Shown here: piece by piece, positions 1 to 35,721 of the stretch
How positions within the stretch are numbered: position 1 is the stretch's first letter
How the letters are laid out: the number at the start of each line of letters is the position of its first letter
Source of the DNA: a virus
Lineage: Duplodnaviria > Heunggongvirae > Uroviricota > Caudoviricetes
IMG/VR virus record: IMGVR_UViG_2874956758_000001
Length of the DNA stretch: 35,721 nucleotides
Direction: 5' to 3' (one strand)
The notes under the pieces: model-generated
What the model saw: only the letters and a program-made list of their open reading frames with translations
Database searches by the model: none
What the model was told of the DNA's origin: nothing
Translations under genes and position numbers: made by a program

Positions 1-396
1 TTAAGGGACACAGCCTAAATCACGATTGATACTCGAAGGTTTAATACCCTGACTTCTTCGGGTGGCGCAGTACTGGCTGATAAGCGATTTCGTAATTTGA
101 AATGCGCATGGGTCATTCGTTATTTTTGTGAAGATTTCAATTTTTCCAAGATTAGATCTCCCATGCTCTTCGTGTTTACCCTTTAAATCCCACCAGATCT
201 GTGTCAGCTCCGACAGACGTCGCTTGTCTGTTGGTTTTGATAGCCATTCTTTATTGTGGTGGTTGTACAACGTGTATTTCTCGAAAGCGACAGCTTCGCT
301 TTTCTTATCAAACTTCCTACGGATGCGTTTTCCATTACGTCCAGTAGGGCGGATGTCCACTTCATATCGACCATCATCGAGTTTTTTGATTGCCAT
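1..396 (-). CDS. int: Phage integrase (tyrosine recombinase), N-terminal part only; gene continues beyond the left edge of the window
   Basis: ORF reads off the window start on the minus strand; N-terminus MAIKKLDDGRYEVDIRPTGRNGKRIRRKF resembles the P2 Int arm-binding region; sits immediately next to the C repressor as in P2. Confidence 0.8.
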   Translation of the reverse strand: MAIKKLDDGRYEVDIRPTGRNGKRIRRKFDKKSEAVAFEKYTLYNHHNKEWLSKPTDKRRLSELTQIWWDLKGKHEEHGRSNLGKIEIFTKITNDPCAFQITKSLISQYCATRRSQGIKPSSINRDLGCVP

Positions 397-511
397 CAGA
401 AAACCCTCCGAGTGGTGTGTTTTTTTGCGACTACTAATCGCTTTTTTCGTGGTGGCTGAAATTTAGCCACCAATAGTAGGCACTTGTGATGAATATATTC
501 ACGATGAATTG

Positions 512-811
512 TTAACCAGTCTTTTGACCGGAGTGGGGCGACGTTGTTTCGTTTTGCCCAAAGTGTGCGAGAGCGGGCGCAATTTGCCCGGACTCAGGAG
601 CGATCTGATTGGTCATGAACCATAAAGTGTATTTGGTGAATTGTGGGGTCTGCAGGATGTTCATCATGACATCTGTTGGAGGTGTTGAACGACCACTTTC
701 ATAGTAACTCAGCGTGCCATACGGAACCCCTGTTAAATCAGCAAGTTGTTGTCTGCTCAAATACTCTGATTTTCGCATTAAGACTATCTTCTCGCTTATC
801 GTGTTTGACAT
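512..811 (-). CDS. C: P2-type immunity repressor C (HTH)
   Basis: 99 aa, the size of P2 C; HTH segment QQLADLTGVPYGTLSYYESG; divergent from cox across a short control region. Confidence 0.85.
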   Translation of the reverse strand: MSNTISEKIVLMRKSEYLSRQQLADLTGVPYGTLSYYESGRSTPPTDVMMNILQTPQFTKYTLWFMTNQIAPESGQIAPALAHFGQNETTSPHSGQKTG

Positions 812-814
812 AGT

Positions 815-844
815 GTTTAGATCTCAATAGTATCTAGTTTAGAT
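815..844. promoter_or_regulatory. Candidate C-repressor operator: direct repeat GTTTAGAT at 815-822 and 837-844 (22 bp centre to centre) in the C/cox divergent promoter region
   Basis: Direct 8-bp repeats seen in sequence between divergent C and cox; P2 C operators are direct repeats flanking the early promoter. Exact operator bounds are inferred. Confidence 0.45.
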
Positions 845-925
845 GTAGATTGTTTAGTGCTTGGATGTGGGCACTAAAAGGCATTATAAGGCATTAAACG
901 CAATTCATGAGGGCTAGAGGACGAC

Positions 926-1201
926 ATGAGCAAGCAAGTAACACTTATGACTGATGCGATTCCTTATCAGGAGTTCGCAAAACTAATAGGAAAATCGACA
1001 GGAGCGGTTCGTCGGATGATCGATAAAGGAAAGTTGCCTGTAATTGATATGACCGATCCACAATCAGCTTCAGGTCGTGCTGGTGAATATTGGGTATACC
1101 TTCCGGCATGGAATAACGGACTAAAACTGGCTTATGAAAGCCGCCCTAAAGAAATTCGTGACGGCTGGTTAATGTGGTTAGGTCTCGGTGAACCACGTTA
1201 A
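926..1201 (+). CDS. cox: Cox excisionase / transcriptional regulator
   Basis: 91 aa, the size of P2 Cox; first gene of the early rightward operon opposite C. Confidence 0.85.
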   Translation: MSKQVTLMTDAIPYQEFAKLIGKSTGAVRRMIDKGKLPVIDMTDPQSASGRAGEYWVYLPAWNNGLKLAYESRPKEIRDGWLMWLGLGEPR

Positions 1202-1211
1202 GGAGAACCGT

Positions 1212-1382
1212 ATGAATGAGCCGCGTTGTATTGCTCAGTTATTGCGTAACGAAAGCCCCAGGGCGATTGACTTCACCATCACCCACGGTAAGGGGCGTAA
1301 GGGAATCATTATCCGCACCAAAAAACAGAGTCCGTTAAAGAAGGCTCTGACCTTTCTGAAAAGCCGGAGGGTCTGGAAATGA
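1212..1382 (+). CDS. Small early-operon hypothetical protein (position of P2 orf78)
   Basis: ATG at 1212 preceded by AAGGAG; the ORF-track start at 1188 lacks a ribosome-binding site. Function unknown. Confidence 0.45.
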   Translation: MNEPRCIAQLLRNESPRAIDFTITHGKGRKGIIIRTKKQSPLKKALTFLKSRRVWK

Positions 1383-1879
1383 CAGTGATGACGCTTAATC
1401 TCGTTGAAAAACAGCCAGCAGCTATGCGCCGGATAATTGGTAAGCATCTGGCCGTCCCTCGCTGGCAGGAGACATGTGATTATTATAATCAGATGATGGA
1501 GCGCGAACGGCTAACAGTTTGCTTTCATGCGCAGTTAAAACAGCGTCACGCAACGATGCGTTTTGAAGAAATGAACGACGTCGAACGTGAACGGCTGGTT
1601 TGTGCAATTGATGAATTGCGTGGGGCATTCTCAAAACGCCGTCAGGTCGGTGCAAGTGAGTATGCATATATTAGCTTTTTAACTGTCAGTCAGCGCCGTA
1701 CTTTATTTATGCACGCACGACTGACAGAAAAAGAATTTAACCAGCCATACTGGCGAATTAATGAAGAATCATGTTACTGGCGTGAAGCTTTATTCCGTGC
1801 ATTACGTGAATTATTCAGCCTGTTTGAGTATGCACCGACAATTCTGACGTCGGTAAAACCAGAGCAATATCTGCATTAA
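1379..1879 (+). CDS. B: Replication protein B (helicase-loader-like)
   Basis: 166 aa, the size and position of P2 B. Confidence 0.8.
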   Translation: MTVMTLNLVEKQPAAMRRIIGKHLAVPRWQETCDYYNQMMERERLTVCFHAQLKQRHATMRFEEMNDVERERLVCAIDELRGAFSKRRQVGASEYAYISFLTVSQRRTLFMHARLTEKEFNQPYWRINEESCYWREALFRALRELFSLFEYAPTILTSVKPEQYLH

Positions 1880-1942
1880 GTAATTAACCAGAGTTTTTAA
1901 CGCACTTAATCGTGCGGGGCTTCTTTTTGCCTGGAGAAAGTT

Positions 1943-2167
1943 ATGCATACAGTTTCTGAAAATCAGTGCGGTAAATACGCATTACTGCTGCAACAGGCCA
2001 GAACCGAAGCACAGGCCGACGCTGCGACGCGCTTTTCTTCTCATCTTGACGCCATGATTCGCCACATCACAAAGGCGGAGTTATCCCGCGTGGAGATAGT
2101 CGAGCTGCTCAGTCAGGAGTCGGAAAAATTTCACAATATCGGATTGTCTCGCGGGGAGGTGCTTTGA
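1943..2167 (+). CDS. Early-operon hypothetical protein (P2 orf80 position)
   Basis: 74-aa ORF in the early operon, translationally coupled to the next ORF. Confidence 0.5.
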
Positions 2168-2469
2168 TGTCCTGTCCTCGTTCAGTTGTATTACTGAATA
2201 ACGCCTTAAAAATCGCCGTTATGGAAAATGGTGATTTGTCTCTTATTCAACTTTGTCTTGATAAAGAAAAACGCGACATAACTGAATCTGTTATCGCGAT
2301 TTATCAGAACGAATTAAACCTCCTGTCTGATGTGGTCAATTTACTTGTGAAACGCGCTGTATTCCACAAGCAAATCTCCTCCGAGGATGAACTGACGAAA
2401 TTAACGACAGAAATCGCCAGCTATTGCGCTGATGAATTTAAGAAACTGAACGACAAAAGGAGCTGGTGA
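2164..2469 (+). CDS. Early-operon hypothetical protein (P2 orf81 position)
   Basis: 101-aa ORF overlapping its neighbours by 4 nt at both ends. Confidence 0.5.
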
Positions 2470-2693
2470 TGCCGGATAACGTAGATTTTATTCAGGAACA
2501 ACAGGCTGAATTACTGGAGCGCCAGATTAACGCGGCAAGGGGGAAACATTGCGGTGTTTCTGCGCTGGTTTGCGAAGAGTGTGACGCGCCAATACCTACT
2601 GCGCGTCGTGCGGCTTATCCGTCAGCCACGCGTTGTGTTTCCTGTCAGTCAGTCTTTGAAGCAAAAAACAAGCATTACCGGAGAATGGCATGA
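2466..2693 (+). CDS. Small C4 zinc-finger protein, TraR/DksA-like (P2 orf82 position)
   Basis: Two Cys pairs, CEECDAPIP and CVSCQ, in a 75-aa protein. Confidence 0.6.
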   Translation: MMPDNVDFIQEQQAELLERQINAARGKHCGVSALVCEECDAPIPTARRAAYPSATRCVSCQSVFEAKNKHYRRMA

Positions 2694-2965
2694 GTATTCG
2701 TATCGAAATTGGTGAACGTTATGTCGTTACCAGTGACAGCTTTCAGTTTATTCTCCACGAGAAAAAGAGAGCGGAAAGCGGTAAAAACGCCGGTCAGGAA
2801 TGGCTGGCGGTGGTTGGTTATTACCCGAAATTAATCCAGCTCGTTTCCGGCCTGATGCATCACGATATTCTGACCGGAAGCGCAAAGTCTTTTGCTGATT
2901 TAAACGCGCAGGTTGAGCAACTCAGCAAGCGTTGCTCAGAGGCTTTTGGCTCATATGGCCGTTAA
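2690..2965 (+). CDS. Early-operon hypothetical protein (P2 orf83 position)
   Basis: 91-aa ORF overlapping the start of gene A. Confidence 0.5.
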   Translation: MSIRIEIGERYVVTSDSFQFILHEKKRAESGKNAGQEWLAVVGYYPKLIQLVSGLMHHDILTGSAKSFADLNAQVEQLSKRCSEAFGSYGR

Positions 2966-5231
2966 AGCCTCCGGGCGTTTTGTCCCTCCGTCAGCATTTG
3001 CCGCAGGCATCGGTAAGATGTTTACCGGTGCTTATGCATGGAACGCACCACGCGAGGCTGTCGGGCGCGAAAGACCTCTTACACGTGATGAGATGCGTCA
3101 GGTGCAAGGTGTTTTATCCACGATTAACCGCCTGCCTTACTTTTTGCGCTCGCTGTTTACTTCACGCTATGACTACATCAGGCGCAATAAAAGCCCGGTG
3201 CACGGGTTTTATTTCCTCACATCCACTTTTCAGCGTCGTTTATGGCCGCGCATTGAGCGCGTGAATCAGCGCCATGAAATGAACACCGATGCGTCGTTGC
3301 TGTTTCTGGCAGAGCGCGACCAGTATGCGCGCCTGCCGGGAATGAATGACAAGGAGCTGAAAAAGTTTGCTGCCCGTATCTCATCGCAGCTTTTCATGAT
3401 GTATGAGGAACTCTGCGATGCCTGGGTGGATGCGCATGGCGAGAAAGAATCGCTGTTTACGGATGAGGCGCAGGCTCACCTCTATGGTCATGTTGCTGGC
3501 GCTGCACGTGCTTTCAATATTTCCCCTCTCTACTGGAAAAAATACCGTAAAGGACAGATGACCACGAGGCAGGCATATTCTGCCATTGCCCGTCTGTTTA
3601 ACGATGAGTGGTGGACTCATCAGCTTAAAGGCCAGCGTATGCGCTGGCATGAGGCGTTACTGATAGCTGTCGGGGAGGTCAATAAAGACCGTTCTCCTTA
3701 TGCCAGTAAACATGCCATTCGGGATGTGCGTGCGCGCCGCCAGGCAAATCTGGAATTTCTTAAATCGTGTGACCTTGAAAACAGGGAAACCGGCGAGCGC
3801 ATCGACCTTATCAGTAAGGTGATGGGCAGTATTTCTAATCCTGAAATTCGCCGGATGGAGCTGATGAACACCATTGCCGGTATTGAGCGTTACGCCCCCT
3901 CAGAGGGTGATGTGGGGATGTTTATCACGCTTACCGCGCCGTCAAAGTATCACCCGACACGTCAGGTTGGAAAAGGCGAAAATAAAACCGTCCAGCTTAA
4001 TCACGGCTGGAATGATGAGGCATTTAATCCAAAGGATGCGCAGCGTTATCTCTGCCGTATCTGGAGCCTGATGCGCACGGCATTCAAGGATAATGATTTA
4101 CAGGTCTACGGTTTGCGAGTCGTCGAGCCACACCACGACGGAACGCCGCACTGGCATATGATGCTTTTTTGTAATCCACGCCAGCGTAACCAGATTATCG
4201 AAATCATGCATCGCTATGCGCTCAAAGAGGATGGCGACGAAAGAGGAGCCGCGCGAAACCGTTTTCAGGCAAAACACCTTAACCGGGGCGGTGCTGCGGG
4301 ATATATCGCGAAATACATTTCAAAAAATATCGACGGCTATGCACTGGATGGTCAGCTCGATAACGATACCGGCAGACCGCTGAAAGATACTGCGGCGGCT
4401 GTTACCGCATGGGCGTCAACGTGGCGCATCCCGCAATTTAAAACGGTTGGCCTGCCGACAATGGGAGCTTACCGTGAGCTACGTAAATTGCCTCGCGGCG
4501 TCAGCATTGCTGATGAATTTGACGAACGCGTGGAGGCTGCACGCGCCGCCGCAGACAGTGGCGATTTTGCGCTGTATATCAGCGCGCAGGGCGGGGCAAA
4601 TGTCCCGCGCGATTGTCAGACTGTCAGGGTCGCCCGTAGCCCGTCGGATGACGTTAACGAATACGAGGAAGAAGTCGAGAGAGTGGTCGGCATTTACGCG
4701 CCGCATCTCGGCGCGCGTCATATTCATATCACCAGAACGACGGACTGGCGCATTGTGCCGAAAGTGCCGGTCGTTGAACCTTTGACTTTAAAAAGCGGCA
4801 TCGCCGCGCCTCGGAGTCCTGTGAATAACTGTGGAAAGCTCACCGGTGGTGATACTTCGTTACCGGCTCCCACACCTTCTGAGCACGCCGCAGCAGTGCT
4901 TAATCTGATTGATGACGGTGTTATCGAATGGAATGAGCCGGAGGTCGTGAAGGCGCTCCGGGGCGCATTAAAACACGGGCTGAGAACGCCAAACCGTCAG
5001 CAAAGAAACGGAAGCACGTTAAAACCACATGAAATTGCACCATCGGCCAGACTGAGCCGGTCGGAACGATTGCAAATCACCCGTATCCGCGTTGACCTTG
5101 CTCAGAATGGAATCTTGCCCCAGCGATGGGAGCTTGAGGCGCTGGCGCGTGGGGCAACCGTAAATTATGACGGGAAACAATTCACGTATCTGGCTGCTGA
5201 TGAGTGGCCGGGATTCTCAACAAACATATAA
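2955..5231 (+). CDS. A: Replication initiator A (rolling-circle HUH endonuclease)
   Basis: About 758 aa from ATG 2955 (MAVKASG); the ORF is open from 2913. HUH motif PHWHMMLF present; size and position match P2 gpA. Confidence 0.88.
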   Translation: MAVKASGRFVPPSAFAAGIGKMFTGAYAWNAPREAVGRERPLTRDEMRQVQGVLSTINRLPYFLRSLFTSRYDYIRRNKSPVHGFYFLTSTFQRRLWPRIERVNQRHEMNTDASLLFLAERDQYARLPGMNDKELKKFAARISSQLFMMYEELCDAWVDAHGEKESLFTDEAQAHLYGHVAGAARAFNISPLYWKKYRKGQMTTRQAYSAIARLFNDEWWTHQLKGQRMRWHEALLIAVGEVNKDRSPYASKHAIRDVRARRQANLEFLKSCDLENRETGERIDLISKVMGSISNPEIRRMELMNTIAGIERYAPSEGDVGMFITLTAPSKYHPTRQVGKGENKTVQLNHGWNDEAFNPKDAQRYLCRIWSLMRTAFKDNDLQVYGLRVVEPHHDGTPHWHMMLFCNPRQRNQIIEIMHRYALKEDGDERGAARNRFQAKHLNRGGAAGYIAKYISKNIDGYALDGQLDNDTGRPLKDTAAAVTAWASTWRIPQFKTVGLPTMGAYRELRKLPRGVSIADEFDERVEAARAAADSGDFALYISAQGGANVPRDCQTVRVARSPSDDVNEYEEEVERVVGIYAPHLGARHIHITRTTDWRIVPKVPVVEPLTLKSGIAAPRSPVNNCGKLTGGDTSLPAPTPSEHAAAVLNLIDDGVIEWNEPEVVKALRGALKHGLRTPNRQQRNGSTLKPHEIAPSARLSRSERLQITRIRVDLAQNGILPQRWELEALARGATVNYDGKQFTYLAADEWPGFSTNI

Positions 5232-5292
5232 AAATGATTGAAATGGTTGATTTTGCTTCCACTTGATGGTTGGTATCAGCAACTGATGGATC

Positions 5293-5553
5293 ATGCGGAA
5301 CTGCGTGGCAATCTTGCTTTGGAAGCATGTCATTATGACTAATGCATACATTACTAGCTATGCGTCCGGTTCCGCCATTGTACTCGAGCAAGAGTCTCCG
5401 GCTGATGGCTATTGTTTACAAATTATGGTCAAAGAGAATCTGACCCTCTACGAGTTGGTCGGAGGGACTGAGATCGTCAGTGATAACTGCAGCCGTATGG
5501 GAGAAATAAATAATCCCAACCGTCCATATTTCTACCTTCACGCGTGCCCATAA
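5293..5553 (+). CDS. Hypothetical small protein downstream of A
   Basis: 86-aa ORF (alternative start MTNAYI at 5335) followed by a hairpin; no recognisable motif. Confidence 0.3.
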   Translation: MRNCVAILLWKHVIMTNAYITSYASGSAIVLEQESPADGYCLQIMVKENLTLYELVGGTEIVSDNCSRMGEINNPNRPYFYLHACP

Positions 5554-5576
5554 TCTGTCACCACGTTGACCATAGA

Positions 5577-5620
5577 AAACCCCGCCGACGCTGAAACTCG
5601 CTTTCAGTGCTGGCGGGGTT
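5577..5620. terminator. GC-rich hairpin between the converging A-side ORF and the RT locus
   Basis: Imperfect inverted repeat AACCCCGCCGACGCTGAAA / TTTCAGTGCTGGCGGGGTT, with a T-run on the minus-strand side. Confidence 0.5.
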
Positions 5621-5873
5621 GAACAACGAGCTTGCGAGGCGTTAGGGATGTCGAAATTTCATATGACTGTTCGCTTTAATGCTTAACGAAGTCATGTTGA
5701 GTTAATAACATTGTTTCGTTAAGCGCTGTGTTCCTTGTCGAATAAGTTCACTTCTTCTGGTGTAATATCAGTATCCATTTCTTCGAATGCATCTAAATCC
5801 ACAATTTTTGTTTTTTTCAAAATTGATAGTATTTTCTGTTTGTTTTTATTTTTGGCTGAACCCGGAATCCACT

Positions 5874-6311
5874 CTACATCCCACAGGCCATCAATGGTAA
5901 ATGTTTTTTTTCCTTGAGTTCATCATTTATGCGTTGACATAGGGCTGTTTTGTAATCGCCTTCCCATTGTGTGTGTATCTTCCCTTGAACTCGTTGAAAC
6001 CAAATATCTAACATTTCAGTATTTGGTTGTTTACCTAGTTTACAATGAAGTTGTTGTAACTTGCCAAATTTGAGTTCATCGTCGTCATAAAGGAAGGTCA
6101 AGAGTTTTGCGAAAATAGCCATTCCCACTGGGTAGGTGGTTGGGTTTTTAGCCATGATGCTTGAAACAATTCCAAGCATTGCATCTAGTTGATGCCCACT
6201 ATTTGTGATCTTTTTCTTCCTAAATAATTTTCGCAAGAAACCATTTAAATATCTGACTGTAATTTTGGAGTTTTGATGTTTTAAAGAAAATAAATATATT
6301 GCATACAACAT
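5874..6311 (-). CDS. C-terminal fragment of the Abi-P2-like reverse transcriptase (helical C-terminal domain); frame continues from the upstream RT ORF across an A-run
   Basis: AT-rich 145-aa ORF; its frame is open upstream into the end of the RT ORF, and a third frame continues past its stop to about 5727. Confidence 0.55.
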   Translation of the reverse strand: MLYAIYLFSLKHQNSKITVRYLNGFLRKLFRKKKITNSGHQLDAMLGIVSSIMAKNPTTYPVGMAIFAKLLTFLYDDDELKFGKLQQLHCKLGKQPNTEMLDIWFQRVQGKIHTQWEGDYKTALCQRINDELKEKKHLPLMACGM

Positions 6312-6337
6312 TTTCTGTAGGGAGTTGAACGACCCTT

Positions 6338-7264
6338 CTATAATATATTCTTTTTTGCTGATTTAAGGGAGTGAAGAATGATGTCGTCATGTAGTTCTGT
6401 TTTTCTTGAGTTTAAATCAAGCCCAAACTCACCTAAGACCTCAACCAAACACTTTGAGATTTTGTCCAAATCATCTTTACTGCTTGAAAATATTCGATAA
6501 TCATCTCTGTAGCGAACTACTTTGTAATCCGTTATTTTTTGCTCTTCGGTTTTTTTTCTTAGCTGTAAATCAATTTCGCCTAAAATTAATTCGGCAAATG
6601 TATCCATCAACGTACTACCCAATGGTATTCCGTTTGTCTGATTACTCATCATCATCTGGATATGAGTGTCAATCAATCGTCCTGGGTTATTGTTATTTTC
6701 TTTCTTTTTGGCCTCTTCTTTTGAGATGAATACCCATTCAAAGCTATGAGTGTAAATAGAAGGGTAGAAGTTTGAAATGTCTGTGCTGAACATGAACTCA
6801 TACTCAAGAGCCAATGAAAGACTTTTTTGTTCAAAATCTTCCCACCAGTTTAAAACAGATGCAGCTACGTTTGAGGTGTTCTTTTTGCTCACTGGGGTAC
6901 TTGAGCATAAAAAAAGATCATTAGACTCAAACTCTCTAAATTTATTCCTTATAGCATTCCAGTTGGAAGGGGATGTAATAAGTTTACAAAAATACACGTA
7001 GTACAGAGGATTAATTAGTGTTATTCGTCGCCAGCTATATAAGCCATCTTTGCTGACTAAAACCTCGTAATTTATATTCTTCCCCATCAATGACTTGGAG
7101 TCAGGTTGGAAGTTGATTTTACCTTCATCTATCGCGGAGTTGATTTCTTCAAGCAAGGAAGAAAAATCGACATAACTGGGTAGCTCCAGAGTAGTGTATG
7201 AATCATGCTGCAGAAAATACTTAAGCGCTCTACCAGTAGTTAATTCATAAATCTTTTTCATAAT
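6338..7264 (-). CDS. Reverse transcriptase, Abi-P2 / UG-Abi class (defence-associated RT), N-terminal and catalytic part
   Basis: RT motifs seen directly: FMFSTDISNFYPSIY, GIPLGSTLMDTF, VVRYRDDYRIF (YxDD), LDLNSRKTEL. Probable start MKKIYEL at 7264; the ORF is open to 7387. AT-rich compared with phage core genes. Confidence 0.75.
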   Translation of the reverse strand: MMKKIYELTTGRALKYFLQHDSYTTLELPSYVDFSSLLEEINSAIDEGKINFQPDSKSLMGKNINYEVLVSKDGLYSWRRITLINPLYYVYFCKLITSPSNWNAIRNKFREFESNDLFLCSSTPVSKKNTSNVAASVLNWWEDFEQKSLSLALEYEFMFSTDISNFYPSIYTHSFEWVFISKEEAKKKENNNNPGRLIDTHIQMMMSNQTNGIPLGSTLMDTFAELILGEIDLQLRKKTEEQKITDYKVVRYRDDYRIFSSSKDDLDKISKCLVEVLGEFGLDLNSRKTELHDDIILHSLKSAKKNIL

Positions 7265-7467
7265 TAGTGATTTCTTCTTAAGTTGCGCACAAATAACTAC
7301 CTGTTTTCTATCATGATAACGATGCGAATGCGAGCAATTCAGGAAGTGCATTACTCTGCATCGAAGCGCACGCAAGTCAGAGAACAATAACTGCCTTGCG
7401 ACATCAGGACTGGCGCGCTAGTTGAGTGGTCATGCAACTGCATTAAAACCGCCCCATGAAGCGGGCG

Positions 7468-7486
7468 GGCGAGGCGGGGAAAGCAC
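7468..7486. other. cos: P2-type cohesive end (cos) sequence GGCGAGGCGGGGAAAGCAC
   Basis: Exact 19-nt string matching my recollection of the P2/186 cohesive end, in the expected position between the A-side variable locus and portal gene Q. Confidence 0.7.
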
Positions 7487-7628
7487 TGCGCGCTGGCGGT
7501 GGTGCTGATTTTATTTTTTCAGCGTCTGAGCGCGTCGTGATGGCGTTTAGATTGTGTGCCGGGGCGTTGGTTTGTCTGCGGGCTGTTTTGCGCGGAGGTG
7601 AGCGTGTGAGGGCGTGATGACGGGGTGT

Positions 7629-7650
7629 AAAAAAGCCGCCCGCAGGCGGC
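7629..7650 (-). terminator. Rho-independent terminator downstream of Q
   Basis: GCCGCC-CGCA-GGCGGC hairpin followed by TTTTTT on the minus strand, directly after the Q stop. Confidence 0.6.
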
Positions 7651-7655
7651 GATGT

Positions 7656-8690
7656 TCAGCCGTTGTCAGTGTCCAGTGAGTAGTTTTTAAAGCGGATGAC
7701 CTCCTGACCGAGCCAGCCGTTTATTTCCCGAATCCTGTCCTGTAACGGGATAAGCTCATTGCGGACAAAGACCTTTGCCACTTTCTCAATATCACCCAGC
7801 GACCCGACGTTCTCCGGCTTGCCGCCCATCAACTGAAAGGGGATGCGGTGCGCGTCCAGCAGGTCAGCGGCGCTGGCTTTTTTGATATTAAAAAAATCGT
7901 CCTTCGTTGCCACTTCACTGAGTGGGATAATTTTAATGCCGTCGGCTTTCCCCTGTGGGGCATAGAGAAACAGGTTTTTAAAGTTGTTGCGGCCTTTCGA
8001 CTTCACCATGTTTTCGCGGAGCATTTCGATATCGTTGCGATCCTGCACGGCATCGGTGACGTACATGATGTATCCGGCATGTGCGCCGTTTTCGTAATAC
8101 TTGCGGCGGAACAGCGTGGCTGATTCATTCAGCCAGGCAGAGTTAAGGGCGCTGAGATATTCCGGCAGGCCGTACAGCTCCTGATTGATATCCGGCTCCA
8201 GCAGGTGAAACACGGAGCCGGGCGTGAAAGGTGTTGGCTCGTTGAAGGACGGCACCCACCAGTAAATATCTTCTTCCACACCACGGCGGGTATATTTTGC
8301 CGGTGAGGTTTCCAGTCTGATGACCTTACCGGTGGTGCTGTAACGCTTTTCCAGAAACGCATTACCGAACACCAGAAAATCCAGCACAAAGCGGCTGAAA
8401 TCCTGCTGGGAAAGCCACGGATGCGGGATAAATGTCGAGGCCAGAATATTACGTTTGACGTAAATCGGGGAGCTGTGATGCACGGCAGCACGCAGGCTTT
8501 TTGCCAGACCGGTAAAGCTGACCGGTGGCTCATACCATCTGCCGTTACTGATGCACTCGACGTAATCCAGAATGTCACGGCGATCGAGTACCGGCACCGG
8601 CTCACCAAAGGTGAATGCCTCCATTTTCGGGGCGCTGGCGGTCATTGTTTTTGCCGCTGGTCGCGGTGTTTTCCCTTTTTTCTTGCTCAT
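7656..8690 (-). CDS. Q: Portal protein
   Basis: 344 aa, the size and position of P2 gpQ next to cos and upstream of P. Confidence 0.88.
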   Translation of the reverse strand: MSKKKGKTPRPAAKTMTASAPKMEAFTFGEPVPVLDRRDILDYVECISNGRWYEPPVSFTGLAKSLRAAVHHSSPIYVKRNILASTFIPHPWLSQQDFSRFVLDFLVFGNAFLEKRYSTTGKVIRLETSPAKYTRRGVEEDIYWWVPSFNEPTPFTPGSVFHLLEPDINQELYGLPEYLSALNSAWLNESATLFRRKYYENGAHAGYIMYVTDAVQDRNDIEMLRENMVKSKGRNNFKNLFLYAPQGKADGIKIIPLSEVATKDDFFNIKKASAADLLDAHRIPFQLMGGKPENVGSLGDIEKVAKVFVRNELIPLQDRIREINGWLGQEVIRFKNYSLDTDNG

Positions 8691-9208
8691 CAGTAAAACT
8701 CCAGAATGGTGGATGTCAGCGGAGTGCTGATACCGGCGGTGAGTGGCTCATTTAACAGGGCGTGCATGGTCGCCCAGGCGAGGTCGGCGTGGCTGGCTTC
8801 CTCGCTGCGGCTGGCCTCATAGGTGGCGCTGCGTCCGCTGCTGGTCATGGTCTTGCGGATAGCCATAAACGAGCTGGTGATGTCGGTGGCGCTGACGTCA
8901 TATTCCAGACAGCCACGGCGGATAACGTCTTTTGCCTTGAGCACCATTGCGGTTTTCATTTCCGGCGTGTAGCGGATATCGCGAGCGGCGGGATAGAACG
9001 AGCGCACGAGCTGGAACACACCGACACCGAGGCCGGTGGCATCAATCCCGATGTATTCGACGTTGTATTTTTCGGTGAGTTTGCGGATGGATTCTGCCTG
9101 GGTGGCAAAGTCCATGCCTTTCCACTGGTGACGCTCAAGTATTCTGAATTTGCCACCGGCCACCACCGGCGGTGCCAGCACCACGCATCCGGCGCATAGT
9201 CTTCCCAT
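8690..9208 (-). CDS. P: Terminase large subunit gpP, C-terminal (nuclease domain) portion, in a different frame from the N-terminal portion
   Basis: This frame reads GKFRILERHQWKGMDFATQAESIRKLTEKYNVEYIGIDATGLGVG; it overlaps the N-terminal ORF, whose translation degenerates into low-complexity sequence in the overlap. Confidence 0.7.
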   Translation of the reverse strand: MGRLCAGCVVLAPPVVAGGKFRILERHQWKGMDFATQAESIRKLTEKYNVEYIGIDATGLGVGVFQLVRSFYPAARDIRYTPEMKTAMVLKAKDVIRRGCLEYDVSATDITSSFMAIRKTMTSSGRSATYEASRSEEASHADLAWATMHALLNEPLTAGISTPLTSTILEFY

Positions 9209-10389
9209 TCTTCCAGCGTGTCGACCATGCAGCGTTGCAGCTCCTCGAACGGGAACACCGATGCCTTGTCGTCAACAAATTCACACATGAACAGGTTTTT
9301 AAAATCGTCGGCGCTGTTTTCGCGTTTGAGCTGCTCAATGTCGAACAGCGTGCAGCCGCCTTTCAGGGCGTCCTCAATGGTGACAATCTGCCGCCACTGG
9401 CCGTCTGCACAGAGAAGACCTCCGGCAAGGGCGTTATGACTGACGTCGATTTCCACGCGTTCGGCGGCGCTGGCGCGTCCCCGGTTGAACAGTTCACCCG
9501 ACCAGAACGGGTAGGCGTCGTGCGCCAGCGTGGACGGGGTGGAGAAATAGGTCGAGCGCAGGTGACTCTGTGAGGCCATACCTGATGCCACCTTACGCAG
9601 TACCTGAAAATTCGGGATCCAGAAAATCTCATCGACGTAAAGGTCGCCGTTATGGCTCTGTGCGGTGTTGGAGTTGGTGCCGAGAAAAATCAGTTTTGCG
9701 CCGTTATTGCCCAGGACAATCGGGTCACCGGTCAGGTCAACGTCAACCAGCCGGGCAAAGGCGATGATGTATTCACGGAACACATACGCCTGCGTTTTAC
9801 TGGCCGACAGAAAAATCTGGTTATGACCTGTTTTCAGGGCGCGCAGCAGCGCCTCGCGGGAAAAATAAAACGTTGCGCCAATCTGGCGGGATTTCAGGAT
9901 ATCGCGGATGCGGTGCTCAAGCCCGGCGCGATACCAGTGCAACTGATAGTCGAAAGACTGCTCAAAGAAAATCTGCTCCAGCTTTTCGATGGCCTCGTCA
10001 CTGAAAAAATTCTTTTTCGGTTTGCGCCGCCCGCCTTTGTTGCGGTTAGCGACGTTCGGATTAAGGTCTGCCTCGTTGCCGGTCTGACTGTAACGGTTTA
10101 CCCGTGCCAGTCGTTCAATCTGGCGTCCCAGCAGGTCAATTTCCTTGAAGTCACCGCCGGTTTTCTGCGGTTTGATGATGAGCTGGGTCAGTCGTGCTTC
10201 CAGACTCATTTCGACACGGCTGATGGGGGCAACGCTGTCCCAGCCGTCGCGCTGTTTCCAGCTCTGCACCGTCGGGCGTTTCATCTGCAACATGGCGGCA
10301 ATCTGCGGCACGGAAAACCCCTGCCAGTACAGCAGCGCCGCCTGACGACGCGGGTCGTGTAAAAGAGTGGTGTCTGTGGTGATGGTCAT
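8956..10389 (-). CDS. P: Terminase large subunit gpP (ATPase), N-terminal portion; frame lost near 9165-9195
   Basis: Probable start MTITTD at 10389 with GAGGT ribosome-binding site. Protein-like up to WEDYAPDA, then WCWHRRWW and Pro/Ser-rich nonsense. Combined span 8690-10389 is about 566 codons, against roughly 590 aa recalled for P2 gpP. Confidence 0.75.
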   Translation of the reverse strand: MTITTDTTLLHDPRRQAALLYWQGFSVPQIAAMLQMKRPTVQSWKQRDGWDSVAPISRVEMSLEARLTQLIIKPQKTGGDFKEIDLLGRQIERLARVNRYSQTGNEADLNPNVANRNKGGRRKPKKNFFSDEAIEKLEQIFFEQSFDYQLHWYRAGLEHRIRDILKSRQIGATFYFSREALLRALKTGHNQIFLSASKTQAYVFREYIIAFARLVDVDLTGDPIVLGNNGAKLIFLGTNSNTAQSHNGDLYVDEIFWIPNFQVLRKVASGMASQSHLRSTYFSTPSTLAHDAYPFWSGELFNRGRASAAERVEIDVSHNALAGGLLCADGQWRQIVTIEDALKGGCTLFDIEQLKRENSADDFKNLFMCEFVDDKASVFPFEELQRCMVDTLEEWEDYAPDAWCWHRRWWPVANSEYLSVTSGKAWTLPPRQNPSANSPKNTTSNTSGLMPPASVSVCSSSCARSIPPLAISATRRK

Positions 10390-10562
10390 GAATACCTCGC
10401 CGTGATGAATACACGGCAAGGCTACTGAGTCGCGCCCTGCGATTCGCTAAGGTGCTGTTGTGTCAGTGATAAGCCATCCGGGACTGATGGCGGAGGATGC
10501 GCATCGTCGGGAAACTGATGCCGACATGTGACTCCTCTAATCACTATTCAGGACTCCTGACA

Positions 10563-11417
10563 ATGGCAAAAAAAGTCTCAAAATTCTTTCGTATCGGCGT
10601 TGAGGGTGACACCTGTGACGGGCGTGTCATCAGTGCGCAGGATATTCAGGAAATGGCCGAAACCTTTGACCCGCGAGTCTATGGTTGCCGCATTAACCTG
10701 GAACATCTGCGCGGCATCCTGCCTGACGGTATTTTTAAGCGTTATGGCGATGTGGTCGAACTGAAGGCCGAAAAGATTGACGATGATTCGGCGCTGAAAG
10801 GCAAATGGGCGCTGTTTGCGAAAATCACCCCGACCGATGACCTTATCGCGATGAACAAGGCCGCGCAGAAGGTCTACACCTCAATGGAAATTCAGCCGAA
10901 CTTTGCCAACACCGGCAAATGTTATCTGGTGGGGCTGGCCGTCACCGATGACCCGGCAAGCCTCGGCACGGAATACCTGGAATTCTGCCGCACGGCAAAA
11001 CACAACCCCCTGAACCGCTTCAAATTAAGCCCTGAAAACCTGATTTCAGTGGCAACGCCTGTTGAGCTGGAATTTGAAGACCTGCCTGAAACCGTGTTCA
11101 CCGCCCTGACCGAAAAGGTGAAATCCATTTTTGGCTGCAAACAGGCCAGCGATGACGCCCGTCTGAATGACGTGCATGAAGCGGTGACCGCTGTTGCTGA
11201 ACATGTGCAGGAAAAACTGAGTGCCACTGAGCAGCGCCTCGCTGAGATGGAAACCGCCTTTTCTGCACTTAAGCAGGAGGTGACTGACAGGGCGGATGAA
11301 ACCAGCCAGGCATTCACCCGCCTGAAAAACAGTCTCGACCACACCGAAAGTCTGACCCAGCCGCGCCGCAGCAAGGCCACCGGCGGTGGCGGTGACGCCC
11401 TGATGACGAACTGCTGA
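10563..11417 (+). CDS. O: Capsid scaffolding protein
   Basis: 284 aa from ATG 10563 (MAKKVSKFF), the size of P2 gpO; divergent from P. Confidence 0.85.
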   Translation: MAKKVSKFFRIGVEGDTCDGRVISAQDIQEMAETFDPRVYGCRINLEHLRGILPDGIFKRYGDVVELKAEKIDDDSALKGKWALFAKITPTDDLIAMNKAAQKVYTSMEIQPNFANTGKCYLVGLAVTDDPASLGTEYLEFCRTAKHNPLNRFKLSPENLISVATPVELEFEDLPETVFTALTEKVKSIFGCKQASDDARLNDVHEAVTAVAEHVQEKLSATEQRLAEMETAFSALKQEVTDRADETSQAFTRLKNSLDHTESLTQPRRSKATGGGGDALMTNC

Positions 11418-11475
11418 CCGGCGTCAGTCAGTCCGGGAAAACCTTCACGATTAACCCTTAATTTCAGGAAAAACT

Positions 11476-12549
11476 ATGCGCCAGGAAACCCGCTTTAAAT
11501 TTAATGCCTACCTGTCCCGTGTTGCCGAACTGAACGGCATCGACGCCGGTGATGTGTCGAAAAAATTCACCGTTGAACCGTCGGTCACCCAGACCCTGAT
11601 GAACACCATGCAGGAGTCCTCTGATTTTCTGACCCGCATCAACATTGTGCCGGTCAGCGAAATGAAAGGGGAAAAAATTGGTATCGGTGTCACCGGCTCC
11701 ATCGCCAGCACCACCGACACCGCCGGTGGCACCGAGCGTCAGCCGAAGGACTTCTCGAAGCTGGCGTCTAACAAGTACGAATGCGACCAGATTAACTTCG
11801 ATTTTTATATCCGCTACAAAACGCTGGACCTGTGGGCGCGTTATCAGGATTTCCAGCTCCGTATCCGTAACGCCATTATCAAACGCCAGTCCCTTGATTT
11901 CATCATGGCCGGTTTTAACGGCGTGAAGCGTGCCGAAACCTCTGACCGCAGCAGCAATCCGATGCTGCAGGATGTGGCGGTCGGCTGGCTGCAGAAATAC
12001 CGCAATGAAGCCCCGGCGCGTGTGATGAGCAAGGTCACTGACGAGGAAGGGCACACCACCTCTGAGGTCATCCGCGTGGGTAAGGGCGGTGATTATGCCA
12101 GCCTCGATGCACTGGTGATGGATGCGACCAACAACCTGATTGAGCCGTGGTATCAGGAAGACCCTGACCTTGTGGTGATTGTGGGGCGTCAGCTGCTGGC
12201 GGACAAATATTTCCCCATCGTCAACAAGGAGCAGGACAACAGCGAAATGCTGGCCGCTGACGTCATCATCAGCCAGAAACGCATCGGTAACCTGCCGGCG
12301 GTACGCGTCCCGTACTTCCCGGCGGATGCGATGCTCATCACGAAGCTGGAAAACCTGTCCATCTACTACATGGATGACAGCCATCGCCGCGTGATTGTGG
12401 AAAACCCGAAACTCGACCGCGTGGAGAACTACGAGTCAATGAACATTGATTACGTGGTGGAAGACTACGCCGCCGGTTGTCTGGTGGAAAAAATTAAGGT
12501 CGGTGATTTCTCCACGCCGGCTAAGGCGACCGCAGAGCCGGGAGCGTAA
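11476..12549 (+). CDS. N: Major capsid protein
   Basis: 357 aa, the size and position of P2 gpN. Confidence 0.9.
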   Translation: MRQETRFKFNAYLSRVAELNGIDAGDVSKKFTVEPSVTQTLMNTMQESSDFLTRINIVPVSEMKGEKIGIGVTGSIASTTDTAGGTERQPKDFSKLASNKYECDQINFDFYIRYKTLDLWARYQDFQLRIRNAIIKRQSLDFIMAGFNGVKRAETSDRSSNPMLQDVAVGWLQKYRNEAPARVMSKVTDEEGHTTSEVIRVGKGGDYASLDALVMDATNNLIEPWYQEDPDLVVIVGRQLLADKYFPIVNKEQDNSEMLAADVIISQKRIGNLPAVRVPYFPADAMLITKLENLSIYYMDDSHRRVIVENPKLDRVENYESMNIDYVVEDYAAGCLVEKIKVGDFSTPAKATAEPGA

Positions 12550-12552
12550 CCG

Positions 12553-13296
12553 ATGACGAGTCCCGCACAGCGCCACATGATGCGGGTCTCGGCAGCGATG
12601 ACCGCGCAGCGGGAAGCCGCCCCGCTGCGACATGCAACTGTCTATGAGCAGATGCTGGTTAAGCTCGCCGCAGACCAGCGCACACTGAAAGCGATTTATT
12701 CAAAAGAGCTGAAGGCCGCGAAAAAACGCGAACTGCTGCCGTTCTGGTTGCCGTGGGTGAACGGCGTGCTGGAGCAGGGCAAAGGTGCACAGGATGACAT
12801 TCTGATGACGGTCATGCTGTGGCGTCTGGATACCGGCGATATTGCCGGTGCGCTGGAGATTGCCCGTTATGCCCTGAAGTACGGTCTGACCATGCCGGGT
12901 AAACACCGCCGCACCCCGCCGTACATGTTCACCGAGGAGGTGGCGCTCGCGGCCATGCGCGCTCACGCTGCCGGTGAATCCGTGGATATCCGCCTGCTGA
13001 CGGAAACCCTTGAACTGACCGCCGCTGCTGACATGCCTGATGAAGTGCGCGCAAAGCTGCACAAAATCACCGGTCTGTTTCTGCGTGACGCTGGTGATGC
13101 CGCAGGTGCGCTGGCGCACCTGCAACGTGCGACACAGCTCGACTGTCAGGCAGGCGTCAAAAAAGAGATTGAACGACTGGAGCGGGAGCTGAAACCGAAG
13201 CCGGAGCCGCAGCCCAAAGCGGCCACCCGTACCCCGCGTAAGACCCGGAGCGTGACACCGGCAAAATGTGGACGCCCGAAAAAGAAAGCCAGTTAA
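12553..13296 (+). CDS. M: Terminase small (endonuclease) subunit
   Basis: 247 aa, the size and position of P2 gpM. Confidence 0.85.
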   Translation: MTSPAQRHMMRVSAAMTAQREAAPLRHATVYEQMLVKLAADQRTLKAIYSKELKAAKKRELLPFWLPWVNGVLEQGKGAQDDILMTVMLWRLDTGDIAGALEIARYALKYGLTMPGKHRRTPPYMFTEEVALAAMRAHAAGESVDIRLLTETLELTAAADMPDEVRAKLHKITGLFLRDAGDAAGALAHLQRATQLDCQAGVKKEIERLERELKPKPEPQPKAATRTPRKTRSVTPAKCGRPKKKAS

Positions 13297-13395
13297 CAAC
13301 CGAATGCGCCCCGCGCCAGGGCGGCACGCCGGTCAGTGAGGGTGAATCACCTGACGCTGTACCGGCGTCCACCGCCCGACTTTTCAGAGGTAGTC

Positions 13396-13905
13396 ATGAT
13401 GACGCTGATTATTCCGCGAAAGGAGGCTCCCGTGTCCGGTGAGGGTACGGTGGTCATCCCGCAACAGGCAGGCGACGAGCCGGTGATTAAAAACACGTTC
13501 TTTTTTCCCGATATCGACCCGAAGCGCGTCCGGGAACGTATGCGCCTTGAGCAGACCGTCGCTCCCGCCCGTCTGCGTGAGGCCATCAAGTCAGGCATGG
13601 CGGAGACGAATGCGGAGCTGTACGAGTACCGCGAACAGAAAATTGCCGCCGGTTTTACGCGTCTGGCGGACGTCCCGGCGGACGACATCGACGGTGAAAG
13701 TATCAAAGTTTTTTACTACGAGCGCGCCGTGTGTGCGATGGCGACCGCGTCGCTTTATGAGCGTTATCGCGGCGTGGATGCCAGTGCGAAAGGCGACAAG
13801 AAGGCCGACAGCATTGACAGCACCATTGATGAACTGTGGCGGGATATGCGCTGGGCGGTGGCGCGTATCCAGGACAAGCCGCGCTGCATCGTGAGTCAAA
13901 TCTGA
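13396..13905 (+). CDS. L: Head completion / stabilisation protein
   Basis: 169 aa from ATG 13396 (MMTLII), the size of P2 gpL. Confidence 0.8.
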   Translation: MMTLIIPRKEAPVSGEGTVVIPQQAGDEPVIKNTFFFPDIDPKRVRERMRLEQTVAPARLREAIKSGMAETNAELYEYREQKIAAGFTRLADVPADDIDGESIKVFYYERAVCAMATASLYERYRGVDASAKGDKKADSIDSTIDELWRDMRWAVARIQDKPRCIVSQI

Positions 13906-14108
13906 TGAAGACCTTTGCGCTACAGGGCGACACGCTCGACGCCATTTGTGTCCGGTATTACGGGCGCACTGAGGGCGTGGTTGAGACCGTGCTCGCCGCA
14001 AATCCGGGACTGGCTGAACTGGGTGCGGTGCTGCCGCACGGCACCGCCGTCGAACTGCCCGACGTTCAGACCGCGCCCGTGGCTGAAACTGTCAATCTGT
14101 GGGAGTAA
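13905..14108 (+). CDS. X: Tail protein X (LysM-like)
   Basis: 67 aa; ATG overlaps the L stop (TGATG); size and position of P2 gpX. Confidence 0.8.
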   Translation: MKTFALQGDTLDAICVRYYGRTEGVVETVLAANPGLAELGAVLPHGTAVELPDVQTAPVAETVNLWE

Positions 14109-14111
14109 CAC

Positions 14112-14393
14112 ATGACAGCAGAAGAAAAAAGCGTCCTGTCGCGTTTCATGATTGGGGTGCTGATTGTTGTCGGCAAGGTGCTTGCCGGTGGTGAACCCAT
14201 CACCCCGCGTCTGTTTATCGGGCGCATGTTGCTCGGTGGCTTTGTCTCGATGGTTGCCGGTGTTGTTCTGGTGCAGTTTCCTGACCTGTCACTGCCTGCG
14301 GTGTGCGGCATCGGCTCCATGCTGGGTATCGCCGGTTATCAGGTGATTGAGATTGCCATTCAGCGCCGTTTTAAGGGCAGGGGGAAACAGTAA
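14112..14393 (+). CDS. Y: Holin
   Basis: 93 aa with hydrophobic segments; size and position of P2 gpY. Confidence 0.8.
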   Translation: MTAEEKSVLSRFMIGVLIVVGKVLAGGEPITPRLFIGRMLLGGFVSMVAGVVLVQFPDLSLPAVCGIGSMLGIAGYQVIEIAIQRRFKGRGKQ

Positions 14394-14890
14394 TGCCGGT
14401 AATTAACACGCATCAGAATATCGCCGCCTTTCTCGACATGCTGGCCGTGTCCGAAGGGACGGCGAATCATCCGCTGACGAAAAACCGGGGCTATGACGTG
14501 ATAGTCACCGGACTGGACGGAAAGCCGGAAATTTTCACCGACTACAGTGACCACCCGTTCGCGCATGGCCGACCGGCGAAGGTGTTTAACCGTCGCGGTG
14601 AAAAATCCACGGCCTCCGGTCGCTATCAGCAGCTTTACCTGTTCTGGCCGCATTACCGCAAACAGCTTGCCCTGCCGGATTTCAGTCCGTTGTCACAGGA
14701 CAGACTTGCCATTCAGTTGATCCGCGAACGCGGTGCACTGGATGACATCCGGGCGGGACGCATTGAGCGCGCCATTTCACGCTGTCGCAATATCTGGGCG
14801 TCCCTGCCGGGTGCCGGTTACGGTCAGCGTGAGCATTCACTGGAAAAACTGGTCACCGTCTGGCGTACCGCCGGCGGCGTACCGGCTTAA
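14393..14890 (+). CDS. K: Endolysin (lysozyme-like)
   Basis: 165 aa; start overlaps the Y stop (TAATG); size and position of P2 gpK. Confidence 0.85.
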   Translation: MPVINTHQNIAAFLDMLAVSEGTANHPLTKNRGYDVIVTGLDGKPEIFTDYSDHPFAHGRPAKVFNRRGEKSTASGRYQQLYLFWPHYRKQLALPDFSPLSQDRLAIQLIRERGALDDIRAGRIERAISRCRNIWASLPGAGYGQREHSLEKLVTVWRTAGGVPA

Positions 14891-14904
14891 ACGGAGTAAA
14901 CACC

Positions 14905-15330
14905 ATGAAGAAATTATCCCTTTCACTGATGCTGAACGTGTCGCTGGCGCTGATGCTGGCACTGTCCCTGATTTACCCGCAGAGCGTGTCCGTCAGTTTT
15001 GTCGCCGCCTGGGTGATTTTGGCGACGGTTATCTGTGTGGTTGCCGGTGGTGTCGGTGTGTATGCCACTGAGTATGTACTGGAACGCTACGGACGGGAGC
15101 TGCCGCCGGAATCGCTGGCCGTGAAGATTGTCACGTCGCTGTTTTTGCAGCCGGTGCCGTGGCGCAGGCGGGCGGCGGCTCTGGTGGTGATGGTGGCGAC
15201 GTTTATCGCGCTGGTCGCCGCCGGGTGGATTTTTACCGCGCTGATTTATCTCGTGGCATCGGTGTTCTTCCGGCTGATACGTAAAGCCTGTCGTCAGCGT
15301 CTTGAGGGGCGGGAATTATGTCAAAGCTGA
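14905..15330 (+). CDS. lysA: Lysis timing protein LysA (membrane protein)
   Basis: 141 aa, multiple hydrophobic helices, follows K. Confidence 0.75.
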   Translation: MKKLSLSLMLNVSLALMLALSLIYPQSVSVSFVAAWVILATVICVVAGGVGVYATEYVLERYGRELPPESLAVKIVTSLFLQPVPWRRRAAALVVMVATFIALVAAGWIFTALIYLVASVFFRLIRKACRQRLEGRELCQS

Positions 15331-15743
15331 TGATTGTGCTGGTCGTGTTGTTATCGCTGGCGGTGGCGGGGCTGTTTCTGGCAAAGCATGAAAACGCCAG
15401 CCTGCGCGCCTCGCTGGACAGGGCGAACAACGTCGCCAGTGAACAGCAGACGATCATCACCATGCTGAAAAATCAGCTTCATGTTGCCCTTACTAGGGCA
15501 GACAAAAACGAGATGGCGCAGGTGGCACTGCGTCAGGAACTGGAGAACGCCGCGAAGCGTGAAGCACAGCGCGAGAAAACCATCACGAGGTTACTTAATG
15601 AGAACGAAGATTTTCGCCGCTGGTACGGTGCTGACCTGCCTGATGCTGTGCGCCGGTTGCACCAGCGCCCCGCCTGCACCGACGCCAGTGATTGTCCCCA
15701 ACGCATGCCCGAAAGTGAGCCTTTGCCCGATGCCGGGCAGTGA
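15318..15743 (+). CDS. lysB: LysB, Rz-like inner-membrane spanin
   Basis: 141 aa with an N-terminal transmembrane segment and a coiled-coil-like body. Confidence 0.75.
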   Translation: MSKLMIVLVVLLSLAVAGLFLAKHENASLRASLDRANNVASEQQTIITMLKNQLHVALTRADKNEMAQVALRQELENAAKREAQREKTITRLLNENEDFRRWYGADLPDAVRRLHQRPACTDASDCPQRMPESEPLPDAGQ

Positions 15744-15888
15744 CCCGCAGACGAACGGCGATTTAAGTGCCGATATCCGGCAGCTTGAGAACGCGCTGGC
15801 ACGCTGTGCCAGCCAGGTAAAAATGATTAAACACTGTCAGGACGAAAACGATGCTCAAACCCGACAGCCTGCGCAGGGCGCTGACTGA
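15598..15888 (+). CDS. lysC: LysC, Rz1-like outer-membrane lipoprotein spanin, in the +1 frame overlapping lysB
   Basis: MRTKIFAAGTVLTCLMLCAGC carries a lipobox (LCAGC); Pro-rich body; embedded in and extending past lysB. Confidence 0.7.
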   Translation: MRTKIFAAGTVLTCLMLCAGCTSAPPAPTPVIVPNACPKVSLCPMPGSDPQTNGDLSADIRQLENALARCASQVKMIKHCQDENDAQTRQPAQGAD

Positions 15889-16318
15889 TGCCGTCACGGT
15901 GCTGAAAACTAACCCCGATATGCTGCGGATATTCGTGGATAACGGGAGTATTGCCTCCACACTGGCGGCGTCGCTGTCATTCGAAAAGCGTTACACGCTC
16001 AATGTGATTGTGACCGACTTTACCGGTAATTTTGACCTGCTCATCGTGCCGGTGCTGGTGTGGCTGCGGGAAAATCAGCCCGACATCATGACCACCGACG
16101 AAGGTCAGAAAAAAGGTTTCACGTTTTATGCAGACATCAACAATGACAGCAGCTTTGATATCAGCATCAGCCTGATGCTGACCGAGCGAACGCTGGTCAG
16201 TGAGGTTGACGGTGCGCTGCATGTGAAGAATATCCCGGAACCTCCGACGCCGGAGCCAGTCAATCGCCCGATGGAGCTTTATATCAATGGTGAACTGGTG
16301 AGCAAGTGGGATGAATGA
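15851..16318 (+). CDS. R: Tail completion protein R
   Basis: 155 aa, the size and position of P2 gpR. Confidence 0.8.
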   Translation: MLKPDSLRRALTDAVTVLKTNPDMLRIFVDNGSIASTLAASLSFEKRYTLNVIVTDFTGNFDLLIVPVLVWLRENQPDIMTTDEGQKKGFTFYADINNDSSFDISISLMLTERTLVSEVDGALHVKNIPEPPTPEPVNRPMELYINGELVSKWDE

Positions 16319-16517
16319 GTTTAAGCGTTTTGAAGACCGGCTGACCGGACTGATTGAATCGCTGTCACCGTCTGGGCGTCGGCGACTGAGTGCAGAACTG
16401 GCGAAACGTCTGCGGCAGAGTCAGCAGCGTCGGGTGATGGCACAGAAAGCCCCGGACGGCACACCCTACGCACCACGCCAGCAGCAGAGCGCCAGAAAAA
16501 AAGACCGGTCGCGTTAA
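16311..16517 (+). CDS. S: Tail completion protein S, N-terminal portion; frame breaks at an A7 run near 16494-16500
   Basis: 68-aa ORF ending ...SARKKDRSR; removing one A from the run would read ARKKTGRVKRKMFAKLITS and join the next ORF. Combined span 16311-16764 is about 150 codons, the size of P2 gpS. Confidence 0.7.
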   Translation: MNEFKRFEDRLTGLIESLSPSGRRRLSAELAKRLRQSQQRRVMAQKAPDGTPYAPRQQQSARKKDRSR

Positions 16518-16524
16518 GCGAAAA

Positions 16525-16764
16525 ATGTTTGCGAAACTTATCACCAGTCGTTTTTTGCATATCCGCGCCAGCCCTGAACAGGCATCAATGGAGTTTTACG
16601 GCGGGAAGTCACCGAAAATCGCCAGTGTGCATCAGTTCGGTCTGTCGGAAGAAACCCGGAAAGACGGTAAGAAAAATGATTATCCGGCGCGTCCTCTGCT
16701 CGGCTTTACCGGTGAGGATGTGCAGATAATTGAAGAGATTATCCTGGCTCACCTCGACCGTTAG
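16525..16764 (+). CDS. S: Tail completion protein S, C-terminal portion
   Basis: 79-aa ORF in the frame that the upstream S fragment would enter after a 1-nt change in the A-run. Confidence 0.7.
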   Translation: MFAKLITSRFLHIRASPEQASMEFYGGKSPKIASVHQFGLSEETRKDGKKNDYPARPLLGFTGEDVQIIEEIILAHLDR

Positions 16765-16830
16765 TTGTGCCATTCCCGACACATCATCGTTACATTGCCG
16801 CCGGTATGACCCGGCGGCATCCTTCCCGTT

Positions 16831-17466
16831 ATGAACACTCTCGCAAATATCCAGGAACTCGCGCGCGCACTGCGCAACATGATTCGTACCGGCCTTGTCG
16901 TCGAAACCAACCTTAAAGCCGGTCGCTGCCGTGTGCAGACCGGCGGCATGTGCACCGACTGGCTTCAGTGGCTGACCTGTCGTGCCGGGCGTTCGCGCAC
17001 ATGGTGGGCACCTTCCGTGGGGGAGCAGGTGCTGATTCTGGCCGTGGGCGGTGAACTTGACACGGCGTTTGTTCTGCCGGGGATTTATTCCGGCGATAAC
17101 CCTGCGCCGTCTGCGTCGGCGGATGCCCTGCATATCCGTTTCCCTGACGGGGCGGTGATTGAGTATGAACCTGAAACCAGCGCACTCACGGTAAGCGGAA
17201 TTAAAACAGCCAGCGTGACGGCTTCTGATTCTGTTACTGCCACGGTGCCGGTGGTCATGGTGAAAGCATCAACCCGCGTCACCCTGGACACACCGGAGGT
17301 GGTCTGCACCAACAGGCTGATTACCGGTACGCTGGAAGTGCAGAAGGGCGGGACGATGCGCGGCAACATTGAACATACCGGCGGTGAACTCTCATCAAAC
17401 GGTAAGGTACTGCATACCCATAAACACCCCGGCGACAGCGGCGGCACAACCGGGAGTCCTTTATGA
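16831..17466 (+). CDS. V: Baseplate spike protein
   Basis: 211 aa, the size and position of P2 gpV. Confidence 0.85.
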   Translation: MNTLANIQELARALRNMIRTGLVVETNLKAGRCRVQTGGMCTDWLQWLTCRAGRSRTWWAPSVGEQVLILAVGGELDTAFVLPGIYSGDNPAPSASADALHIRFPDGAVIEYEPETSALTVSGIKTASVTASDSVTATVPVVMVKASTRVTLDTPEVVCTNRLITGTLEVQKGGTMRGNIEHTGGELSSNGKVLHTHKHPGDSGGTTGSPL

Positions 17467-17810
17467 CAGCGCGTTATCTCGGAATGAATCGCAGTGATGG
17501 CCTGACTGTCACTGACCTTGAGCATATCAGCCAGAGTATCGGCGATATCCTGCGTACACCGGTCGGCTCACGGGTGATGCGTCGTGATTACGGCTCGTTG
17601 CTGGCATCAATGATTGACCAGCCGCAGACCCCGGCGCTTGAGTTGCAGATTAAGGTCGCCTGTTACATGGCGGTGCTGAAATGGGAACCCCGCGTCACCC
17701 TGTCATCCGTCACCACGGCGCGCAGCTTTGACGGGCGAATGACGGTCACGTTAACCGGCCAGCACAACGACACCGGCCAGCCACTTTCGTTAACCATCCC
17801 TGTGAGTTGA
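17463..17810 (+). CDS. W: Baseplate wedge protein W (gp25-like)
   Basis: 115 aa, the size and position of P2 gpW. Confidence 0.85.
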   Translation: MTARYLGMNRSDGLTVTDLEHISQSIGDILRTPVGSRVMRRDYGSLLASMIDQPQTPALELQIKVACYMAVLKWEPRVTLSSVTTARSFDGRMTVTLTGQHNDTGQPLSLTIPVS

Positions 17811-17814
17811 AACC

Positions 17815-18723
17815 ATGCCGATTATCGACCTGAACCAGCTACCCGCACCGGATGTGGTCGAGGAGCTGGACTTTGAAACCATTCTCGCTGAACGCAAGGC
17901 GACACTGATTTCCCTTTACCCGGAAGACCAGCAGGAGGCGGTCGCCCGTACCCTGACGCTGGAATCCGAGCCTCTCGTCAAACTGCTGGAGGAAAATGCT
18001 TATCGTGAGCTTATCTGGCGTCAGCGTGTGAATGAGGCTGCGCGGGCGGTGATGCTGGCCTGTGCCGCCGGTAATGACCTTGATGTGATTGGTGCCAATT
18101 ACAACACCACGCGCCTGACTATCACCCCGGCAGATGATTCGACCCTCCCGCCGACACCGGCAGTGATGGAGTCTGACACCGATTATCGTCTGCGTATTCA
18201 GCAGGCGTTTGAGGGCTTAAGCGTCGCCGGGTCGGTGGGATCCTATCAGTATCATGGTCGCAGTGCCGACGGGCGTGTCGCAGATATCTCTGTCACCAGT
18301 CCGTCTCCGGCCTGCGTCACTATCTCCGTGCTGTCTCGCGAAAATAACGGTGTCGCATCCGAAGACCTGCTGGCGGTGGTGCGCAACGCCCTGAATGGTG
18401 AGGACGTCAGGCCGGTGGCCGACCGCGTGACCGTGCAGTCTGCCGCCATCGTTGAATACCAGATAAACGCCACGCTTTACCTTTACCCTGGTCCCGAAAG
18501 CGAACCCATCCGCGCTGCTGCCGTGAAAAAACTGGAAGCGTACATCACGGCACAGCACCGGCTGGGGCGCGACATCCGTCTGTCTGCTATTTATGCCGCT
18601 TTGCATGTGGAAGGCGTGCAGCGTGTCGAGCTGGCTGCACCACTGGCCGACATTGTGCTCAACAGTACGCAGGCGTCTTTCTGCACCGAATACCGCGTCG
18701 TGACCGGGGGCTCGGATGAGTGA
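17815..18723 (+). CDS. J: Baseplate protein J
   Basis: 302 aa, the size and position of P2 gpJ. Confidence 0.85.
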   Translation: MPIIDLNQLPAPDVVEELDFETILAERKATLISLYPEDQQEAVARTLTLESEPLVKLLEENAYRELIWRQRVNEAARAVMLACAAGNDLDVIGANYNTTRLTITPADDSTLPPTPAVMESDTDYRLRIQQAFEGLSVAGSVGSYQYHGRSADGRVADISVTSPSPACVTISVLSRENNGVASEDLLAVVRNALNGEDVRPVADRVTVQSAAIVEYQINATLYLYPGPESEPIRAAAVKKLEAYITAQHRLGRDIRLSAIYAALHVEGVQRVELAAPLADIVLNSTQASFCTEYRVVTGGSDE

Positions 18724-19246
18724 TTCGCGACTGCTGCCGACCGGCTCATCACCGCTTGAAGTCGTCGCCGCAAAAGCCTGTGCGGAAATTGAAAAAACGC
18801 CGGTCAGGATTCGTGAGCTGTGGAACCCGGACACCTGCCCGGCAAATTTGCTGCCGTGGCTGGCGTGGGCGTTTTCGGTCGACAGGTGGGATGAAAAGTG
18901 GCCGGAAGCGACAAAACGCGCCGTTATCCGCGATGCCTATTTCATCCACTGTCATAAGGGCACTATCGGCGCAATCCGGCGTGTGGTGGAGCCGCTCGGC
19001 TATCTCATCAACGTGACGGAGTGGTGGGAAAACAGTGACCCGCCAGGCACCTTCCGGCTTGATATTAGTGTACTGGAAAGTGGCATCACAGAGGCAATGT
19101 ATCAGGAAATGGAACGGCTGATTGCTGATGCCAAACCTGCAAGCCGCCACCTTATTGGCCTGAACATTACCCGGGATATTCCCGGCTACCTGTTCGCCGG
19201 TGGTGTGGCTTACGACGGCGATGTAATTACGGTTTACCCCGGATAA
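18716..19246 (+). CDS. I: Baseplate protein I
   Basis: 176 aa, the size and position of P2 gpI. Confidence 0.85.
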   Translation: MSDSRLLPTGSSPLEVVAAKACAEIEKTPVRIRELWNPDTCPANLLPWLAWAFSVDRWDEKWPEATKRAVIRDAYFIHCHKGTIGAIRRVVEPLGYLINVTEWWENSDPPGTFRLDISVLESGITEAMYQEMERLIADAKPASRHLIGLNITRDIPGYLFAGGVAYDGDVITVYPG

Positions 19247-19256
19247 GTGAGGAATA

Positions 19257-21446
19257 ATGAGCACAAAATTCAAAACCGTTATCACCACTGCCGGTGCAGC
19301 AAAGCTGGCAGCGGCAACCGCACCGGGAGGGCGGAAGGTCAACATTACCACGATGGCCGTCGGGGATGGCGGTGGTAAATTGCCTGTCCCGGATGCCGGA
19401 CAGACCGGGCTTATCCACGAAGTCTGGCGACATACGCTGAACAAAATCAGCCAGGACAAACGAAACAGTAATTATATTATCGCAGAGCTGGTTATTCCGC
19501 CGGAGGTGGGCGGTTTCTGGATGCGTGAGCTTGGCCTGTACGATGATGCGGGAACATTAATTGCCGTGGCGAACATGGCCGAAAGTTATAAGCCAGCTCT
19601 TGCCGAAGGCTCAGGGCGTTCGCAGACCTGTCGCATGGTCATCATCGTCAGCAGTGTGGCCTCAGTGGCGCTGACCATTGACACCACAACGGTGATGGCG
19701 ACGCAGGATTACGTTGATGACAAAATTGCAGAGCATGAACAGTCACGACGTCACCCGGACGCCTCGCTGACCGCAAAAGGTTTTACTCAGTTAAGCAGTG
19801 CGACCAACAGCACGTCTGAAACACTGGCCGCAACGCCGAAAGCGGTAAAGGCCGCCTATGACCTGGCTAACGGGAAATATACCGCACAGGACGCCACCAC
19901 AGCGCGAAAAGGTCTTGTCCAGCTCAGTAGCGTCACCAACAGTGATTCTGAAACGCTGGCTGCAACGCCAAAGGCGGTAAAGGCTGCGTATGACCTTGCT
20001 AACGGGAAATACACTGCACAGGATGCCACCACGGCGCGAAAAGGGCTTGTCCAGCTCAGTAGCGCCACCAACAGTGATTCTGAAACGCTGGCCGCAACAC
20101 CAAAAGCGGTGAAGTCTGCCTATGACAATGCTGAAAAACGTCTTCAGAAAGATCAGAATGGTGCGGATATTCCGGGAAAGGATACCTTCACGAAAAATAT
20201 CGGTGCCTGTCGTGCTTATAGCGGCGCTTTGAGCACTGAAGCCGGAAACTGGACAACCGCTCAGTTTATTGAATGGCTGGATTCCCGTGGTGCATTTAAT
20301 CATCCGTACTGGATGTGCAAAGGCTCCTGGTCATATGCAAATAACAAAATCATTACGGATACCGGATGTGGTGATATCCACCTGGCTGGTTGTGTCGTCG
20401 AGGTCATGGGAACTAAATCTGCAATCACTATCCGAGTGACCACGCCGACAACATCAAGCGGTGGCGGTACAACCAGCGCGCAATTCACTTACATTAATCA
20501 TGGGGACGGCTACTCCCCCGGCTGGCGTCGTGACTGGAATCGTCAGGGCGACTCAATGACCGGAACGATTAATCAGGATGGCGGAAGCCAGAATGCCTAT
20601 ATGTCTACGGCCTTATGTTCAGGCACCAGAGGCGGCAAAAAATATCTCAGAAAGTTTCGTGGTGGAGAAGGAGACACTATCTGGCATGAAACAGTACAGG
20701 GCGGGGTAGTTCGCTGGGCGACTGGTAATACTGATGCTCAGGAAGAATTATCACTCAGCTCCGCTTATGGTCTCCGTTCAAGAGGTGAGATTACATCAAG
20801 CAGTGCTAATGGTCTGCGCATTGCTTATGGCAATTATGGATTCTTTATCAGGAATGATGGCAGCAGCACTTATTTTATGTTGACTAAATCAGGTGACAGA
20901 TTAGGTACTTATAATAATTTAAGACCACTGATTATAAATGATGCCACGGGTGCTGTATCAATGGGGCATGGCCTGAGTGTTACTGGTGATATTGTCTCAA
21001 GTACCAAAGTACGTGCCGGTAGCGGGAAAAAGTTCACGGTCAGCAGCAGCAATACATCCACGAAGGAAGCTGCATTCAATTTGTGGGGAAACTCAAGTCG
21101 TCCGGTGGTGGCTGAATTAGGTGATGATGCAGGCTGGCATTTTTACAGTCAGAGAAATACAGATAACAGCATCACTTTTGCTGTTAACGGGCAGGTATCA
21201 CCATCTAACTATAGTAATTTTGATTCACGCTATGTCCGGGATATCCGGCTTGGTGGTGCTGCCACATACAAACCTGCGAACAATGGCATGACATGGACAC
21301 ATAAGGCACCGTCCGGGTGTGTATATTCCGGCATTATTGTTCAGGATACCGGCTCAAACTCTGCCGATAACATTGGTGGCGTATATTACAGACCGGTGCA
21401 GAAATACATTAACGGGACTTGGTATAACGGTAAGCGTACAGCCTGA
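19257..21446 (+). CDS. H: Tail fibre protein H, with internal tandem repeats and a C-terminus altered by IS66 insertion
   Basis: 729 aa; the N-terminal region is typical of P2-type fibres; the last codons (GKRTA, stop) lie inside the IS66 left inverted repeat. Confidence 0.85.
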   Translation: MSTKFKTVITTAGAAKLAAATAPGGRKVNITTMAVGDGGGKLPVPDAGQTGLIHEVWRHTLNKISQDKRNSNYIIAELVIPPEVGGFWMRELGLYDDAGTLIAVANMAESYKPALAEGSGRSQTCRMVIIVSSVASVALTIDTTTVMATQDYVDDKIAEHEQSRRHPDASLTAKGFTQLSSATNSTSETLAATPKAVKAAYDLANGKYTAQDATTARKGLVQLSSVTNSDSETLAATPKAVKAAYDLANGKYTAQDATTARKGLVQLSSATNSDSETLAATPKAVKSAYDNAEKRLQKDQNGADIPGKDTFTKNIGACRAYSGALSTEAGNWTTAQFIEWLDSRGAFNHPYWMCKGSWSYANNKIITDTGCGDIHLAGCVVEVMGTKSAITIRVTTPTTSSGGGTTSAQFTYINHGDGYSPGWRRDWNRQGDSMTGTINQDGGSQNAYMSTALCSGTRGGKKYLRKFRGGEGDTIWHETVQGGVVRWATGNTDAQEELSLSSAYGLRSRGEITSSSANGLRIAYGNYGFFIRNDGSSTYFMLTKSGDRLGTYNNLRPLIINDATGAVSMGHGLSVTGDIVSSTKVRAGSGKKFTVSSSNTSTKEAAFNLWGNSSRPVVAELGDDAGWHFYSQRNTDNSITFAVNGQVSPSNYSNFDSRYVRDIRLGGAATYKPANNGMTWTHKAPSGCVYSGIIVQDTGSNSADNIGGVYYRPVQKYINGTWYNGKRTA
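19775..20135 (+). repeat. About three tandem copies of a ~120-bp (40 aa) unit inside H (motif SETLAATPKAVKAAYDLANGKYTAQDATTARKGLVQLSS)
   Basis: Near-identical protein and DNA repeats seen directly; this is a common phage tail-fibre repeat motif. Confidence 0.8.
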
Positions 21447-21499
21447 ACCGTCTGGTCAGAATCTGACGAATTAGACAAAGTGGTGTCCACCAATAAGTA

Positions 21500-21901
21500 G
21501 TGGGAACCAAAGTGTCAGATATGCAGAAAAATGTGACTCCCGGCAGGCGAAAAGGCTGCCCTAATTATCCTCCCGAATTTAAACAGCAGCTCGTTGCTGC
21601 CTCCTGTGAACCCGGGATATCCATCTCAAAACTTGCTCTTGAAAATGGCATTAACGCCAATCTGTTGTTCAAATGGCGACAACAATGGCGCGAGGGAAAG
21701 CTGCTATTACCTTCTTCAGAGAGCCCCCAGCTACTTCCTGTGACTCTCGATGCAGCTGCCGAACAGCCAGAATCGCTCGCAGAGGACCCGGAAACCCTCA
21801 GTATCAGCTGTGAGGTAACGTTCCGGCACGGGACGCTCCGCTTCAATGGCAATGTCAGCGAAAAGCTCCTGACTCTGCTGATACAGGAACTGAAGCGATG
21901 A
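21500..21901 (+). CDS. tnpA: IS66-family accessory protein TnpA (HTH)
   Basis: 133-aa first ORF of the element; exact start uncertain. Confidence 0.7.
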   Translation: MGTKVSDMQKNVTPGRRKGCPNYPPEFKQQLVAASCEPGISISKLALENGINANLLFKWRQQWREGKLLLPSSESPQLLPVTLDAAAEQPESLAEDPETLSISCEVTFRHGTLRFNGNVSEKLLTLLIQELKR

Positions 21902-22245
21902 TCCCGTTACCTTCCGGGACCAAAATTTGGCTGGTTGCCGGTATCACCGATATGAGAAATGGCTTCAACGGTCTGGCTGCGAAAGTACAGACGGCGCTGA
22001 AAGACGATCCCATGTCCGGCCATGTTTTCATTTTCCGGGGCCGCAGCGGCAGTCAGGTTAAACTGCTGTGGTCCACCGGTGACGGACTGTGCCTCCTGAC
22101 CAAACGGCTGGAGCGTGGGCGCTTCGCCTGGCCGTCAGCCCGTGATGGCAAAGTGTTCCTTACGCAGGCGCAGCTGGCGATGCTGCTGGAAGGTATCGAC
22201 TGGCGACAGCCTAAGCGGCTGCTGACCTCCCTGACCATGCTGTAA
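21898..22245 (+). CDS. tnpB: IS66-family Orf2 / TnpB
   Basis: 115 aa; start overlaps the tnpA stop; conserved IS66 Orf2-like sequence ([11 protein letters not shown]...[24 protein letters not shown]). Confidence 0.8.
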
Positions 22246-22294
22246 ATCTCTTTATCCTGGTTGTCACAGAATAAGCCCGGTAAAATACGGGCTT

Positions 22295-23827
22295 ATGAAC
22301 GACATCTCTTCTGACGACATCTTCCTGCTGAAACAGCGCCTGGCCGAACAGGAGATCCACGCCCTGCAGGAAAAGCTGAGCAACCGGGAGCGCGAAATAG
22401 ACCATCTGCAGGCGCAGCTGGATAAACTCCGCCGGATGAACTTCGGCAGTCGTTCCGAAAAAGTCTCCCGCCGTATCGCACAAATGGAAGCCGATCTGAA
22501 CCGGCTTCAGAAAGAGAGCGATACGCTGACTGGTAGGGTGTATGACCCGGCAGTACAGCGTCCGTTGCGTCAGACCCGCACCCGTAAGCCGTTCCCTGAA
22601 TCACTACCCCGTGACGAAAAGCGACTGTTGCCTGCGGCGCCGTGCTGCCCGAACTGCGGCGGTTCACTGAGCTATCTGGGCGAGGATACCGCCGAACAGC
22701 TGGAGTTGATGCGTAGTGCCTTCCGGGTTATCCGGACGGTACGGGAAAAACATGCCTGTACTCAGTGCGATGCCATCGTGCAGGCACCTGCACCTTCGCG
22801 GCCCATCGAGCGGGGTATCGCCGGACCGGGGCTGCTGGCCCGCGTGCTGACCTCGAAGTATGCAGAGCACACCCCGCTGTATCGCCAGTCAGAAATATAC
22901 GGCCGGCAAGGTGTGAAGCTGAGCCGTTCACTGCTGTCGGGCTGGGTGGATGCATGCTGCCGGCTGCTGTCTCCGCTGGAAGAGGCGCTTCATGGCTATG
23001 TCATGACTGACGGCAAACTCCATGCTGATGATACCCCGGTCCAGGTACTGATGCCGGGTAATAAGAAGACGAAGACCGGGCGGTTGTGGGCGTATGTTCG
23101 TGATGACCGCAATGCCGGGTCAGCGTTGGCACCTGCAGTGTGGTTCGCTTACAGCCCGGACAGAAAAGGCATCCATCCGCAGACTCATCTTGCTTGCTTC
23201 AGCGGTGTGCTGCAAGCGGATGCGTACGCCGGGTTCAACGAGCTGTACCGCAATGGTGGGATAACGGAAGCTGCCTGCTGGGCTCATGCCCGCCGAAAGA
23301 TCCACGATGTGCACGTCCGCATCCCGTCAGCACTGACGGAAGAAGCCCTGGAGCAGCTCGGTCAGTTGTACGCCATAGAGGCGGATATAAGGGGAATGCC
23401 GGCAGAGCAGCGGCTTGCTGAACGTCAGCGAAAAACGAAACCGCTGTTGAAATCCCTGGAAAGCTGGTTGCGTGAAAAGATGAAGACCCTGTCGCGACAC
23501 TCAGAGTTGGCGAAGGCGTTCGCGTACGCACTTAACCAGTGGCCGGCACTGACGTACTATGCGAACGATGGCTGGGTGGAAATCGACAACAACATCGCTG
23601 AAAATGCCCTGCGGGCGGTCAGTCTGGGTCGTAAAAACTTCCTGTTCTTCGGCTCTGACCATGGTGGTGAGCGGGGAGCGCTACTGTACAGCCTGATCGG
23701 GACGTGCAAACTGAATGACGTGGATCCAGAAAGCTACCTTCGCCATGTGCTTGGCGTCATAGCAGACTGGCCGGTCAACCGGGTCAGCGAACTGCTTCCG
23801 TGGCGCATAGCACTGCCAGCTGAATAA
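22295..23827 (+). CDS. tnpC: IS66-family transposase TnpC
   Basis: 510 aa; N-terminal coiled coil, Cys cluster (CPNCG...CTQC), DDE-type core; ends just inside the right inverted repeat. Confidence 0.85.
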
Positions 23828-23889
23828 CACATCCCCGTCAATACGGCCCTCGCTGTACGCTTACGTATAACGTGGCGCAGGTATAATTT

Positions 23890-24417
23890 ATGCAGCATTT
23901 GATAAATATAACGGCAGGTAATCCAAAAACGGTTGAACAATATCAATTGACAAAGGACTTTGATGTTGTCTGGTTTTTTTCAGAAGATGGTAAGAACTGG
24001 TACGAAGAACAAAAGTATTTTGCTGATGACACGATAAAAATAGCGTGCGACAAAGATAATATTATCCGCTATGTGGAAAAGGATGTGACAGCTATCAGAC
24101 CGGATGGATTAAGTGTTGTTGAAGTGCCGGATATTACTGCTAACCGACGGGCGGACATTTCAGGGAACTGGATGTTTAAGGACGGTACAGTGATTAAACG
24201 CATTTATACGGCAGAGGAATTGCAGCAGCAGGCAGAAAATCGGAAAGCCAGACTTCTTGCAGATGCTGAATCCGTGATTTTGCCGCTGGAGCGCGCTGTC
24301 AGGCTGAATATGGCAACAGATGAGGAGCGCAGTCGACTGGAGGCATGGGAACGCTACAGTGTTCTGGTCAGTCGTGTGGATCCTGCAAATCCTGAATGGC
24401 CGGAAATGCCGCAATAA
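23890..24417 (+). CDS. G: Tail fibre assembly chaperone
   Basis: 175 aa, the size of P2 gpG; now separated from H by the IS66 element. Confidence 0.8.
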
Positions 24418-24509
24418 GTTGTATGAGCTTACATATCTATTGCGTAGAGTAAAGCATAATCTGACAGTCCGCTCTGTGCCAGAAGCGGACATAGCAGGTG
24501 GATTTGCCC

Positions 24510-25415
24510 CTATATTTCCAGACATCTGTTATCACTTAACCCATTACAAGCCCGCTGCCGCAGATATTCCCGTGGCGAGCGATAACCCAGCGCACTATGC
24601 GGATGCCATTCGTTATAATGCTCGAACGCCTCTGCAAGGTTCTTTGCTGCCGTTAACCCGTCTGGTTTGGGCATGATACTGATGTAGTCACGCTTTATCG
24701 TTTTCACGAAGCTCTCTGCTATTCCGTTACTCTCCGGACTCCGCACCGCCGTGTTCTTCGGTTCAAGTCCCAACATCCGGGCGAACTGGCGTGTTTCATT
24801 AGCCCGGTAGCATGAACCATTATCCGTCAGCCACTCCACTGGAGACGACGGAAGATCGTTGCCGAAGCGGCGTTCCACCGCTCCCAGCATGACGTCCTGT
24901 ACTGTTTCACTGTTGAAGCCGCCGGTAGTCACCGCCCAGTGCAGTGCCTCACGATCACAGCAGTCCAGCGCGAACGTGACACGCAGTCTCTCTCCGTTAT
25001 CACAGCAGAACTCGAACCCGTCAGAGCACCATCGCTGATTGCTTTCTTTCACGGCCACTCTGCCTGTATGTGCCCGTTTCGATGGCGGTACAGCAGGTTT
25101 TCGCTCAAGCAACAGCGCATTCTGGCGCATGATCCGGTAAACACGTTTGGCATTGATCGCAGGCATACCATCAAGTTCTGCCTGTCTGCGAAGCAGCGCC
25201 CATACCCGACGATAACCATACGTGGGCAGCTCTCCGATAACATGGTGTATACGGAGAAGCACATCCGTATCATCAGTGTGACGACTGCGGCGGCCATCCA
25301 TCCAGTCATCGGTTCGTCTGAGAATGACGTGCAACTGCGCACGCGACACCCGGAGACAACGGCTGACTAAGCTTACTCCCCATCCCCGGGCAATAAGGGC
25401 GCGTGCGCTATCCAC
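24510..25415 (-). CDS. insD: IS2 transposase OrfB (DDE integrase-like); expressed as an InsCD fusion by -1 frameshift
   Basis: 301 aa, recognised as IS2 InsD. Confidence 0.9.
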
Positions 25416-25738
25416 TTTTTTGCCCGTCCATATTCAACGGCTTCTTTGAGGAGTTCATTTTCCATCGTTTTCTTGCCGAGCAGGCGCTGGAGTTCTTTAA
25501 TCTGCTTCATGGCGGCAGCAAGTTGAGAGGCAGGAACAACCTGTTCTCCGGCGGCCACAGCAGTAAGACTTCCTTCCTGGTATTGCTTACGCCAGAGAAA
25601 TAACTGGCTGGCTGCTACACCATGTTGCCGGGCAACGAGGGAGACCGTCATCCCCGGTTCAAAGCTCTGCTGAACAATTGCGATCTTTTCCTGTGTGGTA
25701 CGCCGTCTGCGTTTCTCCGGCCCTAAGACATCAATCAT
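25373..25738 (-). CDS. insC: IS2 OrfA (HTH regulator)
   Basis: 121 aa from [13 protein letters not shown]; overlaps the insD start. Confidence 0.9.
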
Positions 25739-25901
25739 CTGTTCTCCAATGACTAGTCTAAAAACTAGTATTAAGACTATCACTTATTTAAGTGATACTG
25801 GTTGTCTGGAGATTCAGGGGGCCAGTCTAGCAGGTGCCAGATGCATTTGTTATTCTTCATTGAATTGAGCAGTATCCTTAACAGGAACTCTGAATACATA
25901 A

Positions 25902-26540
25902 ATGAAGATGAAAAACATGTCTGAAGTGTTGACCCAAGAAAAGCTTATTTTTGTTGCCCAGAGACTAAAGGCCCTCGCGCAGTCAGGCCTGACCTATTCA
26001 AAAGACGTCTTTGACAAGGAACGCTATGAAGCCTTGCGTGAAATTGCCGCTGGACTGCTGAGTTCGCAGTTTGATATTAGCCGCAATGATTTGTTTCATG
26101 TATCGGAAACGGGTTACGCGACGCCCAAAACAGATGTGCGTGCGTTTATCCTGCGTAATAATCGTATTCTGATGGTGAAAGAGGCTGCAGATGGATTATG
26201 GAGTCTTCCTGGCGGATGGGCAGATGTTGGAGATACACCTTCTGAAGCTGTGCGTCGAGAGGTCGAAGAAGAAACCGGATTAAAAGTCAGAGTGACTAAA
26301 CTATTGGGAGTTTGGGATCGTAATCTTCACGGCCATCCGCCTTTACCCTGGCATGTTTACAAGCTGATTTTTCTCTGTGAAGAAGTAGGTGGCAGCCTGT
26401 CAATCAGCCATGAGTCACTCGATGCTGATTTTTTTGATGTCAACGACCTGCCTGAATTGTCGCTTTCAAGAATTGTGCCTGAGCAGATTGCTGTCAGCCT
26501 GAGAGTAGCGAAAGGTGATGAAAAAACATGGTTTGATTAA
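25902..26540 (+). CDS. NUDIX hydrolase with an N-terminal helical extension
   Basis: NUDIX box GGWADVGDTPSEAVRREVEEETG (Gx5Ex7REUxEExGU pattern) in the C-terminal half of a 212-aa protein; first gene of a two-gene cassette in the G-FI variable locus. Confidence 0.8.
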   Translation: MKMKNMSEVLTQEKLIFVAQRLKALAQSGLTYSKDVFDKERYEALREIAAGLLSSQFDISRNDLFHVSETGYATPKTDVRAFILRNNRILMVKEAADGLWSLPGGWADVGDTPSEAVRREVEEETGLKVRVTKLLGVWDRNLHGHPPLPWHVYKLIFLCEEVGGSLSISHESLDADFFDVNDLPELSLSRIVPEQIAVSLRVAKGDEKTWFD

Positions 26541-26563
26541 CTTTCTTCTGCAACCATTAAGGA

Positions 26564-27208
26564 ATGGCAATGATATTCAACGCTAAGGGTTTTTTATTCG
26601 ATATGGACGGTACGCTGGTTGATTCAACAGCCGTAGTGGAAAGCGTCTGGAGAGATTTTTGTGCAGAATACGGTCTTGATTCTCAGGCTGTGATTGCTTA
26701 CGCACACGGGCGGCAAACGATTGATACACTAACGCATTTTATTGGTGCAGGTGAGAAAACCAATAAAATCGCGGCCTCACTCGAAGAGGTTGAAATCAAC
26801 ACGACAGAAGGCGTTACTGAAGTAAAAGGGGCCGCTGCACTCTTATCAAAACTGCCACCGGATAGCTGGGCACTTGTCACTTCTGCAGGCAGAATGCTTG
26901 CCGAAAACAGGATGAAAGCGGCTAATCTCCCCTTACCCATAGTAATGGTGTGTGCAGAAGATGTAATGACGGGAAAACCAAGTCCCGAGGGTTACATCAA
27001 AGCAGCTTTGGCTTTGGGCCTTGAGCCTGGTGAATGCGTGGTATTTGAGGATGCATCTGCGGGTATAAAAGCAGGGCTGGCAAGTGGAGCTTCGGTAATA
27101 GCTGTTCAGCCTGACGCTCTGGGATCATCTGAAGCCCATGCCGTCAGCGAACTGTCTGACATTATGGTCAAGATTTCCGGAGAACGTTTCAATATCATCT
27201 GTGGTTAA
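26564..27208 (+). CDS. HAD-superfamily hydrolase (subfamily IA phosphatase / beta-phosphoglucomutase-like)
   Basis: HAD motif I FDMDGTLVDS, motif II LVTSAG, motif IV FEDASAGIKAG; 23 bp downstream of the NUDIX gene. True start may be the second ATG at 26570. Confidence 0.8.
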   Translation: MAMIFNAKGFLFDMDGTLVDSTAVVESVWRDFCAEYGLDSQAVIAYAHGRQTIDTLTHFIGAGEKTNKIAASLEEVEINTTEGVTEVKGAAALLSKLPPDSWALVTSAGRMLAENRMKAANLPLPIVMVCAEDVMTGKPSPEGYIKAALALGLEPGECVVFEDASAGIKAGLASGASVIAVQPDALGSSEAHAVSELSDIMVKISGERFNIICG

Positions 27209-27360
27209 TCACGTTACACAATACGCATCAATGGACGCTGAGTAGTTCGCGAGTTTTAAACTTCCAACGTCCGCTTTTCGCTCCAAGCAGACTGTCAGAT
27301 TTGATAGCGTTTTGGCTATGTAAATTGTCAGTCGGAAAATGAGTGAATACAAATCAGGAC

Positions 27361-27390
27361 AGGCGGGCTGATTGCCCGCCTTTTCTTTAT
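27361..27390 (+). terminator. Rho-independent terminator after the NUDIX-HAD cassette
   Basis: GGCGGGC-TGATT-GCCCGCC hairpin followed by TTTTCTTTAT. Confidence 0.6.
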
Positions 27391-27484
27391 CTGTTGTTTC
27401 ATCCCCTGACCAGCCAGGTCAAATAGCGTCTCATGCTCTGCACAACAGAAAATAGTTGCACCCATTAACCACGGAGTTAAACGG

Positions 27485-28675
27485 ATGAGTGACTATCATC
27501 ACGGCGTGCAGGTGCTGGAGATTAACGACGGCACCCGCGTCATTTCCACCGTATCCACTGCCATTGTCGGCATGGTCTGCACGGCCAGCGATGCGGATGC
27601 GGAAACCTTTCCCCTCAATAAACCTGTGCTGATTACCAATGTGCAGAGCGCAATTGCAAAGGCCGGTAAAAAAGGCACGCTGGCGGCGTCGCTGCAGGCC
27701 ATCGCCGACCAGTCAAAACCGGTCACCGTTGTTGTGCGCGTGGAAGACGGCACCGGCGACGACGAGGAAACGAAACTTGCGCAGACCGTTTCCAATATCA
27801 TCGGCACCACCGACGAAAACGGTCAGTACACCGGACTGAAAGCCCTGCTGGCGGCGGAGTCAGTAACCGGTGTTAAACCGCGTATTCTCGGCGTGCCGGG
27901 ACTGGACACCAAAGAGGTGGCTGTTGCACTGGCATCAGTCTGTCAGAAGCTGCGCGCTTTCGGGTATATCAGCGCATGGGGCTGTAAGACCATTTCCGAG
28001 GTGAAAGCCTACCGCCAGAATTTCAGCCAGCGTGAGCTGATGGTCATCTGGCCGGATTTCCTCGCATGGGATACGGTCACCAGTACCACCGCCACCGCGT
28101 ATGCCACCGCCCGTGCGCTGGGGCTGCGTGCCAGAATCGACCAGGAGCAGGGCTGGCATAAAACGTTGTCCAACGTCGGGGTAAATGGTGTTACCGGCAT
28201 CAGCGCATCTGTATTCTGGGATTTGCAGGAGTCCGGTACCGATGCTGACCTGCTTAACGAGTCAGGCGTCACTACGCTGATTCGCCGCGACGGTTTCCGC
28301 TTCTGGGGTAACCGTACCTGCTCTGATGACCCGCTGTTCCTCTTTGAAAACTACACCCGCACCGCGCAGGTGCTGGCCGACACGATGGCTGAGGCGCACA
28401 TGTGGGCGGTGGACAAGCCCATCACCGCAACGCTGATTCGCGACATCGTTGACGGCATCAATGCCAAATTTCGTGAGCTGAAAACAAACGGCTATATCGT
28501 GGATGCGACCTGCTGGTTCAGCGAAGAATCCAACGATGCGGAAACTCTTAAGGCCGGAAAACTGTATATCGACTACGACTATACCCCGGTTCCTCCTCTT
28601 GAAAACCTGACCCTGCGCCAGCGTATTACCGATAAATACCTGGCAAATCTGGTCACCTCGGTTAACAGCAATTAA
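27485..28675 (+). CDS. FI: Tail sheath protein
   Basis: 396 aa, the size and position of P2 gpFI. Confidence 0.9.
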   Translation: MSDYHHGVQVLEINDGTRVISTVSTAIVGMVCTASDADAETFPLNKPVLITNVQSAIAKAGKKGTLAASLQAIADQSKPVTVVVRVEDGTGDDEETKLAQTVSNIIGTTDENGQYTGLKALLAAESVTGVKPRILGVPGLDTKEVAVALASVCQKLRAFGYISAWGCKTISEVKAYRQNFSQRELMVIWPDFLAWDTVTSTTATAYATARALGLRARIDQEQGWHKTLSNVGVNGVTGISASVFWDLQESGTDADLLNESGVTTLIRRDGFRFWGNRTCSDDPLFLFENYTRTAQVLADTMAEAHMWAVDKPITATLIRDIVDGINAKFRELKTNGYIVDATCWFSEESNDAETLKAGKLYIDYDYTPVPPLENLTLRQRITDKYLANLVTSVNSN

Positions 28676-28687
28676 GGAGCCTGACCG

Positions 28688-29206
28688 ATGGCAATGCCGC
28701 GCAAACTCAAGTTAATGAACGTCTTTCTGAACGGCTACAGCTATCAGGGCGTTGCAAAGTCCGTCACGCTGCCAAAACTGACCCGTAAACTCGAAAACTA
28801 TCGCGGTGCGGGGATGAACGGAAGCGCACCGGTAGACCTCGGCCTTGATGACGATGCGCTGTCAATGGAGTGGTCGCTCGGGGGCTTCCCGGATTCGGTT
28901 ATCTGGGAGCTTTACGCCGCAACCGGTGTGGATGCCGTGCCGATTCGTTTTGCTGGCTCTTACCAGCGTGACGATACCGGCGAAACGGTGGCCGTAGAGG
29001 TGGTCATGCGTGGCCGTCAGAAAGAAATCGACACCGGCGAGGGTAAACAGGGAGAAGACACCGAGTCGAAAATCTCCGTAGTCTGCACCTATTTCCGGCT
29101 GACGATGGACGGTAAGGAGCTGGTCGAAATCGACACCATCAACATGATTGAGAAGGTGAACGGCGTCGACCGGCTGGAGCAACACCGCCGCAATATCGGC
29201 CTGTAA
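28688..29206 (+). CDS. FII: Tail tube protein
   Basis: 172 aa, the size and position of P2 gpFII. Confidence 0.9.
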   Translation: MAMPRKLKLMNVFLNGYSYQGVAKSVTLPKLTRKLENYRGAGMNGSAPVDLGLDDDALSMEWSLGGFPDSVIWELYAATGVDAVPIRFAGSYQRDDTGETVAVEVVMRGRQKEIDTGEGKQGEDTESKISVVCTYFRLTMDGKELVEIDTINMIEKVNGVDRLEQHRRNIGL

Positions 29207-29262
29207 TTTTCATCCGGTCAGCCTGCCTGACCGGTTAACACCGATTCAGAAGTGAGAAAACC

Positions 29263-29538
29263 ATGAACAAAGAAAATGTGATTACCCTGGACAATCCGGT
29301 CAAGCGTGGTGAGCAGGTTATCGAACAGGTCACGCTGATGAAACCCAGTGCGGGGACGCTGCGCGGTGTCAGTCTGGCTGCGGTCGCAAACTCAGAAGTC
29401 GATGCACTGATTAAGGTGCTGCCGCGCATGACGGCACCGATGCTGACCGAGCAGGAAGTCGCCGCGCTGGAACTGCCTGACCTTGTGGCGCTGGCCGGTA
29501 AGGTGGTCGGTTTTTTGTCGCCGAACTCGGTGCAGTAA
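29263..29538 (+). CDS. E: Tail assembly chaperone E
   Basis: 91 aa; ends just after a TTTTTTG slippery heptamer. Confidence 0.8.
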   Translation: MNKENVITLDNPVKRGEQVIEQVTLMKPSAGTLRGVSLAAVANSEVDALIKVLPRMTAPMLTEQEVAALELPDLVALAGKVVGFLSPNSVQ

Positions 29539-29688
29539 CGTTCCCGAAAAATCTGTCGGTCGATGACCTGATGGCGGATGTGGCAGTGATATTTCACTGG
29601 CCGCCATCAGAACTGTATCCCATGAGCCTGACCGAACTCATCACATGGCGCGAAAAGGCGCTCCGGCGAAGCGGAAACACGAATGAGT
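29263..29688 (+). CDS. E+E': E+E' tail assembly chaperone made by programmed -1 frameshift at the TTTTTTG site (about 29509-29515)
   Basis: The -1 frame after the heptamer is open (FVAELGAVTFPKNLSVDDLMADVAVIFHWPPSELYPMSLTELITWREKALRRSGNTNE) to a stop at 29686-29688, overlapping the T start; analogous to lambda G/GT. Confidence 0.7.
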
Positions 29689-32130
29689 AACAATGTAAAA
29701 TTACAGGTATTGCTCAGGGCTGTTGACCAGGCATCCCGCCCGTTTAAATCCATCCGCACAGCGAGTAAGTCGCTGTCGGGGGATATCCGGGAAACACAAA
29801 AATCACTGCGCGAGCTGAACGGTCACGCATCCCGTATTGAGGGATTCCGCAAGACCAGTGCACAGCTCGCCGTGACTGGTCATGCACTTGAAAAGGCACG
29901 GCAGGAGGCCGAAGCCCTTGCCACACAGTTTAAAAACACCGAACGTCCGACCCGTGCTCAGGCGAAAGTGCTGGAATCAGCAAAGCGAGCGGCGGAGGAC
30001 TTACAGGCGAAATATAACCGCCTGACGGATTCCGTTAAACGCCAGCAGCGGGAACTGGCCGCTGTGGGAATTAATACCCGCAATCTTGCACATGATGAGC
30101 AGGGACTGAAAAACCGTATCAGTGAAACCACCGCACAGCTTAACCGACAACGTGACGCGCTGGCGCGTGTCAGTGCGCAACAGGCAAAACTTAACGCAGT
30201 AAAACAGCGTTATCAGGCAGGCAAGGAACTGGCCGGAAATATGGCCTCAGTGGGCGCTGCCGGTGTGGGGATTGCTGCTGCGGGAACAATGGCCGGAGTT
30301 AAGCTACTGATGCCCGGTTATGAGTTTGCGCAGAAAAACTCAGAATTGCAGGCCGTGCTCGGAGTGGCAAAAGACTCTGCTGAAATGGCTGCACTACGCA
30401 AGCAGGCGCGCCAGCTCGGCGACAACACCGCCGCCTCGGCGGACGATGCAGCCGGTGCGCAGATTATCATTGCGAAAGCGGGTGGAGATGCTGCGGCTAT
30501 TCAGGCGGCAACGCCGGTCACGCTGAATATGGCACTGGCGAATCAGCGGTCGATGGAAGAAAACGCGCAACTGTTGCTGGGGACTAAGGCATCCTTTCAA
30601 CTGTCAAATGATGATGTCAGCCATGTGGGCGACGTGTTGTCAGCAACGATGAATAAGTCGGCGGCTGATTTTCAGGGACTCAGTGATGCACTGACTTACC
30701 TCGGTCCGGTTGCGAGGACGGCAGGTGTAAGTCTTGAGCAGGCAGCGGCCATGACAGGTGTGCTGCATGACAATAACATCAGGGGGTCAATGGCGGGTAC
30801 GGGTAGTAGTGCCGTTGTCACCCGATTACAGGCTCCGACAGGGAAAGCATGGGAAGCACTAAAAGAGCTTGGCGTTAAAACCTCGGACAAAAAGGGAAAT
30901 ATGCGTCCGTTGTTCACCATTCTGAAAGAGATTCAGGTCAGCTTTGATAAACACAAGCTGGGAACGTCTCAGAAGGGGGAATACCTTAAAACCATTTTTG
31001 GTGAGGAAGCCCTGAAATCAGCGAACGTTTTACTGGCAGCGGCTGCAAGCGGAAAACTGGATAAGCTGACCGCCACGCTGAAAGCCTCGGACGGTAAAAC
31101 GGAAGAGCTGGTTAAAATCATGCAGGACAACCTCGGCGGTGACTTTAAGGAGTTTCAGTCCGCTTATGAGGCGGTGGGGACTGACCTGTTTGACCAGCAG
31201 GAAGGCGCACTGCGTAATCTCACGCAGACGGCCACAAAGTATGTGTTAAAACTCGACGGCTGGATCCAGAAAAACAAATCACTGGCGTCAACCATCGGCA
31301 TCATTGTCGGTGGTGCACTGGCGCTGACTGGTGTCATCGGTGCCATTGGCCTCGTAGCCTGGCCGGTTATCACCGGCATCAATGCCATTATCGCGGCAGC
31401 AGGCGCAATGGGGGCAATCTTCACGACGGTTGGCAGTGCTGTTATGACGGCCATCGGGGCGATTAGCTGGCCGGTTGTGGCCGTGGTGGCTGCAATTGTC
31501 GCCGGGGCGTTGCTTATCCGTAAATACTGGGAGCCTGTCAGCGCATTCTTTGGCGGTGTGGTGGAAGGGCTGAAAGCGGCATTTGCGCCCGTGGGGGAAC
31601 TGTTCGCGCCACTTAAGCCGGTGTTTGACTGGCTGGGTGAAAAGTTACAGGCCGCGTGGCAGTGGTTTAAAAACCTGATTGCCCCCGTCAAAGCCACCCA
31701 GGACACCCTGAACCGTTGCCGTGATACGGGCGTCATGTTCGGGCAGGCACTGGCTGACGCGCTGATGCTGCCGCTTAATGCGTTCAACAAACTGCGCAGC
31801 GGCATTGACTGGGTACTGGAAAAACTCGGTGTTATCAACAAAGAGTCAGACACACTTGACCAGACCGCCGCCAGAACTCATGCCGCCACGTATGGCACCG
31901 GTGGTTATATTCCGGCGACCAGCTCTTATGCAGGCTATCAGGCTTATCAGCCGGTCACGGTACCGGCTGGTCGCTCTTATGTGGACCAGAGTAAAAACGA
32001 ATATCACATCAGCCTGACGGGTGGTACTGCGCCGGGGACACAGCTTGACCGCCAGTTACAGGATGCGCTTGAAAAATACGAGCGGGATAAACGTGCGCGC
32101 GCCCGTGCCAGCATGATGCATGACGGTTAA
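29683..32130 (+). CDS. T: Tail tape measure protein
   Basis: 815 aa, coiled-coil rich with Gly/Ala-rich hydrophobic segments; size of P2 gpT. Confidence 0.9.
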   Translation: MSNNVKLQVLLRAVDQASRPFKSIRTASKSLSGDIRETQKSLRELNGHASRIEGFRKTSAQLAVTGHALEKARQEAEALATQFKNTERPTRAQAKVLESAKRAAEDLQAKYNRLTDSVKRQQRELAAVGINTRNLAHDEQGLKNRISETTAQLNRQRDALARVSAQQAKLNAVKQRYQAGKELAGNMASVGAAGVGIAAAGTMAGVKLLMPGYEFAQKNSELQAVLGVAKDSAEMAALRKQARQLGDNTAASADDAAGAQIIIAKAGGDAAAIQAATPVTLNMALANQRSMEENAQLLLGTKASFQLSNDDVSHVGDVLSATMNKSAADFQGLSDALTYLGPVARTAGVSLEQAAAMTGVLHDNNIRGSMAGTGSSAVVTRLQAPTGKAWEALKELGVKTSDKKGNMRPLFTILKEIQVSFDKHKLGTSQKGEYLKTIFGEEALKSANVLLAAAASGKLDKLTATLKASDGKTEELVKIMQDNLGGDFKEFQSAYEAVGTDLFDQQEGALRNLTQTATKYVLKLDGWIQKNKSLASTIGIIVGGALALTGVIGAIGLVAWPVITGINAIIAAAGAMGAIFTTVGSAVMTAIGAISWPVVAVVAAIVAGALLIRKYWEPVSAFFGGVVEGLKAAFAPVGELFAPLKPVFDWLGEKLQAAWQWFKNLIAPVKATQDTLNRCRDTGVMFGQALADALMLPLNAFNKLRSGIDWVLEKLGVINKESDTLDQTAARTHAATYGTGGYIPATSSYAGYQAYQPVTVPAGRSYVDQSKNEYHISLTGGTAPGTQLDRQLQDALEKYERDKRARARASMMHDG

Positions 32131-32144
32131 GGAGGTGACGAAAA

Positions 32145-32624
32145 ATGATGCTCGCGTTAGGTATGTTTGTTTTTATGCGCCAGACGCTGCCACACCAGAC
32201 CATGCAGCGTGAATCAGATTATCGCTGGCCGTCAAATTCCCGTATCGGTAAACGGGATGCCTACCAGTTTCTCGGTGTGGGTGAGGAAAACATGACGCTT
32301 GCCGGCGTGCTTTATCCCGAACTGACCGGCGGGAAGCTGACGATGACCACGCTCAGGCTGATGGCAGAGGAAGGCCGGGCGTGGCCGTTGCTGGATGGCA
32401 CTGGCATGATTTACGGCATGTATATCGTCAGCAAGGTGAGTGAAACAGGGAGTATTTTCTTTGCAGACGGCACACCCCGGAAAATTGATTTTACGCTGTC
32501 ACTCACCCGCGTTGATGAATCACTGGCCGCGCTTTATGGCGATATCGGTAAACAGGCGGAATCGCTCATCGGTAAGGCTGGCAGTATGGCGACCAGATTC
32601 ACGGGTATGACGGGGGCGGGATAA
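32145..32624 (+). CDS. U: Tail protein U
   Basis: 159 aa, the size and position of P2 gpU. Confidence 0.85.
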   Translation: MMLALGMFVFMRQTLPHQTMQRESDYRWPSNSRIGKRDAYQFLGVGEENMTLAGVLYPELTGGKLTMTTLRLMAEEGRAWPLLDGTGMIYGMYIVSKVSETGSIFFADGTPRKIDFTLSLTRVDESLAALYGDIGKQAESLIGKAGSMATRFTGMTGAG

Positions 32625-33787
32625 TGCTGGATGCGCTGACATTTGATGCAGGCAGTACGCTGACGCCGGATTACATGCTGATGCTCGACAGCAGGGATAT
32701 TACCGGCAATATCAGCGACCGTCTGATGAGCATGACCCTGACGGATAACCGGGGCTTTGAGGCTGACCAGCTTGATATTGAACTGAACGACGCCGACGGG
32801 CAGGTAGGGCTACCGGTTCGTGGCGCTGTCCTGACGGTGTATATCGGCTGGAAAGGTTTTGCCCTGGTATGCAAAGGGAAATTTACCGTTGATGAGGTTG
32901 AACACCGGGGAGCACCGGATGTGGTCACCATCCGCGCCCGGAGTGCAGATTTTCGCGGGACGCTCAATTCCCGCCGTGAAGGCTCCTGGCATGACACCAC
33001 GCTCGGTGCGATTGTTGAGGCGATAGCCTCCCGTAACAGGCTGGAAGCCAGTGTCGCGCCGTCACTGGCAGGAATTAAAATCCCGCACATCGACCAGTCG
33101 CAGGAGTCTGATGCGAAATTCCTGACCCGTCTTGCAGAACGCAACGGCGGTGAGGTGTCGGTAAAAATGGGAGAACTGTTGTTTCTCAAAGCGGGGCAGG
33201 GGGTGACGGCCAGCGGTAAAAAAATCCCGCAGATTACCATCACCCGCAGCGACGGCGACCGTCATCATTTTGCGATTGCTGACCGTGGAGCTTACACCGG
33301 CGTAACGGCAAAGTGGTTACACACCAAAGACCCGAAGCCGCAAAAGCAGAAGGTAAAACTGAAACGCAAAAAGAAAGAAAAACACCTGCGCGCACTGGAG
33401 CACCCGAAAGCGAAACCGGTCACGCAGAAGAAAGCGCCAAAAGTACCGGAAGCGCGCGAAGGTGAATACATGGCCGGTGAAGCTGACAACGTTTTTGCCC
33501 TGACTACGGTATATGCCACGAAAGCACAGGCCATGCGCGCCGCTCAGGCGAAGTGGGATAAACTGCAACGGGGCGTTGCGGAGTTCTCCATCAGCCTTGC
33601 CACTGGTCGTGCTGATATTTACACGGAAACACCGGTCAGAGTGTCAGGCTTTAAGCGCGTCATAGACGAGCAGGACTGGACAATCACTAAGGTGACACAT
33701 TTTCTGAATAATAGCGGCTTCACGACGTCCTTGGAGCTTGAGGTCAGGCTTTCTGATGTGGAGTACGAAACAGAAGATGATGAGTAA
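32624..33787 (+). CDS. D: Tail protein D (late control D)
   Basis: 387 aa, the size and position of P2 gpD. Confidence 0.85.
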   Translation: MLDALTFDAGSTLTPDYMLMLDSRDITGNISDRLMSMTLTDNRGFEADQLDIELNDADGQVGLPVRGAVLTVYIGWKGFALVCKGKFTVDEVEHRGAPDVVTIRARSADFRGTLNSRREGSWHDTTLGAIVEAIASRNRLEASVAPSLAGIKIPHIDQSQESDAKFLTRLAERNGGEVSVKMGELLFLKAGQGVTASGKKIPQITITRSDGDRHHFAIADRGAYTGVTAKWLHTKDPKPQKQKVKLKRKKKEKHLRALEHPKAKPVTQKKAPKVPEAREGEYMAGEADNVFALTTVYATKAQAMRAAQAKWDKLQRGVAEFSISLATGRADIYTETPVRVSGFKRVIDEQDWTITKVTHFLNNSGFTTSLELEVRLSDVEYETEDDE

Positions 33788-33868
33788 TGTTTTTATTTTA
33801 TCTGTTTGTTTTATAAGGATAAATTAACTAAAATGGCACCGTCAACAAAACCGGAAGAGGTGCTCGCG

Positions 33869-34087
33869 ATGTTTCATTGTCCTTTATGCCAGCATGCCGC
33901 ACATGCGCGTACAAGCCGCTATATCACTGACACGACAAAAGAGCGTTATCACCAGTGTCAGAACGTGAATTGCAGCGCCACGTTCATCACTTATGAGTCG
34001 GTACAGCGATACATCGTGAAGCCGGGAGAAGTCCACGCCGTAAGACCGCACCCGTTGCCGTCAGGGCAGCAAATTATGTGGATGTAA
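33869..34087 (+). CDS. ogr: Ogr zinc-finger activator of late transcription
   Basis: 72 aa from MFHCPLCQHAAHAR with a second Cys pair (CQNVNC); the ORF-track start at 33806 is probably too far upstream. Confidence 0.85.
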   Translation: MFHCPLCQHAAHARTSRYITDTTKERYHQCQNVNCSATFITYESVQRYIVKPGEVHAVRPHPLPSGQQIMWM

Positions 34088-34097
34088 TTACAAACAG

Positions 34098-34126
34098 GAA
34101 GCCCCTCAGTCGAGGGGCTTTTTTGT
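34098..34126 (+). terminator. Rho-independent terminator after ogr
   Basis: GAAGCCCCTC-AGTC-GAGGGGCTT hairpin followed by TTTTTT. Confidence 0.75.
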
Positions 34127-34187
34127 CGATGTGGTCAATGTGTGGACGTGACCAGAAATAAATCCTTTTATTTCATTGTATTACGCG

Positions 34188-34214
34188 TAAAAAATAAGCC
34201 CGTGTAAGGGAGAT
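34188..34214. other. attR: Prophage right attachment core (P2-type 27-bp att core AAAAAATAAGCCCGTGTAAGGGAGATT)
   Basis: String matches my recollection of the P2 att core; lies between ogr and the first host gene, where attR is expected. Confidence 0.65.
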
Positions 34215-34359
34215 TACACAGGCTAAGGAGGTGGTTCCTGGTACAGCTAGCATTTTATGGGTTATGTTTTTCAGCGAAATGGATGATAACCTTAATAAAT
34301 GCAGCTGTATGTGATCGGTTTCTAAGAATTTTCCATCCGGGAAAAATAATCGAAATTAA

Positions 34360-35721
34360 TCACTTACCGTGGGGGTTACGCGTGGTTTCCCCGGAGAAAT
34401 TACGCATCAGCAGCGCGTAATTTAGCTCAAGATCCTGCGGCACCGGGATCCACACAGTATAACCATCGCCTGGTGCGACCGGCATAGCTTCACCTTTGGC
34501 GTTTTCCATGTGCTCAAGGGTAAAGTTAATGTTGCCTTGCGGCGTCATCAGCTCAAGGCTGTCGCCAACGGAGAATTTATTTTTCACCGCTACCGCCGCG
34601 AGGTCGCCCTTGCGCTCACCGGTAAACTCACCAACAAACTGCTGGCGGTCAGAAACTGAATAACCGTATTCGTAGTTCTGATAATCGTCGTGAGTATGAC
34701 GACGCAGGAAACCTTCGGTATAGCCACGATGCGCCAGACCTTCCAGAGTTTCCAGCAGGCTGGTATCGAATGGTTTTCCCGCAGCTGCGTCATCGATAGC
34801 TTTACGGTAAACCTGCGCGGTGCGTGCGCAATAGTAGAAAGATTTGGTACGGCCTTCGATTTTCAGCGAATGCACGCCCATTTTGGTCAGGCGTTCTACA
34901 TGGGCGATGGCGCGCAGATCTTTCGAGTTCATGATGTAAGTGCCGTGCTCATCTTCAAACGCGGTCATATACTCGCCCGGACGCTGGGCCTCTTCGATCA
35001 TAAACACTTTGTCGGTTGGTGCGCCGATACCCAGCGTCGGCTCAACATTTTGCACCGGAATCGGCTCGTACTTGTGTACGATGTTGCCAACGTCATCTTC
35101 TTTCCCTTCCTGGACGTTGTACTCCCAGCGGCAGGCGTTGGTGCAGGTGCCCTGGTTCGGGTCGCGCTTGTTGATATAGCCAGAGAGCAGGCAGCGACCG
35201 GAGTAGGCCATGCACAGCGCACCGTGAACGAAGATCTCGATCTCCATATCCGGCACCTGATTGCGGATCTCTTCAATCTCTTCCAGCGACAGCTCGCGAG
35301 AGAGGATCACGCGGGTCAGTCCCATTTGCTGCCAGAATTTCACCGTCGCCCAGTTCACGGCGTTAGCCTGTACCGAGAGATGGATCGGCATTTCAGGGAT
35401 GTGCTCGCGCACCAGCATAATCAGCCCTGGATCGGACATAATCAGCGCATCCGGCCCCATTTCCACCACCGGTTTCAGGTCACGGATAAAGGTTTTCAGC
35501 TTGGCGTTGTGCGGTGCAATGTTGACCACGACATAAAACTTTTTCCCCAGCGTGTGGGCTTCATTGATGCCGAGCTGAAGATTTTCGTGGTTAAATTCGT
35601 TGTTGCGCACACGTAGGGAGTAACGTGGCTGGCCCGCATAAACAGCATCTGCGCCATAAGCGAAAGCGTAACGCATATTTTTCAGCGTTCCCGCCGGGGA
35701 AAGGAGTTCCGGTTTAAACAT
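34360..35721 (-). CDS. yegQ: Host U32-family peptidase-like protein YegQ (tRNA hydroxylation protein TrhP)
   Basis: 453 aa, recognised as E. coli YegQ; complete within the window, start codon at 35719-35721. In E. coli K-12 this gene neighbours a cryptic P2 remnant (ogrK, yegZ). Confidence 0.85.
   Translation of the reverse strand: MFKPELLSPAGTLKNMRYAFAYGADAVYAGQPRYSLRVRNNEFNHENLQLGINEAHTLGKKFYVVVNIAPHNAKLKTFIRDLKPVVEMGPDALIMSDPGLIMLVREHIPEMPIHLSVQANAVNWATVKFWQQMGLTRVILSRELSLEEIEEIRNQVPDMEIEIFVHGALCMAYSGRCLLSGYINKRDPNQGTCTNACRWEYNVQEGKEDDVGNIVHKYEPIPVQNVEPTLGIGAPTDKVFMIEEAQRPGEYMTAFEDEHGTYIMNSKDLRAIAHVERLTKMGVHSLKIEGRTKSFYYCARTAQVYRKAIDDAAAGKPFDTSLLETLEGLAHRGYTEGFLRRHTHDDYQNYEYGYSVSDRQQFVGEFTGERKGDLAAVAVKNKFSVGDSLELMTPQGNINFTLEHMENAKGEAMPVAPGDGYTVWIPVPQDLELNYALLMRNFSGETTRNPHGK

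Follow-up and report, generated by a model that had tools for sequence, protein, structure and literature searches.

A broken reverse transcriptase gene between gene A and cos

In a P2-like prophage, the segment between the replication gene A and cos carries a minus-strand reverse transcriptase (RT) locus that is not covered by one open reading frame. The question it raises is whether a defence gene has truly been lost here, whether the assembly is at fault, or whether two short genes are the natural state. A sequence-only reading of the window (the whole stretch of DNA that was analysed, 35,721 nucleotides) had assigned the locus to the Abi-P2 type of RT and had left pseudogene and assembly error as alternatives. 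Our analysis decides between them with high confidence: the locus is a true inherited Abi-P2 pseudogene, with a most likely inactive product, in a decaying, defective P2-like prophage of Shigella dysenteriae.

The window is a P2-like prophage, with the host gene yegQ at its right end. The slot between gene A and cos/gpQ, occupied by tin and old in phage P2, is a hotspot for anti-phage systems (PMC9122126), and the placement of the RT in this slot by the sequence-only reading agrees with both borders that we located:

2913..5231, plus strand: P2 gene A (replication endonuclease), one border of the hotspot, from the ORF list and the annotations of relatives
5719..7261, minus strand: Abi-P2 polymerase pseudogene, 1543 nt in the window and 1545 nt (514 aa) when intact, from the repair, the matches to PDB 7R08 and PADLOC AbiP2, and the intact relatives
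7468..7486, plus strand: cos, equal to the 19-nt cosL of the P2 reference, on the cos side of the A-to-cos hotspot
7656..8690, minus strand: portal gene Q, beyond cos, from the ORF list and relatives

The cosL 19-mer of the P2 reference, GGCGAGGCGGGGAAAGCAC (the first 19 bases of the P2 genome), is matched exactly at 7468-7486. The RT locus is AT-rich, as had been described, with a GC content of 0.34-0.40 against about 0.55 in the flanks. The ORF list gives a 349-aa ORF at 6338..7387 (minus strand, TTG start) and a 145-aa ORF at 5874..6311 (minus strand). When one base is added at each of the two homopolymer sites that had been named, the coding sequence, spread over three frames in the window, becomes a single CDS (7261..5719) of 514 aa, within the 510-550 aa that had been expected, and the repaired protein differs from the intact Escherichia coli RefSeq protein WP_061091528.1 at three residues. 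The third frame, said to stay open to about 5727, does continue, but the repaired CDS ends at 5719. Its likely start is the ATG at 7261, the same ATG that PGAP uses in relatives, and not 7264, which had been proposed and is the preceding codon. The N-terminal extension in the P2-EC58 and P2-EC30 annotations corresponds to the 31 N-terminal residues unseen in the crystal structure. An Rfam scan of 5000-8000 (E<=0.1) returned no non-coding RNA matches. A promoter scan of 5200-7700 gave two plus-strand sigma-70-like matches, below the shuffle expectation, and no minus-strand sigma-70-like site, and thus the RT promoter was not located.

Identity of the gene

P2-EC30 and P2-EC58 are the example prophages that the literature gives as encoding Abi-P2 (PMC9508834). 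The repaired protein matches PDB 7R08, the Abi-P2 of P2-EC30, with an E-value of 1.1e-255 over residues 1-508, and the PADLOC AbiP2 model with 529.5 bits over profile positions 4-487 of 489, while the PADLOC runners-up (Drt6, UG14, Drt4 and AbiK, 100-160 bits) match the RT core only. The alignment to Abi-P2 and AbiK-family RTs that the sequence-only reading had proposed as a check thus runs end to end with 7R08 and separates AbiP2 (529.5 bits) from AbiK (104 bits). Pfam RVT_1 matches the first ORF (E 8.6e-11; 42.4 bits, with the cut-off at 29.6), and the scores of the NCBIfam Drt models (Drt4, Drt3b) are far under their cut-offs. The palm motif Y(R/V)DD is present, with the YRDD that had been noticed lying at residues 251-254 of the repaired protein. 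Tyr61 of P2-EC30 Abi-P2 is the priming residue, and the Y61F mutant is inactive (PMC9508834); LELPSY30 of the repaired protein aligns with LELPAY61 of 7R08, so that the priming tyrosine is conserved as Tyr30. At the DNA level, the locus is about 99% identical to P2-EC58 orf544 and to gp33 of phage pro147.

On these matches, and because it lies in the variable A-to-cos region of a P2-like prophage, as is expected of Abi-P2, the gene is assigned to the known Abi-P2 family at its known locus, essentially as the P2-EC58 orf544 allele; the type call of the sequence-only reading was right. The coding sequence of the helical domain is present and aligns with 7R08, but it is split into two other frames after residues 304 and 450. 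Judged from the reading frames, the allele in the window does not carry the helical domain on the polypeptide of the RT and is a member of Abi-P2 by descent, not an intact member.

For the P2-EC30 protein, a trimeric state and protein-primed, untemplated DNA synthesis have been described (PMC9508834, PMC8632793), and orf570 of P2-EC30 excludes phage T5 according to Odegrip et al. 2006, as cited in PMC9508834 and PMC8632793.

Two single-nucleotide contractions divide the gene among three frames

The locus was aligned with those of five relatives (E. coli 2017.02.04CC, phage pro147, P2-EC58, E. coli S56 and E. coli VTB97448v). In this alignment, the window shows exactly two 1-nt gaps, which delimit the following features:

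6338..7261, minus strand: fragment 1, 307 aa, Abi-P2 residues 1-304 followed by NIL and a stop, with Tyr30, fingers, palm and YRDD
6351..6356, minus strand: frameshift site 1, A6 here and A7 in all compared relatives, reading GC A_AAA_AAG AAT
5874..6311, minus strand: fragment 2, the 145-aa ORF from an internal ATG, Abi-P2 residues ~318-450 (middle of the helical domain) followed by the out-of-frame tail EKKHLPLMACGM
5904..5913, minus strand: frameshift site 2, at a G/A junction, GG+A8 here, reading G A_AAA_AAA CAT in the frame of fragment 2
5719..5903, minus strand: fragment 3, the last ~62 codons, Abi-P2 residues ~452-514, in a third frame

The sequence-only reading had joined the 349-aa and 145-aa ORFs at an A6 run. 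A run contracted from A7 to A6 is indeed the cause, but it lies at 6351-6356 and not at 6342-6347, about 9 nt away. The coordinates of the A8 run at 5904-5911 were exact. At this second site, most relatives read GGG+A8 and P2-EC58 reads GG+A9, so that the added A recreates the P2-EC58 allele. Fragment 2 matches positions 319-439 of the PADLOC AbiP2 profile, and in the frame of fragment 3 the sole reachable product is a 33-aa ORF with a TTG start. Two inherited 1-nt contractions at homopolymer tracts have thus split the gene into its three frames.

Three lineage-specific substitutions were found in the CDS: one synonymous change before the first break and two non-synonymous changes after it, D341G and I366V, at positions where D341 and I366 are conserved in P2-EC30. 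This distribution may be consistent with relaxed constraint downstream of the break, with numbers too small to carry weight.

Breaks of this gene at A-runs also occur in other lineages. Enterotoxigenic E. coli B7A and strain TW10573 carry an identical 101-nt allele at site 2, with a 462-aa product; E. coli S56 has lost one A from the A8 run at 6550-6557; and the protein of E. coli P0030 ends in a manner like fragment 1 on a different allele background. The B7A/TW10573 allele is among those closest to the window (6 mismatches), and one intact allele is equally close (5 mismatches). The exact sharing of site 2 with B7A and TW10573 suggests that it is the older of the two lesions, and with an intact allele equally close both descent and recurrence are possible.

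The breaks are inherited

Two explanations would leave the gene, or genes, of this locus intact. According to one, the organism carries a complete gene and both breaks are false indels that the assembly has at homopolymers. Both do lie in or beside A-runs of 6-8, where such errors are typical; of the 46 runs of at least 6 in the window, 7 are in the RT locus; and the E. coli S56 assembly is broken at another A8 run. An error of this kind would have to have been repeated in separate assemblies. The exact 307-aa and 145-aa products are encoded on nine contigs, seven of 20-50 kb and two of more than 1 Mb, and NCBI names them WP_284515066.1 and WP_284515065.1, both from S. dysenteriae. One genome (CP026831.1, GCA_002950055.1), from which the window probably comes, is 100% identical to it over 17,261 bp, a second (GCA_031665835.1) differs from the window by 3 SNPs and no gaps over the same 17,261 bp, and a third, a draft contig (GCA_053979195.1), by 1 SNP and no gaps over 8,438 bp. 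That both indels are common to separate assemblies that differ in SNPs points to inherited mutations; the independence of these copies is judged from their SNPs and from their deposition under different assembly accessions, on the level of assemblies and not of reads. The same two indels thus recur in three separately deposited, SNP-differing assemblies and on the seven further contigs of 20-50 kb, whereas the intact 1545-nt span is found in 58 of the 60 listed among 65 E. coli complete-genome records (allele at >=99% identity), in which assorted technologies read the tracts at intact length. The A6 allele at site 1 was found in none of the 65 E. coli complete records. In addition, the prophage has a 73-bp deletion and IS insertions, which are beyond what homopolymer error can produce. 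As other assemblies contain both truncated products unchanged, in copies that differ in SNPs and have no gaps, we reject assembly error as highly improbable, and the choice that had been left between it and a pseudogene is settled for the inherited pseudogene.

The other explanation takes the present layout as natural, with an RT of about 307 aa and a separate, conserved 145-aa partner. Gene callers do annotate the locus as two genes in the S. dysenteriae genomes, but relatives at 99% DNA identity have a single 514-aa ORF, the solved Abi-P2 is a single chain that spans both parts, and the 145-aa ORF is the in-frame middle of the Abi-P2 chain with a frameshifted tail. The sequence-only reading had named such an arrangement (an RT of 309 aa with a conserved 145-aa gene) as the finding that would speak against it; what the intact relatives encode is one protein of 514 aa. 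Given these relatives and the single-chain structure, a two-gene architecture can practically be dismissed.

Decay of the surrounding prophage

The inherited Abi-P2 pseudogene is not the only damaged gene of this element. In the terminase gene P, 73 bp have been deleted between two CGGCGC copies near 9190-9195; none of the 15 best E. coli matches has this deletion, and it recurs in the other Shigella-type assemblies. The tail-completion gene S is split by an added A (A6 to A7) at 16496-16502, and GCA_031665835.1 carries the same lesion. The tail-fibre region contains an IS66-family element (~21500-23827) and an IS3-family element (~24499-25783), and in complete genomes the integrase is interrupted by an IS exactly at the first position of the window. 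The RT frameshifts are two of at least seven lesions, and a prophage grounded in this way is in keeping with an IS-rich Shigella genome (PMC8072062). On this reading, the prophage is integrated beside yegQ in S. dysenteriae with Abi-P2 in the tin/old defence hotspot, and the loss of Abi-P2 is part of the general decay of the defective prophage.

Predicted consequence for function

Abi-P2 has a two-lobed structure, in which RT-like fingers and a palm without a thumb are followed by a C-terminal helical domain of 11 helices (PMC9508834). The helical domain stands in the place of the thumb, bounds the channel for the nascent DNA on its far side, and has helices that take part in the trimer interface (PMC9508834). 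Residue 304 is the last before the first break, which lies roughly where the RT and helical lobes meet. The 307-aa product keeps the priming tyrosine, the fingers, the palm and the active site and lacks the whole helical domain; since the first break removes this entire domain, the truncated product is most likely inactive. In AbiK, deletion of the 46 C-terminal amino acids abolishes defence, and forcing the protein into a monomeric state abolishes polymerase activity (PMC9508834). The requirement for a trimer comes from AbiK, and the link between trimerization and polymerization is said to differ for Abi-P2 (PMC9508834). By analogy, the 307-aa product has very likely lost both polymerase activity and defence.

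Slippery heptamers at both breaks

Both breaks in the allele of the window form -1 slippery heptamers, A_AAA_AAG at site 1 and A_AAA_AAA at site 2, each in the zero frame. A -1 slip or an extra A would restore exactly the wild-type residues at both sites, ..SAKKEYIIEG.. at the first and ..LKEKKTFTI.., as in P2-EC58, at the second. It is therefore conceivable that -1 ribosomal slippage, or A-addition by RNA polymerase, maintains expression at a low level and provides a down-tuned or switchable version of a toxic Abi enzyme. In favour of this are the correct zero frame of both heptamers and the reproduction of the intact protein sequence by a -1 shift, the frameshifting of both motifs at >0.1% without stimulators in E. 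coli (PMC4066793), and the case of pDEST17, in which C-AAA-AAA rescued 1-nt deletions at 25-60% under overexpression (PMC1851650); moreover, breaks in A-runs recur in other lineages (B7A/TW10573, S56 and P0030). However, unstimulated heptamers reach at most about 10 times a background of 0.055% (PMC4066793), and two in series would give roughly 1e-6 to 1e-5 of normal output. The hairpins predicted in the 60 nt downstream are weak (-7.1 and -10.1 kcal/mol, raw energies), and manual reading of the 25 nt before each site showed no evident SD-like element. Nearly every relative has the gene in frame (58 of the 60 E. coli records listed), and the shift is thus no conserved, programmed trait; P2-EC30 is without a run at site 2, and the surrounding prophage is in decay. 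We regard retained low-level expression of this kind as very unlikely. For the native locus, rescue by slippage is most likely negligible in practice, with a trace of full-length protein possible.

A broader version of this idea would treat the A-runs of EC58-type alleles as mutational or decoding switches. Contraction would turn off a costly enzyme, slippage would leak wild-type protein or the tract would revert, and the recurrent breaks would represent phase variation and not plain decay. We give this little credence as well. Conserved switch tracts were considered and rejected, as P2-EC30 lacks a run at site 2 and retains no more than A6 at site 1. The A-runs seem simply to follow from Lys-Lys codons in so AT-rich a gene, where they act as mutational weak points.

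Significance for defence-gene annotation

An inherited Abi-P2 pseudogene at this position is an ordinary pseudogene of a known defence gene; it opens no new mechanism, and its value lies mostly in annotation. The dead 307-aa fragment still reaches 401 bits with the PADLOC AbiP2 model, a profile score so strong that censuses of defence systems could count the locus as working. Defence pseudogenes have been described as rare, with defective P2 elements tending to keep their defence genes intact (preprint 10.64898/2026.02.27.708500). The locus is a counter-example to that rarity, as a defence gene that decayed along with int, P and S in a Shigella genome.

Comparison with known systems

The closest known system is orf544 of P2-EC58 (AM157368.1, CAJ43157.1), with about 99% DNA identity and, after repair, 98.8% protein identity. 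The two share the position of the gene between A and cos and the same small neighbouring ORF on the opposite strand (ORF85; 5293..5553 in the window). They differ in that the window has the two 1-nt deletions and encodes no full-length product, whereas P2-EC58 reads GG+A9 at site 2; the annotated start of P2-EC58 is 30 codons upstream of the likely start in the window. P2-EC30 orf570 (PDB 7R08) can be aligned end to end with the repaired protein at 74% amino acid identity and belongs to an allele group separate from the EC58 type. T5 exclusion, the trimer and untemplated synthesis are known for the P2-EC30 protein, while the copy in the window is broken.

More distantly, AbiK of Lactococcus lactis, Drt4/UG15, Drt3b and Drt6 have the RT core in common with the protein of the window. 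On the RT part of this protein, the PADLOC models score 104 bits for AbiK, 160 for Drt6 and about 147 for Drt4, against 529.5 for AbiP2. AbiK resembles Abi-P2 in protein priming and in its two-lobed build of RT and helical domain, but the helical domains of the two have no sequence homology (PMC9508834). The tin and old genes of phage P2 occupy the same slot between gpA and cos/gpQ (PMC9122126), with unrelated proteins and mechanisms.

Interrupted genes and insertion sequences

The prophage carries, outside the RT gene (the Abi-P2 polymerase pseudogene between P2 gene A and cos), the following features (window coordinates unless another record is named):

1-396, integrase gene fragment, the window start falling within the gene (16866-18827 in L008, from the complete S. 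dysenteriae genome CP026831.1)
5293-5553, plus strand, 86-aa ORF flanked by gene A and the RT gene's end
8690..9208 and 8956..10419, minus strand, terminase large-subunit gene P in two fragments, broken at 9185-9200
about 16311-16770, plus strand, split tail-completion gene S
about 21500-23827, IS66-family element comprising three ORFs (HTH_Tnp_1, TnpB_IS66, DDE_Tnp_IS66)
about 24499-25783, minus strand, IS3-family element with HTH_Tnp_1 and rve ORFs
25902-27208, plus strand, AT-rich pair of hydrolase genes, one NUDIX (212 aa) and one HAD-family (214 aa)

Gene S is split by a +1 insertion in the A-run at 16496-16502, which is A7 in the window and A6 in intact phages, Wphi among them, making this the third homopolymer frameshift in the prophage. 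The terminase ATPase gene is frameshifted at 9185-9200, where 73 bp have been deleted between a pair of CGGCGC direct repeats. This deletion is common to the other S. dysenteriae-type assemblies and was not found in the best 15 E. coli matches. In the complete genomes, a DDE_Tnp_1 insertion sequence abuts an N-terminal integrase fragment of 131 aa and separates it from the remainder of the integrase, and the gene is therefore IS-disrupted. A second IS3-family copy, 99.7-99.9% identical to the one in the window, adjoins the interrupted integrase in these genomes. The IS66-family element has the tail-fibre gene H on one side and the gene for tail-fibre assembly on the other.

The NUDIX/HAD pair lies where P2 has its second variable locus (Z/fun, ahead of FI) and could represent cargo or a defence module; the NUDIX protein showed a weak match to the PADLOC candidate model PDC-S07 (E 6.6e-10).

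Relatives and neighbours of the Abi-P2 locus

Among the RefSeq matches listed, the RT gene was located at exactly 2765..4309 in about twenty complete E. coli chromosomes, including NZ_AP027754.1 and NZ_CP047461.1. Inspection of a single one of them, NZ_AP027754.1, placed the P2 replication endonuclease gene at 1..2277. These chromosomes look as if their start had been reset from dnaA to the prophage replication gene, likely an artefact of automated start-fixing.

The frameshift allele at site 2 of the RT gene (GG followed by A8) is identical in the ETEC strains B7A (record L011, 301-1689) and TW10573, where the product is annotated as an RNA-directed DNA polymerase of 462 aa, without the final ~64 residues.

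The 86-aa ORF beside the RT gene has annotated counterparts, namely ORF85 in the P2-like prophage P2-EC58 and gp34 in phage pro147, and searches against Pfam and PADLOC returned no match for it. Phage pro147 also encodes, between the portal gene and its Abi-P2 gene (record L002, 789-2683), a retron Ec48-family RT together with its membrane effector. Since this retron RT adjoins Abi-P2, two RT-based defence systems lie side by side in the hotspot of pro147.

Follow-up and report, generated by a model that had tools for sequence, protein, structure and literature searches.

Bacteriophage P2 and the satellite P4 have in common a "core cos packaging signal" (PMC9122126, Rousset et al. 2022); for P4, PMC2231350 gives a "55-bp cos sequence" whose cohesive ends are 19 bp long. 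Beside cos, in the stretch from gpA to gpQ, lies a defense hotspot counted 18,150 times across E. coli genomes (PMC9122126), and PMC9508834 (citing Odegrip 2006) places the genes for Abi-P2 of P2-EC30 and P2-EC58 in a variable region. The orf570 product of P2-EC30 is known to protect against phage T5 and to carry out protein-primed, untemplated DNA synthesis (PMC9508834).

The stretch of DNA analyzed here (35,721 nt; the window) carries a site of this kind beside a reverse transcriptase (RT) locus of the Abi-P2 family (Table 1). We consider it, with a probability of roughly 0.9, to be the genuine cos of a P2-like (Peduovirus) prophage, lying in its canonical place and retained as a relic in a decaying element.

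Table 1. Features of the cos region and of the genes discussed in the text (window coordinates)
Feature	Position	Strand	Basis
A, replication endonuclease, left border of hotspot	2955..5231	+	97% identical to P2 A, residues 1-756 of 761
P2-EC58 ORF85 homologue, hypothetical, 86 aa	5293..5553	+	AM157368 annotation
Abi-P2 reverse-transcriptase pseudogene, hotspot cargo	5719..7261	-	PADLOC, Pfam, DNA identity
cos core	7441..7495		alignment with P2, P4, and 186
G+C-rich hairpin followed by TTTTAAT, putative terminator-like	7449..7468	-	consensus scan; abuts right-end side of cos
cos cohesive end	7468..7486	+	P2 identity; starts of linear records
tQ, rho-independent terminator of P-Q operon	7635..7650	-	terminator scan; aligns with P2 tQ 160-181
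Q, portal protein, intact, 344 aa	7656..8690	-	98.5% identical to P2 Q over 343/344 aa; Pfam Phage_portal
P, large terminase pseudogene	8690..10389	-	DNA alignment with P2 P; tblastn; Pfam
M, small terminase subunit, intact, 247 aa	12553..13296	+	97.6% identical to P2 M, full length; Pfam Phage_term_smal

The cos Site

The 19-nt cohesive-end sequence GGCGAGGCGGGGAAAGCAC agrees at 19 of 19 positions with the P2 features annotated as "cosL; left cohesive end" (1-19) and "cosR; right cohesive end" (33575-33593; NC_001895). An earlier note on this DNA had taken the 19-mer for the P2 cohesive end and proposed a comparison with the P2 cos region as the check; the identification is borne out by that comparison, both over the 19-mer and over the surrounding core (below), and the annotated 186 cos agrees with GGCGAGGCGGGGAAAGCAC at 17 of 19 bases. 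P4 also has the identical 19-mer. A pattern search that permitted up to three mismatches returned a single match in the 35.7-kb window and none in 100 dinucleotide-preserving shuffles, the chance expectation being 0.

Phage genomes give the same boundary. With window 7388-7655 as the query against 50,697 phage records, blastn matched 115 P2-like phage records, and base 1 of linear virion records (fiAA91-ss, where cosL is annotated, S164, R18C, HQ103, P24A7b, and others) corresponds to query base 81, which is window position 7468. Alignment with joined phage ends delimits a 55-bp block conserved in the window, P2, P4, and 186; identity over this core is 54/55 with P2, 49/55 with P4, and 47/55 with 186. 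The sole mismatch with P2 is at 7456 (A here, G in P2); 186 also has A at this position, so the difference is natural variation. On the geometry of the 186 annotation, the cuts are predicted to fall 5' of 7468 on the top strand and after 7486 on the bottom strand, which would leave 5' overhangs of 19 nt.

Three marks of a P2-type (Peduoviridae) cos are present here: the 19-mer, a core of about 55 bp, and a position downstream of tQ, between a right-end accessory locus and Q. The cis site looks functional and would presumably be competent; the statement in the earlier note that the packaging substrate is in place holds at the level of sequence.

The interval 7388-7655 is intergenic, extending from the RT locus to the stop codon of Q (7656), and contains both the cos core and the tQ hairpin; cos thus follows closely on the end of the P-Q operon, which is directed toward it. 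DNA homology to P2 stops at 5222 (the end of A) and restarts at about 7441; to the right of 7495 the window is approximately 95% identical to P2 through tQ and Q. P4 departs from the window directly to the right of the core, and no P4 genes adjoin cos. The P2-like right flank, from which P4 diverges at once, indicates that this cos is the phage's own and not that of a satellite.

On the other side of the core, the 30 nt toward the right end (7411-7440) match 186 and P4 (…AGTGGTCATGCAACTGCATT…) and not P2, so the conserved flank is longer than the comparison with P2 suggests. P2 and P4 share the sequence of the hairpin that abuts cos on this side, and 186 has part of it.

A 53-aa open reading frame (ORF) on the plus strand (7456-7617), recorded as a "hypothetical protein" in some phage records, was rejected as a real gene: two separate 1-bp insertions relative to P2 lie inside it (7570 and 7615), so the frame is not conserved, and its best Pfam match (VacA2, 17.3 bits) is below the cut-off of 27, with no other Pfam match. 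A search at Rfam gathering thresholds found no structured RNA in 7388-7655, the only one in the window being the CyaR RNA of the right flank, and a consensus scan of 7262-7467 found no sigma-70 promoter for the RT.

Gene Order and the Cargo beside cos

A tblastn search of the window with all P2 proteins gave the order int (5' part)-C-cox-orf78-B-orf80-83-A, followed by a variable region and then by cos-Q-P-O-N-M-L...D-ogr; around cos, the local order is A, ORF85, the Abi-P2 RT, cos, tQ, Q, and P. The genes M, Q, A, B, cox, and C and the capsid genes are present at full length, and int is represented by residues 1-130, the part inside the window at its left edge.

At the other end, P2 homology ends at the attR core (about 34215), which adjoins yegQ/trhP, and the flank runs on to 35721. 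The end of the homology is overlapped by a full-length CyaR/RyeE sRNA (34192-34277, minus strand; Rfam 100.7 bits). Compared with complete E. coli genomes, the yegQ flank reaches no more than 98.9% identity. The yegQ/trhP site is the chromosomal location of ogrK, the cryptic P2 remnant of E. coli K-12.

The variable cargo region (5223-7440, about 2.2 kb) replaces the orf91-tin-old segment of P2; it lies between gpA and gpQ and adjoins cos, as does the cargo of the hotspot. The earlier note had set cos between an RT locus and Q and had likened the place of the RT, at the right end of the virion genome, to that of tin/old. Both genes map where this arrangement puts them, and the RT locus fills the A-to-cos interval that in P2 holds orf91, tin, and old. 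Of 5426 complete E. coli genomes, 64 share the RT-cos-Q arrangement (98-99% identity, with at least 80% of the query covered). The ORF85 homologue had no match in Pfam or PADLOC.

The RT belongs to the Abi-P2 family by several measures. Its two pieces match the PADLOC AbiP2 profile with E-values of 1.7e-120 and 3.5e-25, Pfam RVT_1 is matched with 42.1 bits (cut-off 29.6), and a YRDD (YxDD) motif is found at residue 251 of the first, 307-aa piece. The DNA is 99% identical to the P2-EC58 gene annotated as "putative reverse transcriptase, ORF544" (AM157368) and to intact E. coli genes of 514-515 aa. Relative to P2-EC58 and to an intact 515-aa E. coli copy, the gene has lost one base at each of two places: a T7 run is shortened to T6 after 6350, and a C3 run to C2 after 5911. 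These two frameshifts split the product into 307-aa and 145-aa pieces and a tail, and the C-terminal domain is detached; the relatives are 514-544 aa long. The RT domain and its YxDD motif are thus present, and the single polypeptide of about 515-545 aa with a C-terminal helical domain, characteristic of Abi-P2, is absent from the window. The RT is a pseudogene of the Abi-P2 family and not a working member.

Terminase and Portal Genes

The earlier note had also suspected that P, which encodes the large terminase subunit, is frame-broken, and the lesion can now be placed. The gene is 98% identical to P2 P at the DNA level but without 73 bp corresponding to P2 P nt 1195-1267. The deletion junction lies inside CGGCGC at window 9190-9195, where one of two GCGCCG copies is left; loss of 73 bp between such repeats is the signature of slippage or of a microhomology deletion.

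The resulting product has 477 aa, comprising native residues 1-400 and 77 out-of-frame residues before a stop at 8956, and tblastn splits the gene between frames -1 and -3. Within residues 1-400 lie the HTH domain and the ATPase domain, Terminase_6N. Of the RNaseH-like nuclease domain (Terminase_6C; P2 residues 413-571), the beginning is missing and the remainder is out of frame; Pfam matched Terminase_6N to the 477-aa product, and its sole match to Terminase_6C fell in a detached ORF of 172 aa. With the nuclease domain damaged in this way, the element would be unable to cut cos with its own terminase or to package itself. The detached 172-aa nuclease ORF could possibly have a role.

Decay Elsewhere in the Prophage

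The tail-completion gene S (16311-16764, plus strand) is frameshifted at 16496, where an A7 run has gained one A, and a 68-aa fragment is left. Two insertion sequence (IS) elements lie in the tail-fibre and Z/fun region. One, of the IS66 family, has ORFs matching HTH_Tnp_1, TnpB_IS66, and DDE_Tnp_IS66 and occupies approximately 21500-23830 (its ends are approximate), where it separates H (tail fibre) from G (fibre assembly); the two genes are 3 nt apart in P2, and the insertion is probably polar on G. The other, of the IS3 family (24510-25783, minus strand), is followed by a NUDIX gene (25902-26540) and a HAD-hydrolase gene (26564-27208), and the whole block (24510-27208) fills the Z/fun hotspot between G and FI.

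In the tape-measure gene T, a 2-bp insertion and a 2-bp deletion lie 12 nt apart (30633-30645) relative to P2 and an E. coli prophage; about four codons are recoded, and the gene is not broken.

The earlier note, which spoke of RT cargo, missed that the RT is itself a pseudogene, and it likewise missed the S frameshift and the two IS elements. Since terminase, S, and the Abi-P2 gene are pseudogenes and IS elements have entered the tail-fibre and Z/fun genes' neighborhood, neither an active phage nor an active defense system should be scored at this locus.

A Model for the Site and Its Alternatives

The substrate of P2 terminase is the circular monomer, which it nicks on the two strands at points 19 nt apart. 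A working P2 prophage would excise and replicate as a circle, and the gpM/gpP terminase would recognize the core of about 55 bp and introduce its staggered nicks; position 7468 would then become the left end, by Q (and so Q-P-O...), and position 7486 the right end, by the RT cargo. Part of this terminase mechanism is echoed for P4 (PMC2231350). In the present element, cos would be cleavable only if a related helper phage gave terminase in trans and if the element could still excise.

The alternative that survives best, itself quite unlikely, makes a way of life of this dependence: the defective prophage would be a helper-dependent, satellite-like element, packaged by a heteroimmune P2-like phage that gives gpP and gpS in trans. 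The intact cis site and the full-length M, Q, capsid, A, B, cox, and C genes are consistent with such a role, and, as P4 shows, a foreign replicon needs no more than the 55-bp core to be packaged by P2 terminase (PMC2231350; PMC9122126). However, there is no sign of selection for such a role; the lesions resemble ordinary decay in an IS-rich genome, and of int only the part noted above lies inside the window. P2-type prophages, moreover, are not SOS-inducible and need derepression. The element also exceeds the wild type in length (an estimated 34.9 kb with its two IS elements, versus 33.6 kb for P2), which might affect packaging even with a helper.

A related conjecture, which we regard as unlikely, takes in two outcomes: that the intact cos lets a dead Shigella prophage be mobilized as a satellite-like passenger, a heteroimmune P2-like phage giving terminase and tail functions, or that incoming P2-like phages are hindered in their packaging by the ATPase-only fragment of gpP (residues 1-400).

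It is highly improbable that the prophage is fully functional and uses cos with its own terminase, the lesions in P, S, and RT being errors of sequencing or assembly. Three of the lesions are 1-bp indels in homopolymer runs (T7 to T6, C3 to C2 next to T8, and A7 to A8), a typical error signature; the 73-bp deletion, in contrast, has a 6-bp direct repeat at its borders and does not bear the mark of an error. Furthermore, the exact 477-aa P, 307+145-aa RT, and 68-aa S products recur in several independent runs and assemblies (ERR5984615, SRR364092, SRR364093, ERR13763635, and GCA_026134905.1) at 99.99-100% identity, with 0 gaps where compared. The 477-aa P was called on eight contigs from several runs and the 68-aa S fragment on nine, including GCA_026134905.1, and a contig of ERR5984615 aligns to window 5956-13389 without a gap at 99.987% identity and shows the same 307+145-aa split of the RT. 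Because independent assemblies reproduce the lesions in all three genes, these are mutations fixed in a lineage, and sequencing error was rejected as the source of the frameshifts.

The 307-aa RT fragment is labelled "Shigella dysenteriae" in one source (WP_284515066.1), a label in keeping with the IS load and with a yegQ flank that is at best 98.9% identical to E. coli. Among the 5426 complete E. coli genomes, the best match to the window is 98.0% identical over 11.8 kb, and the matches are always split at the P deletion. The 477-aa truncated P falls in a 90%-identity cluster whose representative is a 344-aa portal protein and whose other named members listed are all portal proteins; this looks like an oddity of database clustering and not like biology.

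That the 19-mer is a chance match, or part of a P4-like satellite, is close to negligible: P4 does have the identical 19-mer, but none is expected by chance even with three mismatches permitted, and the single match in the window, whose right flank follows P2 where P4 diverges, also disposed of a second cos or a P4-type cos as candidates.

Comparison with Known Systems

A retained cos in a decaying P2-like prophage remains our preferred reading. Its placement gives the would-be virion chromosome a direction and confirms the position of the RT in the well-known cos-proximal defense hotspot, and it matters little beyond annotation. The hotspot and Abi-P2 are already in the literature, so the view that the RT lies at the right end, as tin/old does, is right and already known; a cos in the "TO" (tin/old) hotspot with Abi-P2 is a correct, ordinary, and documented arrangement, of which P2-EC58 is a published example.

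Set against the P2 cos (NC_001895), the site is alike in its 19-nt end, in 54 of the 55 core positions, in its spacing to tQ and Q, and in its orientation to the P-Q operon; it differs in that 7411-7440 resembles 186 and P4 and in that the cognate gpP is truncated. The cores of P4 and 186 are less close, at the identities given above, and both resemble the window in the left flank (7411-7440); unlike the present site, 186 has a different base at 2 of 19 overhang positions, and P4 has an unrelated flank to the right of the core.

The "TO region" of P2-EC58 and P2-EC30 (Odegrip et al. 2006; AM157368) is the closest counterpart of the cargo, with 99% DNA identity over ORF85 and the RT and the same position between A and cos; the published RT genes have an unbroken frame (ORF544; in RefSeq E. 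coli, 514-515 aa), whereas the RT in the window is frame-broken. Like the hotspot of Rousset et al. 2022 (PMC9122126), the region is bounded by gpA and gpQ, adjoins cos, and holds an anti-phage system; unlike the systems described there, the defense gene in the window is inactivated.

Follow-up and report, generated by a model that had tools for sequence, protein, structure and literature searches.

A 73-bp deletion between short direct repeats very probably accounts for the broken large terminase gene of a P2-like prophage of Shigella dysenteriae

The large terminase gene P of a P2-like prophage of Shigella dysenteriae is broken, and it is very probably a pseudogene that arose by one single deletion of 73 bp between two GCGCCG repeats in a prophage that is decaying. 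We analyzed a window of 35,721 nucleotides (the whole stretch of DNA under study), in which gene P lies on the minus strand at positions 8690-10389 and can be read in one frame up to ...WEDYAP, with the remainder in a second frame. An earlier note on this DNA had recognized a P2-type large terminase gene split across two frames at this place, and both the identity of the gene and its disruption stand (ORF listing, tblastn with gpP, and Pfam). The same note blamed a one-base change for the split, but alignment with intact P genes shows a 73-nt deletion between GCGCCG repeats instead.

The ORF listing gives an ORF of 487 amino acids (aa) at 8956-10419 on the minus strand (477 aa when counted from the true ATG at 10389), whose translation contains ...LEEWEDYAPDAWCWHRRWW..., and an ORF of 172 aa at 8690-9208 on the minus strand that begins MGRLCAGCVVLAPPVVAGGKFRILE and encloses the 3' part of gene P. 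When we searched the window by tblastn, residues 1-402 of P2 gpP matched frame -1 at 10389-9184 with 99.8% identity and residues 424-590 matched frame -3 at 9193-8693 with 100% identity (98-100% for both pieces). Pfam profiles matched the two pieces at E-values of 1e-27 to 1e-60: Terminase_5 (PF06056; E 1.7e-27) covers residues 12-69 of the N-terminal fragment, the gpP-type HTH, and Terminase_6N (PF03237; E 3e-60) covers residues 164-386 of the same fragment, the ATPase, while the Terminase_6C match on the C-terminal piece covers profile positions 14-154 only. The Walker A (SRQIGAT) and Walker B (LYVDE) motifs of the ATPase align with SRQLGKT and IYIDE of T4 gp17 (hhalign). The identity to gpP and the Pfam matches exclude a chance pattern of ORFs and confirm that the two frames represent a real broken gene.

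The 5' part of gene P (9190-10389, minus strand) comprises codons 1-400 in their native frame, with the Terminase_5 HTH and the Terminase_6N ATPase. It is followed by an out-of-frame tail (8956-9189, minus strand) that translates into 77 non-native residues (DAWCWHRRWWPVANSEY...ATRRK) and a stop codon, giving a truncated product of 477 aa with 400 native residues and a 77-residue nonsense tail. The N-terminal ORF had previously been considered good up to WEDYAPDA, which holds as far as WEDYAP, but the final DA already lies beyond the junction (the native sequence across the break is WEDYAPFAAN). The 3' part (8690-9193, minus strand) lies in the other frame and encodes native residues 424-590 plus the stop codon, which make up the RNase H-like nuclease domain except for its first strand. 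We do not expect the ATG at 9208 to be the real start of the 172-aa ORF. This ATG falls within the native codons for E-W-E and is directly abutted on its upstream side by CTGGAAGA; gene callers choose an 89-aa downstream start in its place (record L006), and our record search found no gene recorded with the 172-aa product. Downstream of P, the portal gene Q is intact (7656-8690, minus strand; tblastn match to P2 gpQ residues 1-343 with 98.5% identity) and its start overlaps the stop of gene P (ATGA) in the same way as in P2, with the divergent genes O-N-M-L upstream (tblastn audit against P2). Directly upstream of this portal gene, the window contains no continuous ORF of around 570-615 aa.

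Alignment by MAFFT with the intact P genes of P2, phage 899, and E. coli EcPF40 revealed a single gap of 73 nt in gene P and 18-25 mismatches to those three genes across its other 1700 nt, so that the gene spans 1700 nt in the window versus 1773 nt when intact. A 6-bp direct repeat, GCGCCG, is found at both ends of the missing segment (nt 1195-1200 and 1268-1273 of the intact gene, i.e., 73 nt apart from start to start) in the context TAT-GCGCCG-TTTGCC...GCGACA-GCGCCG-GATGCG. The sole remaining copy, at 9190-9195 on the minus strand, marks the deletion junction, which has no filler DNA and reads GACTATGCGCCGGATGCGTGGT over 22 nt. The break had been estimated at 9165-9195 in a GGTGG-rich stretch; the real one sits at the upper edge of this estimate, but the GGTGG-rich stretch itself is unaltered. 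Since 73 equals 3 x 24 + 1, the two frames are offset by one. Of all 20-300-nt deletions that are possible in gene P, only 0.25% have a microhomology of at least 6 bp, and the 6 bp at this junction thus exceed chance expectation. A search of the window did not find the deleted sequence anywhere else in it, and DNA folding of both strands lent no support to a hairpin between the repeats (z = -0.3 and -1.1 versus shuffles). As a side observation, the GCGCCG pair is missing from an automated repeat listing of the intact gene while being visible directly in the sequence. In reads of this region, TTTGCCGCCAATCCGTTCGG would mark presence of the 73 nt.

The deleted codons, about 401-423 or 424, cover six invariant and two near-invariant positions among 14 TerL proteins of Peduoviridae (41-88% identity), and D416 and D422 are two of the six invariant residues that are lost. 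Based on motif, invariance, and spacing, D416 is the predicted equivalent of catalytic D401 of T4 gp17 and D294 of G20c, and motif and spacing suggest that D422 corresponds to the conserved D409 of T4 and D300 of G20c. The T4 sequence YIATLD401CSEGRGQD409Y matches VWIGYD416PSHRGD422S of gpP, and the distances to the next catalytic residues are 57 in T4 versus 58 in gpP and then 84 versus 86. In G20c, neither D294 nor D347 nor D429 can be dispensed with, and the conserved D300 is the counterpart of T4 D409 (PMC5389553). The gpP family profile aligns D474, H558, and D560 with D347, H427, and D429 of the G20c TerL nuclease, and these three residues are still encoded in the 3' part of gene P. Both HMM and hhalign alignments ended short of the strand that holds D416: The family profile aligned with T4 gp17 over the ATPase domain only, and a nuclease-only hhalign comparison with T4 gp17 yielded 12 columns at a nonsignificant E-value of 0.33, falling on catalytic E458. 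For structural matches the family profile was required and the single gpP sequence was insufficient, with no terminase match from single-sequence phmmer searches of gpP or its nuclease domain alone against PDB sequences. The best 120 homologous proteins, all at least 88% identical, were too close for a deep profile, and diverse sequences from the phage collection were therefore used. A complete RNase H-like domain with its three catalytic carboxylates (D416, D474, and D560) is not encoded in the window.

The anatomy of the junction suggests a microhomology-mediated deletion, by slipped-strand mispairing in replication or by another route, as the most likely origin of this lesion, which would have kept one copy of GCGCCG with the loss of 73 bp. 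Such an event shifts the reading frame, since 73 cannot be divided by three, and the remaining codons of the nuclease domain would lack a proper start. The missing codons would have provided the initial strand of the RNase H-like nuclease together with D416 and D422. With these catalytic codons lost and the frame shifted, the terminase is predicted to be neither full-length nor able to cleave cos DNA, and a restored frame would probably leave it nonfunctional.

The P deletion is one of several lesions in a prophage under mutational decay. Its int gene is interrupted by an IS, the tail gene S carries a +1 frameshift (A6 to A7), an IS66-family element with an 8-bp TSD sits in H at its 3' end, a further element belongs to the IS3 family, and the AbiP2 reverse transcriptase is doubly frameshifted (A7 to A6 and GGG to GG). 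The prophage is therefore defective (cryptic), with several independent inactivating lesions in essential genes. The earlier claim that it cannot package DNA without P is supported, but the loss of P is not what singly prevents phage production because it is one of at least five inactivating lesions. We view all this as ordinary prophage decay and the P lesion as a known type of event.

The source chromosome (Shigella dysenteriae CP026831.1) carries the same junction, as do the Logan assemblies of SRR364092 and SRR364093, whose independence from CP026831.1 extends only to read set and assembler. Altogether, the exact 477-aa product and the identical junction were found in 8 contigs including these two assemblies, and exact scans did not find the junction in three large collections of genome contigs (which probably cover Shigella only via the E. 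coli species genome), viral contigs, and metagenome contigs. When gene P of the window was used as query, all matches listed from 118 phage and 1,667 E. coli records consisted of two pieces spanning 1773 nt, and the best 30 of 1,535 E. coli records all contain the 73 nt, two of them with 100%-identical flanks. Within the collections scanned, the deletion is confined to one lineage. It is very unlikely that the gap is a sequencing or assembly artefact, created by assembly or consensus calling in a strain whose true gene is intact. One-base homopolymer errors are typical of some long-read platforms, and the one-base homopolymer changes in S and AbiP2 do raise questions about base-level assembly quality. 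However, loss of 73 nt bounded by a 6-bp repeat is atypical of base-calling errors, the lesion recurs in the two Logan assemblies, which were built from separate read sets and with another assembler than the NCBI chromosome, and the frameshift in S is found again in record L005.

Even less probable is an exaptation, i.e., that the truncated HTH and ATPase protein has been kept because it helps the host, for instance by serving as a dominant-negative decoy against superinfecting phages or satellites. Over its 400 N-terminal residues the protein matches gpP at 99.8% identity and retains the HTH and the Walker motifs, and no damage was seen in the upstream Ogr-dependent promoter region, so one could imagine that the 477-aa product is expressed from the late promoter upon infection by a related phage and blocks packaging by P2-like phages or P4-like satellites, though we give this specific scenario equally little credence. 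If it held, a decayed structural gene would have been turned to defense. Nothing points to selection, with the lesion found in one lineage only, and the adjacent defense gene AbiP2 is itself decaying. Furthermore, the late promoter depends on Ogr and phage induction, and the 77-residue nonsense tail would probably destabilize the protein.

We give hardly any weight to a single-base indel in the GGTGG-rich run GCGTGGTGCTGG whose repair would yield a functional terminase of about 567 aa. The two frames are indeed offset by one, and changing GG to GGG results in a stop-free ORF of 566 aa as had been suggested, but the run is wild-type and identical in all three intact reference genes, with 73 nt missing in the alignment rather than one base. 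Intact homologues have 589-590 aa and not 566-567, and the "repaired" product reads ...WEDYAPDAWVLAPP... and is missing FAANPFGSRPVWIGYDPSHRGDSAGC and with it the invariant residues D416 and D422 as well as strand beta1, so that it would not be a working terminase. Similarly far-fetched is a functional two-ORF terminase that either uses a programmed frameshift, for which P2 has an annotated -1 precedent in E/E', or makes ATPase and nuclease as separate subunits, with the extra partial terminase paralogue of phage 186 as a possible parallel: at least 80% of gpP is covered in 471 of 491 phage records and, among the full-length matches listed, all except phage 186 are in one piece; annotations show a single-ORF terminase in P2, 899, EcPF40, and 186 as well as 12 further genera (12 of 12 diverse Peduoviridae); phage 186 has an intact 589-aa terminase beside its paralogue; the two-ORF arrangement is limited to one lineage; any fusion of the two frames would lack around 24 residues including catalytic D416; and the C-terminal fragment has neither a credible start or ribosome-binding site nor the first strand of its fold. 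The homologues show no conserved two-ORF arrangement and a programmed frameshift is without basis; the earlier note had named both as grounds against its own reading.

This locus should therefore be annotated as a gpP pseudogene created by a 73-bp deletion rather than as a sequencing frameshift that calls for correction, and the prophage as defective. Beyond correct annotation, the importance of this finding is small. For genome scans it offers the rule that a one-base offset between frames is not the same as a one-base error and that an intact homologue should be aligned before any repair is proposed, and this S. dysenteriae clone could be recognized by the 73-bp junction as a marker of its lineage.

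Compared to known systems, gene P of the window shares 98.4-98.9% nucleotide identity over its retained 1700 nt with the gene for P2 gpP (590 aa; NC_001895 P2p02) and its E. coli Peduovirus orthologues, as well as the position and orientation of the P-Q operon divergent from O-N-M-L and the Terminase_5, Terminase_6N, and Terminase_6C domains. Unlike the gene for P2 gpP, it lacks 73 nt, is frameshifted, and has lost D416 and D422, which makes it a pseudogene and not a functional orthologue. The gpP family profile matches the nuclease domains of G20c (5M1F) and P74-26 (5TGE) at E-values of about 1e-4, and the DxSxGxxxD motif of gpP corresponds to D401...D409 of T4 gp17. In contrast to these nucleases, the window copy encodes two of the three catalytic positions, with the first carboxylate and its beta-strand deleted. 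Phage 186 resembles the window in having two consecutive terminase-related ORFs (orf12/W) ahead of the portal gene, but we rejected it as a case of a conserved split because the first of these encodes a complete terminase of 589 aa and the other one an extra partial paralogue of 248 aa. Deletions between short direct repeats by replication slippage are a classic class described in E. coli, and the P lesion shares with them a perfect 6-bp repeat of which one copy is kept, a short interval, and the lack of filler DNA, while a hairpin is unsupported. Shigella genomes are rich in IS elements and pseudogenes and known for defective P2-like prophages and pseudogene- or IS-driven decay. With int and H hit by IS elements, S and AbiP2 frameshifted, and P shortened by its deletion, the prophage studied here is a further example of such decayed Shigella prophages.

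The large terminase gene P (8690-10389, minus strand) is broken into two overlapping reading frames, as the earlier note had proposed. Translation of the window yields an N-terminal frame of 477 codons on the minus strand (ATG at 10389, stop at 8956) that encodes sound protein as far as ...LEEWEDYAP and thereafter low-complexity nonsense (DAWCWHRRWWPVANSEY...), as well as a C-terminal frame on the same strand (ATG at 9208 to a stop at 8690) that reads ...AGCVVLAPPVVAGGKFRILERHQWKGMDF... to the end. Both pieces belong to a terminase: A tblastn search with P2 gpP put residues 1-402 in frame -1 of the window at 99.8% identity, and a second, 100% identical match in frame -3 covered residues 424-590; in Pfam, the N-terminal piece matched Terminase_5 and Terminase_6N and the C-terminal piece matched Terminase_6C, starting only at profile position 14.

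When the window's P was compared by megablast with 50,697 phage records and 5,426 complete E. coli genomes, near-identical P genes came up by the hundreds, and each one among the matches listed aligned as two pieces over 1773 nt of the record compared to 1700 nt for the window's copy. Aligning this copy by MAFFT to intact P from P2, phage 899, and E. coli EcPF40 resolved this difference into one 73-nt gap, the sole indel in the window's P. In the intact gene, the hexamer GCGCCG stands on both sides of the missing segment (...GACTAT-GCGCCG-TTTGCCGCC...GGCGACA-GCGCCG-GATGCGTGG...), of which a single copy is left in the window at 9190-9195; the 67-nt core of the deleted segment does not turn up anywhere else in the window. 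Because 73 = 3x24+1, the downstream codons of P fall into another frame, and the loss mimics a one-base frameshift. The lesion had indeed been read as a one-base change in a GGTGG-rich run, but that run and the motif GCGTGGTGCTGG, put forward in the note as the place of the mutation, are wild-type sequence. Inserting one base does produce a stop-free ORF of 566 aa (...WEDYAPDAWVLAPP...), though one that lacks the deleted gpP segment, and the lesion is not correctable in this way since the repeat-mediated deletion of 73 bp takes active-site residues with it.

The gpP stretch removed is AP[FAANPFGSRPVWIGYDPSHRGDS]AG. In 14 large terminases drawn from across the Peduoviridae, which share 41-88% identity with the E. 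coli protein, six positions of this stretch are invariant (P405, V411, W412, Y415, D416, and D422) and two further ones nearly so. The gpP family profile picks up two large terminases, G20c and P74-26, at their nuclease domains, whose structures have been solved (E about 1e-4), and aligns gpP D474, H558, and D560 with G20c D347, H427, and D429, respectively; the first nuclease strand was not covered by these HMM alignments of the gpP family. G20c D300 is conserved among terminases and corresponds to the essential D409 of T4 gp17 (PMC5389553). By motif, T4 YIATL-D401-CSEGRGQ-D409-YHALHII matches gpP VWIGY-D416-PSHRG-D422-SAGCVVLA, and the spacing to the following two catalytic residues is 57 in T4 versus 58 in gpP and 84 versus 86. 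Given this match in motif and spacing, the deletion probably took out the first metal-binding aspartate together with its beta-strand.

Deletions between short direct repeats, which arise by slipped-strand mispairing or related microhomology-mediated repair, typically show a perfect short repeat at both ends, one retained copy, and no filler DNA. The junction in the window's P has a perfect 6-bp repeat at both ends with one copy kept and filler DNA absent. Only 0.25% of the possible 20-300-nt deletions in gene P would show a junction microhomology of 6 bp or more, so that the GCGCCG repeat is unlikely to be coincidental. Slippage between the two GCGCCG copies with retention of one would account for the junction. 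A stabilizing hairpin between the repeats was unsupported when folding was compared to shuffled sequences (z = -0.3 and -1.1).

Records of exactly this 477-aa product exist for 8 contigs, including the 4.88-Mb chromosome CP026831.1 of assembly GCA_002950055.1. Across 20.4 kb, this chromosome matches the window at 100% identity and is thus its source. GCA_002950055.1 is a Shigella dysenteriae genome (PMC9830988). The junction was not found in GTDB contigs (one genome per species), IMG/VR, or JGI metagenomes; all top-ranked E. coli genomes listed keep the 73 nt, two of them with 100% identical flanks, and the intact gpP cluster represents 9,487 member sequences. The deletion is private to a small lineage. 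In a protein collection clustered at 90% identity, the 477-aa product (8959-10389, minus strand) sits in a cluster of 5,341 members, of which the representative and those listed are portal proteins. This looks like a clustering quirk, with the link possibly made by gene calls that fuse P and Q, the 754-aa P0002 being one example.

The window holds a P2-like prophage integrated next to the CyaR sRNA gene and yegQ/trhP. CyaR/RyeE (34192-34277, minus strand; Rfam 100.7 bits) directly follows ogr, and yegQ/trhP (Peptidase_U32; 34360-35721, minus strand) lies beyond it; these genes mark the host side of the right attachment site and place the prophage at the cyaR locus. A gene-by-gene audit against P2 found most prophage genes intact (92-100% identity). 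Two hydrolases are encoded between G and FI, at the Z/fun cargo position (25902-27208, plus strand): one of the NUDIX type, with 212 aa, and one of the HAD family, with 214 aa. The former shows weak similarity to PADLOC candidate PDC-S07 (E 6.6e-10).

Several other genes are damaged. Only residues 1-130 of int (7-396, minus strand) lie in the window, and the gene is interrupted after residue 130 by an insertion sequence (IS) just outside the window's left edge; on the source chromosome (locus L004, 19994-21434), this IS with a 281-aa DDE_Tnp_1/DUF4096 transposase is followed by the catalytic Phage_integrase part. Tail-completion gene S (16311-16763, plus strand) carries a +1 frameshift in an A-run (16496-16502, A7 versus A6 in P2) that puts residues 1-64 and 63-150 into different frames, and gene calling in the independent assembly of SRR364092 likewise splits S into two ORFs of 58 and 68 aa. 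An IS66-family element of 2,435 bp (21430-23864, plus strand; three ORFs of 133, 115, and 510 aa; terminal inverted repeats GTAAGCG.../...CGCTTAC) is flanked by a perfect 8-bp target duplication, GTATAACG, at 21422-21429 and 23865-23872; it hit the last four codons of tail-fiber gene H (...WYNVAQV* to ...WYNGKRTA*) and leaves H and G 2.4 kb apart. Between G and the cargo genes lies an IS3-family (IS2-like) element (about 24507-25820; 301-aa rve-domain ORF on the minus strand) with imperfect inverted repeats of 33 nt. The AbiP2-type defense reverse transcriptase at the P2 old/tin cargo position (5722-7261, minus strand; PADLOC E 1.7e-120) is spread over three frames by two one-base deletions (A7 to A6 near 6356 and GGG to GG near 5913) and is otherwise 99.3% identical to its reference, phage pro147 ORF33. 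Since these lesions of int, S, H, and AbiP2 and the IS3-family element join the deletion in P, the prophage is multiply defective. The Shigella lineage is marked by IS expansion and the accumulation of pseudogenes, and the loss of P is one episode of the ordinary prophage decay expected there.

Three other readings of the split were weighed against such decay. Judged on assemblies, a one-off assembly artifact is unlikely, because the identical junction appears in two others of the 8 contigs, which are Logan assemblies of SRR364092 and SRR364093, two separate read sets. Within the limits of sequence evidence, a programmed frameshift or a functional two-part terminase is excluded: gpP was covered to at least 80% in 471 of 491 phage records, terminase is a single ORF upstream of the portal gene in all 12 diverse Peduoviridae examined, and the C-terminal fragment of P lacks a credible start, and its 172-aa ORF is recorded by no gene caller. 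That the ATPase-only fragment has been re-used as a dominant-negative anti-phage factor is very improbable. Among the full-length matches listed, all were in one piece save phage 186, which we rejected as an exception to the one-piece terminase. Unlike the split P of the window, its terminase orf12 is complete (589 aa), and the additional 248-aa ORF between terminase and portal ('W, similar to Orf12') is a partial terminase paralogue; the two lie at 601-3116 of NC_001317.1. The lesion in gene P follows known biology throughout, with no departure from it.

Follow-up and report, generated by a model that had tools for sequence, protein, structure and literature searches.

Background

Shigella is noted for the expansion of insertion sequences (ISs) and for gene decay. 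The phage protein gpS is among the tail completion proteins that have been studied experimentally, with a phenotype at the tail-head junction, and for phage P2 it has been established by genetics that gpS is needed to join tails to heads and to make infectious particles (PMC11099176). In the P2 record AF063097, gpS is annotated as 'essential tail gene; tail completion'.

The whole stretch of DNA analysed here, hereafter called the window, is 35,721 nucleotides long and holds a P2-like prophage in which gene S is split at a run of seven A (A7). Whether this run reflects a sequencing error or decay had been left open in the original prediction. Lineage mates, a census of homopolymers, the comparison with intact alleles and the sharing of lesions now resolve the question in favour of decay: we put at about 0.9 the probability that A7 is a real, inherited mutation, and that S, in a P2-like prophage of Shigella dysenteriae that is itself decaying, has become a pseudogene and is drifting.

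Identity and location of the prophage

Over 20.2 kb, the window shows 100% identity to CP026831.1, which is part of assembly GCA_002950055.1, an assembly of Shigella dysenteriae (PMC12679885). Among 5,426 complete E. coli genomes there was no perfect match to the window sequence, since the window belongs to S. dysenteriae CP026831.1.

Judged by its genes, the prophage is P2-like (Peduoviridae, Peduovirus type). Gene calls give the layout int-C-cox-B-A ... Q-P-O-N-M-L-X-Y-K-lysABC-R-S-V-W-J-I-H-G-FI-FII-E-T-U-D-ogr. The order lysB/lysC - R - S - V matches that of P2 (AF063097) and of intact prophages, and the S region is 96 to 97% identical to P2, Wphi, L-413C and others. The prophage lies between a truncated int and yegQ/trhP, beside the gene for the CyaR sRNA, which was the sole match in an Rfam scan (Table 1). 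A NUDIX hydrolase and a HAD-family hydrolase are carried as cargo. Among the 5,426 complete E. coli genomes, only 22 contain this pair, in no case at less than 99% identity, and the NUDIX hydrolase has a weak PADLOC match to the candidate PDC-S07; the two genes may be uncharacterised hotspot cargo.

Table 1. Position of the features discussed in the text, in window coordinates
Feature	Position	Strand	Remarks
Integrase fragment	1-396	-	N-terminal part, 131 aa, Int_N; the window begins inside the fragment
RT pseudogene	5719-7387	-	Variable region between A and Q; two 1-nt deletions
P (large terminase)	8690-10419	-	73-bp out-of-frame deletion between two CGGCGC direct repeats, 9190-9195; product of 477 aa, against 590 aa when intact
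R	15851-16318	+	Intact, 155 aa, P2_Phage_GpR; overlaps the start of S by 8 nt
S pseudogene	16311-16764	+	P2-type tail completion / virion morphogenesis (gpS); 454 nt, against 453 nt in intact alleles
5' ORF of S	16311-16517	+	68 aa: residues 1-64 of gpS, followed by DRSR and a stop read in the shifted frame; ends ...SARKKDRSR*, stop at 16515-16517; Pfam positions 2-63
A7 homopolymer	16496-16502	+	Frameshift site of S; A6 in every intact allele examined
3' part of S	16504-16764	+	+1 frame, gpS residues 65-150; Pfam positions 71-147
3' ORF of S, mechanical ORF list	16525-16764	+	79 aa, ATG start, +1 relative to the 5' ORF
Predicted RNA hairpin	16507-16569	+	-19.2 kcal/mol, z = -2.3; A5 at 16521-16525 pairs with T6 at 16551-16556
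Private substitution T to A	16676	+	Gives I122N once the frame is repaired; no variation at this site in 80 intact alleles
Private substitution G to A	16728	+	Gives M139I once the frame is repaired; no variation at this site in 80 intact alleles
G+C-rich hairpin	16797-16818	+	GCCGCCGG-TATGAC-CCGGCGGC; read in the sequence; position of the putative O operon terminator of the P2 record
IS66-family element	21430-23864		Three ORFs (HTH_Tnp_1, TnpB_IS66, DDE_Tnp_IS66); terminal repeats GTAAGCGTACAGC
IS2	24499-25829		1331 bp, 5-bp target duplication GCAGG; just 3' of the tail-fibre assembly gene G
NUDIX and HAD-family hydrolases	25902-27208	+	Cargo, 212 aa and 214 aa; between G and FI, second P2-like variable locus
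CyaR (RyeE) sRNA gene	34192-34277	-	Rfam RF00112, 100.7 bits; past ogr at the right end of the prophage, before yegQ/trhP

A frameshift in gene S

The original prediction had described S as two ORFs of 68 and 79 aa and had proposed that deletion of one A would restore a protein of about 150 aa. Both ORFs were recovered, and removal of one A gave a 453-nt ORF encoding 150 aa, which contains the predicted ...SARKKTGRVKRKMFAKLITS... stretch. The run had been called A7 correctly, and placed at about 16494-16500, which is two bases to the left of its actual position (Table 1). The identification of the gene as S also held: the repaired protein belongs to Phage_tail_S (Pfam PF05069), which it matches over profile positions 2-147 of 148 (E 1.3e-42; 145.6 bits for a cut-off of 24.3), and its identity is 97% with P2 gpS (AAD03280.1) and 99% with the intact S of E. 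coli UTAK-3. Taken separately, the two fragments still score 56.7 bits (5' fragment) and 72.7 bits (3' fragment) against the same profile.

Intact relatives are one base shorter over a 581-nt query covering S, and the sole gap in the alignment falls in the A7 run; the split is therefore not a chance pattern. The frame shifts after Lys64 and reaches a stop four codons on, so that the C-terminal 86 residues are lost. For the 3' product, gene callers place the start at 16588, which gives 58 aa. R, the tail terminator or tail-to-head joining protein, is encoded directly upstream of S in the late operon, as in P2-like phages. S was nevertheless filed as a pseudogene of Phage_tail_S, and not as a functional member, because its frame of some 150 codons is interrupted at A7.

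Beyond the end of S, a G+C-rich hairpin occupies the position of the putative terminator of the P2 O operon, which would make S the last gene of the operon. A simple scan for promoters and terminators around S did not call this hairpin and returned nothing relevant.

Other lesions of the prophage

S is not the only damaged gene of the prophage. At least three genes, namely S, RT and P, had been predicted to be disrupted at short homopolymers; this proved to be the case for two of them, S and RT. In RT, two 1-nt deletions were found in or beside homopolymers (CCC to CC at 5912, beside a T8 run, and T7 to T6 at 6351), and the gene is a pseudogene. The lesion in P differs: it is the loss of 73 bp between two short direct repeats (Table 1), a microhomology deletion. 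As for the nature of RT, its intact 514-aa relative matches the PADLOC entry AbiP2, of the DRT class (E 9e-159). The assignment of RT as a retron was rejected, AbiP2 being the best match.

The two IS insertions of the original prediction are real, both with an intact target-site duplication. The IS66-family element is flanked by the 8-bp duplication GTATAACG; its insertion point is 14 nt short of the stop codon of the tail-fibre gene H, which it parts from G. The other insertion is IS2. A second copy of IS2, 99.7% identical, is present to the left of the prophage. A third IS hit, by an element of the DDE_Tnp_1 type, splits int in the source genome, immediately left of the window (L013, 17258-18827).

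A viable phage would carry a complete and intact set of essential genes; here P, S, the 3' end of H, and int are all damaged. With lesions in P, S, H, int and RT, the prophage is predicted to be dead several times over. Loss of S would be without further effect on phage viability, because the prophage is already dead through the other lesions.

Real mutation or sequencing error

The main alternative to a real mutation is an artefact of sequencing or assembly, in which case the true run would be A6 and S would be intact. We consider this improbable, although the break does sit in a homopolymer, a context in which such an error could arise. The verdict in favour of a real A7 rests on concordance within the lineage, and not on the run alone.

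Gene calls on 9 contigs give the exact 68-aa product of S, and 7 contigs carry a call of the 58-aa 3' product. At least three further sequence sets of this prophage, each 1 to 3 differences away from the window and hence no copy of it, also have A7. Three of these lineage mates were read (GCA_031665835.1, ERR5984615 and SRR364092), and four more similar contigs were counted only. GCA_031665835.1 has A7 in S, and aligns to the window over 17.3 kb without gaps and with 3 SNPs; the Logan assembly of ERR5984615 has A7 in S, with 1 SNP over 14.9 kb; the Logan assembly of SRR364092 also has A7 in S, in the same prophage. Both RT deletions and the 73-bp deletion in P are found again in GCA_031665835.1. 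The P deletion is likewise carried by ERR5984615 and SRR364092, for which the fetched stretches stop short of the RT sites. All lineage members read thus share every lesion within the sequence that they cover, and so give no relative order for the lesions.

The contig of ERR5984615 is 21,468 bp long, and the end that was fetched reaches 28 nt into the IS66-family element. From contig arithmetic, its other end appears to fall approximately at the int::IS junction. The contig thus appears to end at IS boundaries on both sides, as would be expected if short reads had been assembled and repeats had limited the contig.

In principle, one systematic error at the run might be common to assemblies this closely related. 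Against an artefact, the homopolymers of the three lineage mates all agree with the window, except for one site: SRR364092 has A5 where the window has A6 at 14125, a difference in homopolymer length that counts on the side of an artefact. The site (14125-14130) lies in the holin gene, whose product is shortened to 81 aa in SRR364092; either the isolate carries one more real frameshift here, or the sequencing run contains a homopolymer error.

A census was made of all homopolymers of at least 6 nt in the window. There were 46 of them, of which 42 could be compared with relatives, and 39 of these 42 agreed in length with intact relatives. Among the concordant runs were T8 runs and further runs of A7. 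The three discordant runs were the run in S and the two RT sites, that is, one insertion and two deletions, and no bias in a single direction was seen. We conclude that the source assembly is not error-prone at homopolymers. Moreover, neither the 73-bp deletion in P nor the IS insertions can be base-calling errors.

Intact alleles were collected for comparison with the window. In the complete E. coli genomes, a 71-nt probe centred on the run matched 811 places (720 genomes), all of them one base shorter: every match aligned at 70/71, and none reached 99% identity. The best IMG/VR copies of S were A6 and intact in 80 cases out of 80, and all 74 phage records at 95 to 99% protein identity aligned to the repaired S in one piece. 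The exact repaired protein of 150 aa was absent among approximately 15 billion proteins, a collection in which both fragments were present.

The unique intact S alleles, 66 in number, had 60 synonymous variable sites and 12 non-synonymous ones. The window S differs from its nearest relative by two substitutions in all, both non-synonymous and both located 3' of the frameshift (Table 1). These two private changes (n = 2) are consistent with relaxed constraint on the out-of-frame segment; they fit a gene that is truly out of frame.

The same run in unrelated records

A7 in S was also encountered in two unrelated assemblies, L003 (GCA_026134905.1) and L005 (Logan ERR13763635), both approximately 97% identical to the window. 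In these, the change from A6 to A7 is accompanied by other +1 homopolymer insertions, which argues that the run can be over-called, and this observation favours an artefact. L003 has only +1 homopolymer insertions, three in number, and they include, besides the one in the A run, a change from T6 to T7 55 nt downstream within S (the two S sites are at 10186 and 10241). L005 likewise has only +1 homopolymer insertions, five within 15 kb (at 693, 1967, 4559, 6905 and 7898), by which several genes are broken. These insertions, in A, T and G homopolymers, are probably systematic over-calls, and they may create false pseudogenes in the two records.

The idea that L003 and L005 received a single broken S allele by introgression was considered and rejected: in both records, S shows at least 10 differences from the window allele, most of them synonymous, and both private changes are missing. 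For the same reasons, A7 in these records was not inherited from the window lineage.

The A6 run of S is therefore both a site of biological slippage and a weak spot for sequencing. An A7 call at this run can be trusted only if it is backed by lineage mates and by the other homopolymers, which is the case for the window.

Possible recoding of the A run

A less probable alternative still, to which we give very little credence, is that the gene is recoded or split: gpS would still be made from the A7 allele, or the 68-aa peptide would be a natural second product. Possible routes on A7 are +1 or -2 ribosomal slippage, transcriptional slippage, and reinitiation at the ATG at 16525, giving two fragments that complement each other. 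In favour of such a scheme, the stop of the 68-aa ORF lies 7 nt upstream of this ATG, which is in the S frame, and a predicted hairpin starts 5 nt after the run (Table 1). Upon shuffling, 5 of 200 sequences folded as well as this hairpin, and the intact IMG/VR alleles of S gave no conservation evidence for it. Seven A's are short for efficient transcriptional slippage in E. coli.

The nearest known case is the dnaX-type -1 programmed frameshift. As in dnaX, intact P2-type S has an in-phase heptamer, A_AAA_AAG (of the form X_XXY_YYZ, at nt 186), followed by a predicted hairpin a few nucleotides downstream, and a -1 shift in intact S would yield a peptide identical to the 68-aa ORF. In contrast to dnaX, the heptamer of S is not conserved in homologues: it is missing at the aligned site in 6 of 6 divergent gpS homologues, in which the basic Lys-Lys motif is retained. 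Nor is there a constraint on synonymous sites. Among the 66 unique intact alleles, which come from the 80 IMG/VR copies, nt 195, 201 and 207, just behind the run, vary synonymously, and no local excess of synonymous conservation was detected near the run in this set. A programmed frameshift in S was rejected: checks of heptamer conservation, the downstream fold and synonymous-site variation, taken together, gave it no support. In addition, the run of the window is A7, and a -1 shift cannot restore S in this allele, where the S frame is +1. The prophage is in any case unable to package DNA, P being deleted. It would thus be most surprising, although conceivable from the heptamer and the hairpin, if intact phages made a little 68-aa gpS, or if slippage on A7 gave some full-length gpS.

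Origin of the frameshift and its annotation

Under the preferred reading of a real, inherited mutation, S would have gained one A in an A6 run (codons AGA-AAA-AAG), which became A7. Replication strand slippage is the most likely cause of the extra A. Drift in a clonal lineage of Shigella would then have fixed the A7 allele, at a stage when selection presumably no longer acted on the prophage.

The practical consequence is that S should be kept annotated as a frameshifted pseudogene, and not 'corrected', and that the prophage should be scored as defective. The value of the case lies mainly in this annotation and in the warning about the S homopolymer.

Comparison with known systems

After repair, the S protein has the same 150 aa length as P2 gpS (AAD03280.1; UniProt P36934), and its gene has the same place, after R and at the end of the O operon. 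It differs from P2 gpS in that the S frame in the window is broken after codon 64, and in that its 3' half carries two private non-synonymous changes. The P2 gene orf30, located between S and V in P2, is absent from the window, and likewise from intact prophages of E. coli, that of UTAK-3 for example.

Closer still are the intact E. coli prophages found at yegQ(trhP)/cyaR, for instance those of UTAK-3 and VTB97448v. They share with the window the same locus and the same gene order, and their late genes are 95 to 98% identical at the nucleotide level. These prophages keep int, P, S and H, as well as the 514-aa AbiP2-type RT where it is present, whereas the window prophage is damaged in all five.

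The lesions found here are those of Shigella reductive evolution, in which several ISs, small deletions and homopolymer frameshifts likewise build up in DNA that is dispensable and become fixed clonally. Pseudogenes of this kind, in which a well-known phage gene has been frameshifted, are already known, and the present one is an unremarkable instance: when it is compared with pseudogene formation and IS expansion in Shigella, nothing sets the window apart.

Follow-up and report, generated by a model that had tools for sequence, protein, structure and literature searches.

A complete copy of the insertion sequence ISEc8 (IS66 family) interrupts the 3′ end of the tail-fibre gene H in a P2-like prophage of Shigella dysenteriae. 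It very probably arrived there by transposition, as an episode of ordinary prophage decay that had no consequence for phage production. The element is a common one, both it and the mechanism are known, and nothing new about how IS66 elements or P2 tail fibres work emerges from the insertion. The window, i.e. the whole stretch of DNA analysed here (35,721 nucleotides), corresponds to S. dysenteriae CP026831.1, with which it is identical over 14.2 kb. In the proposed course of events, ISEc8, encoding the DDE transposase TnpC and the accessory proteins TnpA and TnpB, would have transposed into codon 726 of H in a Peduovirus-type prophage, and staggered target cleavage followed by gap repair would have generated the 8-bp duplication GTATAACG that now flanks the element.

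This duplication occurs exactly twice in the 35.7-kb window, at 21422–21429 and 23865–23872 (0.45 occurrences expected by chance), and both copies directly adjoin the ends of ISEc8; two fixed positions would share an 8-nt sequence by chance with a probability of 4^-8, or ~1.5e-5. Between them lies the 2435-bp element itself (21430–23864, + strand, co-oriented with H and G), which shares 99.4% full-length identity with RefSeq-annotated ISEc8 copies. Elements of the IS66 family, ISEc8 included, end in imperfect inverted repeats of ~20 bp that start with GTAAGCG. Here, the left (21430–21451, +) and right (23843–23864, +) terminal inverted repeats, GTAAGCGTACAGC and GCTGTACGCTTAC, agree at 13 of 13 positions and, when extended, at 18 of 22. 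Two other ISEc8 copies possess identical ends and are bordered by 8-bp duplications of their own (ATTAATGA and TAAGAAAT). The first-pass annotation, made from the sequence alone, had proposed a 2435-bp IS66-type element with tnpA-tnpB-tnpC at the end of H, matching 13-bp terminal repeats and a perfect 8-bp duplication, all of which withstood re-inspection.

Internally, three consecutive, co-oriented ORFs were found, the first two overlapping by the tetranucleotide ATGA (21898–21901). The first, tnpA (21521–21901, +), encodes 126 aa from an ATG, equals the canonical ISEc8 TnpA and matches HTH_Tnp_1 and the IS66-like accessory TnpA family NF047595, while tnpB (21898–22245, +; 115 aa) is likewise canonical and carries the Orf2-like TnpB domain (PF05717 TnpB_IS66, 1.2e-38; NF033819, 120 bits against a curated cut-off of 50). 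The third, tnpC (22295–23827, +), is an intact DDE transposase gene of 510 aa (PF03050 DDE_Tnp_IS66, 4.7e-107; NF033517, 459 bits against a curated cut-off of 180), whose product also contains the zinc-finger and leucine-zipper modules at its N-terminus and the C-terminal domain (zf-IS66, LZ_Tnp_IS66 and DDE_Tnp_IS66_C; PF13005, PF13007, PF13817). Three ORFs and 8-bp target duplications are hallmarks of IS66 elements (PMC6778807).

Terminal repeats, gene order and ATGA overlap are the same as in ISEc8 of E. coli O157:H7, O145:H28, O121:H19 and many plasmids, and the nearly identical copies are those named 'IS66-like element ISEc8 family transposase' by RefSeq/PGAP. Compared to the canonical 2442-bp ISEc8, the present copy differs by a 1-bp deletion in the leader, a 6-bp in-frame deletion in tnpC and eight substitutions; its TnpC consequently lacks the Ala-Leu pair at residues 21–22, near the N-terminus of the 512-aa canonical protein, and differs from it by two substitutions. 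By sequence, none of the ORFs is disrupted and neither end is damaged. A single S. dysenteriae assembly lists the 510-aa TnpC variant under at least four protein accessions; the 2435-bp version, multicopy there, seems to be the form that ISEc8 takes in S. dysenteriae.

The interrupted H allele (19257–21446, +; Pfam Phage_tail_fib, Phage_fiber_2 and Gp34_trimer) encodes 729 aa and is 98.9% identical in amino acid sequence to H of E. coli 89-3156. Codons 1–725 are native, and the last five (GKRTA) together with the stop are supplied by the left end of ISEc8. The insertion thus falls four codons ahead of the gene end, VAQV, the last four residues of H, being replaced by GKRTA. As had been anticipated, the protein ends ...WYNGKRTA at a stop inside the IS (TGA at 21444–21446, within the left inverted repeat). 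It is the same protein as WP_128880310.1, a tail fiber protein of S. dysenteriae, whose aberrant C-terminus is thereby explained by ISEc8. Mu fibre S (PDB 5YVQ) is a homologue of the H tip and aligns with it through INGTWYNVA. In a protein search with the 100-aa tip, which returned mostly short partial proteins, sufficient for C-terminal statistics but no balanced sample, more than 40 homologues terminated in N-V-[A/S]-[Q/S]-[V/I/M], V157 being conserved in at least 90%. No ending of the type ...GKRTA occurred in any of the 40-odd homologous fibre tips compared, so that no relative among them shares this terminus without carrying an IS. Since the four replaced residues are conserved, the altered C-terminus may impair folding of the fibre or its interaction with the chaperone. 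On the other hand, an AlphaFold monomer model of the tip (mean pLDDT 61.7, i.e. moderate, and 75–88 across its last 20 residues) assigns T-W-Y-N to the final strand and has the VAQV tail outside regular secondary structure, suggesting that the substitution could be tolerated.

Excising the IS together with one repeat copy in silico produced an H 3′ end of ...YINGTWYNVAQV, followed by TAA, TTT and the ATG of G, and thus a protein reading ...WYNVAQV before its stop. This is the restored end, with a stop 3 nt before the G start, that had been predicted. It is matched by uninterrupted P2-like H–G junctions, the comparison that the first-pass annotation had proposed, in E. coli genomes as well as in Peduovirus phage isolates. 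Indeed, the junction is whole in phage P2_4C9 (NC_049388) and in the E. coli 89-3156 prophage, where it matches the reconstruction base for base (GTATAACGTGGCGCAGGTATAATTTATG), whereas here the IS divides it. Coverage of the reconstructed empty site reaches at least 80% in 24 phage records and 183 complete E. coli genomes. Elsewhere in H, the present allele has three Phage_fiber_2 repeat units, compared to four in the 772-aa protein of 89-3156.

A related prophage in E. coli TK3046 also carries ISEc8, in the same orientation, no more than 1.3 kb away from the corresponding position and with a perfect 8-bp duplication (TAAGAAAT). There, however, the element sits downstream of G in the intergenic G–FI cargo spacer and leaves both H and G untouched; it is an independent event. 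We considered the H–G junction as an insertion hotspot and rejected the idea: only 1 of 5426 complete E. coli genomes has a nearby ISEc8, in the G–FI spacer, and a second independent IS at the H–G site was found in none of them. A look-alike protein from P0026 (…WYN-RSERLI), which diverges at exactly the same codon, was traced at the DNA level to a 1-bp insertion, not an IS.

The IS-carrying allele was absent from the complete E. coli genomes searched, and a scan of the GTDB species representatives for the exact junction gave 0 matches, probably reflecting that no genome of this S. dysenteriae lineage is among them. The same allele is present in GCA_031665835.1, and several Logan assemblies contain it on contigs that break at the IS. 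Since ISEc8 is multicopy in the genome and repeats commonly lead assemblers astray, we weighed whether an element had been misplaced between H and G by the assembler. Such an error is exceedingly improbable: two chromosome-scale assemblies, independent of each other and distinguished by SNPs, have the same junctions; the Illumina-based Logan contigs stop at the repeat, 11 bp beyond the new H stop; in the draft assembly GCA_053979195.1 the allele appears as a 627-bp contig containing only G, which spans essentially just the unique DNA from ISEc8 to IS2; and a perfect 8-bp flanking duplication would not arise from a misjoin. The insertion is a genuine one, fixed in a small S. dysenteriae lineage, and the junction could be used as a lineage marker for this clade. 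Neither this specific insertion nor CP026831 was found described in the literature searched.

Downstream of the element, the tail-fibre assembly gene G (23890–24417, +; 175 aa; Pfam Caudo_TAP, 1.5e-33) is intact and 98.9% identical to G of E. coli 89-3156. The distance from H to this chaperone gene has grown to 2.4 kb, with 62 nt between the tnpC stop and the G start, and the native 3-nt coupling of the H stop to the G start is lost. The AGG Shine-Dalgarno sequence of G has been retained, because the right repeat copy rebuilds the native upstream sequence: it lies in the displaced native 3′ end of H (23872–23886, +; G-TG GCG CAG GTA TAA, encoding VAQV and the stop). On the + strand, no terminator or promoter was predicted between 21200 and 24600 by a crude consensus scan that is blind to Rho-dependent polarity, for which gaps without translation of 75, 49 and 62 nt would offer room.

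The earlier expectation that G would depend on read-through or on a promoter in the IS thus narrows to its first part, no outward promoter being predicted in the element. Expression of G by read-through is plausible because the IS is co-oriented, the ribosome-binding site of G is kept and no terminator is predicted within the IS. Judging from these sequence features, G mRNA is likely to come from transcripts that start at the late operon promoter upstream and run on through the co-oriented element; translation of G would then begin at its own ribosome-binding site, the native coupling to the H stop being gone. A candidate outward or hybrid promoter for G was rejected, given that just 2 nt separate the TATAAT at 23882–23887 from the ATG downstream and that the IS end offers no usable –35 element.

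Whatever the fate of G, the prophage around it is heavily damaged. Its genes follow the P2 order (int-C-cox-B-A ... Q-P / O-N-M-L-X-Y-K-lysABC-R-S-V-W-J-I-H-G ... FI-FII-E-T-U-D-ogr), all proteins of the 89-3156 prophage except two cargo genes map collinearly to the window at 89–100% identity, and the integration site is flanked by yegQ and CyaR, as in 89-3156 (cyaR/yegQ-yegR site). However, the terminase gene P has suffered a 73-bp frameshifting deletion, the tail gene S a +1 frameshift, IS elements divide int into three pieces, and the AbiP2 reverse transcriptase gene is frameshifted; P, S, int and H, all of which a functional prophage needs intact, are thus damaged. Downstream of G resides a second element, the 1331-bp IS2 (IS3 family; 24499–25829), flanked on both sides by the 5-bp target duplication GCAGG and containing orfA and orfB (NF006918 IS2 TnpB, 727 bits against a cut-off of 597). 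We considered whether the two elements form a composite transposon around G and discarded the idea, as they are of different types (ISEc8 and IS2) and each has its own intact target duplication.

At least eight inactivating or disruptive lesions mark this prophage, the ISEc8 insertion among them. The first-pass view of a prophage collecting insertion sequences over time was borne out by the several IS present, but it understated the damage, which extends to the lesions in P, S, int and AbiP2. As far as its gene content tells, the prophage cannot make infectious particles, whatever becomes of the fibre. With packaging, tail completion and excision already broken, the insertion would have no effect on phage production, and what it does to G or the fibre is moot in a prophage that is already defective. 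Annotations should mark H as disrupted by an IS and describe the prophage as defective.

Very little speaks for a live phage in which the changed H terminus is a cosmetic, tolerated polymorphism. Only four residues are replaced, outside the predicted strand, and G is intact; yet the 73-bp deletion puts P out of frame, S has a frameshift of its own and int lies in three pieces, making a functional prophage highly unlikely. Because the splits of S and AbiP2 recur in Illumina-derived assemblies, they are not long-read homopolymer errors. Among the lesions, ISEc8 could have come first, striking a prophage that still functioned at the time. A 70-bp query across the P deletion junction matched, in all 12 of the 12 E. 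coli matches listed (of 1512 records), the undeleted gene in two pieces, and no intermediate genome that would order the P deletion relative to the IS was found among the matches listed.

The insertion may alternatively have been selected, either by disabling a tailocin-like fibre or by placing tnpABC under the Ogr-dependent late promoter with G still expressed. The orientation of the IS along the late operon, the preservation of G and its ribosome-binding site, the lack of a predicted terminator, and the regulators C, cox and ogr, plus B, which remain 99–100% identical to their counterparts in an intact prophage, are consistent with this. Co-orientation, however, has a prior of one half; the deletion in P and the frameshift in S leave the rest of the particle machinery broken; the further IS and indels in the same prophage fit random decay; and no independent IS recurred at the site in the 5426 E. 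coli genomes, the P0026 look-alike being a 1-bp frameshift. We therefore regard selection as very unlikely and favour selectively neutral decay, as would be typical of IS-expanded Shigella genomes. Very unlikely, too, is a related scenario, in which Ogr-activated transcription of V-W-J-I-H-G would read into tnpA-tnpB-tnpC and G, tying bursts of transposase to the late genes of the prophage and making the ISEc8 variant a prophage-triggered contributor to IS expansion.

Hawkey et al. 2020 (PMC7373316) describe such expansion in Shigella, with pseudogenes created by IS, and list both ISEc8 and IS2 for S. dysenteriae Sd197. That study portrays Shigella genomes as IS-rich as seen here, but the word 'prophage' occurs in it 0 times. 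The present locus provides a clean example of IS expansion eroding Shigella prophages.

The segment separating the tail fibre gene H from the tail fibre assembly gene G is a 2435-bp element (ISEc8; 21430–23864) bounded by perfect copies of the 8-bp sequence GTATAACG (21422–21429 and 23865–23872), which is found nowhere else in the window (two copies in 35,721 bp vs. 0.45 expected by chance). Its ends form inverted repeats (GTAAGCGTACAGC / GCTGTACGCTTAC) that match at 13 of 13 positions, or at 18 of 22 when extended. Three ORFs in the same orientation fill the element: tnpA (21521–21901, from its ATG; Pfam HTH_Tnp_1), tnpB (21898–22245, joined to tnpA by an ATGA overlap; TnpB_IS66, 1.2e-38) and tnpC (22295–23827; DDE_Tnp_IS66, 4.7e-107, plus IS66 zinc-finger, leucine-zipper and C-terminal modules). 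The NCBIfam models IS66_TnpA, IS66_TnpB and transpos_IS66 each exceeded their curated cut-offs. The first-pass annotation, made from the sequence alone, had described an IS66-type tnpA-tnpB-tnpC element of this length, with 13-bp terminal repeats and a perfect 8-bp flanking duplication, all of which these data bear out.

Megablast searches recovered the element in 4230 of 5426 complete E. coli genomes, with the best matches being full-length, 99.3–99.4% identical and annotated as 'IS66-like element ISEc8 family transposase' alongside tnpA and tnpB. Other ISEc8 copies measure 2442 bp. Alignment with that of E. coli 13E0725 showed that the present copy lacks 1 bp of the untranslated leader (~21491) and 6 bp of tnpC (22353), the latter an in-frame loss of Ala-Leu residues 21–22 (510 vs. 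512 aa), and differs by eight substitutions, of which two are non-synonymous and fall in tnpC; TnpA and TnpB matched the canonical proteins exactly, and all ORFs were unbroken. The copies in 13E0725 and in TK3046, an E. coli strain with a related prophage, share identical ends and possess their own perfect 8-bp duplications (ATTAATGA and TAAGAAAT, respectively). As 8-bp duplications and a three-ORF organisation are hallmarks of IS66 (PMC6778807), these shared features and the intact ORFs identify the element as an ISEc8 of complete structure, brought in by ordinary transposition and inserted via its known mechanism into H of a P2-type prophage. A single S. dysenteriae assembly accounts for four or more protein accessions of the 510-aa TnpC variant, which is therefore multicopy there, the two-residue-deleted ISEc8 having evidently spread within that genome.

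The interrupted H ORF (19257–21446; 729 aa) ends in ...WYNGKRTA at a TGA within the left inverted repeat, in line with the altered terminus and IS-borne stop proposed earlier. Deleting the IS and one repeat copy in silico yielded ...YINGTWYNVAQV followed by TAA, TTT and the ATG of G, i.e. the expected stop 3 nt before G. This reconstruction agreed with uninterrupted P2-like H–G junctions: a 1400-bp empty-site query aligned with 183 complete E. coli genomes at a coverage of 80% or more, at loci annotated 'tail fiber protein' and 'tail fiber assembly protein'. In E. coli 89-3156, which carries an intact reference prophage, H ends in ...PSGCVYSGIIVQDTGSNSADNIGGVYYRPVQKYINGTWYNVAQV and the junction DNA equals the reconstruction. 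A 395-bp version matched in one piece, at 97–98% identity, in the Peduovirus isolates P2_4C9, 10W, 11W, P22H1 and others; the P2_4C9 junction reads ...tggtataacgtggcgcaggtataatttatgcag and contains GTATAACG as a single copy.

None of the 5426 complete E. coli genomes searched harboured the occupied site. The sole near-miss was the related P2-like prophage of TK3046, whose canonical 2442-bp ISEc8 lies in the G–FI spacer (L001 5008–7449) in the same orientation but between copies of TAAGAAAT, representing a nearby insertion of independent origin. That the H–G junction is a target hotspot was not supported, as the one allele resembling the interrupted H, P0026 (...WYNRSERLI), proved to be a 1-bp frameshift. 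There, a degraded fibre gene beside resolvase (invertase-like) fragments (L010 5001–5309) ends in ...INGTWYNRSERLI because one base has been inserted (tggtataatCgtagcg) at the codon corresponding to the one interrupted by ISEc8; the match in position is coincidental and involves no IS. The H shaft itself comprises three Phage_fiber_2 repeat units (44-aa period), compared to four in the H proteins of 89-3156 (L002 2496–4814; 772 aa) and TK3046 (L001 1496–3790; 764 aa), so that the shaft varies in its number of repeats.

A protein identical to the interrupted H is recorded for CP026831.1 (GCA_002950055.1) and GCA_031665835.1, as 'tail fiber protein [Shigella dysenteriae]' (WP_128880310.1). The window and CP026831.1 are identical base for base across 14.2 kb, and GCA_031665835.1 is three SNPs apart, every one within IS copies. 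Short-read assemblers break contigs at repeats; indeed, in several Logan read-set assemblies with the interrupted H, contigs end 11 bp past the new stop, and a third assembly contains a 627-bp contig with G alone, corresponding closely to the unique sequence that separates ISEc8 from the downstream IS2. An assembly artefact is excluded by the sharing of the insertion among independent assemblies, these contig-break patterns and the flanking target duplication. The insertion is thus real and inherited in a small Shigella lineage. For S. dysenteriae Sd197, six IS types are listed, ISEc8 and IS2 included (Hawkey et al. 2020, PMC7373316).

At the H C-terminus, the insertion replaces VAQV with GKRTA. 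The tip shares homology with fibre S of phage Mu, whose structure is solved (5YVQ, E = 6.9e-28), and the alignment extends through ...RPVQKxINGTWYNVA, reaching the insertion point. In over 40 homologous tips, whose receptor-binding cores differ considerably, the terminus reads N-V-[A/S]-[Q/S]-[V/I/M], its Val being at least 90% conserved. Conservation despite differing cores argues that the replaced tail may matter; the distal fibre is where TFA chaperones bind (PMC9608196, which summarises North et al. 2019). Counting against this, an AlphaFold monomer model (mean pLDDT 61.7; 75–88 across the last 20 residues) assigned TWYN to the last β-strand but gave the four residues after it no regular secondary structure.

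H and G are now 2443 bp apart, and where the native stop and start were spaced by 3 nt, 62 nt now lie between the tnpC stop and G. Thanks to the right repeat copy, G keeps its native upstream sequence, including AGG at ~–10. ISEc8 and the operon are co-oriented, and a consensus scan of 21200–24600 predicted neither a terminator nor a promoter on the + strand. We infer that G is still expressible by read-through, with translational coupling lost and Rho-dependent polarity possible. Of the two routes proposed in the first-pass annotation, read-through is thus retained, while a promoter in the IS found no counterpart in the scan. An unlikely alternative is that the insertion constitutes adaptive or regulatory rewiring, with the late promoter driving the ISEc8 transposase, for which IS orientation is the sole specific point in favour.

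Every protein of the intact 89-3156 prophage was mapped to the window, which showed a P2-type prophage in collinear order and at the same site (yegQ/CyaR). The terminase ATPase gene P (8690–10389, –) is a pseudogene, as a 73-bp deletion relative to 89-3156 (~9193/9194) shifts its frame after codon 402. The tail completion gene S (16311–16764, +) is frameshifted by an extra A (~16496; A7 vs. A6); since S is also split in an Illumina-derived Logan assembly (68-aa and 58-aa calls), this is probably real rather than a long-read homopolymer error. The window contains a 131-codon fragment of int (1–396, –), with a stop at the window start; in CP026831.1 (L008 7001–11183), codons 127–289 and 284–337 form two further pieces beyond IS-sized insertions, and the genes predicted in that stretch encode, among others, a DDE_Tnp_1/DUF4096 transposase and one of the IS3 family (HTH_Tnp_1 + rve). 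Between A and Q, an AbiP2-type defence reverse transcriptase gene (5874–7387, –; PADLOC 1.7e-120) is divided into two ORFs by 1-bp deletions in T-runs (~5903 and ~6350), whereas the E. coli HKUOPY1 protein is intact (514 aa). A complete IS2 of 1331 bp (24499–25829, –), flanked by the 5-bp duplication GCAGG (24494–24498 and 25830–25834), occupies the G–cargo spacer ~80 bp downstream of G, which is hence bracketed by two different IS elements. A composite transposon carrying G is excluded, as the flanking IS types differ and each has its own intact duplication. ISEc8 in H is one of at least eight lesions; the prophage is already dead aside from this insertion, and given the lesions in P, S, int and elsewhere, the state of the fibre is irrelevant to phage production.

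Shigella is a genus famous for gene decay through IS, and here a catalogued IS of canonical architecture has entered a well-known gene in an equally familiar type of prophage. The earlier description and interpretation were correct; to them are added the element's name, its host and lineage, its co-orientation with the operon, the retained ribosome-binding site of G, the conservation of the replaced H residues, and multiple further inactivating lesions.

Between G/IS2 and FI, in a P2 Z/fun-type hotspot, the prophage carries a NUDIX hydrolase (with Nudix_N) and a HAD-family sugar-phosphatase-like protein (25902–27208, +), the former weakly matching the PADLOC candidate defence family PDC-S07 (6.6e-10). 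A full-length gene for the sRNA CyaR (RyeE; 34192–34277, –; Rfam RF00112, 100.7 bits) is located in the ogr–yegQ interval and, adjoining the right end of the prophage, probably marks the attachment site.

Follow-up and report, generated by a model that had tools for sequence, protein, structure and literature searches.

A complete IS2 element lies between the tail fibre assembly gene G and a pair of cargo genes, coding for a NUDIX hydrolase and a HAD-type phosphatase, in a P2-like Escherichia coli prophage, and the end of the element that faces the cargo is IRL. We propose, with moderate confidence, that this is an ordinary IS2 in the leader of a cargo cassette, which insulates the cargo rather than activating it. 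According to this proposal, IS2 transposed into the 5' leader of a NUDIX-HAD cassette in the G/FI slot of the prophage. In the IS-free ancestor, the cassette would have been co-oriented between G and a terminator of the phage backbone and open to read-through from the late operon, and Ogr-dependent late V-W-J-I-H-G transcripts could have entered it. IS2 and an ISEc8 element in the end of gene H would now break this path, and any remaining expression of the cassette would originate within the 72 bp between IS2 and the NUDIX gene, where the best candidate promoter is found at positions 25847-25875.

The IS2 element and the prophage that carries it

The window, that is, the whole stretch of viral DNA that was analysed (35,721 nucleotides), holds a P2-like prophage that is integrated next to cyaR/yegQ in E. 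coli. The features of the insertion and its left-hand surroundings are as follows.

21430..23864, plus strand: ISEc8 (IS66 family; tnpA, tnpB, tnpC) with the 8-bp duplication GTATAACG
23890..24417, plus strand: tail fibre assembly gene G, 175 aa, now between ISEc8 and IS2 (Pfam Caudo_TAP; RefSeq relatives)
24494..24498: left copy of the target duplication GCAGG, 5 bp
24499..25829, minus strand: complete IS2 (IS3 family), 1331 bp (ends, length, DNA identity, NCBIfam)
24499..24539, minus strand: IRR, 41 bp, TGGATTTGCCCCTATATTTCCAGAC, with an outward-directed -35, facing the 3' end of G (sequence, repeat pair I1, PMC9330008, PMC3299598)
24510..25415, minus strand: insD/orfB, 301 aa, with an rve integrase core (ORF, Pfam rve, rve_3 and HTH_21, NCBIfam IS2 TnpB)
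25373..25738, minus strand: insC/orfA, 121 aa (ORF, Pfam HTH_Tnp_1, NCBIfam IS2 TnpA)
25415..25421, minus strand: A6G window for programmed -1 frameshifting, AAAAAAG, where orfA and orfB overlap (sequence)
25774-25782: P_IRL, inward-directed extended -10 promoter, TGATAGTCT, just inside IRL (PMC3299598)
25788..25829, minus strand: IRL, 42 bp, facing the cassette and containing the -10 (TAGACT) of Pjunc (sequence, PMC3299598)
25830..25834: right copy of the target duplication GCAGG, 5 bp

The element has the length of IS2 and imperfect terminal repeats of 41 and 42 bp, as reported for IS2 (PMC3299598), which end in 5'-TGG...CTA-3'. In the window, the left end reads TGGATTTGCCCC... on the IRR side, its start being read out as TGGATTTGCCCCTATATTTCC, and the right end reads ...GGGGGCCAGTCTA on the IRL side, with the terminal letters ...GGCCAGTCTA. 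A repeat search recovered the terminal inverted repeats as pair I1 (33 nt, 79%; arms 24507-24539 and 25788-25820). Both reading frames score above the curated cut-offs of the corresponding NCBIfam profiles, orfA with 274 bits against 229 for 'IS2 repressor TnpA' and orfB with 728 bits against 597 for 'IS2 transposase TnpB'. Copies annotated as 'IS3-like element IS2' share 99.9% DNA identity with the window element over positions 1-1331, and the A6G frameshift motif is that described for IS2 (PMC3299598). In length, repeats, 5-bp duplication and the arrangement of orfA and orfB with A6G, the element is like the IS2 of E. coli K-12 and most other E. coli, and it shows no difference of substance from the reference. 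Of 5426 complete E. coli genomes, 4854 contain IS2, the median genome (roughly 5 Mb) having it at 4 places, and the window element is one more copy of this complete, standard IS2 at a new site. All sequence features of the copy are intact, and it is probably recent. A first-pass annotation of the same DNA had described a complete 1331-bp IS2 with a GCAGG duplication, insC and insD on the minus strand, and the insC-proximal end (IRL) facing the cassette. Each of these points was borne out: completeness by the ends, length, identity and profile scores; the duplication by both flanks in the window and by its single copy at empty sites; the strand by the ORFs 25738-25373 and 25415-24510; and the orientation by the positions of IRL (25788-25829) and of IRR (24499-24539, toward G).

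The prophage has also been hit elsewhere. ISEc8 replaces the last codons of the tail fibre gene H and parts H from G, two genes that are separated by a gap of 3 nt in relatives, and the tail gene S (gpS) contains a +1 frameshift in an A-run, which is seen in two independent assemblies. The E. coli assembly GCA_031665835.1 is 99.986% identical to the window over 22,190 bp and contains the same two IS elements. The prophage is defective, grounded and decaying, and IS2 is one of several lesions. Transposable elements have been described as 'almost nonexistent' in P2-like phages (PMC13586616) and as rare in wild-type phages (PMC3091744), so the IS load fits a grounded prophage, and the IS2 copy can serve as a marker of how far the prophage has decayed. 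As an event, the insertion is of an already known kind, one among thousands of IS2 copies in E. coli, and matters little in itself.

The insertion site and a second insertion beside hairpin A

The first-pass annotation had suggested a comparison with IS-free relatives, and such relatives exist. For the empty-site search, both flanks were joined and queried against complete E. coli genomes. The cassette runs uninterrupted across the insertion point, with 99.3-99.7% identity, in approximately 19 complete E. coli genomes. The empty-site sequence ...AAGCGGACATAGCAGGTGCCAGATGC..., with one GCAGG, is present in these complete E. coli genomes, in 12 IMG/VR contigs and in two P2-like prophages (CP165408.1 and OZ040468.1). 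These two prophages were found by a look-up of the exact NUDIX protein, and in both G is directly followed by the cassette and then by FI, without an IS. CP165408.1 is the immediate IS-free equivalent of the window, with its prophage at the same ogr/yegQ attachment site. The empty sites with a single GCAGG prove both the insertion and the duplication. The junction between the window G gene and the cassette was found in no complete RefSeq E. coli genome, the exact right IS2 junction is absent from IMG/VR, and a flexible pattern of IRL, 0-30 nt and leader had no match in IMG/VR or JGI metagenome contigs.

The DNA into which IS2 moved belongs to the cargo. The features of the cassette are as follows.

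24467..24490, plus strand: hairpin A, GTCCGCTCTGTGCCAGAAGCGGAC, left cargo boundary (homology break points, pattern enrichment, IMG/VR family)
25902..26540, plus strand: NUDIX hydrolase with a Nudix_N domain, 212 aa (Pfam; identical to WP_000782641.1)
26564..27208, plus strand: HAD-IA phosphatase, 214 aa (Pfam; NCBIfam sugar-phosphatase-like, below the equivalog cut-off)
27269..27292, plus strand: hairpin B, GTCCGCTTTTCGCTCCAAGCAGAC, right cargo boundary (homology break points, pattern enrichment)

Lambdoid prophages that carry the cassette are homologous to the window over 24467-24498 plus 25830-27293, and P2-like prophages with other cargo are homologous to it up to 24495 and again from 27266. 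The two ranges overlap, and the overlaps are two 24-nt imperfect palindromes, hairpins A and B. IS2 sits inside the mobile 1.49-kb module that they enclose, in its 75-nt leader and 4-8 nt 3' of hairpin A, and its right end is 72 bp away from the NUDIX ATG (25902). The annotation had placed the element in the intergenic DNA between G and the NUDIX gene. The position between the two genes stands; judging from the homology break points, however, the DNA that was hit is not native P2 intergenic DNA but belongs to the mobile NUDIX-HAD module, of which it forms the 5' leader.

The cargo occupies the slot between G and the tail sheath gene FI, which is equivalent to the Z/fun locus of P2, where the same slot follows G and precedes the terminator, pF and FI. 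This locus is a known variable hotspot of P2-like phages (PMC13586616; PMC9122126). In close relatives, the slot is filled by two small hypothetical genes, an HNH endonuclease gene or FlxA-like genes. P2 itself carries fun(Z) between the same hairpin A and a degenerate hairpin B, whereas the cargo in the window is the NUDIX-HAD pair instead of fun(Z) and is interrupted by an IS. The same 1.49-kb cargo was found with 99.5-99.9% identity at no fewer than four unrelated prophage positions and is always cut out at the same two hairpins.

A second IS2 was identified next to the same cassette in GCA_900457245.1, in a different prophage context near an integrase gene and yjjG/rimI/holD. This IS2 has the same orientation, lies 8 bp further upstream, is 98.3% identical to the window copy and is flanked by the duplication CGGAC, with which hairpin A ends; it is independent from the insertion in the window. 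In addition, the leader of the cassette in GCA_900457245.1 contains an IS66-family element with the duplication AATTGAGC, equivalent to window positions 25863-25870, which splits the candidate promoter. Two IS2 hits within 8 bp point to a target hot spot or to selection. Either the DNA 3' of hairpin A would be a preferred IS target, or disruption of the control region would have been selected repeatedly, and we regard this explanation as possible, if doubtful. It fits with independent IS2 copies that differ in sequence, duplication (GCAGG and CGGAC) and prophage context, with the IS66-family hit in the same leader, and with the reported preference of IS2 for intrinsically bent DNA (PMC3299598). 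If IS2 inserted uniformly, a pair of hits within 20 bp in a few dozen examined lineages would, by a rough estimate, have an expectation of the order of 1e-7. However, the insertions come from two lineages only, the IMG/VR and JGI metagenome contigs contain no IS2-leader junction, the ~19-22 cassette-bearing complete RefSeq E. coli genomes are all free of an IS at this place, and a comparison of ~130 loci revealed no IS2 ends beside A or B hairpins beyond the two lineages. The shared orientation could reflect expression-linked selection and could equally reflect a target hot spot; in two cases it proves nothing. If the local preference suggested by the two independent hits holds, it could inform our view of IS2 target selection.

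Orientation of IS2 and transcription of the cargo

The documented activating element of IS2, and its only documented outward promoter element, is the -35 in IRR. It forms part of the minicircle promoter Pjunc as well, whose -10 comes from IRL; IRL also adjoins the weak P_IRL, and the IRL-associated promoters are directed inward (PMC9330008; PMC3299598). Activation of ampC, acrEF and neoR by IS2 depends on a fusion promoter that combines the IRR -35 with a resident -10 (PMC9330008). As in ampC::IS2 (Jaurin and Normark, 1983), acrEF and neoR, the element in the window is inserted shortly upstream of a gene. However, these cases use the IRR -35, and in the window it is IRL that faces the gene, with IRR (24499-24539) toward G. 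Since IRR faces G and IRL faces the cassette, the documented fusion-promoter route is closed to the cassette. Consensus and PWM scans of the IRL/leader junction revealed no -10 hexamer at 16-18 bp from an IS-borne -35. On the G side of IRR, a weak TGGAAA-N18-TGCTAT can be seen by eye, which does not rank with the leading PWM candidates of that strand and which would give transcripts antisense to G. In general, the promoter predictions at the site are weak in every direction.

It could nevertheless be argued that an outward promoter near IRL, or a hybrid promoter formed at the junction, drives the cassette, as IS2 is known to activate its neighbours ampC, acrEF and neoR via fusion promoters (PMC9330008). 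In accordance with this idea, the candidate TTAAGA-N17-GATACT (25771-25799) reads outward across IRL, and its PWM score of 8.0 is as good as that of the best candidate in the leader. This score corresponds to the 99.97th percentile of ~357,000 positions, but about a hundred other sites in the window are as good, which puts the candidate at background level, and the consensus scan missed it. The two independent insertions 8 bp apart in the same orientation might also be taken as a sign of activation; the same orientation in two insertions is, however, a 50% chance expectation, and in the second lineage the later IS66-family insertion between IS2 and the cassette would break an IS2-driven transcript. 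Considering also that the documented outward -35 faces G and that the IRL promoters read inward, we regard activation of the cassette by IS2 as improbable, although some IS-borne read-out toward the cassette may occur.

A hybrid promoter at the IS2/cassette junction was considered separately and rejected, as the consensus scan was empty on the plus strand, with no sigma-70 consensus promoter between 23800 and 27600, and the PWM candidates were weak and background-like. The PWM scan showed that the junction hexamer TAGCAG is recreated after the insertion because IS2 ends in TA.

The transcription signals that bear on the insulating role proposed for IS2 are the following.

25835..25901, plus strand: remaining cassette leader, with the best, weak sigma-70 candidate TTGTTA (25847-25852)-N17-CAGTAT (25870-25875) (PWM scan)
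27361..27390, plus strand: strong intrinsic terminator of the backbone after the cargo slot, upstream of the pF/FI region (terminator scan; same sequence in P2)

No terminator was predicted between G and the cassette in the terminator scan, and a strong one follows hairpin B, which argues for read-through into the ancestral cassette. In P2, the sequence of the 27361-27390 terminator stands upstream of the annotated pF activator site, and the P2 annotation puts both this site and the transcription start after the equivalent point. In the classical literature of the 1970s-80s, an IS2 whose genes run antiparallel to the operon that it hits ('orientation I') is strongly polar. Silencing of the upstream late-operon read-through by IS2 is a reading that we consider plausible, and we infer from the orientation of the element and the predicted signals that read-through has been lost, that activation is lacking and that the promoter of the cassette itself lies in what remains of the leader. 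The first-pass annotation had proposed that IS2 may set the expression of the cargo. This proposal is a generic one and is weakened by the orientation of the element: a regulatory effect is possible, but activation by the known mechanism is excluded by an IRR that faces G. The annotation also held that its proposal would fall if the cassette promoter were mapped entirely downstream of 25830 and unaffected by the insertion; the best predicted promoter (25847-25875) lies wholly downstream of this position, although as a prediction only.

The leader candidate could also mean that the insertion changes little. Its sequence lies wholly downstream of IS2 and is unaltered by it, and one might argue that the cassette has its own promoter within 25835-25901, was never dependent on upstream transcription and is merely accompanied by an IS that changes nothing that matters. 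At least four unrelated prophage contexts contain the cassette together with the same 104-nt leader, as would be expected for a self-contained moron, and the intact ORFs of the cassette match those of IS-free copies exactly or nearly so. We consider such a neutral insertion unlikely. The candidate promoter, with a PWM score of 7.07 (99.94th percentile of the window), is not significant alone, is weak, with matches at 4/6 and 3/6 positions, and was not picked up by the consensus scan. The cassette runs in the direction of the upstream phage operon in every context, which fits read-through expression, and, unless this 45-bp stretch is a structural hot spot, recurrent IS hits in it would not be expected if the site were neutral. 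The insertion offers a natural experiment to see if expression of the NUDIX-HAD cargo requires late-operon read-through. Footprinting of the leader with chromosomal NUDIX homologues from Pseudescherichia, Leclercia, Kluyvera and Sodalis was given up, as these proteins, with at most 72% amino acid identity, are too distant.

Hairpin-bounded cassettes and their cargo

An exact IMG/VR scan for GTCCGCT-N10-AGCGGAC yielded at least 120 loci. The matches listed fall into two conserved centre classes, yTGTGCCAnn (A) and nnTCGCTCAn (B), and the B centre resembles the reverse complement of the A centre. Among the 128 loci listed, an A site is followed by 0.6-3.4 kb of cargo and then by a B site, tandem arrays are frequent, with 39-42 nt from the start of B to the start of the next A, and opposite hairpin orientations are rare. 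The DNA upstream of A and downstream of B is specific for the phage backbone (P2-like or lambdoid), and the DNA between A and B is specific for the cargo, which can be on either strand. Other cargo found between the hairpins includes genes for a reverse transcriptase, a Cap12-type TIR protein, a deaminase, a GNAT protein, an HNH protein and a small tyrosine recombinase, and both P2 fun(Z) and flxA of the K-12 Qin prophage are bounded by the same hairpins.

Short stem-loop sequences that border variable cargo are known from the promoter-early stem-loop (PeSL) cassettes shuffled in T4-type phages and from integron attC cassettes. The A/B hairpins are similar to these in their conserved stem-loop borders and in the tandem arrays with constant short junctions. 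Integron attC sites differ from them: the hairpins lack the attC core motifs (R''/R' boxes), and neither an integrase platform nor a conserved integrase was found beside the arrays in the loci inspected. Unlike both of these systems, the A/B hairpins belong to temperate P2-like and lambdoid phages, and the changes in their stems are mostly not compensatory. The stems are kept mainly as sequence, with few compensatory changes, and this covariation check does not support a reading of the hairpins as RNA structures. Neither hairpin matched an Rfam family, the sole match in the window being CyaR. A sigma-54 reading of the conserved motif TGGCACAG upstream of hairpin A was rejected, since its GG-to-GC spacing is one base too long. 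A literature search for the hairpin sequences found no paper; the sites may already be described (Nilsson et al., 2004).

One might speculate that IS2 is an incidental marker here and that the cargo is one unit of a hairpin-bounded system for cassette exchange in P2-like and lambdoid phages of enterobacteria, a reading that we put forward tentatively and consider unlikely as it stands. Each cassette would have a type A site (GTCCGCT-yTGTGCCAnn-AGCGGAC) on one side and a type B site (GTCCGCT-nnTCGCTCAn-AGCGGAC) on the other. With inverted arms of 7-9 bp and an asymmetric centre, such sites would look like the core site of a recombinase. Exchange of A with A and of B with B between co-resident phages would amount to a natural recombinase-mediated cassette exchange with two heterospecific sites, and, if real, would explain why identical cargo is found in unrelated phage backbones. 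The DNA beside site A may in addition be a structural hot spot for IS2. Alternatively, the A and B sites may merely supply ~28 bp of homology for general recombination, or they may act at the RNA level. According to a 2026 survey, recombination at the P2/P4 hotspots 'still needs to be elucidated' (PMC13586616). If the hairpins are exchange sites, they would supply the mechanism, so far missing, by which temperate phages swap their accessory and defence genes so rapidly. The hairpin-bounded cassettes and the recurrent IS hits beside hairpin A matter more than IS2 itself.

The function of the cargo can be approached through its relatives. Both cassette genes are intact; the NUDIX protein has the sequence of WP_000782641.1, and the HAD protein shows 2 residue differences. 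Among PADLOC models, the NUDIX protein has a weak, domain-level match to the candidate PDC-S07 (E 6.6e-10), and the HAD protein has none. Chromosomal NUDIX homologues in the other Enterobacteriaceae named above (Pseudescherichia, Leclercia, Kluyvera and Sodalis) come without a HAD partner. The closest solved structures to the NUDIX protein are 3q1p/3q4i (E 7e-50), along with the ADP-ribose pyrophosphatase 3o8s; 3q1p is the CDP-choline pyrophosphatase 'CDP-Chase' of Bacillus cereus. By comparison with NCBIfam and the PDB, the HAD protein is similar to phosphatases that act on sugar phosphates and glycerol-3-phosphate. A reasonable guess is that the two enzymes carry out a two-step breakdown, in which a nucleoside-diphosphate-X is converted to X-phosphate and then to X.

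Hairpins bounding the cargo

Two conserved, 24-nt imperfect palindromes delimit the cargo of the window:
24467-24490, type A hairpin, left boundary, GTCCGCT-yTGTGCCAnn-AGCGGAC
27269-27292, type B hairpin, right boundary, GTCCGCT-nnTCGCTCAn-AGCGGAC

Hairpins A and B form the edges of cargo modules both in P2-like prophages, where they occupy the G/FI slot, and in lambdoid prophages (the window and compared loci L001-L004, L085-L212 and L213-L215), and they are the exact points at which homology between unrelated backbones breaks off. Tandem stacking of such modules is frequent among the matches listed, with a B-to-A junction of 39-42 nt. P2 fun(Z) and flxA of the K-12 Qin prophage have the same hairpin-type bounds as the cargo of the window. 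The hairpin sequences matched no Rfam family, and a literature search yielded no paper containing either of them.

P2-like and lambdoid backbones (L003, L004, L085 and L101-L123) share a further conserved motif, (A)TGGCACAG(A/G)GTA(A/G)A, whose distance upstream of hairpin A is 27-28 nt. This motif and the centre of the A site, CTCTGTGCCA, are reverse complements, which makes an alternative long-range pairing possible. The version of the window is degenerate:
within 24440-24466, motif upstream of hairpin A, TTGCGTAGAGTAAAG
Reading this motif as a sigma-54 site was ruled out by the spacing.

In a lambdoid contig from IMG/VR (L108), a 200-aa stand-alone tyrosine recombinase (9384-9986; Pfam Phage_integrase, E 2e-17) lies within one hairpin-bounded cargo unit; the adjoining 326-aa protein has no Pfam match.

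Spread of the NUDIX-HAD module

The NUDIX-HAD pair (window 25902-27208) is a 1.49-kb module, copies of which occupy four or more unrelated prophage positions with 99.5-99.9% identity (L001, L002, L092, L218 and L233), and the assembly index lists the exact NUDIX protein in 2319 of its blocks. The chromosomal homologues closest to this protein, from Pseudescherichia, Leclercia, Kluyvera and Sodalis, reach at most 72% amino-acid identity, and no HAD gene is present beside them. The closest structures to the NUDIX protein are of the 3q1p type and ADP-ribose pyrophosphatase.

Insertions in the cassette leader

The leader of this cassette, located between hairpin A and the NUDIX start codon, carries a second, independent IS2 in a different prophage context in GCA_900457245.1 (L233, about 6062-7392). 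Its duplication, CGGAC, corresponds to window 24486-24490, 8 bp upstream of the IS2 site of the window, and both elements have the same orientation. Between this IS2 and the NUDIX gene, the same assembly contains an IS66-family insertion (L233, about 7445-9961) with the duplication AATTGAGC, equivalent to window 25863-25870. Such insertions suggest that the leader is either a hot spot for insertion sequences or under selection.

At the IS2 end facing the cassette, a candidate promoter is directed into the element:
25824-25853, minus strand, promoter-like site (PWM score 8.0) in which ATAACA from the flank and the hexamer TAGACT of IRL are separated by an 18-nt spacer that includes TG

This predicted promoter could increase transposase expression at the IS2 site of the window, whereas Pjunc is described in the literature as requiring exactly 17 nt, compared with the 18-nt spacer seen here.

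Prophage decay and attachment site

Additional features concern the state and position of the prophage:
21430-23864, ISEc8 (IS66 family; tnpA, tnpB, tnpC), flanked by the 8-bp duplication GTATAACG (21422-21429 and 23865-23872)
about 16311-16770, tail completion gene S, split by a +1 frameshift at an A-run near 16496-16502
34192-34277, minus strand, CyaR/RyeE sRNA gene (Rfam, 100.7 bits), right end
34360-35721, minus strand, yegQ-like peptidase U32 gene, right end

ISEc8 interrupts the tail fibre gene H within its final codons and parts it from the chaperone gene G, which is thus flanked on both sides by different insertion sequences. The run in S is A7, compared with A6 in the intact 150-aa S of CP165408.1, an IS-free P2-like relative. 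The split S recurs in an independent short-read assembly, and the prophage is therefore defective. The CyaR/RyeE and yegQ-like genes place this P2-like prophage at the cyaR/yegQ attachment site, which it has in common with CP165408.1.

Follow-up and report, generated by a model that had tools for sequence, protein, structure and literature searches.

A hairpin-bounded NUDIX-HAD gene pair in the G-FI slot of a P2-like phage is a mobile cassette with a plausible role in phage-host conflict

Between tail-fibre assembly gene G and tail sheath gene FI, the stretch of phage DNA analyzed here (35,721 nucleotides, hereafter the window) carries a gene for a NUDIX hydrolase followed by a gene for a HAD-family phosphatase. 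What kind of unit do these two genes form, and what could they do for a P2-like phage?

RESULTS AND DISCUSSION

A two-gene unit in a P2 cargo slot

The locus is laid out as follows, in coordinates of the window:

23890-24417, plus strand: tail-fibre assembly gene G, the left backbone flank (Pfam Caudo_TAP, E 1.5e-33)
24467-24490, plus strand: left (L) boundary hairpin, GTCCGCTCTGTGCCAGAAGCGGAC, with which the mobile unit begins
24499-25829, minus strand: IS2, 1,331 bp (InsC 25373-25783, InsD 24510-25415; Pfam HTH_Tnp_1, rve/rve_3)
25835-25901, plus strand: cassette leader
25902-26540, plus strand: predicted NUDIX hydrolase ORF1, 212 amino acids (Pfam Nudix_N and NUDIX)
26564-27208, plus strand: predicted HAD-IA phosphatase ORF2, HxpA/YfbT-like, 214 amino acids (Pfam HAD_2 and Hydrolase; NCBIfam)
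27269-27292, plus strand: right (R) boundary hairpin, GTCCGCTTTTCGCTCCAAGCAGAC, with which the mobile unit ends
27361-27389, plus strand: intrinsic-terminator-like hairpin and T-run of the P2 backbone (terminator scan)
27485-28675, plus strand: tail sheath gene FI, the right backbone flank (Pfam Phage_sheath_1, Phage_sheath_1C, Gp18_domIII_N)

Both cassette genes are genuine. They are separated by 23 bp (26541-26563), as given in a preliminary description of this DNA, and the G+C content of the cassette is 44 to 50%, compared with 55 to 60% in the tail genes. The same description took the G-FI interval for a cargo position, which agrees with the presence of P2 fun(Z) in that slot. It also placed the cassette between G and FI; the slot is right, but the cassette is not adjacent to G, the intervening IS2 (24499-25829) having been overlooked.

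This IS2 is complete and lies 72 bp upstream of the NUDIX ATG, with terminal inverted repeats at 24507-24539 and 25788-25820 and a 5-bp target duplication, GCAGG (24494-24498 and 25830-25834). Removal of the IS2 segment makes the window collinear with phage P24C9. IS2 is a later insertion that split the cassette leader and is foreign to the original cassette.

Two hairpins delimit the mobile unit

With IS2 removed, the mobile unit is 1,490 bp long and ends exactly at the two 24-nucleotide hairpins. Similarity to the copy in a lambdoid prophage (L002) and to the copy in the gpA-gpQ hotspot (L019) starts exactly at the L hairpin, with flanks that differ immediately outside it, and stops at the R hairpin; the end points are identical across the P2, lambdoid, and gpA-gpQ contexts. 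The cassette is mobile, and these are its boundaries. Within the window, the hairpin pattern has a single exact match, the L hairpin (predicted RNA fold, -13.2 kcal/mol), against 0.05 expected by chance.

The inverted-repeat arms (24458-24499 and 27260-27301) are equivalent to the annotated repeats of AJ512683, and degenerate copies of them surround P2 fun(Z). The cassette and the variable Z region of P2 (AJ512683 and related records) thus have in common both the G-FI slot and the left and right inverted-repeat hairpins, whereas fun(Z) is read from the other strand, as a single 528-amino-acid protein annotated as a lysogenic conversion function that blocks T5. The cassette is a cargo unit of the P2 Z region (G-FI), flanked by inverted-repeat hairpins. 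The variable Z region of P2-like phages and its inverted repeats were reportedly described by Nilsson and colleagues in 2004. As a separate matter, an integron attC origin of the hairpins was considered and seems unlikely, there being no attC-like R/L boxes by eye and no linked integrase.

The cassette had also been credited with its own terminator, which does not hold. The terminator-like hairpin and T-run at 27361-27389 lie outside the mobile unit, in a region (27266-27484) that is ~94% conserved among P2-like phages carrying other cargo, and in P2 the counterpart immediately precedes the annotated pF activator site. This terminator belongs to the P2 backbone ahead of the FI late promoter region, whatever the cargo, and not to the cassette. 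A search of 23800-27600 against Rfam gave no match.

Near-identical copies occupy unrelated contexts

We found copies with >99% DNA identity in at least five contexts: the G-FI slot of P2-like phages P24C9 and 10W; the gpA-gpQ hotspot of P2/186-like phages, where IMG/VR contig 2698536335_000014 carries an identical cassette; Qin-like lambdoid prophages, where it is inserted between the replication genes and hokD; and two other E. coli islands. The preliminary description had looked to co-occurrence of the pair in other prophages, and the P24C9, 10W, gpA-gpQ, and lambdoid copies bear this out. Near-identical copies in so many contexts mark the pair as real mobile phage cargo and, since the contexts are unrelated, imply recent and repeated spread. 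The cassette may therefore be pictured as moving between accessory-gene slots of unrelated temperate phages (P2 G-FI, P2/186 gpA-gpQ, and lambdoid). Among 5,426 complete E. coli genomes, 22 carry it, every one in a mobile context, which rules out a housekeeping E. coli origin. No copy was found in the plasmid collection searched. About one in five copies is damaged (phage 11W, H20/H21, H22, and H13). A literature search by accession for P24C9, 10W, and 11W returned nothing relevant, and a global survey of P2-like viruses (PMC13100340) does not mention NUDIX.

More distant relatives occur outside phages. A diverged pair (72 to 92% protein identity) is present in non-phage chromosomes of Enterobacterales, in non-defence neighbourhoods next to SDR, epimerase, AraC, and MFS genes. 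Some of the proteins flanking the diverged copies L012, L014, and L015 have exact matches with names of Enterobacteriaceae, Klebsiella, Enterobacter, or Pantoea type. In Cedecea, Pseudescherichia, and Leclercia, moreover, close NUDIX homologues stand alone as ordinary chromosomal genes. A scan of genome contigs with the HAD alignment, using generic patterns, gave only distant HADs among the matches listed (at most 53% identity; Streptomyces, Pseudomonas, and Rhizobia). The pair may have begun as a chromosomal operon in Enterobacterales and later become a hairpin-bounded cassette. It had been raised earlier that the pair could be a conserved host operon with a known metabolic role. Half of this stands, in that a diverged chromosomal operon exists in other Enterobacterales, but not the half that calls for a known metabolic role.

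The spacing of the pair (23 to 29 bp) is kept in six independent backbones at 72 to 100% protein identity. dN/dS is 0.09 to 0.17 for the NUDIX gene and 0.11 to 0.18 for the HAD gene, and in each comparison dS is alike for the two. Both genes are under purifying selection and are co-inherited as one selected unit.

These observations bear on whether the cassette is merely a passenger, that is, an enterobacterial metabolic or house-cleaning pair caught between recombination-prone hairpins and of little or no selective value. Such a history would account for the stand-alone orthologous NUDIX genes in normal chromosomal neighbourhoods, the SDR, epimerase, AraC, and MFS neighbours of the pair in non-phage DNA, its rarity in E. 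coli, its decayed copies, and its absence from plasmids; some other hairpin-bounded cargo (GGACT) looks metabolic as well. It fits poorly, however, with the recent repeated spread of >99% identical copies, with purifying selection on both genes, and with slots and sister cassettes that are rich in validated defence genes. We regard a passenger role as possible but rather unlikely.

Expression signals

A scan of the cassette for sigma-70 promoters at default stringency found no consensus promoter. A relaxed scan found in the leader a weak extended -10-like element, TGTTATTCT (25847-25855), and nothing more. Leader comparison shows that the element is kept as TGTTAYTNT in L015 and L005, and it may function as a promoter. 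In all three phage contexts, the cassette is co-oriented with the upstream lytic operon with no strong promoter or terminator between them, which makes expression by read-through in the lytic phase plausible. In the window, IS2 separates the cassette from the upstream late operon.

ORF2 is a predicted sugar- or polyol-phosphate phosphatase

Translation of ORF2 probably begins at 26570 rather than 26564, giving 212 amino acids, as judged from Shine-Dalgarno spacing and 212-amino-acid homologues. The protein matches Pfam HAD_2 (E 5.6e-22) and Hydrolase (E 2.4e-16) and scores 59.6 against a cutoff of 29.4 with HAD-SF-IA-v3 (TIGR01509). Motif I reads F-D13-M-D15-G-T17, in accord with the earlier call of a HAD phosphatase with a DxDGT motif, and the catalytic motifs D13/D15, T106, K138, and E162-D163 are invariant among 13 homologues (alignment A1). 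By these matches, ORF2 is predicted to be a HAD superfamily phosphatase of subfamily IA with motifs I to IV.

ORF2 is 49% identical to E. coli K-12 HxpA over 183 amino acids and scores 189.2 bits with the HxpA/YfbT equivalog model (NCBIfam PRK11587, NF008610), under the cutoff of 282; this places it, on sequence, as a related member of the HxpA subfamily and not an equivalog. Its top PDB match is yeast glycerol-3-phosphatase (GPP1; 2qlt, E 1.7e-22). HxpA (YfbT), a hexitol/sugar-phosphate phosphatase, and GPP1 share with ORF2 the HAD-IA fold class and all catalytic motifs. Unlike HxpA, ORF2 is a paralogue carried by phages in company with a NUDIX gene. E. coli HxpA/YfbT is said, from work of Kuznetsova and colleagues in 2006, to accept ribose-5-phosphate.

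ORF1 resembles CDP-choline and UDP-X hydrolases

For ORF1, Shine-Dalgarno spacing and 207-amino-acid homologues favour a start at 25917 over 25902, so the protein is probably 207 amino acids long. Pfam Nudix_N (residues 14 to 61, E 7.6e-18) and NUDIX (residues 77 to 184, E 7.9e-19) both match, and the Nudix box, G105-x5-D111-x7-R119-E-V-x-E-E-x-G-L127, is encoded by nucleotides 26214-26282; the earlier call of a NUDIX protein with an N-terminal helical extension was therefore correct. The PDB matches are 3q1p/6nch (E 7.2e-50, residues 19 to 204), 3o8s (E 4e-42), and 4hfq (E 2e-37). No RNA-binding domain is present.

Two characterised relatives stand out, CDP-Chase of Bacillus cereus (PDB 3Q1P/3Q4I/6NCH; near-full-length similarity, E 7e-50) and the UDP-X diphosphatase SP_1669 of Streptococcus pneumoniae (PDB 4HFQ; E 2e-37). 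[quoted passage not shown] It also has the N-terminal helix-loop-helix motif, G29-L-T-Y-S-K-D-V-F-D-K-E-R-Y42, which satisfies the family pattern G-U-x-ar-x2-D-x-ar-D-x-[ED]-R-ar, as well as the YxTP hinge (Y72-A-T-P75) and the LPxLS motif (L183-P-E-L-S187). The family Nudix signature is G-ar-sm-[ED]-U-x2-[ST]-x2-E-x3-K-E-U-x-E-E-x-G-U, in which a Tyr/Lys pair replaces the canonical Glu/Arg. The ORF1 box, G105-W-A-D-V-G-D-T-P-S-E-A-V-R-R119-E-V-E-E-E-T-G-L, departs from it only in having R for K and D111 for Y, and its D111/R119 pair is thus nearer to the canonical Nudix box than is the Tyr/Lys of the Gram-positive proteins. ORF1 differs further in its partnership with a HAD phosphatase and in its occurrence in Gram-negative Enterobacterales and their phages, whereas the CDP-Chase family was described as Gram-positive only. 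We assign ORF1, on these predicted features, to the Nudix_N/CDP-Chase/UDP-X diphosphatase family. [quoted passage not shown] 2013, PMC3655063), and millimolar Km values have been reported for it.

The characterised members prefer CDP-choline and UDP-X (PMC3655063). We infer the substrate class and the coupling of the two reactions as follows. The NUDIX protein would cleave the pyrophosphate bond of a nucleoside diphosphate-linked compound (NDP-X), by family most likely a pyrimidine-nucleotide-activated sugar, polyol, or alcohol, to yield NMP and X-phosphate. The HxpA/YfbT-like HAD-IA phosphatase, acting on sugar or polyol phosphates, would then dephosphorylate X-phosphate and make the breakdown irreversible.

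The preliminary description favoured another substrate, a nucleotide-derived immune signal or an ADP-ribose/NAD-related metabolite, whose destruction would serve as counter-defence in lytic growth or as a defence effector. ADP-ribose would be converted to AMP and ribose-5-phosphate and then to ribose, chemistry that is possible with HxpA/YfbT as the closest characterised HAD (49% identity); co-orientation with the upstream lytic operon makes lytic read-through expression plausible, and a part in countering ADPr-derived signals has been suggested for Nudix domains of phages (PMC9503650). The phage clades discussed there (T4 NudE type and NadM type) are, however, different families, and ORF1 falls far under the NCBIfam cutoffs for NudE (ADP-compound hydrolase; 19 bits against 169) and for NAD diphosphatase (27.9 against 158). 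The preference of characterised relatives for CDP-choline and UDP-X also argues against it. So does 3O8S: despite its "ADP-ribose pyrophosphatase" label, a screen of 74 compounds that included ADP-ribose and cADP-ribose found only weak dinucleotide-polyphosphate activity, no notable ADP-ribose activity, and no good substrate. The database names "ADP-ribose pyrophosphatase YjhB" given to ORF1 homologues are generic COG labels. We consider the ADP-ribose or immune-signal substrate improbable.

The NUDIX protein could instead act mainly as a 3'-5' RNA exonuclease or as a dinucleotide-polyphosphate- or cap-cleaving enzyme, with phage or host RNA (e.g., Np(n)N-capped RNA) or alarmones such as Ap4A as its targets and the HAD protein trimming phosphorylated products. 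Both characterised family members do show 3'-5' RNA exonuclease activity that is stimulated by NDP-X binding (PMC3655063), and the S. suis member weakly hydrolyses Ap5U and Gp5G. Against this, RNase turnover in the family is reported as very slow (kcat at least 0.29 per min; PMC3655063), ORF1 lacks an RNA-binding domain, and an HxpA-like sugar/polyol phosphatase has no obvious part in RNA metabolism. Of the readings weighed here, an RNA-directed activity strikes us as highly unlikely.

Sister cargo and precedents suggest a link to phage-host conflict

In IMG/VR contigs, at least 11 types of cargo lie between the L and R hairpins, with hits to PD-T7-1 (E 3.8e-83), NsnA/PD-T4-2_A (E 2e-56), and a SIR2-like fragment among them. 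The gpA-gpQ locus that holds the identical cassette is a defence hotspot of P2-like phages; the survey that describes it (Rousset et al. 2022, PMC9122126), in the parts searched, covers gpA-gpQ and not the G-FI slot, and no NUDIX-HAD system for P2-like phages appears in the searched parts of its main text and supplementary files.

The preliminary description did not recognise a NUDIX-HAD pair as a named defence or counter-defence system. That is outdated: the integron cassettes brc167/brc167.2, in which a HAD ORF comes after a NUDIX ORF, are reported to confer protection from P1 and to have a mild effect on phi80 induction (bioRxiv 10.1101/2024.07.02.601719). The likeness lies in the order of the two ORFs within a small mobile gene cassette. 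Brc167 is not orthologous, being a short NUDIX protein without Nudix_N that aligns by tblastn only at the Nudix box (29% over 48 amino acids); its HAD partner gave no significant tblastn hit to ORF2 and by eye resembles a YjjG-type nucleotidase. The carriers differ too, attC/IntI integron cassettes in one case and L/R hairpins in phages in the other. In PADLOC-DB 2.0, the NUDIX protein gave only a generic match to the candidate PDC-S07 (E 6.6e-10) and the HAD protein none, and the cassette fits no known system there.

A role in phage-host conflict is plausible for the NUDIX-HAD cassette because the same hairpins also flank PD-T7-1, NsnA/PD-T4-2_A, and SIR2-like cargo as well as P2 fun(Z), and because of the brc167 precedent. 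Our preferred explanation, to which we give about an even prospect of being correct, is a hairpin-bounded mobile cassette for two-step NDP-X hydrolysis whose benefit probably lies in such conflict. By draining one activated precursor or nucleotide compound, the pair would hinder a superinfecting phage, either through an altered surface glycan or through loss of a precursor that the phage needs. We counted against this proposal the generic PADLOC match, the millimolar Km of the family, the lack of a consensus promoter, the cutoff by IS2, the damaged copies, the stand-alone NUDIX homologues, the diverged pair in non-defence neighbourhoods, and the non-orthology of Brc167.

If the cassette does affect infection, it would add to prophage-encoded immunity a purely catabolic mechanism that depletes a small molecule, with a pyrophosphatase and a phosphatase in place of a nuclease, pore, or NADase. 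A Nudix family that has had no known real substrate since 2011 would, moreover, acquire a physiological role.

A bolder version, which we put forward only tentatively, makes the pair a new two-enzyme anti-phage or anti-defence system and at the same time one cargo of a largely undescribed, hairpin-marked cassette exchange system. The enzymes would irreversibly destroy one nucleotide-activated compound, such as a CDP-polyol or UDP-sugar, on which a phage receptor or the modification of phage DNA depends. The L/R hairpins would mark the shuffling of defence genes among P2-like phages, lambdoid phages, and enterobacterial chromosomes. Independently of this version, the exact hairpin ends common to the NUDIX-HAD, fun(Z), PD-T7-1-like, NsnA/PD-T4-2-like, and SIR2-like cassettes suggest a simple signature of cargo exchange. 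Such exchange would connect unrelated temperate phages and chromosomes, and the signature could help in mining new accessory and defence genes and in following the refilling of phage hotspots. Were the exchange system real, the hairpins might serve as beacons for new systems. At the right-hand end of the unit, the 3' half of the R hairpin varies by context, its 3' stem tracking the backbone as CCAAGCAGAC, CAAAGCGGAC, or CACAGCGGAG.

Organization of the cassette locus

In the P2-like prophage we identified gpA, portal, terminase, tail fibre H, G, FI and tube FII genes, and two ORFs of the same orientation that lie between G and FI, 23 bp apart. The features of the locus are as follows.

2913-5231, gpA
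Minus strand, portal and terminase
19257-21446, tail fibre H
23890-24417, tail-fibre assembly gene G
24467-24490, left hairpin of the cassette
24499-25829, minus strand, complete IS2 (1,331 bp) with a 5-bp target duplication, GCAGG
25902-26540, ORF1 (NUDIX, 212 aa); Pfam Nudix_N (E = 7.6e-18) and NUDIX (E = 7.9e-19)
26564-27208, ORF2 (HAD, 214 aa); Pfam HAD_2 (E = 5.6e-22) and Hydrolase; FDMDGT motif
27269-27292, right hairpin of the cassette
27361-27389, terminator-like hairpin
27485-28675, sheath FI

The ORFs and their Pfam matches agree with the preliminary description of a NUDIX and a HAD gene in this slot. That description missed the IS2 between G and the cassette, and the terminator that it assigned to the cassette belongs to the backbone: the hairpin at 27361-27389 lies in sequence conserved at ~94% among P2-like phages that carry different cargo, and the P2 equivalent of this sequence immediately precedes the annotated pF activator site. 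The IS2, which cuts the H-G late operon off from the cassette, ends 72 bp before the NUDIX ATG; it was inserted 8 bp to the cassette side of the left hairpin. No cassette match in the 5,426 complete E. coli genomes reached into the IS2 end.

The cassette is a mobile unit bounded by hairpins

Apart from IS2, the window aligns collinearly with Peduovirus P24C9 and phage 10W. These two phages carry the pair in the same G-FI slot (99.6% identity). The cassette is a genuine cargo unit in a genuine cargo slot. Complete E. coli genomes contained the full unit in 19 of 5,426 cases and partial copies in 3; all of these matches stop at 27293, and not in P2 backbone. The contexts examined were Qin-like lambdoid prophages (unit flanked by a DUF977 gene and hokD), the edge of a degraded prophage adjoining paoCD, and an island in which HAD is truncated and which also holds an ankyrin-repeat gene and an integrase. 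We found the unit in nine IMG/VR contigs, none with the G-FI context. Eight share a lambdoid backbone, and the ninth (L019) has the unit between gpA/DinI and the portal gene, an interval that corresponds to the gpA-gpQ hotspot described by Rousset et al. 2022 (PMC9122126). In L019, the unit is followed, before the portal gene, by three co-oriented ORFs (7062-9283; 377, 142, and 215 aa) that had no Pfam match and may be another accessory system. No copy was found in the plasmid collection.

In every context, the shared segment runs from the opening base of the hairpin GTCCGCTyTGTGCCAGAAGCGGAC (24467-24490) through the final base of the hairpin GTCCGCTTTTCGCTC...GC(A/G)GA(C/G) (27269-27292), giving a unit of 1,490 bp (IS2 removed). 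The flanks directly outside both hairpins are unrelated between contexts, and the right hairpin changes in its 3' half from one backbone to another.

About one in five cassette copies is damaged. Phage 11W (L004, 2001-3506) carries a heavily decayed remnant. Among the individual E. coli matches, the HAD of H20 and H21 is truncated (two-piece matches covering 73% of the query), H22 retains HAD alone, and H13 has a feature under the NUDIX part annotated as "NUDIX hydrolase N-terminal domain-containing protein," which suggests that NUDIX is truncated there.

Paired hairpins enclose diverse phage cargo

The observations on the hairpins cover L025-L063, L003, L005, and L144 as well as the two hairpins of the window (24467-24490 and 27269-27292). 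The left hairpin (GTCCGCTnTGTGCCAGAAGCGGAC) was present in 40 IMG/VR contigs, 22 of which had a right-type hairpin (GTCCGCTyyTCGCTCAAAGCrGAC) 0.4-4 kb downstream; the loops of both are conserved. These pairs enclose at least 11 unrelated cargo types in IMG/VR phage contigs.

Hairpin-bounded cargo matched by PADLOC
PD-T7-1, E = 3.8e-83
NsnA/PD-T4-2_A, E = 2e-56
SIR2-like fragment
Weak match to candidate model PDC-S33 (RelA/SpoT-like by eye)

Other enclosed cargo, including a GGACT protein and small membrane proteins (the latter by eye), had no PADLOC match. Degenerate copies of both hairpins also lie on the two sides of P2 fun(Z), the classical T5-exclusion gene, and at four loci a right hairpin, an 18-nt spacer, and a left hairpin form junctions that suggest tandem cassette arrays. 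The hairpin repeats are annotated in GenBank Z-region records; we found no description of a hairpin-bounded cassette architecture in the literature searched. Nilsson and colleagues reportedly proposed site-specific recombination at the P2 Z region in 2004. Such units possibly move via a trans-acting recombinase or via short-homology exchange by phage recombinases.

The 9 nt directly outside the hairpins (24458-24466, AATCTGACA; 27293-27301, TGTCAGATT) are mutually complementary, in P2 backbone only. An empty P2 site would therefore give a single long stem-loop with a T-rich tract behind it, and a hybrid of both ends has a predicted fold of -21 kcal/mol. This suggests that the P2 backbone takes up cargo within the loop of what was once an operon terminator.

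NUDIX belongs to the CDP-Chase family and HAD resembles HxpA

Comparison with the PDB aligned NUDIX over almost its full length to three solved structures: B. cereus CDP-Chase (3Q1P/3Q4I/6NCH; E = 7e-50), S. suis 3O8S (E = 4e-42), and S. pneumoniae SP_1669 (4HFQ; E = 2e-37). Four motifs mark out the CDP-Chase family: a helix-loop-helix near the N-terminus, the YxTP hinge, the LPxLS motif, and a Nudix box of a special type (Duong-Ly et al. 2013, PMC3655063). NUDIX has the first three (G29-LTYSKDVFDKERY42, Y72-ATP, and L183-PELS, respectively). Its Nudix box (G105-WADVGDTPSEAVRREVEEETGL127) resembles the family type but has Asp/Arg where the Gram-positive enzymes have Tyr/Lys, a pair nearer to the canonical box.

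Family members hydrolyze CDP-choline, act slowly as 3'-5' RNA exonucleases, and hydrolyze UDP-MurNAc(-Ala) and UDP-glucose with millimolar Km (PMC3655063). S. suis 3O8S was deposited as an "ADP-ribose pyrophosphatase," but a 74-compound screen that included ADP-ribose yielded weak Ap5U/Gp5G activity only, and its authors concluded that the screen had not identified the real substrate (PMC5158307). Against the NCBIfam equivalog models of Nudix enzymes of the ADPR and NAD types, NUDIX scored far under the cut-offs. The ADP-ribose, NAD, or signal chemistry suggested earlier finds no support in the family.

HAD belongs to subfamily IA. The NCBIfam model that fits it best is that of the HxpA/YfbT sugar phosphatase (189 bits, below the cut-off of 282 bits); it shares 49% identity with E. 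coli K-12 HxpA, and its best solved relative is yeast glycerol-3-phosphatase. The catalytic residues are all invariant among 13 homologues.

The pair is also found in bacterial chromosomes

Stand-alone chromosomal genes for close homologues of NUDIX (65-84% identity) occur in Cedecea, Pseudescherichia vulneris, Leclercia, Enterobacter, Kluyvera, Pantoea, and Sodalis. In three independent P. vulneris contigs (L009-L011, 6371-6970), a 199-aa ORF with no Pfam match lies 31 bp upstream of the NUDIX orthologue and may be an alternative partner gene.

The NUDIX-HAD pair is not specific to phages; diverged copies form an operon in non-phage DNA of Enterobacterales.

Chromosomal NUDIX-HAD pairs (identity to the cassette proteins)
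L015, NUDIX 92%, HAD 89%; SDR, epimerase, and biotin-carboxylase genes
L014, NUDIX 88%, HAD 84%; AraC and MFS genes, GGACT gene immediately upstream
L012/L013, NUDIX 80%, HAD 72%; island with an integrase, adjoining yggX-mltC

The counter-reading, in which the pair is a host housekeeping operon with a known metabolic role, is thus half borne out: it is a chromosomal operon elsewhere, but one without a known metabolic role. The right hairpin is present at L014 and L015, L015 has a right-then-left hairpin junction upstream, and L005 is a chromosomal NUDIX-only unit bounded by both hairpins; more distant chromosomal genes had none. L014 (6872-8723) is a three-gene unit of left hairpin, GGACT (gamma-glutamyl cyclotransferase-like), NUDIX, HAD, and right hairpin. 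Its GGACT is 92.6% identical to another GGACT, the sole gene of a hairpin-bounded phage-contig unit (L027, 6924-7519). Either the genes are functionally linked or two cassettes have fused.

dN/dS was 0.09-0.18 for NUDIX and HAD alike, and dS was similar for both genes in each comparison (0.22 versus 0.29; 0.57 versus 0.52). These values show co-inheritance of the genes under purifying selection; the pairing noted at the outset is real and conserved.

Possible role of the cassette

The cassette encodes two intact hydrolases with full catalytic motifs. They are kept as a pair, and their unit moves from one phage accessory slot to another. NUDIX would convert an NDP-X to NMP and X-phosphate, and the HxpA-like HAD would then remove the phosphate from X-phosphate; jointly, they would cause irreversible loss of an activated precursor. 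Family data favor a pyrimidine NDP-X as the putative NUDIX substrate, and we speculate that a polyol- or sugar-phosphate phosphatase would be a chemically coherent partner for CDP-polyols or UDP-sugars.

A role in phage-host conflict is suggested by the associated cargo, the slots, and the precedent of the integron cassettes brc167 and brc167.2. Their authors name NUDIX hydrolase and nucleotidase activities and report that the cassettes guard E. coli against P1 and, to a mild degree, against phi80 induction (bioRxiv 10.1101/2024.07.02.601719). A functional precedent, which the pair had seemed to lack, therefore exists. In the supplementary sequence of brc167/brc167.2, a NUDIX ORF precedes a HAD ORF as it does here, although the proteins are not orthologous to this pair. 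PADLOC matched no system in the cassette, which counts against a defence role, and such a role is further weakened because the orthologues are ordinary chromosomal genes and because the cassette is rare. The damage in roughly one of every five copies weakens it as well. The data partly support the first interpretation, with the unit as a temperate-phage accessory cassette of NUDIX plus HAD chemistry; its main value lies in its testability and in the hairpin-bounded architecture that it brought to light.

Start codons and expression

The E. coli phage NUDIX has two extra in-frame ATGs (25902-25917) 5' of the start conserved in 207-aa homologues, and the CAGGA Shine-Dalgarno of those homologues is lost. 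For HAD, the second ATG (26570; 212 aa, the RefSeq length) is the more probable start because an AAGGA Shine-Dalgarno abuts the first (26564). A promoter scan found no consensus promoter for the cassette; its leader has a weak extended -10 (TGTTATTCT at 25847-25855) that the L015 and L005 leaders share. The genes are co-directional with the upstream phage operon in all phage contexts, a link that IS2 breaks in the window copy.

Other features of the prophage

An IS66-family element (21430-23864; three ORFs, HTH_Tnp_1, TnpB_IS66, and DDE_Tnp_IS66; apparent 8-bp target duplication) sits in tail-fibre gene H, ~15-20 nt short of its stop codon; it alters the H C-terminus and comes between H and G. 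The prophage as a whole is probably defective. Its own gpA-gpQ hotspot holds an AbiP2-type reverse transcriptase in two ORFs (5874-7387, minus strand). Since the match is divided between a 349-aa ORF (profile positions 4-304, E = 1.7e-120) and a 145-aa ORF (positions 319-439), the gene is probably frameshifted. A peptidase U32 family gene, presumably yegQ-like, continues past the right window end (34360-35721, minus strand) and is probably the bacterial flank of the prophage.

Follow-up and report, generated by a model that had tools for sequence, protein, structure and literature searches.

Between the tail tube and tape-measure genes of the P2-like prophage contained in the analysed stretch of DNA (35,721 nucleotides, hereafter the window), two short reading frames overlap in a -1 relation, which raises the question whether they are joined by programmed ribosomal frameshifting, expressed as separate genes or derived from a continuous gene by mutation or sequencing error. 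An earlier note on this DNA had described the site as a conserved E/E' frameshift signal that is probably functional and useful as a control, a real frameshift not to be mistaken for an error. The locus is almost certainly the programmed -1 ribosomal frameshift site of the E/E' tail-assembly-chaperone pair of a P2-like (Peduovirus) prophage. This reading is carried by the anatomy of the locus, its identity to phage P2, the conservation of the signal throughout the family and the coding constraint on the -1 frame. The feature as such is already known (Christie 2002; Xu 2004) and ordinary, with nothing new for frameshift biology, and its value is limited to that of an annotation control, being a recoding signal that gene callers routinely split in two.

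Reading the sequence directly places the slippery heptamer TTTTTTG at 29511-29517, with base 29511 at the third codon position of gene E (start at 29263). The 0-frame reads GG[T TTT TTG] (Gly-Phe-Leu) at this place and presents the heptamer in the X_XXY_YYZ phase, which is needed for tandem tRNA -1 slippage. The stop codon of E (29536-29538; C-terminus ...GFLSPNSVQ*) follows seven codons downstream of the heptamer. From the re-read G at 29517, the -1 frame extends over 57 codons, translated as VAELGAVTFPKNLSVDDLMADVAVIFHWPPSELYPMSLTELITWREKALRRSGNTNE, before its first stop, TAA at 29688-29690, is reached inside gene T, with which E' overlaps by 8 nt (ATG of T at 29683). The earlier description of a TTTTTTG heptamer near the end of E and a -1 frame open up to the T start is accurate; a stop codon shortly after the heptamer, named there as the observation that would speak against frameshifting, does not occur throughout these 57 codons, and the coordinates given at that time (29505-29688) are essentially right, the precise ones being 29511-29517 for the heptamer and 29517-29690 for E'. 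Both frames are open only in a zone of 37 nt (29502-29538). The gene order is FII - E/E' - T, placing the pair between the tail tube gene and the tape-measure gene, with the following features:

28688-29206, + strand: FII, tail tube protein; 172-aa ORF, Pfam PF04985 Phage_tube (E=2.3e-60)
29263-29538, + strand: gene E, tail assembly chaperone, 0-frame product; 91-aa ORF, Pfam PF10109, identical to UniProt TAP_BPP2
29499-29507, + strand: SD-like TAAGGTGGT, possible modulator; anti-SD duplex of -8.4 kcal/mol, conserved AAG/GTG wobble bases
29511-29517, + strand: slippery heptamer T_TTT_TTG, in E phase X_XXY_YYZ; same as the P2 site
29517-29690, + strand: E' extension in the -1 frame, 57 codons plus TAA, expected to be reached via frameshift from E only; Pfam PF06528
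29263-29690, + strand (29263-29517 joined to 29517-29690): composite E+E', 142 aa; identical to NP_046780.1 / O64312
29683-32130, + strand: gene T, tape-measure protein; 815-aa ORF, PF10145 PhageMin_Tail

In the Pfam comparison, Phage_TAC_7 (PF10109) was matched by residues 7-85 (E=1.4e-12, 47.8 bits at a cut-off of 25) and Phage_P2_GpE (PF06528) by residues 104-139 of the fusion (E=1.2e-21, 76.3 bits at a cut-off of 23). Both halves of the fusion were also assigned to 'tail protein' families of PHROGs, and a search by sequence for solved structures of E+E' found none. The bare heptamer is unremarkable, TTTTTTG in any phase being present in 18 copies on both strands of the window, with 8.7 copies expected. 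It stands out by its phase, its position and its conservation. Among the codons of the window's other late genes, 7 of 3755 (0.19%) carry a heptamer in the X_XXY_YYZ phase, and only about 0.02 such heptamers are expected in the 37-nt overlap zone.

Using positions 29200-29760 as megablast query, 74 phage records with at least 95% identity were retrieved, all of them Peduovirus/P2-like. At the homologous place, the P2 reference NC_001895 is annotated with E, with E+E' as a two-piece join and with a 'site of -1 translational frameshift', the note on E+E' reading '-1 frameshift; essential tail protein', and the genes T, U, D and ogr follow downstream. P2 and the window share the same heptamer, phase and position (85 codons into E), the same proteins and the FII-E/E'-T-U-D operon. 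In an exact-sequence look-up, the conceptual 142-aa product (...GFLVAELG...) is identical to P2 E+E' (NP_046780.1; UniProt O64312, TAPFS_BPP2, named 'Tail assembly protein E''), and the 91-aa product is identical to UniProt TAP_BPP2 ('Tail assembly protein E') and occurs on at least 1000 contigs. An alignment with P2 E and E+E', proposed in the earlier note as a check, gives 100% amino acid identity for both products, and the T proteins of the window and P2 are 91.8% identical over 815 aa. At the nucleotide level, pairwise alignment reveals no change over 116 nt before and 19 nt after the heptamer. The coding differences from P2 amount to nine, all synonymous, the six upstream of the heptamer being at third positions of the E frame and the three downstream at third positions of the -1 frame; one of the latter also changes the E stop from TGA in P2 to TAA in the window. 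Hence, the heptamer marks the point at which substitutions change their codon phase.

With this arrangement, translation by most ribosomes would end at 29538 in the E frame and yield the 91-aa chaperone E. A minority would slip while the P site holds tRNA-Phe on UUU (29512-14) and the A site holds tRNA-Leu on UUG (29515-17). The two tRNAs would re-pair one base back, on UUU UUU (29511-16), and decoding would restart at GUC (29517-19) and proceed in the -1 frame to the TAA at 29688-90. The predicted outcome is the 142-aa E+E' with the junction ...G-F-L-V-A-E..., which would be represented by the junction peptide ...VVGFLVAELGAVTFPK. The N-terminal chaperone domain would be common to both proteins and the GpE domain would be present in the long form only. 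By analogy with gpG/gpGT of phage lambda (PMC5009743), the shared domain would coat the tape-measure protein T and the E' extension would recruit tail tube subunits, with the slip frequency setting a fixed E:E+E' ratio. We infer the tandem-slippage details, the leucine at the junction and the chaperone roles, the last following the lambda model. As to the synthesis of both products, a passage in PMC3091744, citing Xu 2004 and Christie 2002, states that in P2 a single start yields both the 91-aa E and the 142-aa E+E', by way of TTTTTTG. For P2 itself, the two products are reportedly made at a fixed ratio and both required for assembly of the tail, according to work cited in PMC3091744 and PMC5009743.

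For evaluating conservation beyond P2, the fusion protein was compared by tblastn with 50,697 phage records, resulting in matches to 418 records, 401 of which show one place covering at least 80% of the query. Among the 60 matches listed, each one with at least 80% coverage consists of two pieces in two frames. The hosts include Escherichia, Klebsiella, Yersinia, Burkholderia, Ralstonia, Pseudomonas, Vibrio, Mannheimia, Aeromonas and Acidovorax. A set of 18 diverse genomes was compiled from 16 fetched loci, P2 and the window, with protein identities to the window of 35-100%. All of them (18/18) have E' in the -1 frame, together with an in-phase slippery heptamer within the overlap. The heptamer is T_TTT_TTG in 15 of these 18 Peduoviridae, and variants are found in Vibrio phage MAR (T_TTT_TTC), Escherichia phage 503458 (A_AAT_TTT) and Mannheimia phage PHL101 (G_GGA_AAG). 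A further 160 loci were collected from bacterial genomes and IMG/VR by a profile search with a 5-sequence alignment, and the -1 relation was established in 158 of them (TTTTTTG in 155, TTTTTTA in 3). Overall, E' is in the -1 frame in 176 of 178 loci. The two exceptions are both from Candidatus Symbiopectobacterium, a symbiont with a decaying genome. In one of them (L019, 1020-1060), an 11-nt deletion just before the T-run hard-fuses E to E', with loss of the short product, and in the other (L078, 1040-1140) the frame is broken within E'.

The pattern of nucleotide variation was derived from 137 distinct gap-free sequences of the P2 group anchored on the heptamer. Mean column entropies by codon phase are 0.97, 0.32 and 0.13 bits upstream of the heptamer, the wobble phase being that of the E frame, and 0.36, 0.24 and 0.78 bits downstream, with the wobble phase of the -1 frame, and the switch between them is located at the heptamer. 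The wobble columns of the heptamer codons GGT, TTT and TTG show entropies of 0, 0 and 0.11 bits, compared to a mean of 0.97 bits for the 60 upstream wobble columns, just one of which has a value of 0.11 bits or below. These near-invariant wobble bases therefore indicate selection at the nucleotide level beyond the need to encode Gly-Phe-Leu.

Automated pipelines annotate E' as a protein of its own, a 39-40-aa 'GpE family phage tail protein' next to a 'phage tail assembly protein', both in E. coli genomes and in several phage records. With the locus being present in 1583 of 5426 complete E. coli genomes, this mis-annotation is therefore very widespread. The corresponding alternative is that E' constitutes an independent 39-aa gene, translated by initiation at the ATG at 29571 or by re-initiation after the E stop without any frameshift. 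Besides its listing by RefSeq/PGAP and in the phage records, an ATG-started 39-aa ORF is indeed found at 29571-29690, and the Pfam GpE domain (fusion residues 104-139) lies wholly within it. However, already the stretch before this ATG (29538-29570) evolves as coding sequence in the -1 frame. From the E stop to ATG 29571, 297 synonymous to 204 non-synonymous codon differences were counted in the -1 frame, versus 35:474 and 13:485 in the other two frames. In the window, the -1 frame is without any ATG, GTG or TTG start codon from 29502 through 29570, thus including 29538-29570, and translation of such a start-less stretch, as suggested by these substitution patterns, is the signature of read-in from E. 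Moreover, SD pairing before ATG 29571 is poor at -2.4 kcal/mol, compared to values of -5 to -13.4 kcal/mol for FI, FII, E, U and D, the Met encoded by it is swapped for V, A, W or I in distant relatives, and a separate gene would leave the invariant in-phase heptamer unexplained. In addition, the 142-aa protein is reportedly made by P2 according to a passage in PMC3091744. Expression of E' exclusively as a gene of its own is very improbable; a minor independent 39-aa product alongside E+E' is a possible extra.

Slightly less probable still is that not the ribosome but RNA polymerase slips, stuttering on the T6 run and adding one U, so that some transcripts fuse E and E' with the junction G-F-F-V. 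A single-base insertion in the T run would yield the identical downstream frame, and transcriptional slippage is described in the pertinent part of PMC5009743 as a known alternative in some bacterial and IS genes. In addition, one deposited E. coli 142-aa protein (QTN08932.1) has the junction G-F-F-V-A-E, implying a genomic T7 run. Either the fusion is hard-wired in this genome or the assembly contains a homopolymer error. On the other hand, the run of six residues is short for efficient transcriptional slippage in bacteria, which uses runs of about nine or more. The heteropolymeric heptamers A_AAT_TTT of phage 503458 and G_GGA_AAG of phage PHL101 fit tandem tRNA slippage, not polymerase stuttering, and the run is always found in the X_XXY_YYZ phase with G or A as seventh base, neither of which is needed by a slipping polymerase. 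At the protein level, the peptide VVGFFVAELGAVTFPK would represent an alternative junction, originating from slippage one codon earlier or from transcriptional U insertion. Finally, a sequence or assembly error or a pseudogenising homopolymer mutation, with one continuous ORF or E alone as the true gene, can practically be dismissed, even though genuine frame breaks do occur elsewhere in the window, including the additional A in the A-run of gene S, as the P2 reference and 155 of 160 independent loci agree with the window in T6 length and in both flanking frames. The arrangement is shared, at 95% identity or more, by about 1,550 complete E. coli genomes, and exceptions are seen only in degraded symbiont genomes.

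Elements possibly stimulating the frameshift were searched for by folding 43, 83 and 161 nt around the site and by counting pairs of two candidate hairpins over the 137 sequences. Downstream RNA structure is unsupported in the window, with MFE z-scores of -1.0 (83 nt) and -0.7 (43 nt), and in the 18 genomes folding of 55-nt downstream segments did not exceed that of shuffled sequences (z between -1.05 and +1.9). Of the two hairpins, one with 5 bp starts 1 nt past the heptamer and is too near to act at the mRNA entrance, and the other, a 10-bp stem 50 nt downstream, shows almost no covariation and lies in the sequence encoding the conserved peptide DLMAD...WPPSE. A 3' stimulatory structure of the dnaX or IS3 type, that is, a hairpin or pseudoknot 5-9 nt downstream, was accordingly rejected. 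Scanning the window with Rfam gave no match to a frameshift-element family, the sole match being CyaR. The present folding results agree with a statement in PMC3091744, which in the part concerned describes P2 E+E' as being without downstream stimulatory structures. With no stimulator found, the efficiency reported for P2 would therefore be due to the heptamer and its context alone. As to the heptamer codons, the rules given in the relevant part of PMC4066793 are that UUN codons in the A site are shift-prone in E. coli reporters and that the 'heterogeneous' UUG is less so; these are general rules on UUN codons, and that part holds no reporter values for U_UUU_UUG.

Upstream, the SD-like TAAGGTGGT ends 3 nt 5' of the heptamer and matches the SD consensus at 8 of 9 positions, and the TAA contained in it is the -1-frame stop that opens the 37-nt overlap zone. 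Its anti-SD duplex of -8.4 kcal/mol is among the top 3% of 24-nt segments of the late region, and the wobble bases of its AAG and GTG codons are conserved in the 137 distinct P2-group sequences. However, compared with synonymous resampling the motif is not significant (P=0.08), and in distant relatives the upstream SD-like motif varies in spacing from 2 to 17 nt and in duplex energy from -1.5 to -10.6 kcal/mol. A role of TAAGGTGGT as cis element tuning the E:E+E' ratio via pairing with 16S rRNA is rather unlikely. If true, it would add a 5' modulator, not described before, to a P2 frameshift that otherwise counts as stimulator-free.

The tail-assembly-chaperone frameshift is said to be conserved in long-tailed dsDNA phages, as reportedly worked out by Levin in 1993 and by Xu, Hendrix and Duda in 2004, 2013 and 2014, and the programmed -1 frameshift of P2 E / E+E' was reportedly described by Christie et al. 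in 2002 (in J Bacteriol 184:6522). As in the lambda gpG/gpGT type, two overlapping ORFs are positioned between the genes for the major tail (tube) protein and the tape measure. A slippery heptamer lies in their overlap, and the second, -1-frame ORF has no start of its own. Also in line with the G/GT type, the second ORF of the pair in the window is without initiation signals of its own and shows coding selection from the slip site on. In contrast to lambda, the heptamer is T_TTT_TTG instead of G_GGA_AAG, the P2 tail is contractile and the frameshift efficiency reported for P2 and its relatives is two- to threefold above the low level of lambda (according to the relevant section of PMC5009743). 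For chaperone frameshifts in long-tailed phages, the same section states that the short and the long product share the N terminus and that neither is expected in the virion. Similarity also exists with the orfA/orfB pairs of IS3-family elements, in which likewise an X_XXY_YYZ tandem-slippage heptamer joins two overlapping ORFs by a -1 shift. However, the IS3 heptamer is A_AAA_AAG, the product belongs to a transposase family and frameshifting is typically aided by downstream structures and/or SD-like elements, none of which is supported at E/E'. An element of this family, IS2, is present in the window itself (24499-25829, - strand, 1331 bp, 5-bp duplication GCAGG). Its orfA and orfB overlap in -1 relation with an in-phase A_AAA_AAG at 25421-25415, which is a second programmed -1 frameshift signal in the window.

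The prophage surrounding the E/E' site reaches from int (partial) through ogr, with its right end adjoining trhP/yegQ. Most of the late genes are intact, with protein identities of about 92-100% to P2, the exceptions being lysA/lysB (94-96%) and the divergent tail-fibre genes H and G. In contrast to P2, however, this prophage is damaged by lesions in P and S and by IS insertions. The terminase large-subunit gene P (8690-10389, - strand) has suffered a frame-breaking deletion of 73 nt relative to P2, with the junction at about 9190-9195. The deletion is flanked by CGGCG microhomology and splits P into residues 1-402 and 424-590 in different frames, while the 73 nt are retained in all best matches among complete E. 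coli genomes. Unless the deletion is an assembly artefact, the prophage is probably packaging-defective. In the tail-completion gene S (16311-16761, + strand), an A-run at about 16496-16502 is one residue longer than in P2 (A7 here versus A6 in P2), which divides the gene between two frames; this is either a real pseudogenising mutation or a homopolymer sequencing error. The E/E' site should not be mistaken for a frame break of this kind, and with the P and S lesions in the same window, judging the integrity of the prophage requires distinguishing a programmed shift from damage. The suggestion in the earlier note to employ E/E' as a control against errors is well founded in this respect, a genuine recoding signal being found beside true frame breaks in P and S.

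With P broken and S frameshifted, infectious virions are therefore probably not made. The earlier expectation of a probably functional frameshift thus applies to the signal, which is intact, but not to the prophage. The phage is probably not viable, and the signal may have lost its biological importance in this host. Mass spectrometry of an induced lysate, also proposed in the earlier note, is awkward because of the P2-type immunity, the corresponding region being 99.6% identical to that of P2, and because P2 prophages are classically not SOS-inducible.

Several other features distinguish the window. Four codons short of its natural stop, the tail-fibre gene H is interrupted by an IS66-family element (21430-23864, + strand) with HTH_Tnp_1, TnpB_IS66 and DDE_Tnp_IS66 ORFs, 22-nt terminal inverted repeats and an 8-bp target duplication (GTATAACG). 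The insertion changes the end of H from ...VAQV* to ...GKRTA* and separates H from the fibre-assembly gene G. Genes for a NUDIX hydrolase and a HAD-family hydrolase (25902-27208, + strand) are located between G and FI, the slot occupied in P2 by the non-essential fun(Z) gene, and are probably cargo ('moron') genes. P2 orf30 is absent (window 16766-16831). At the right end of the prophage, P2 homology ends at 34215, beside trhP/yegQ, and this end overlaps with the CyaR/RyeE sRNA gene (34192-34277, - strand; Rfam RF00112, 100.7 bits). The phage attachment site is located in the 3' end of the CyaR gene.
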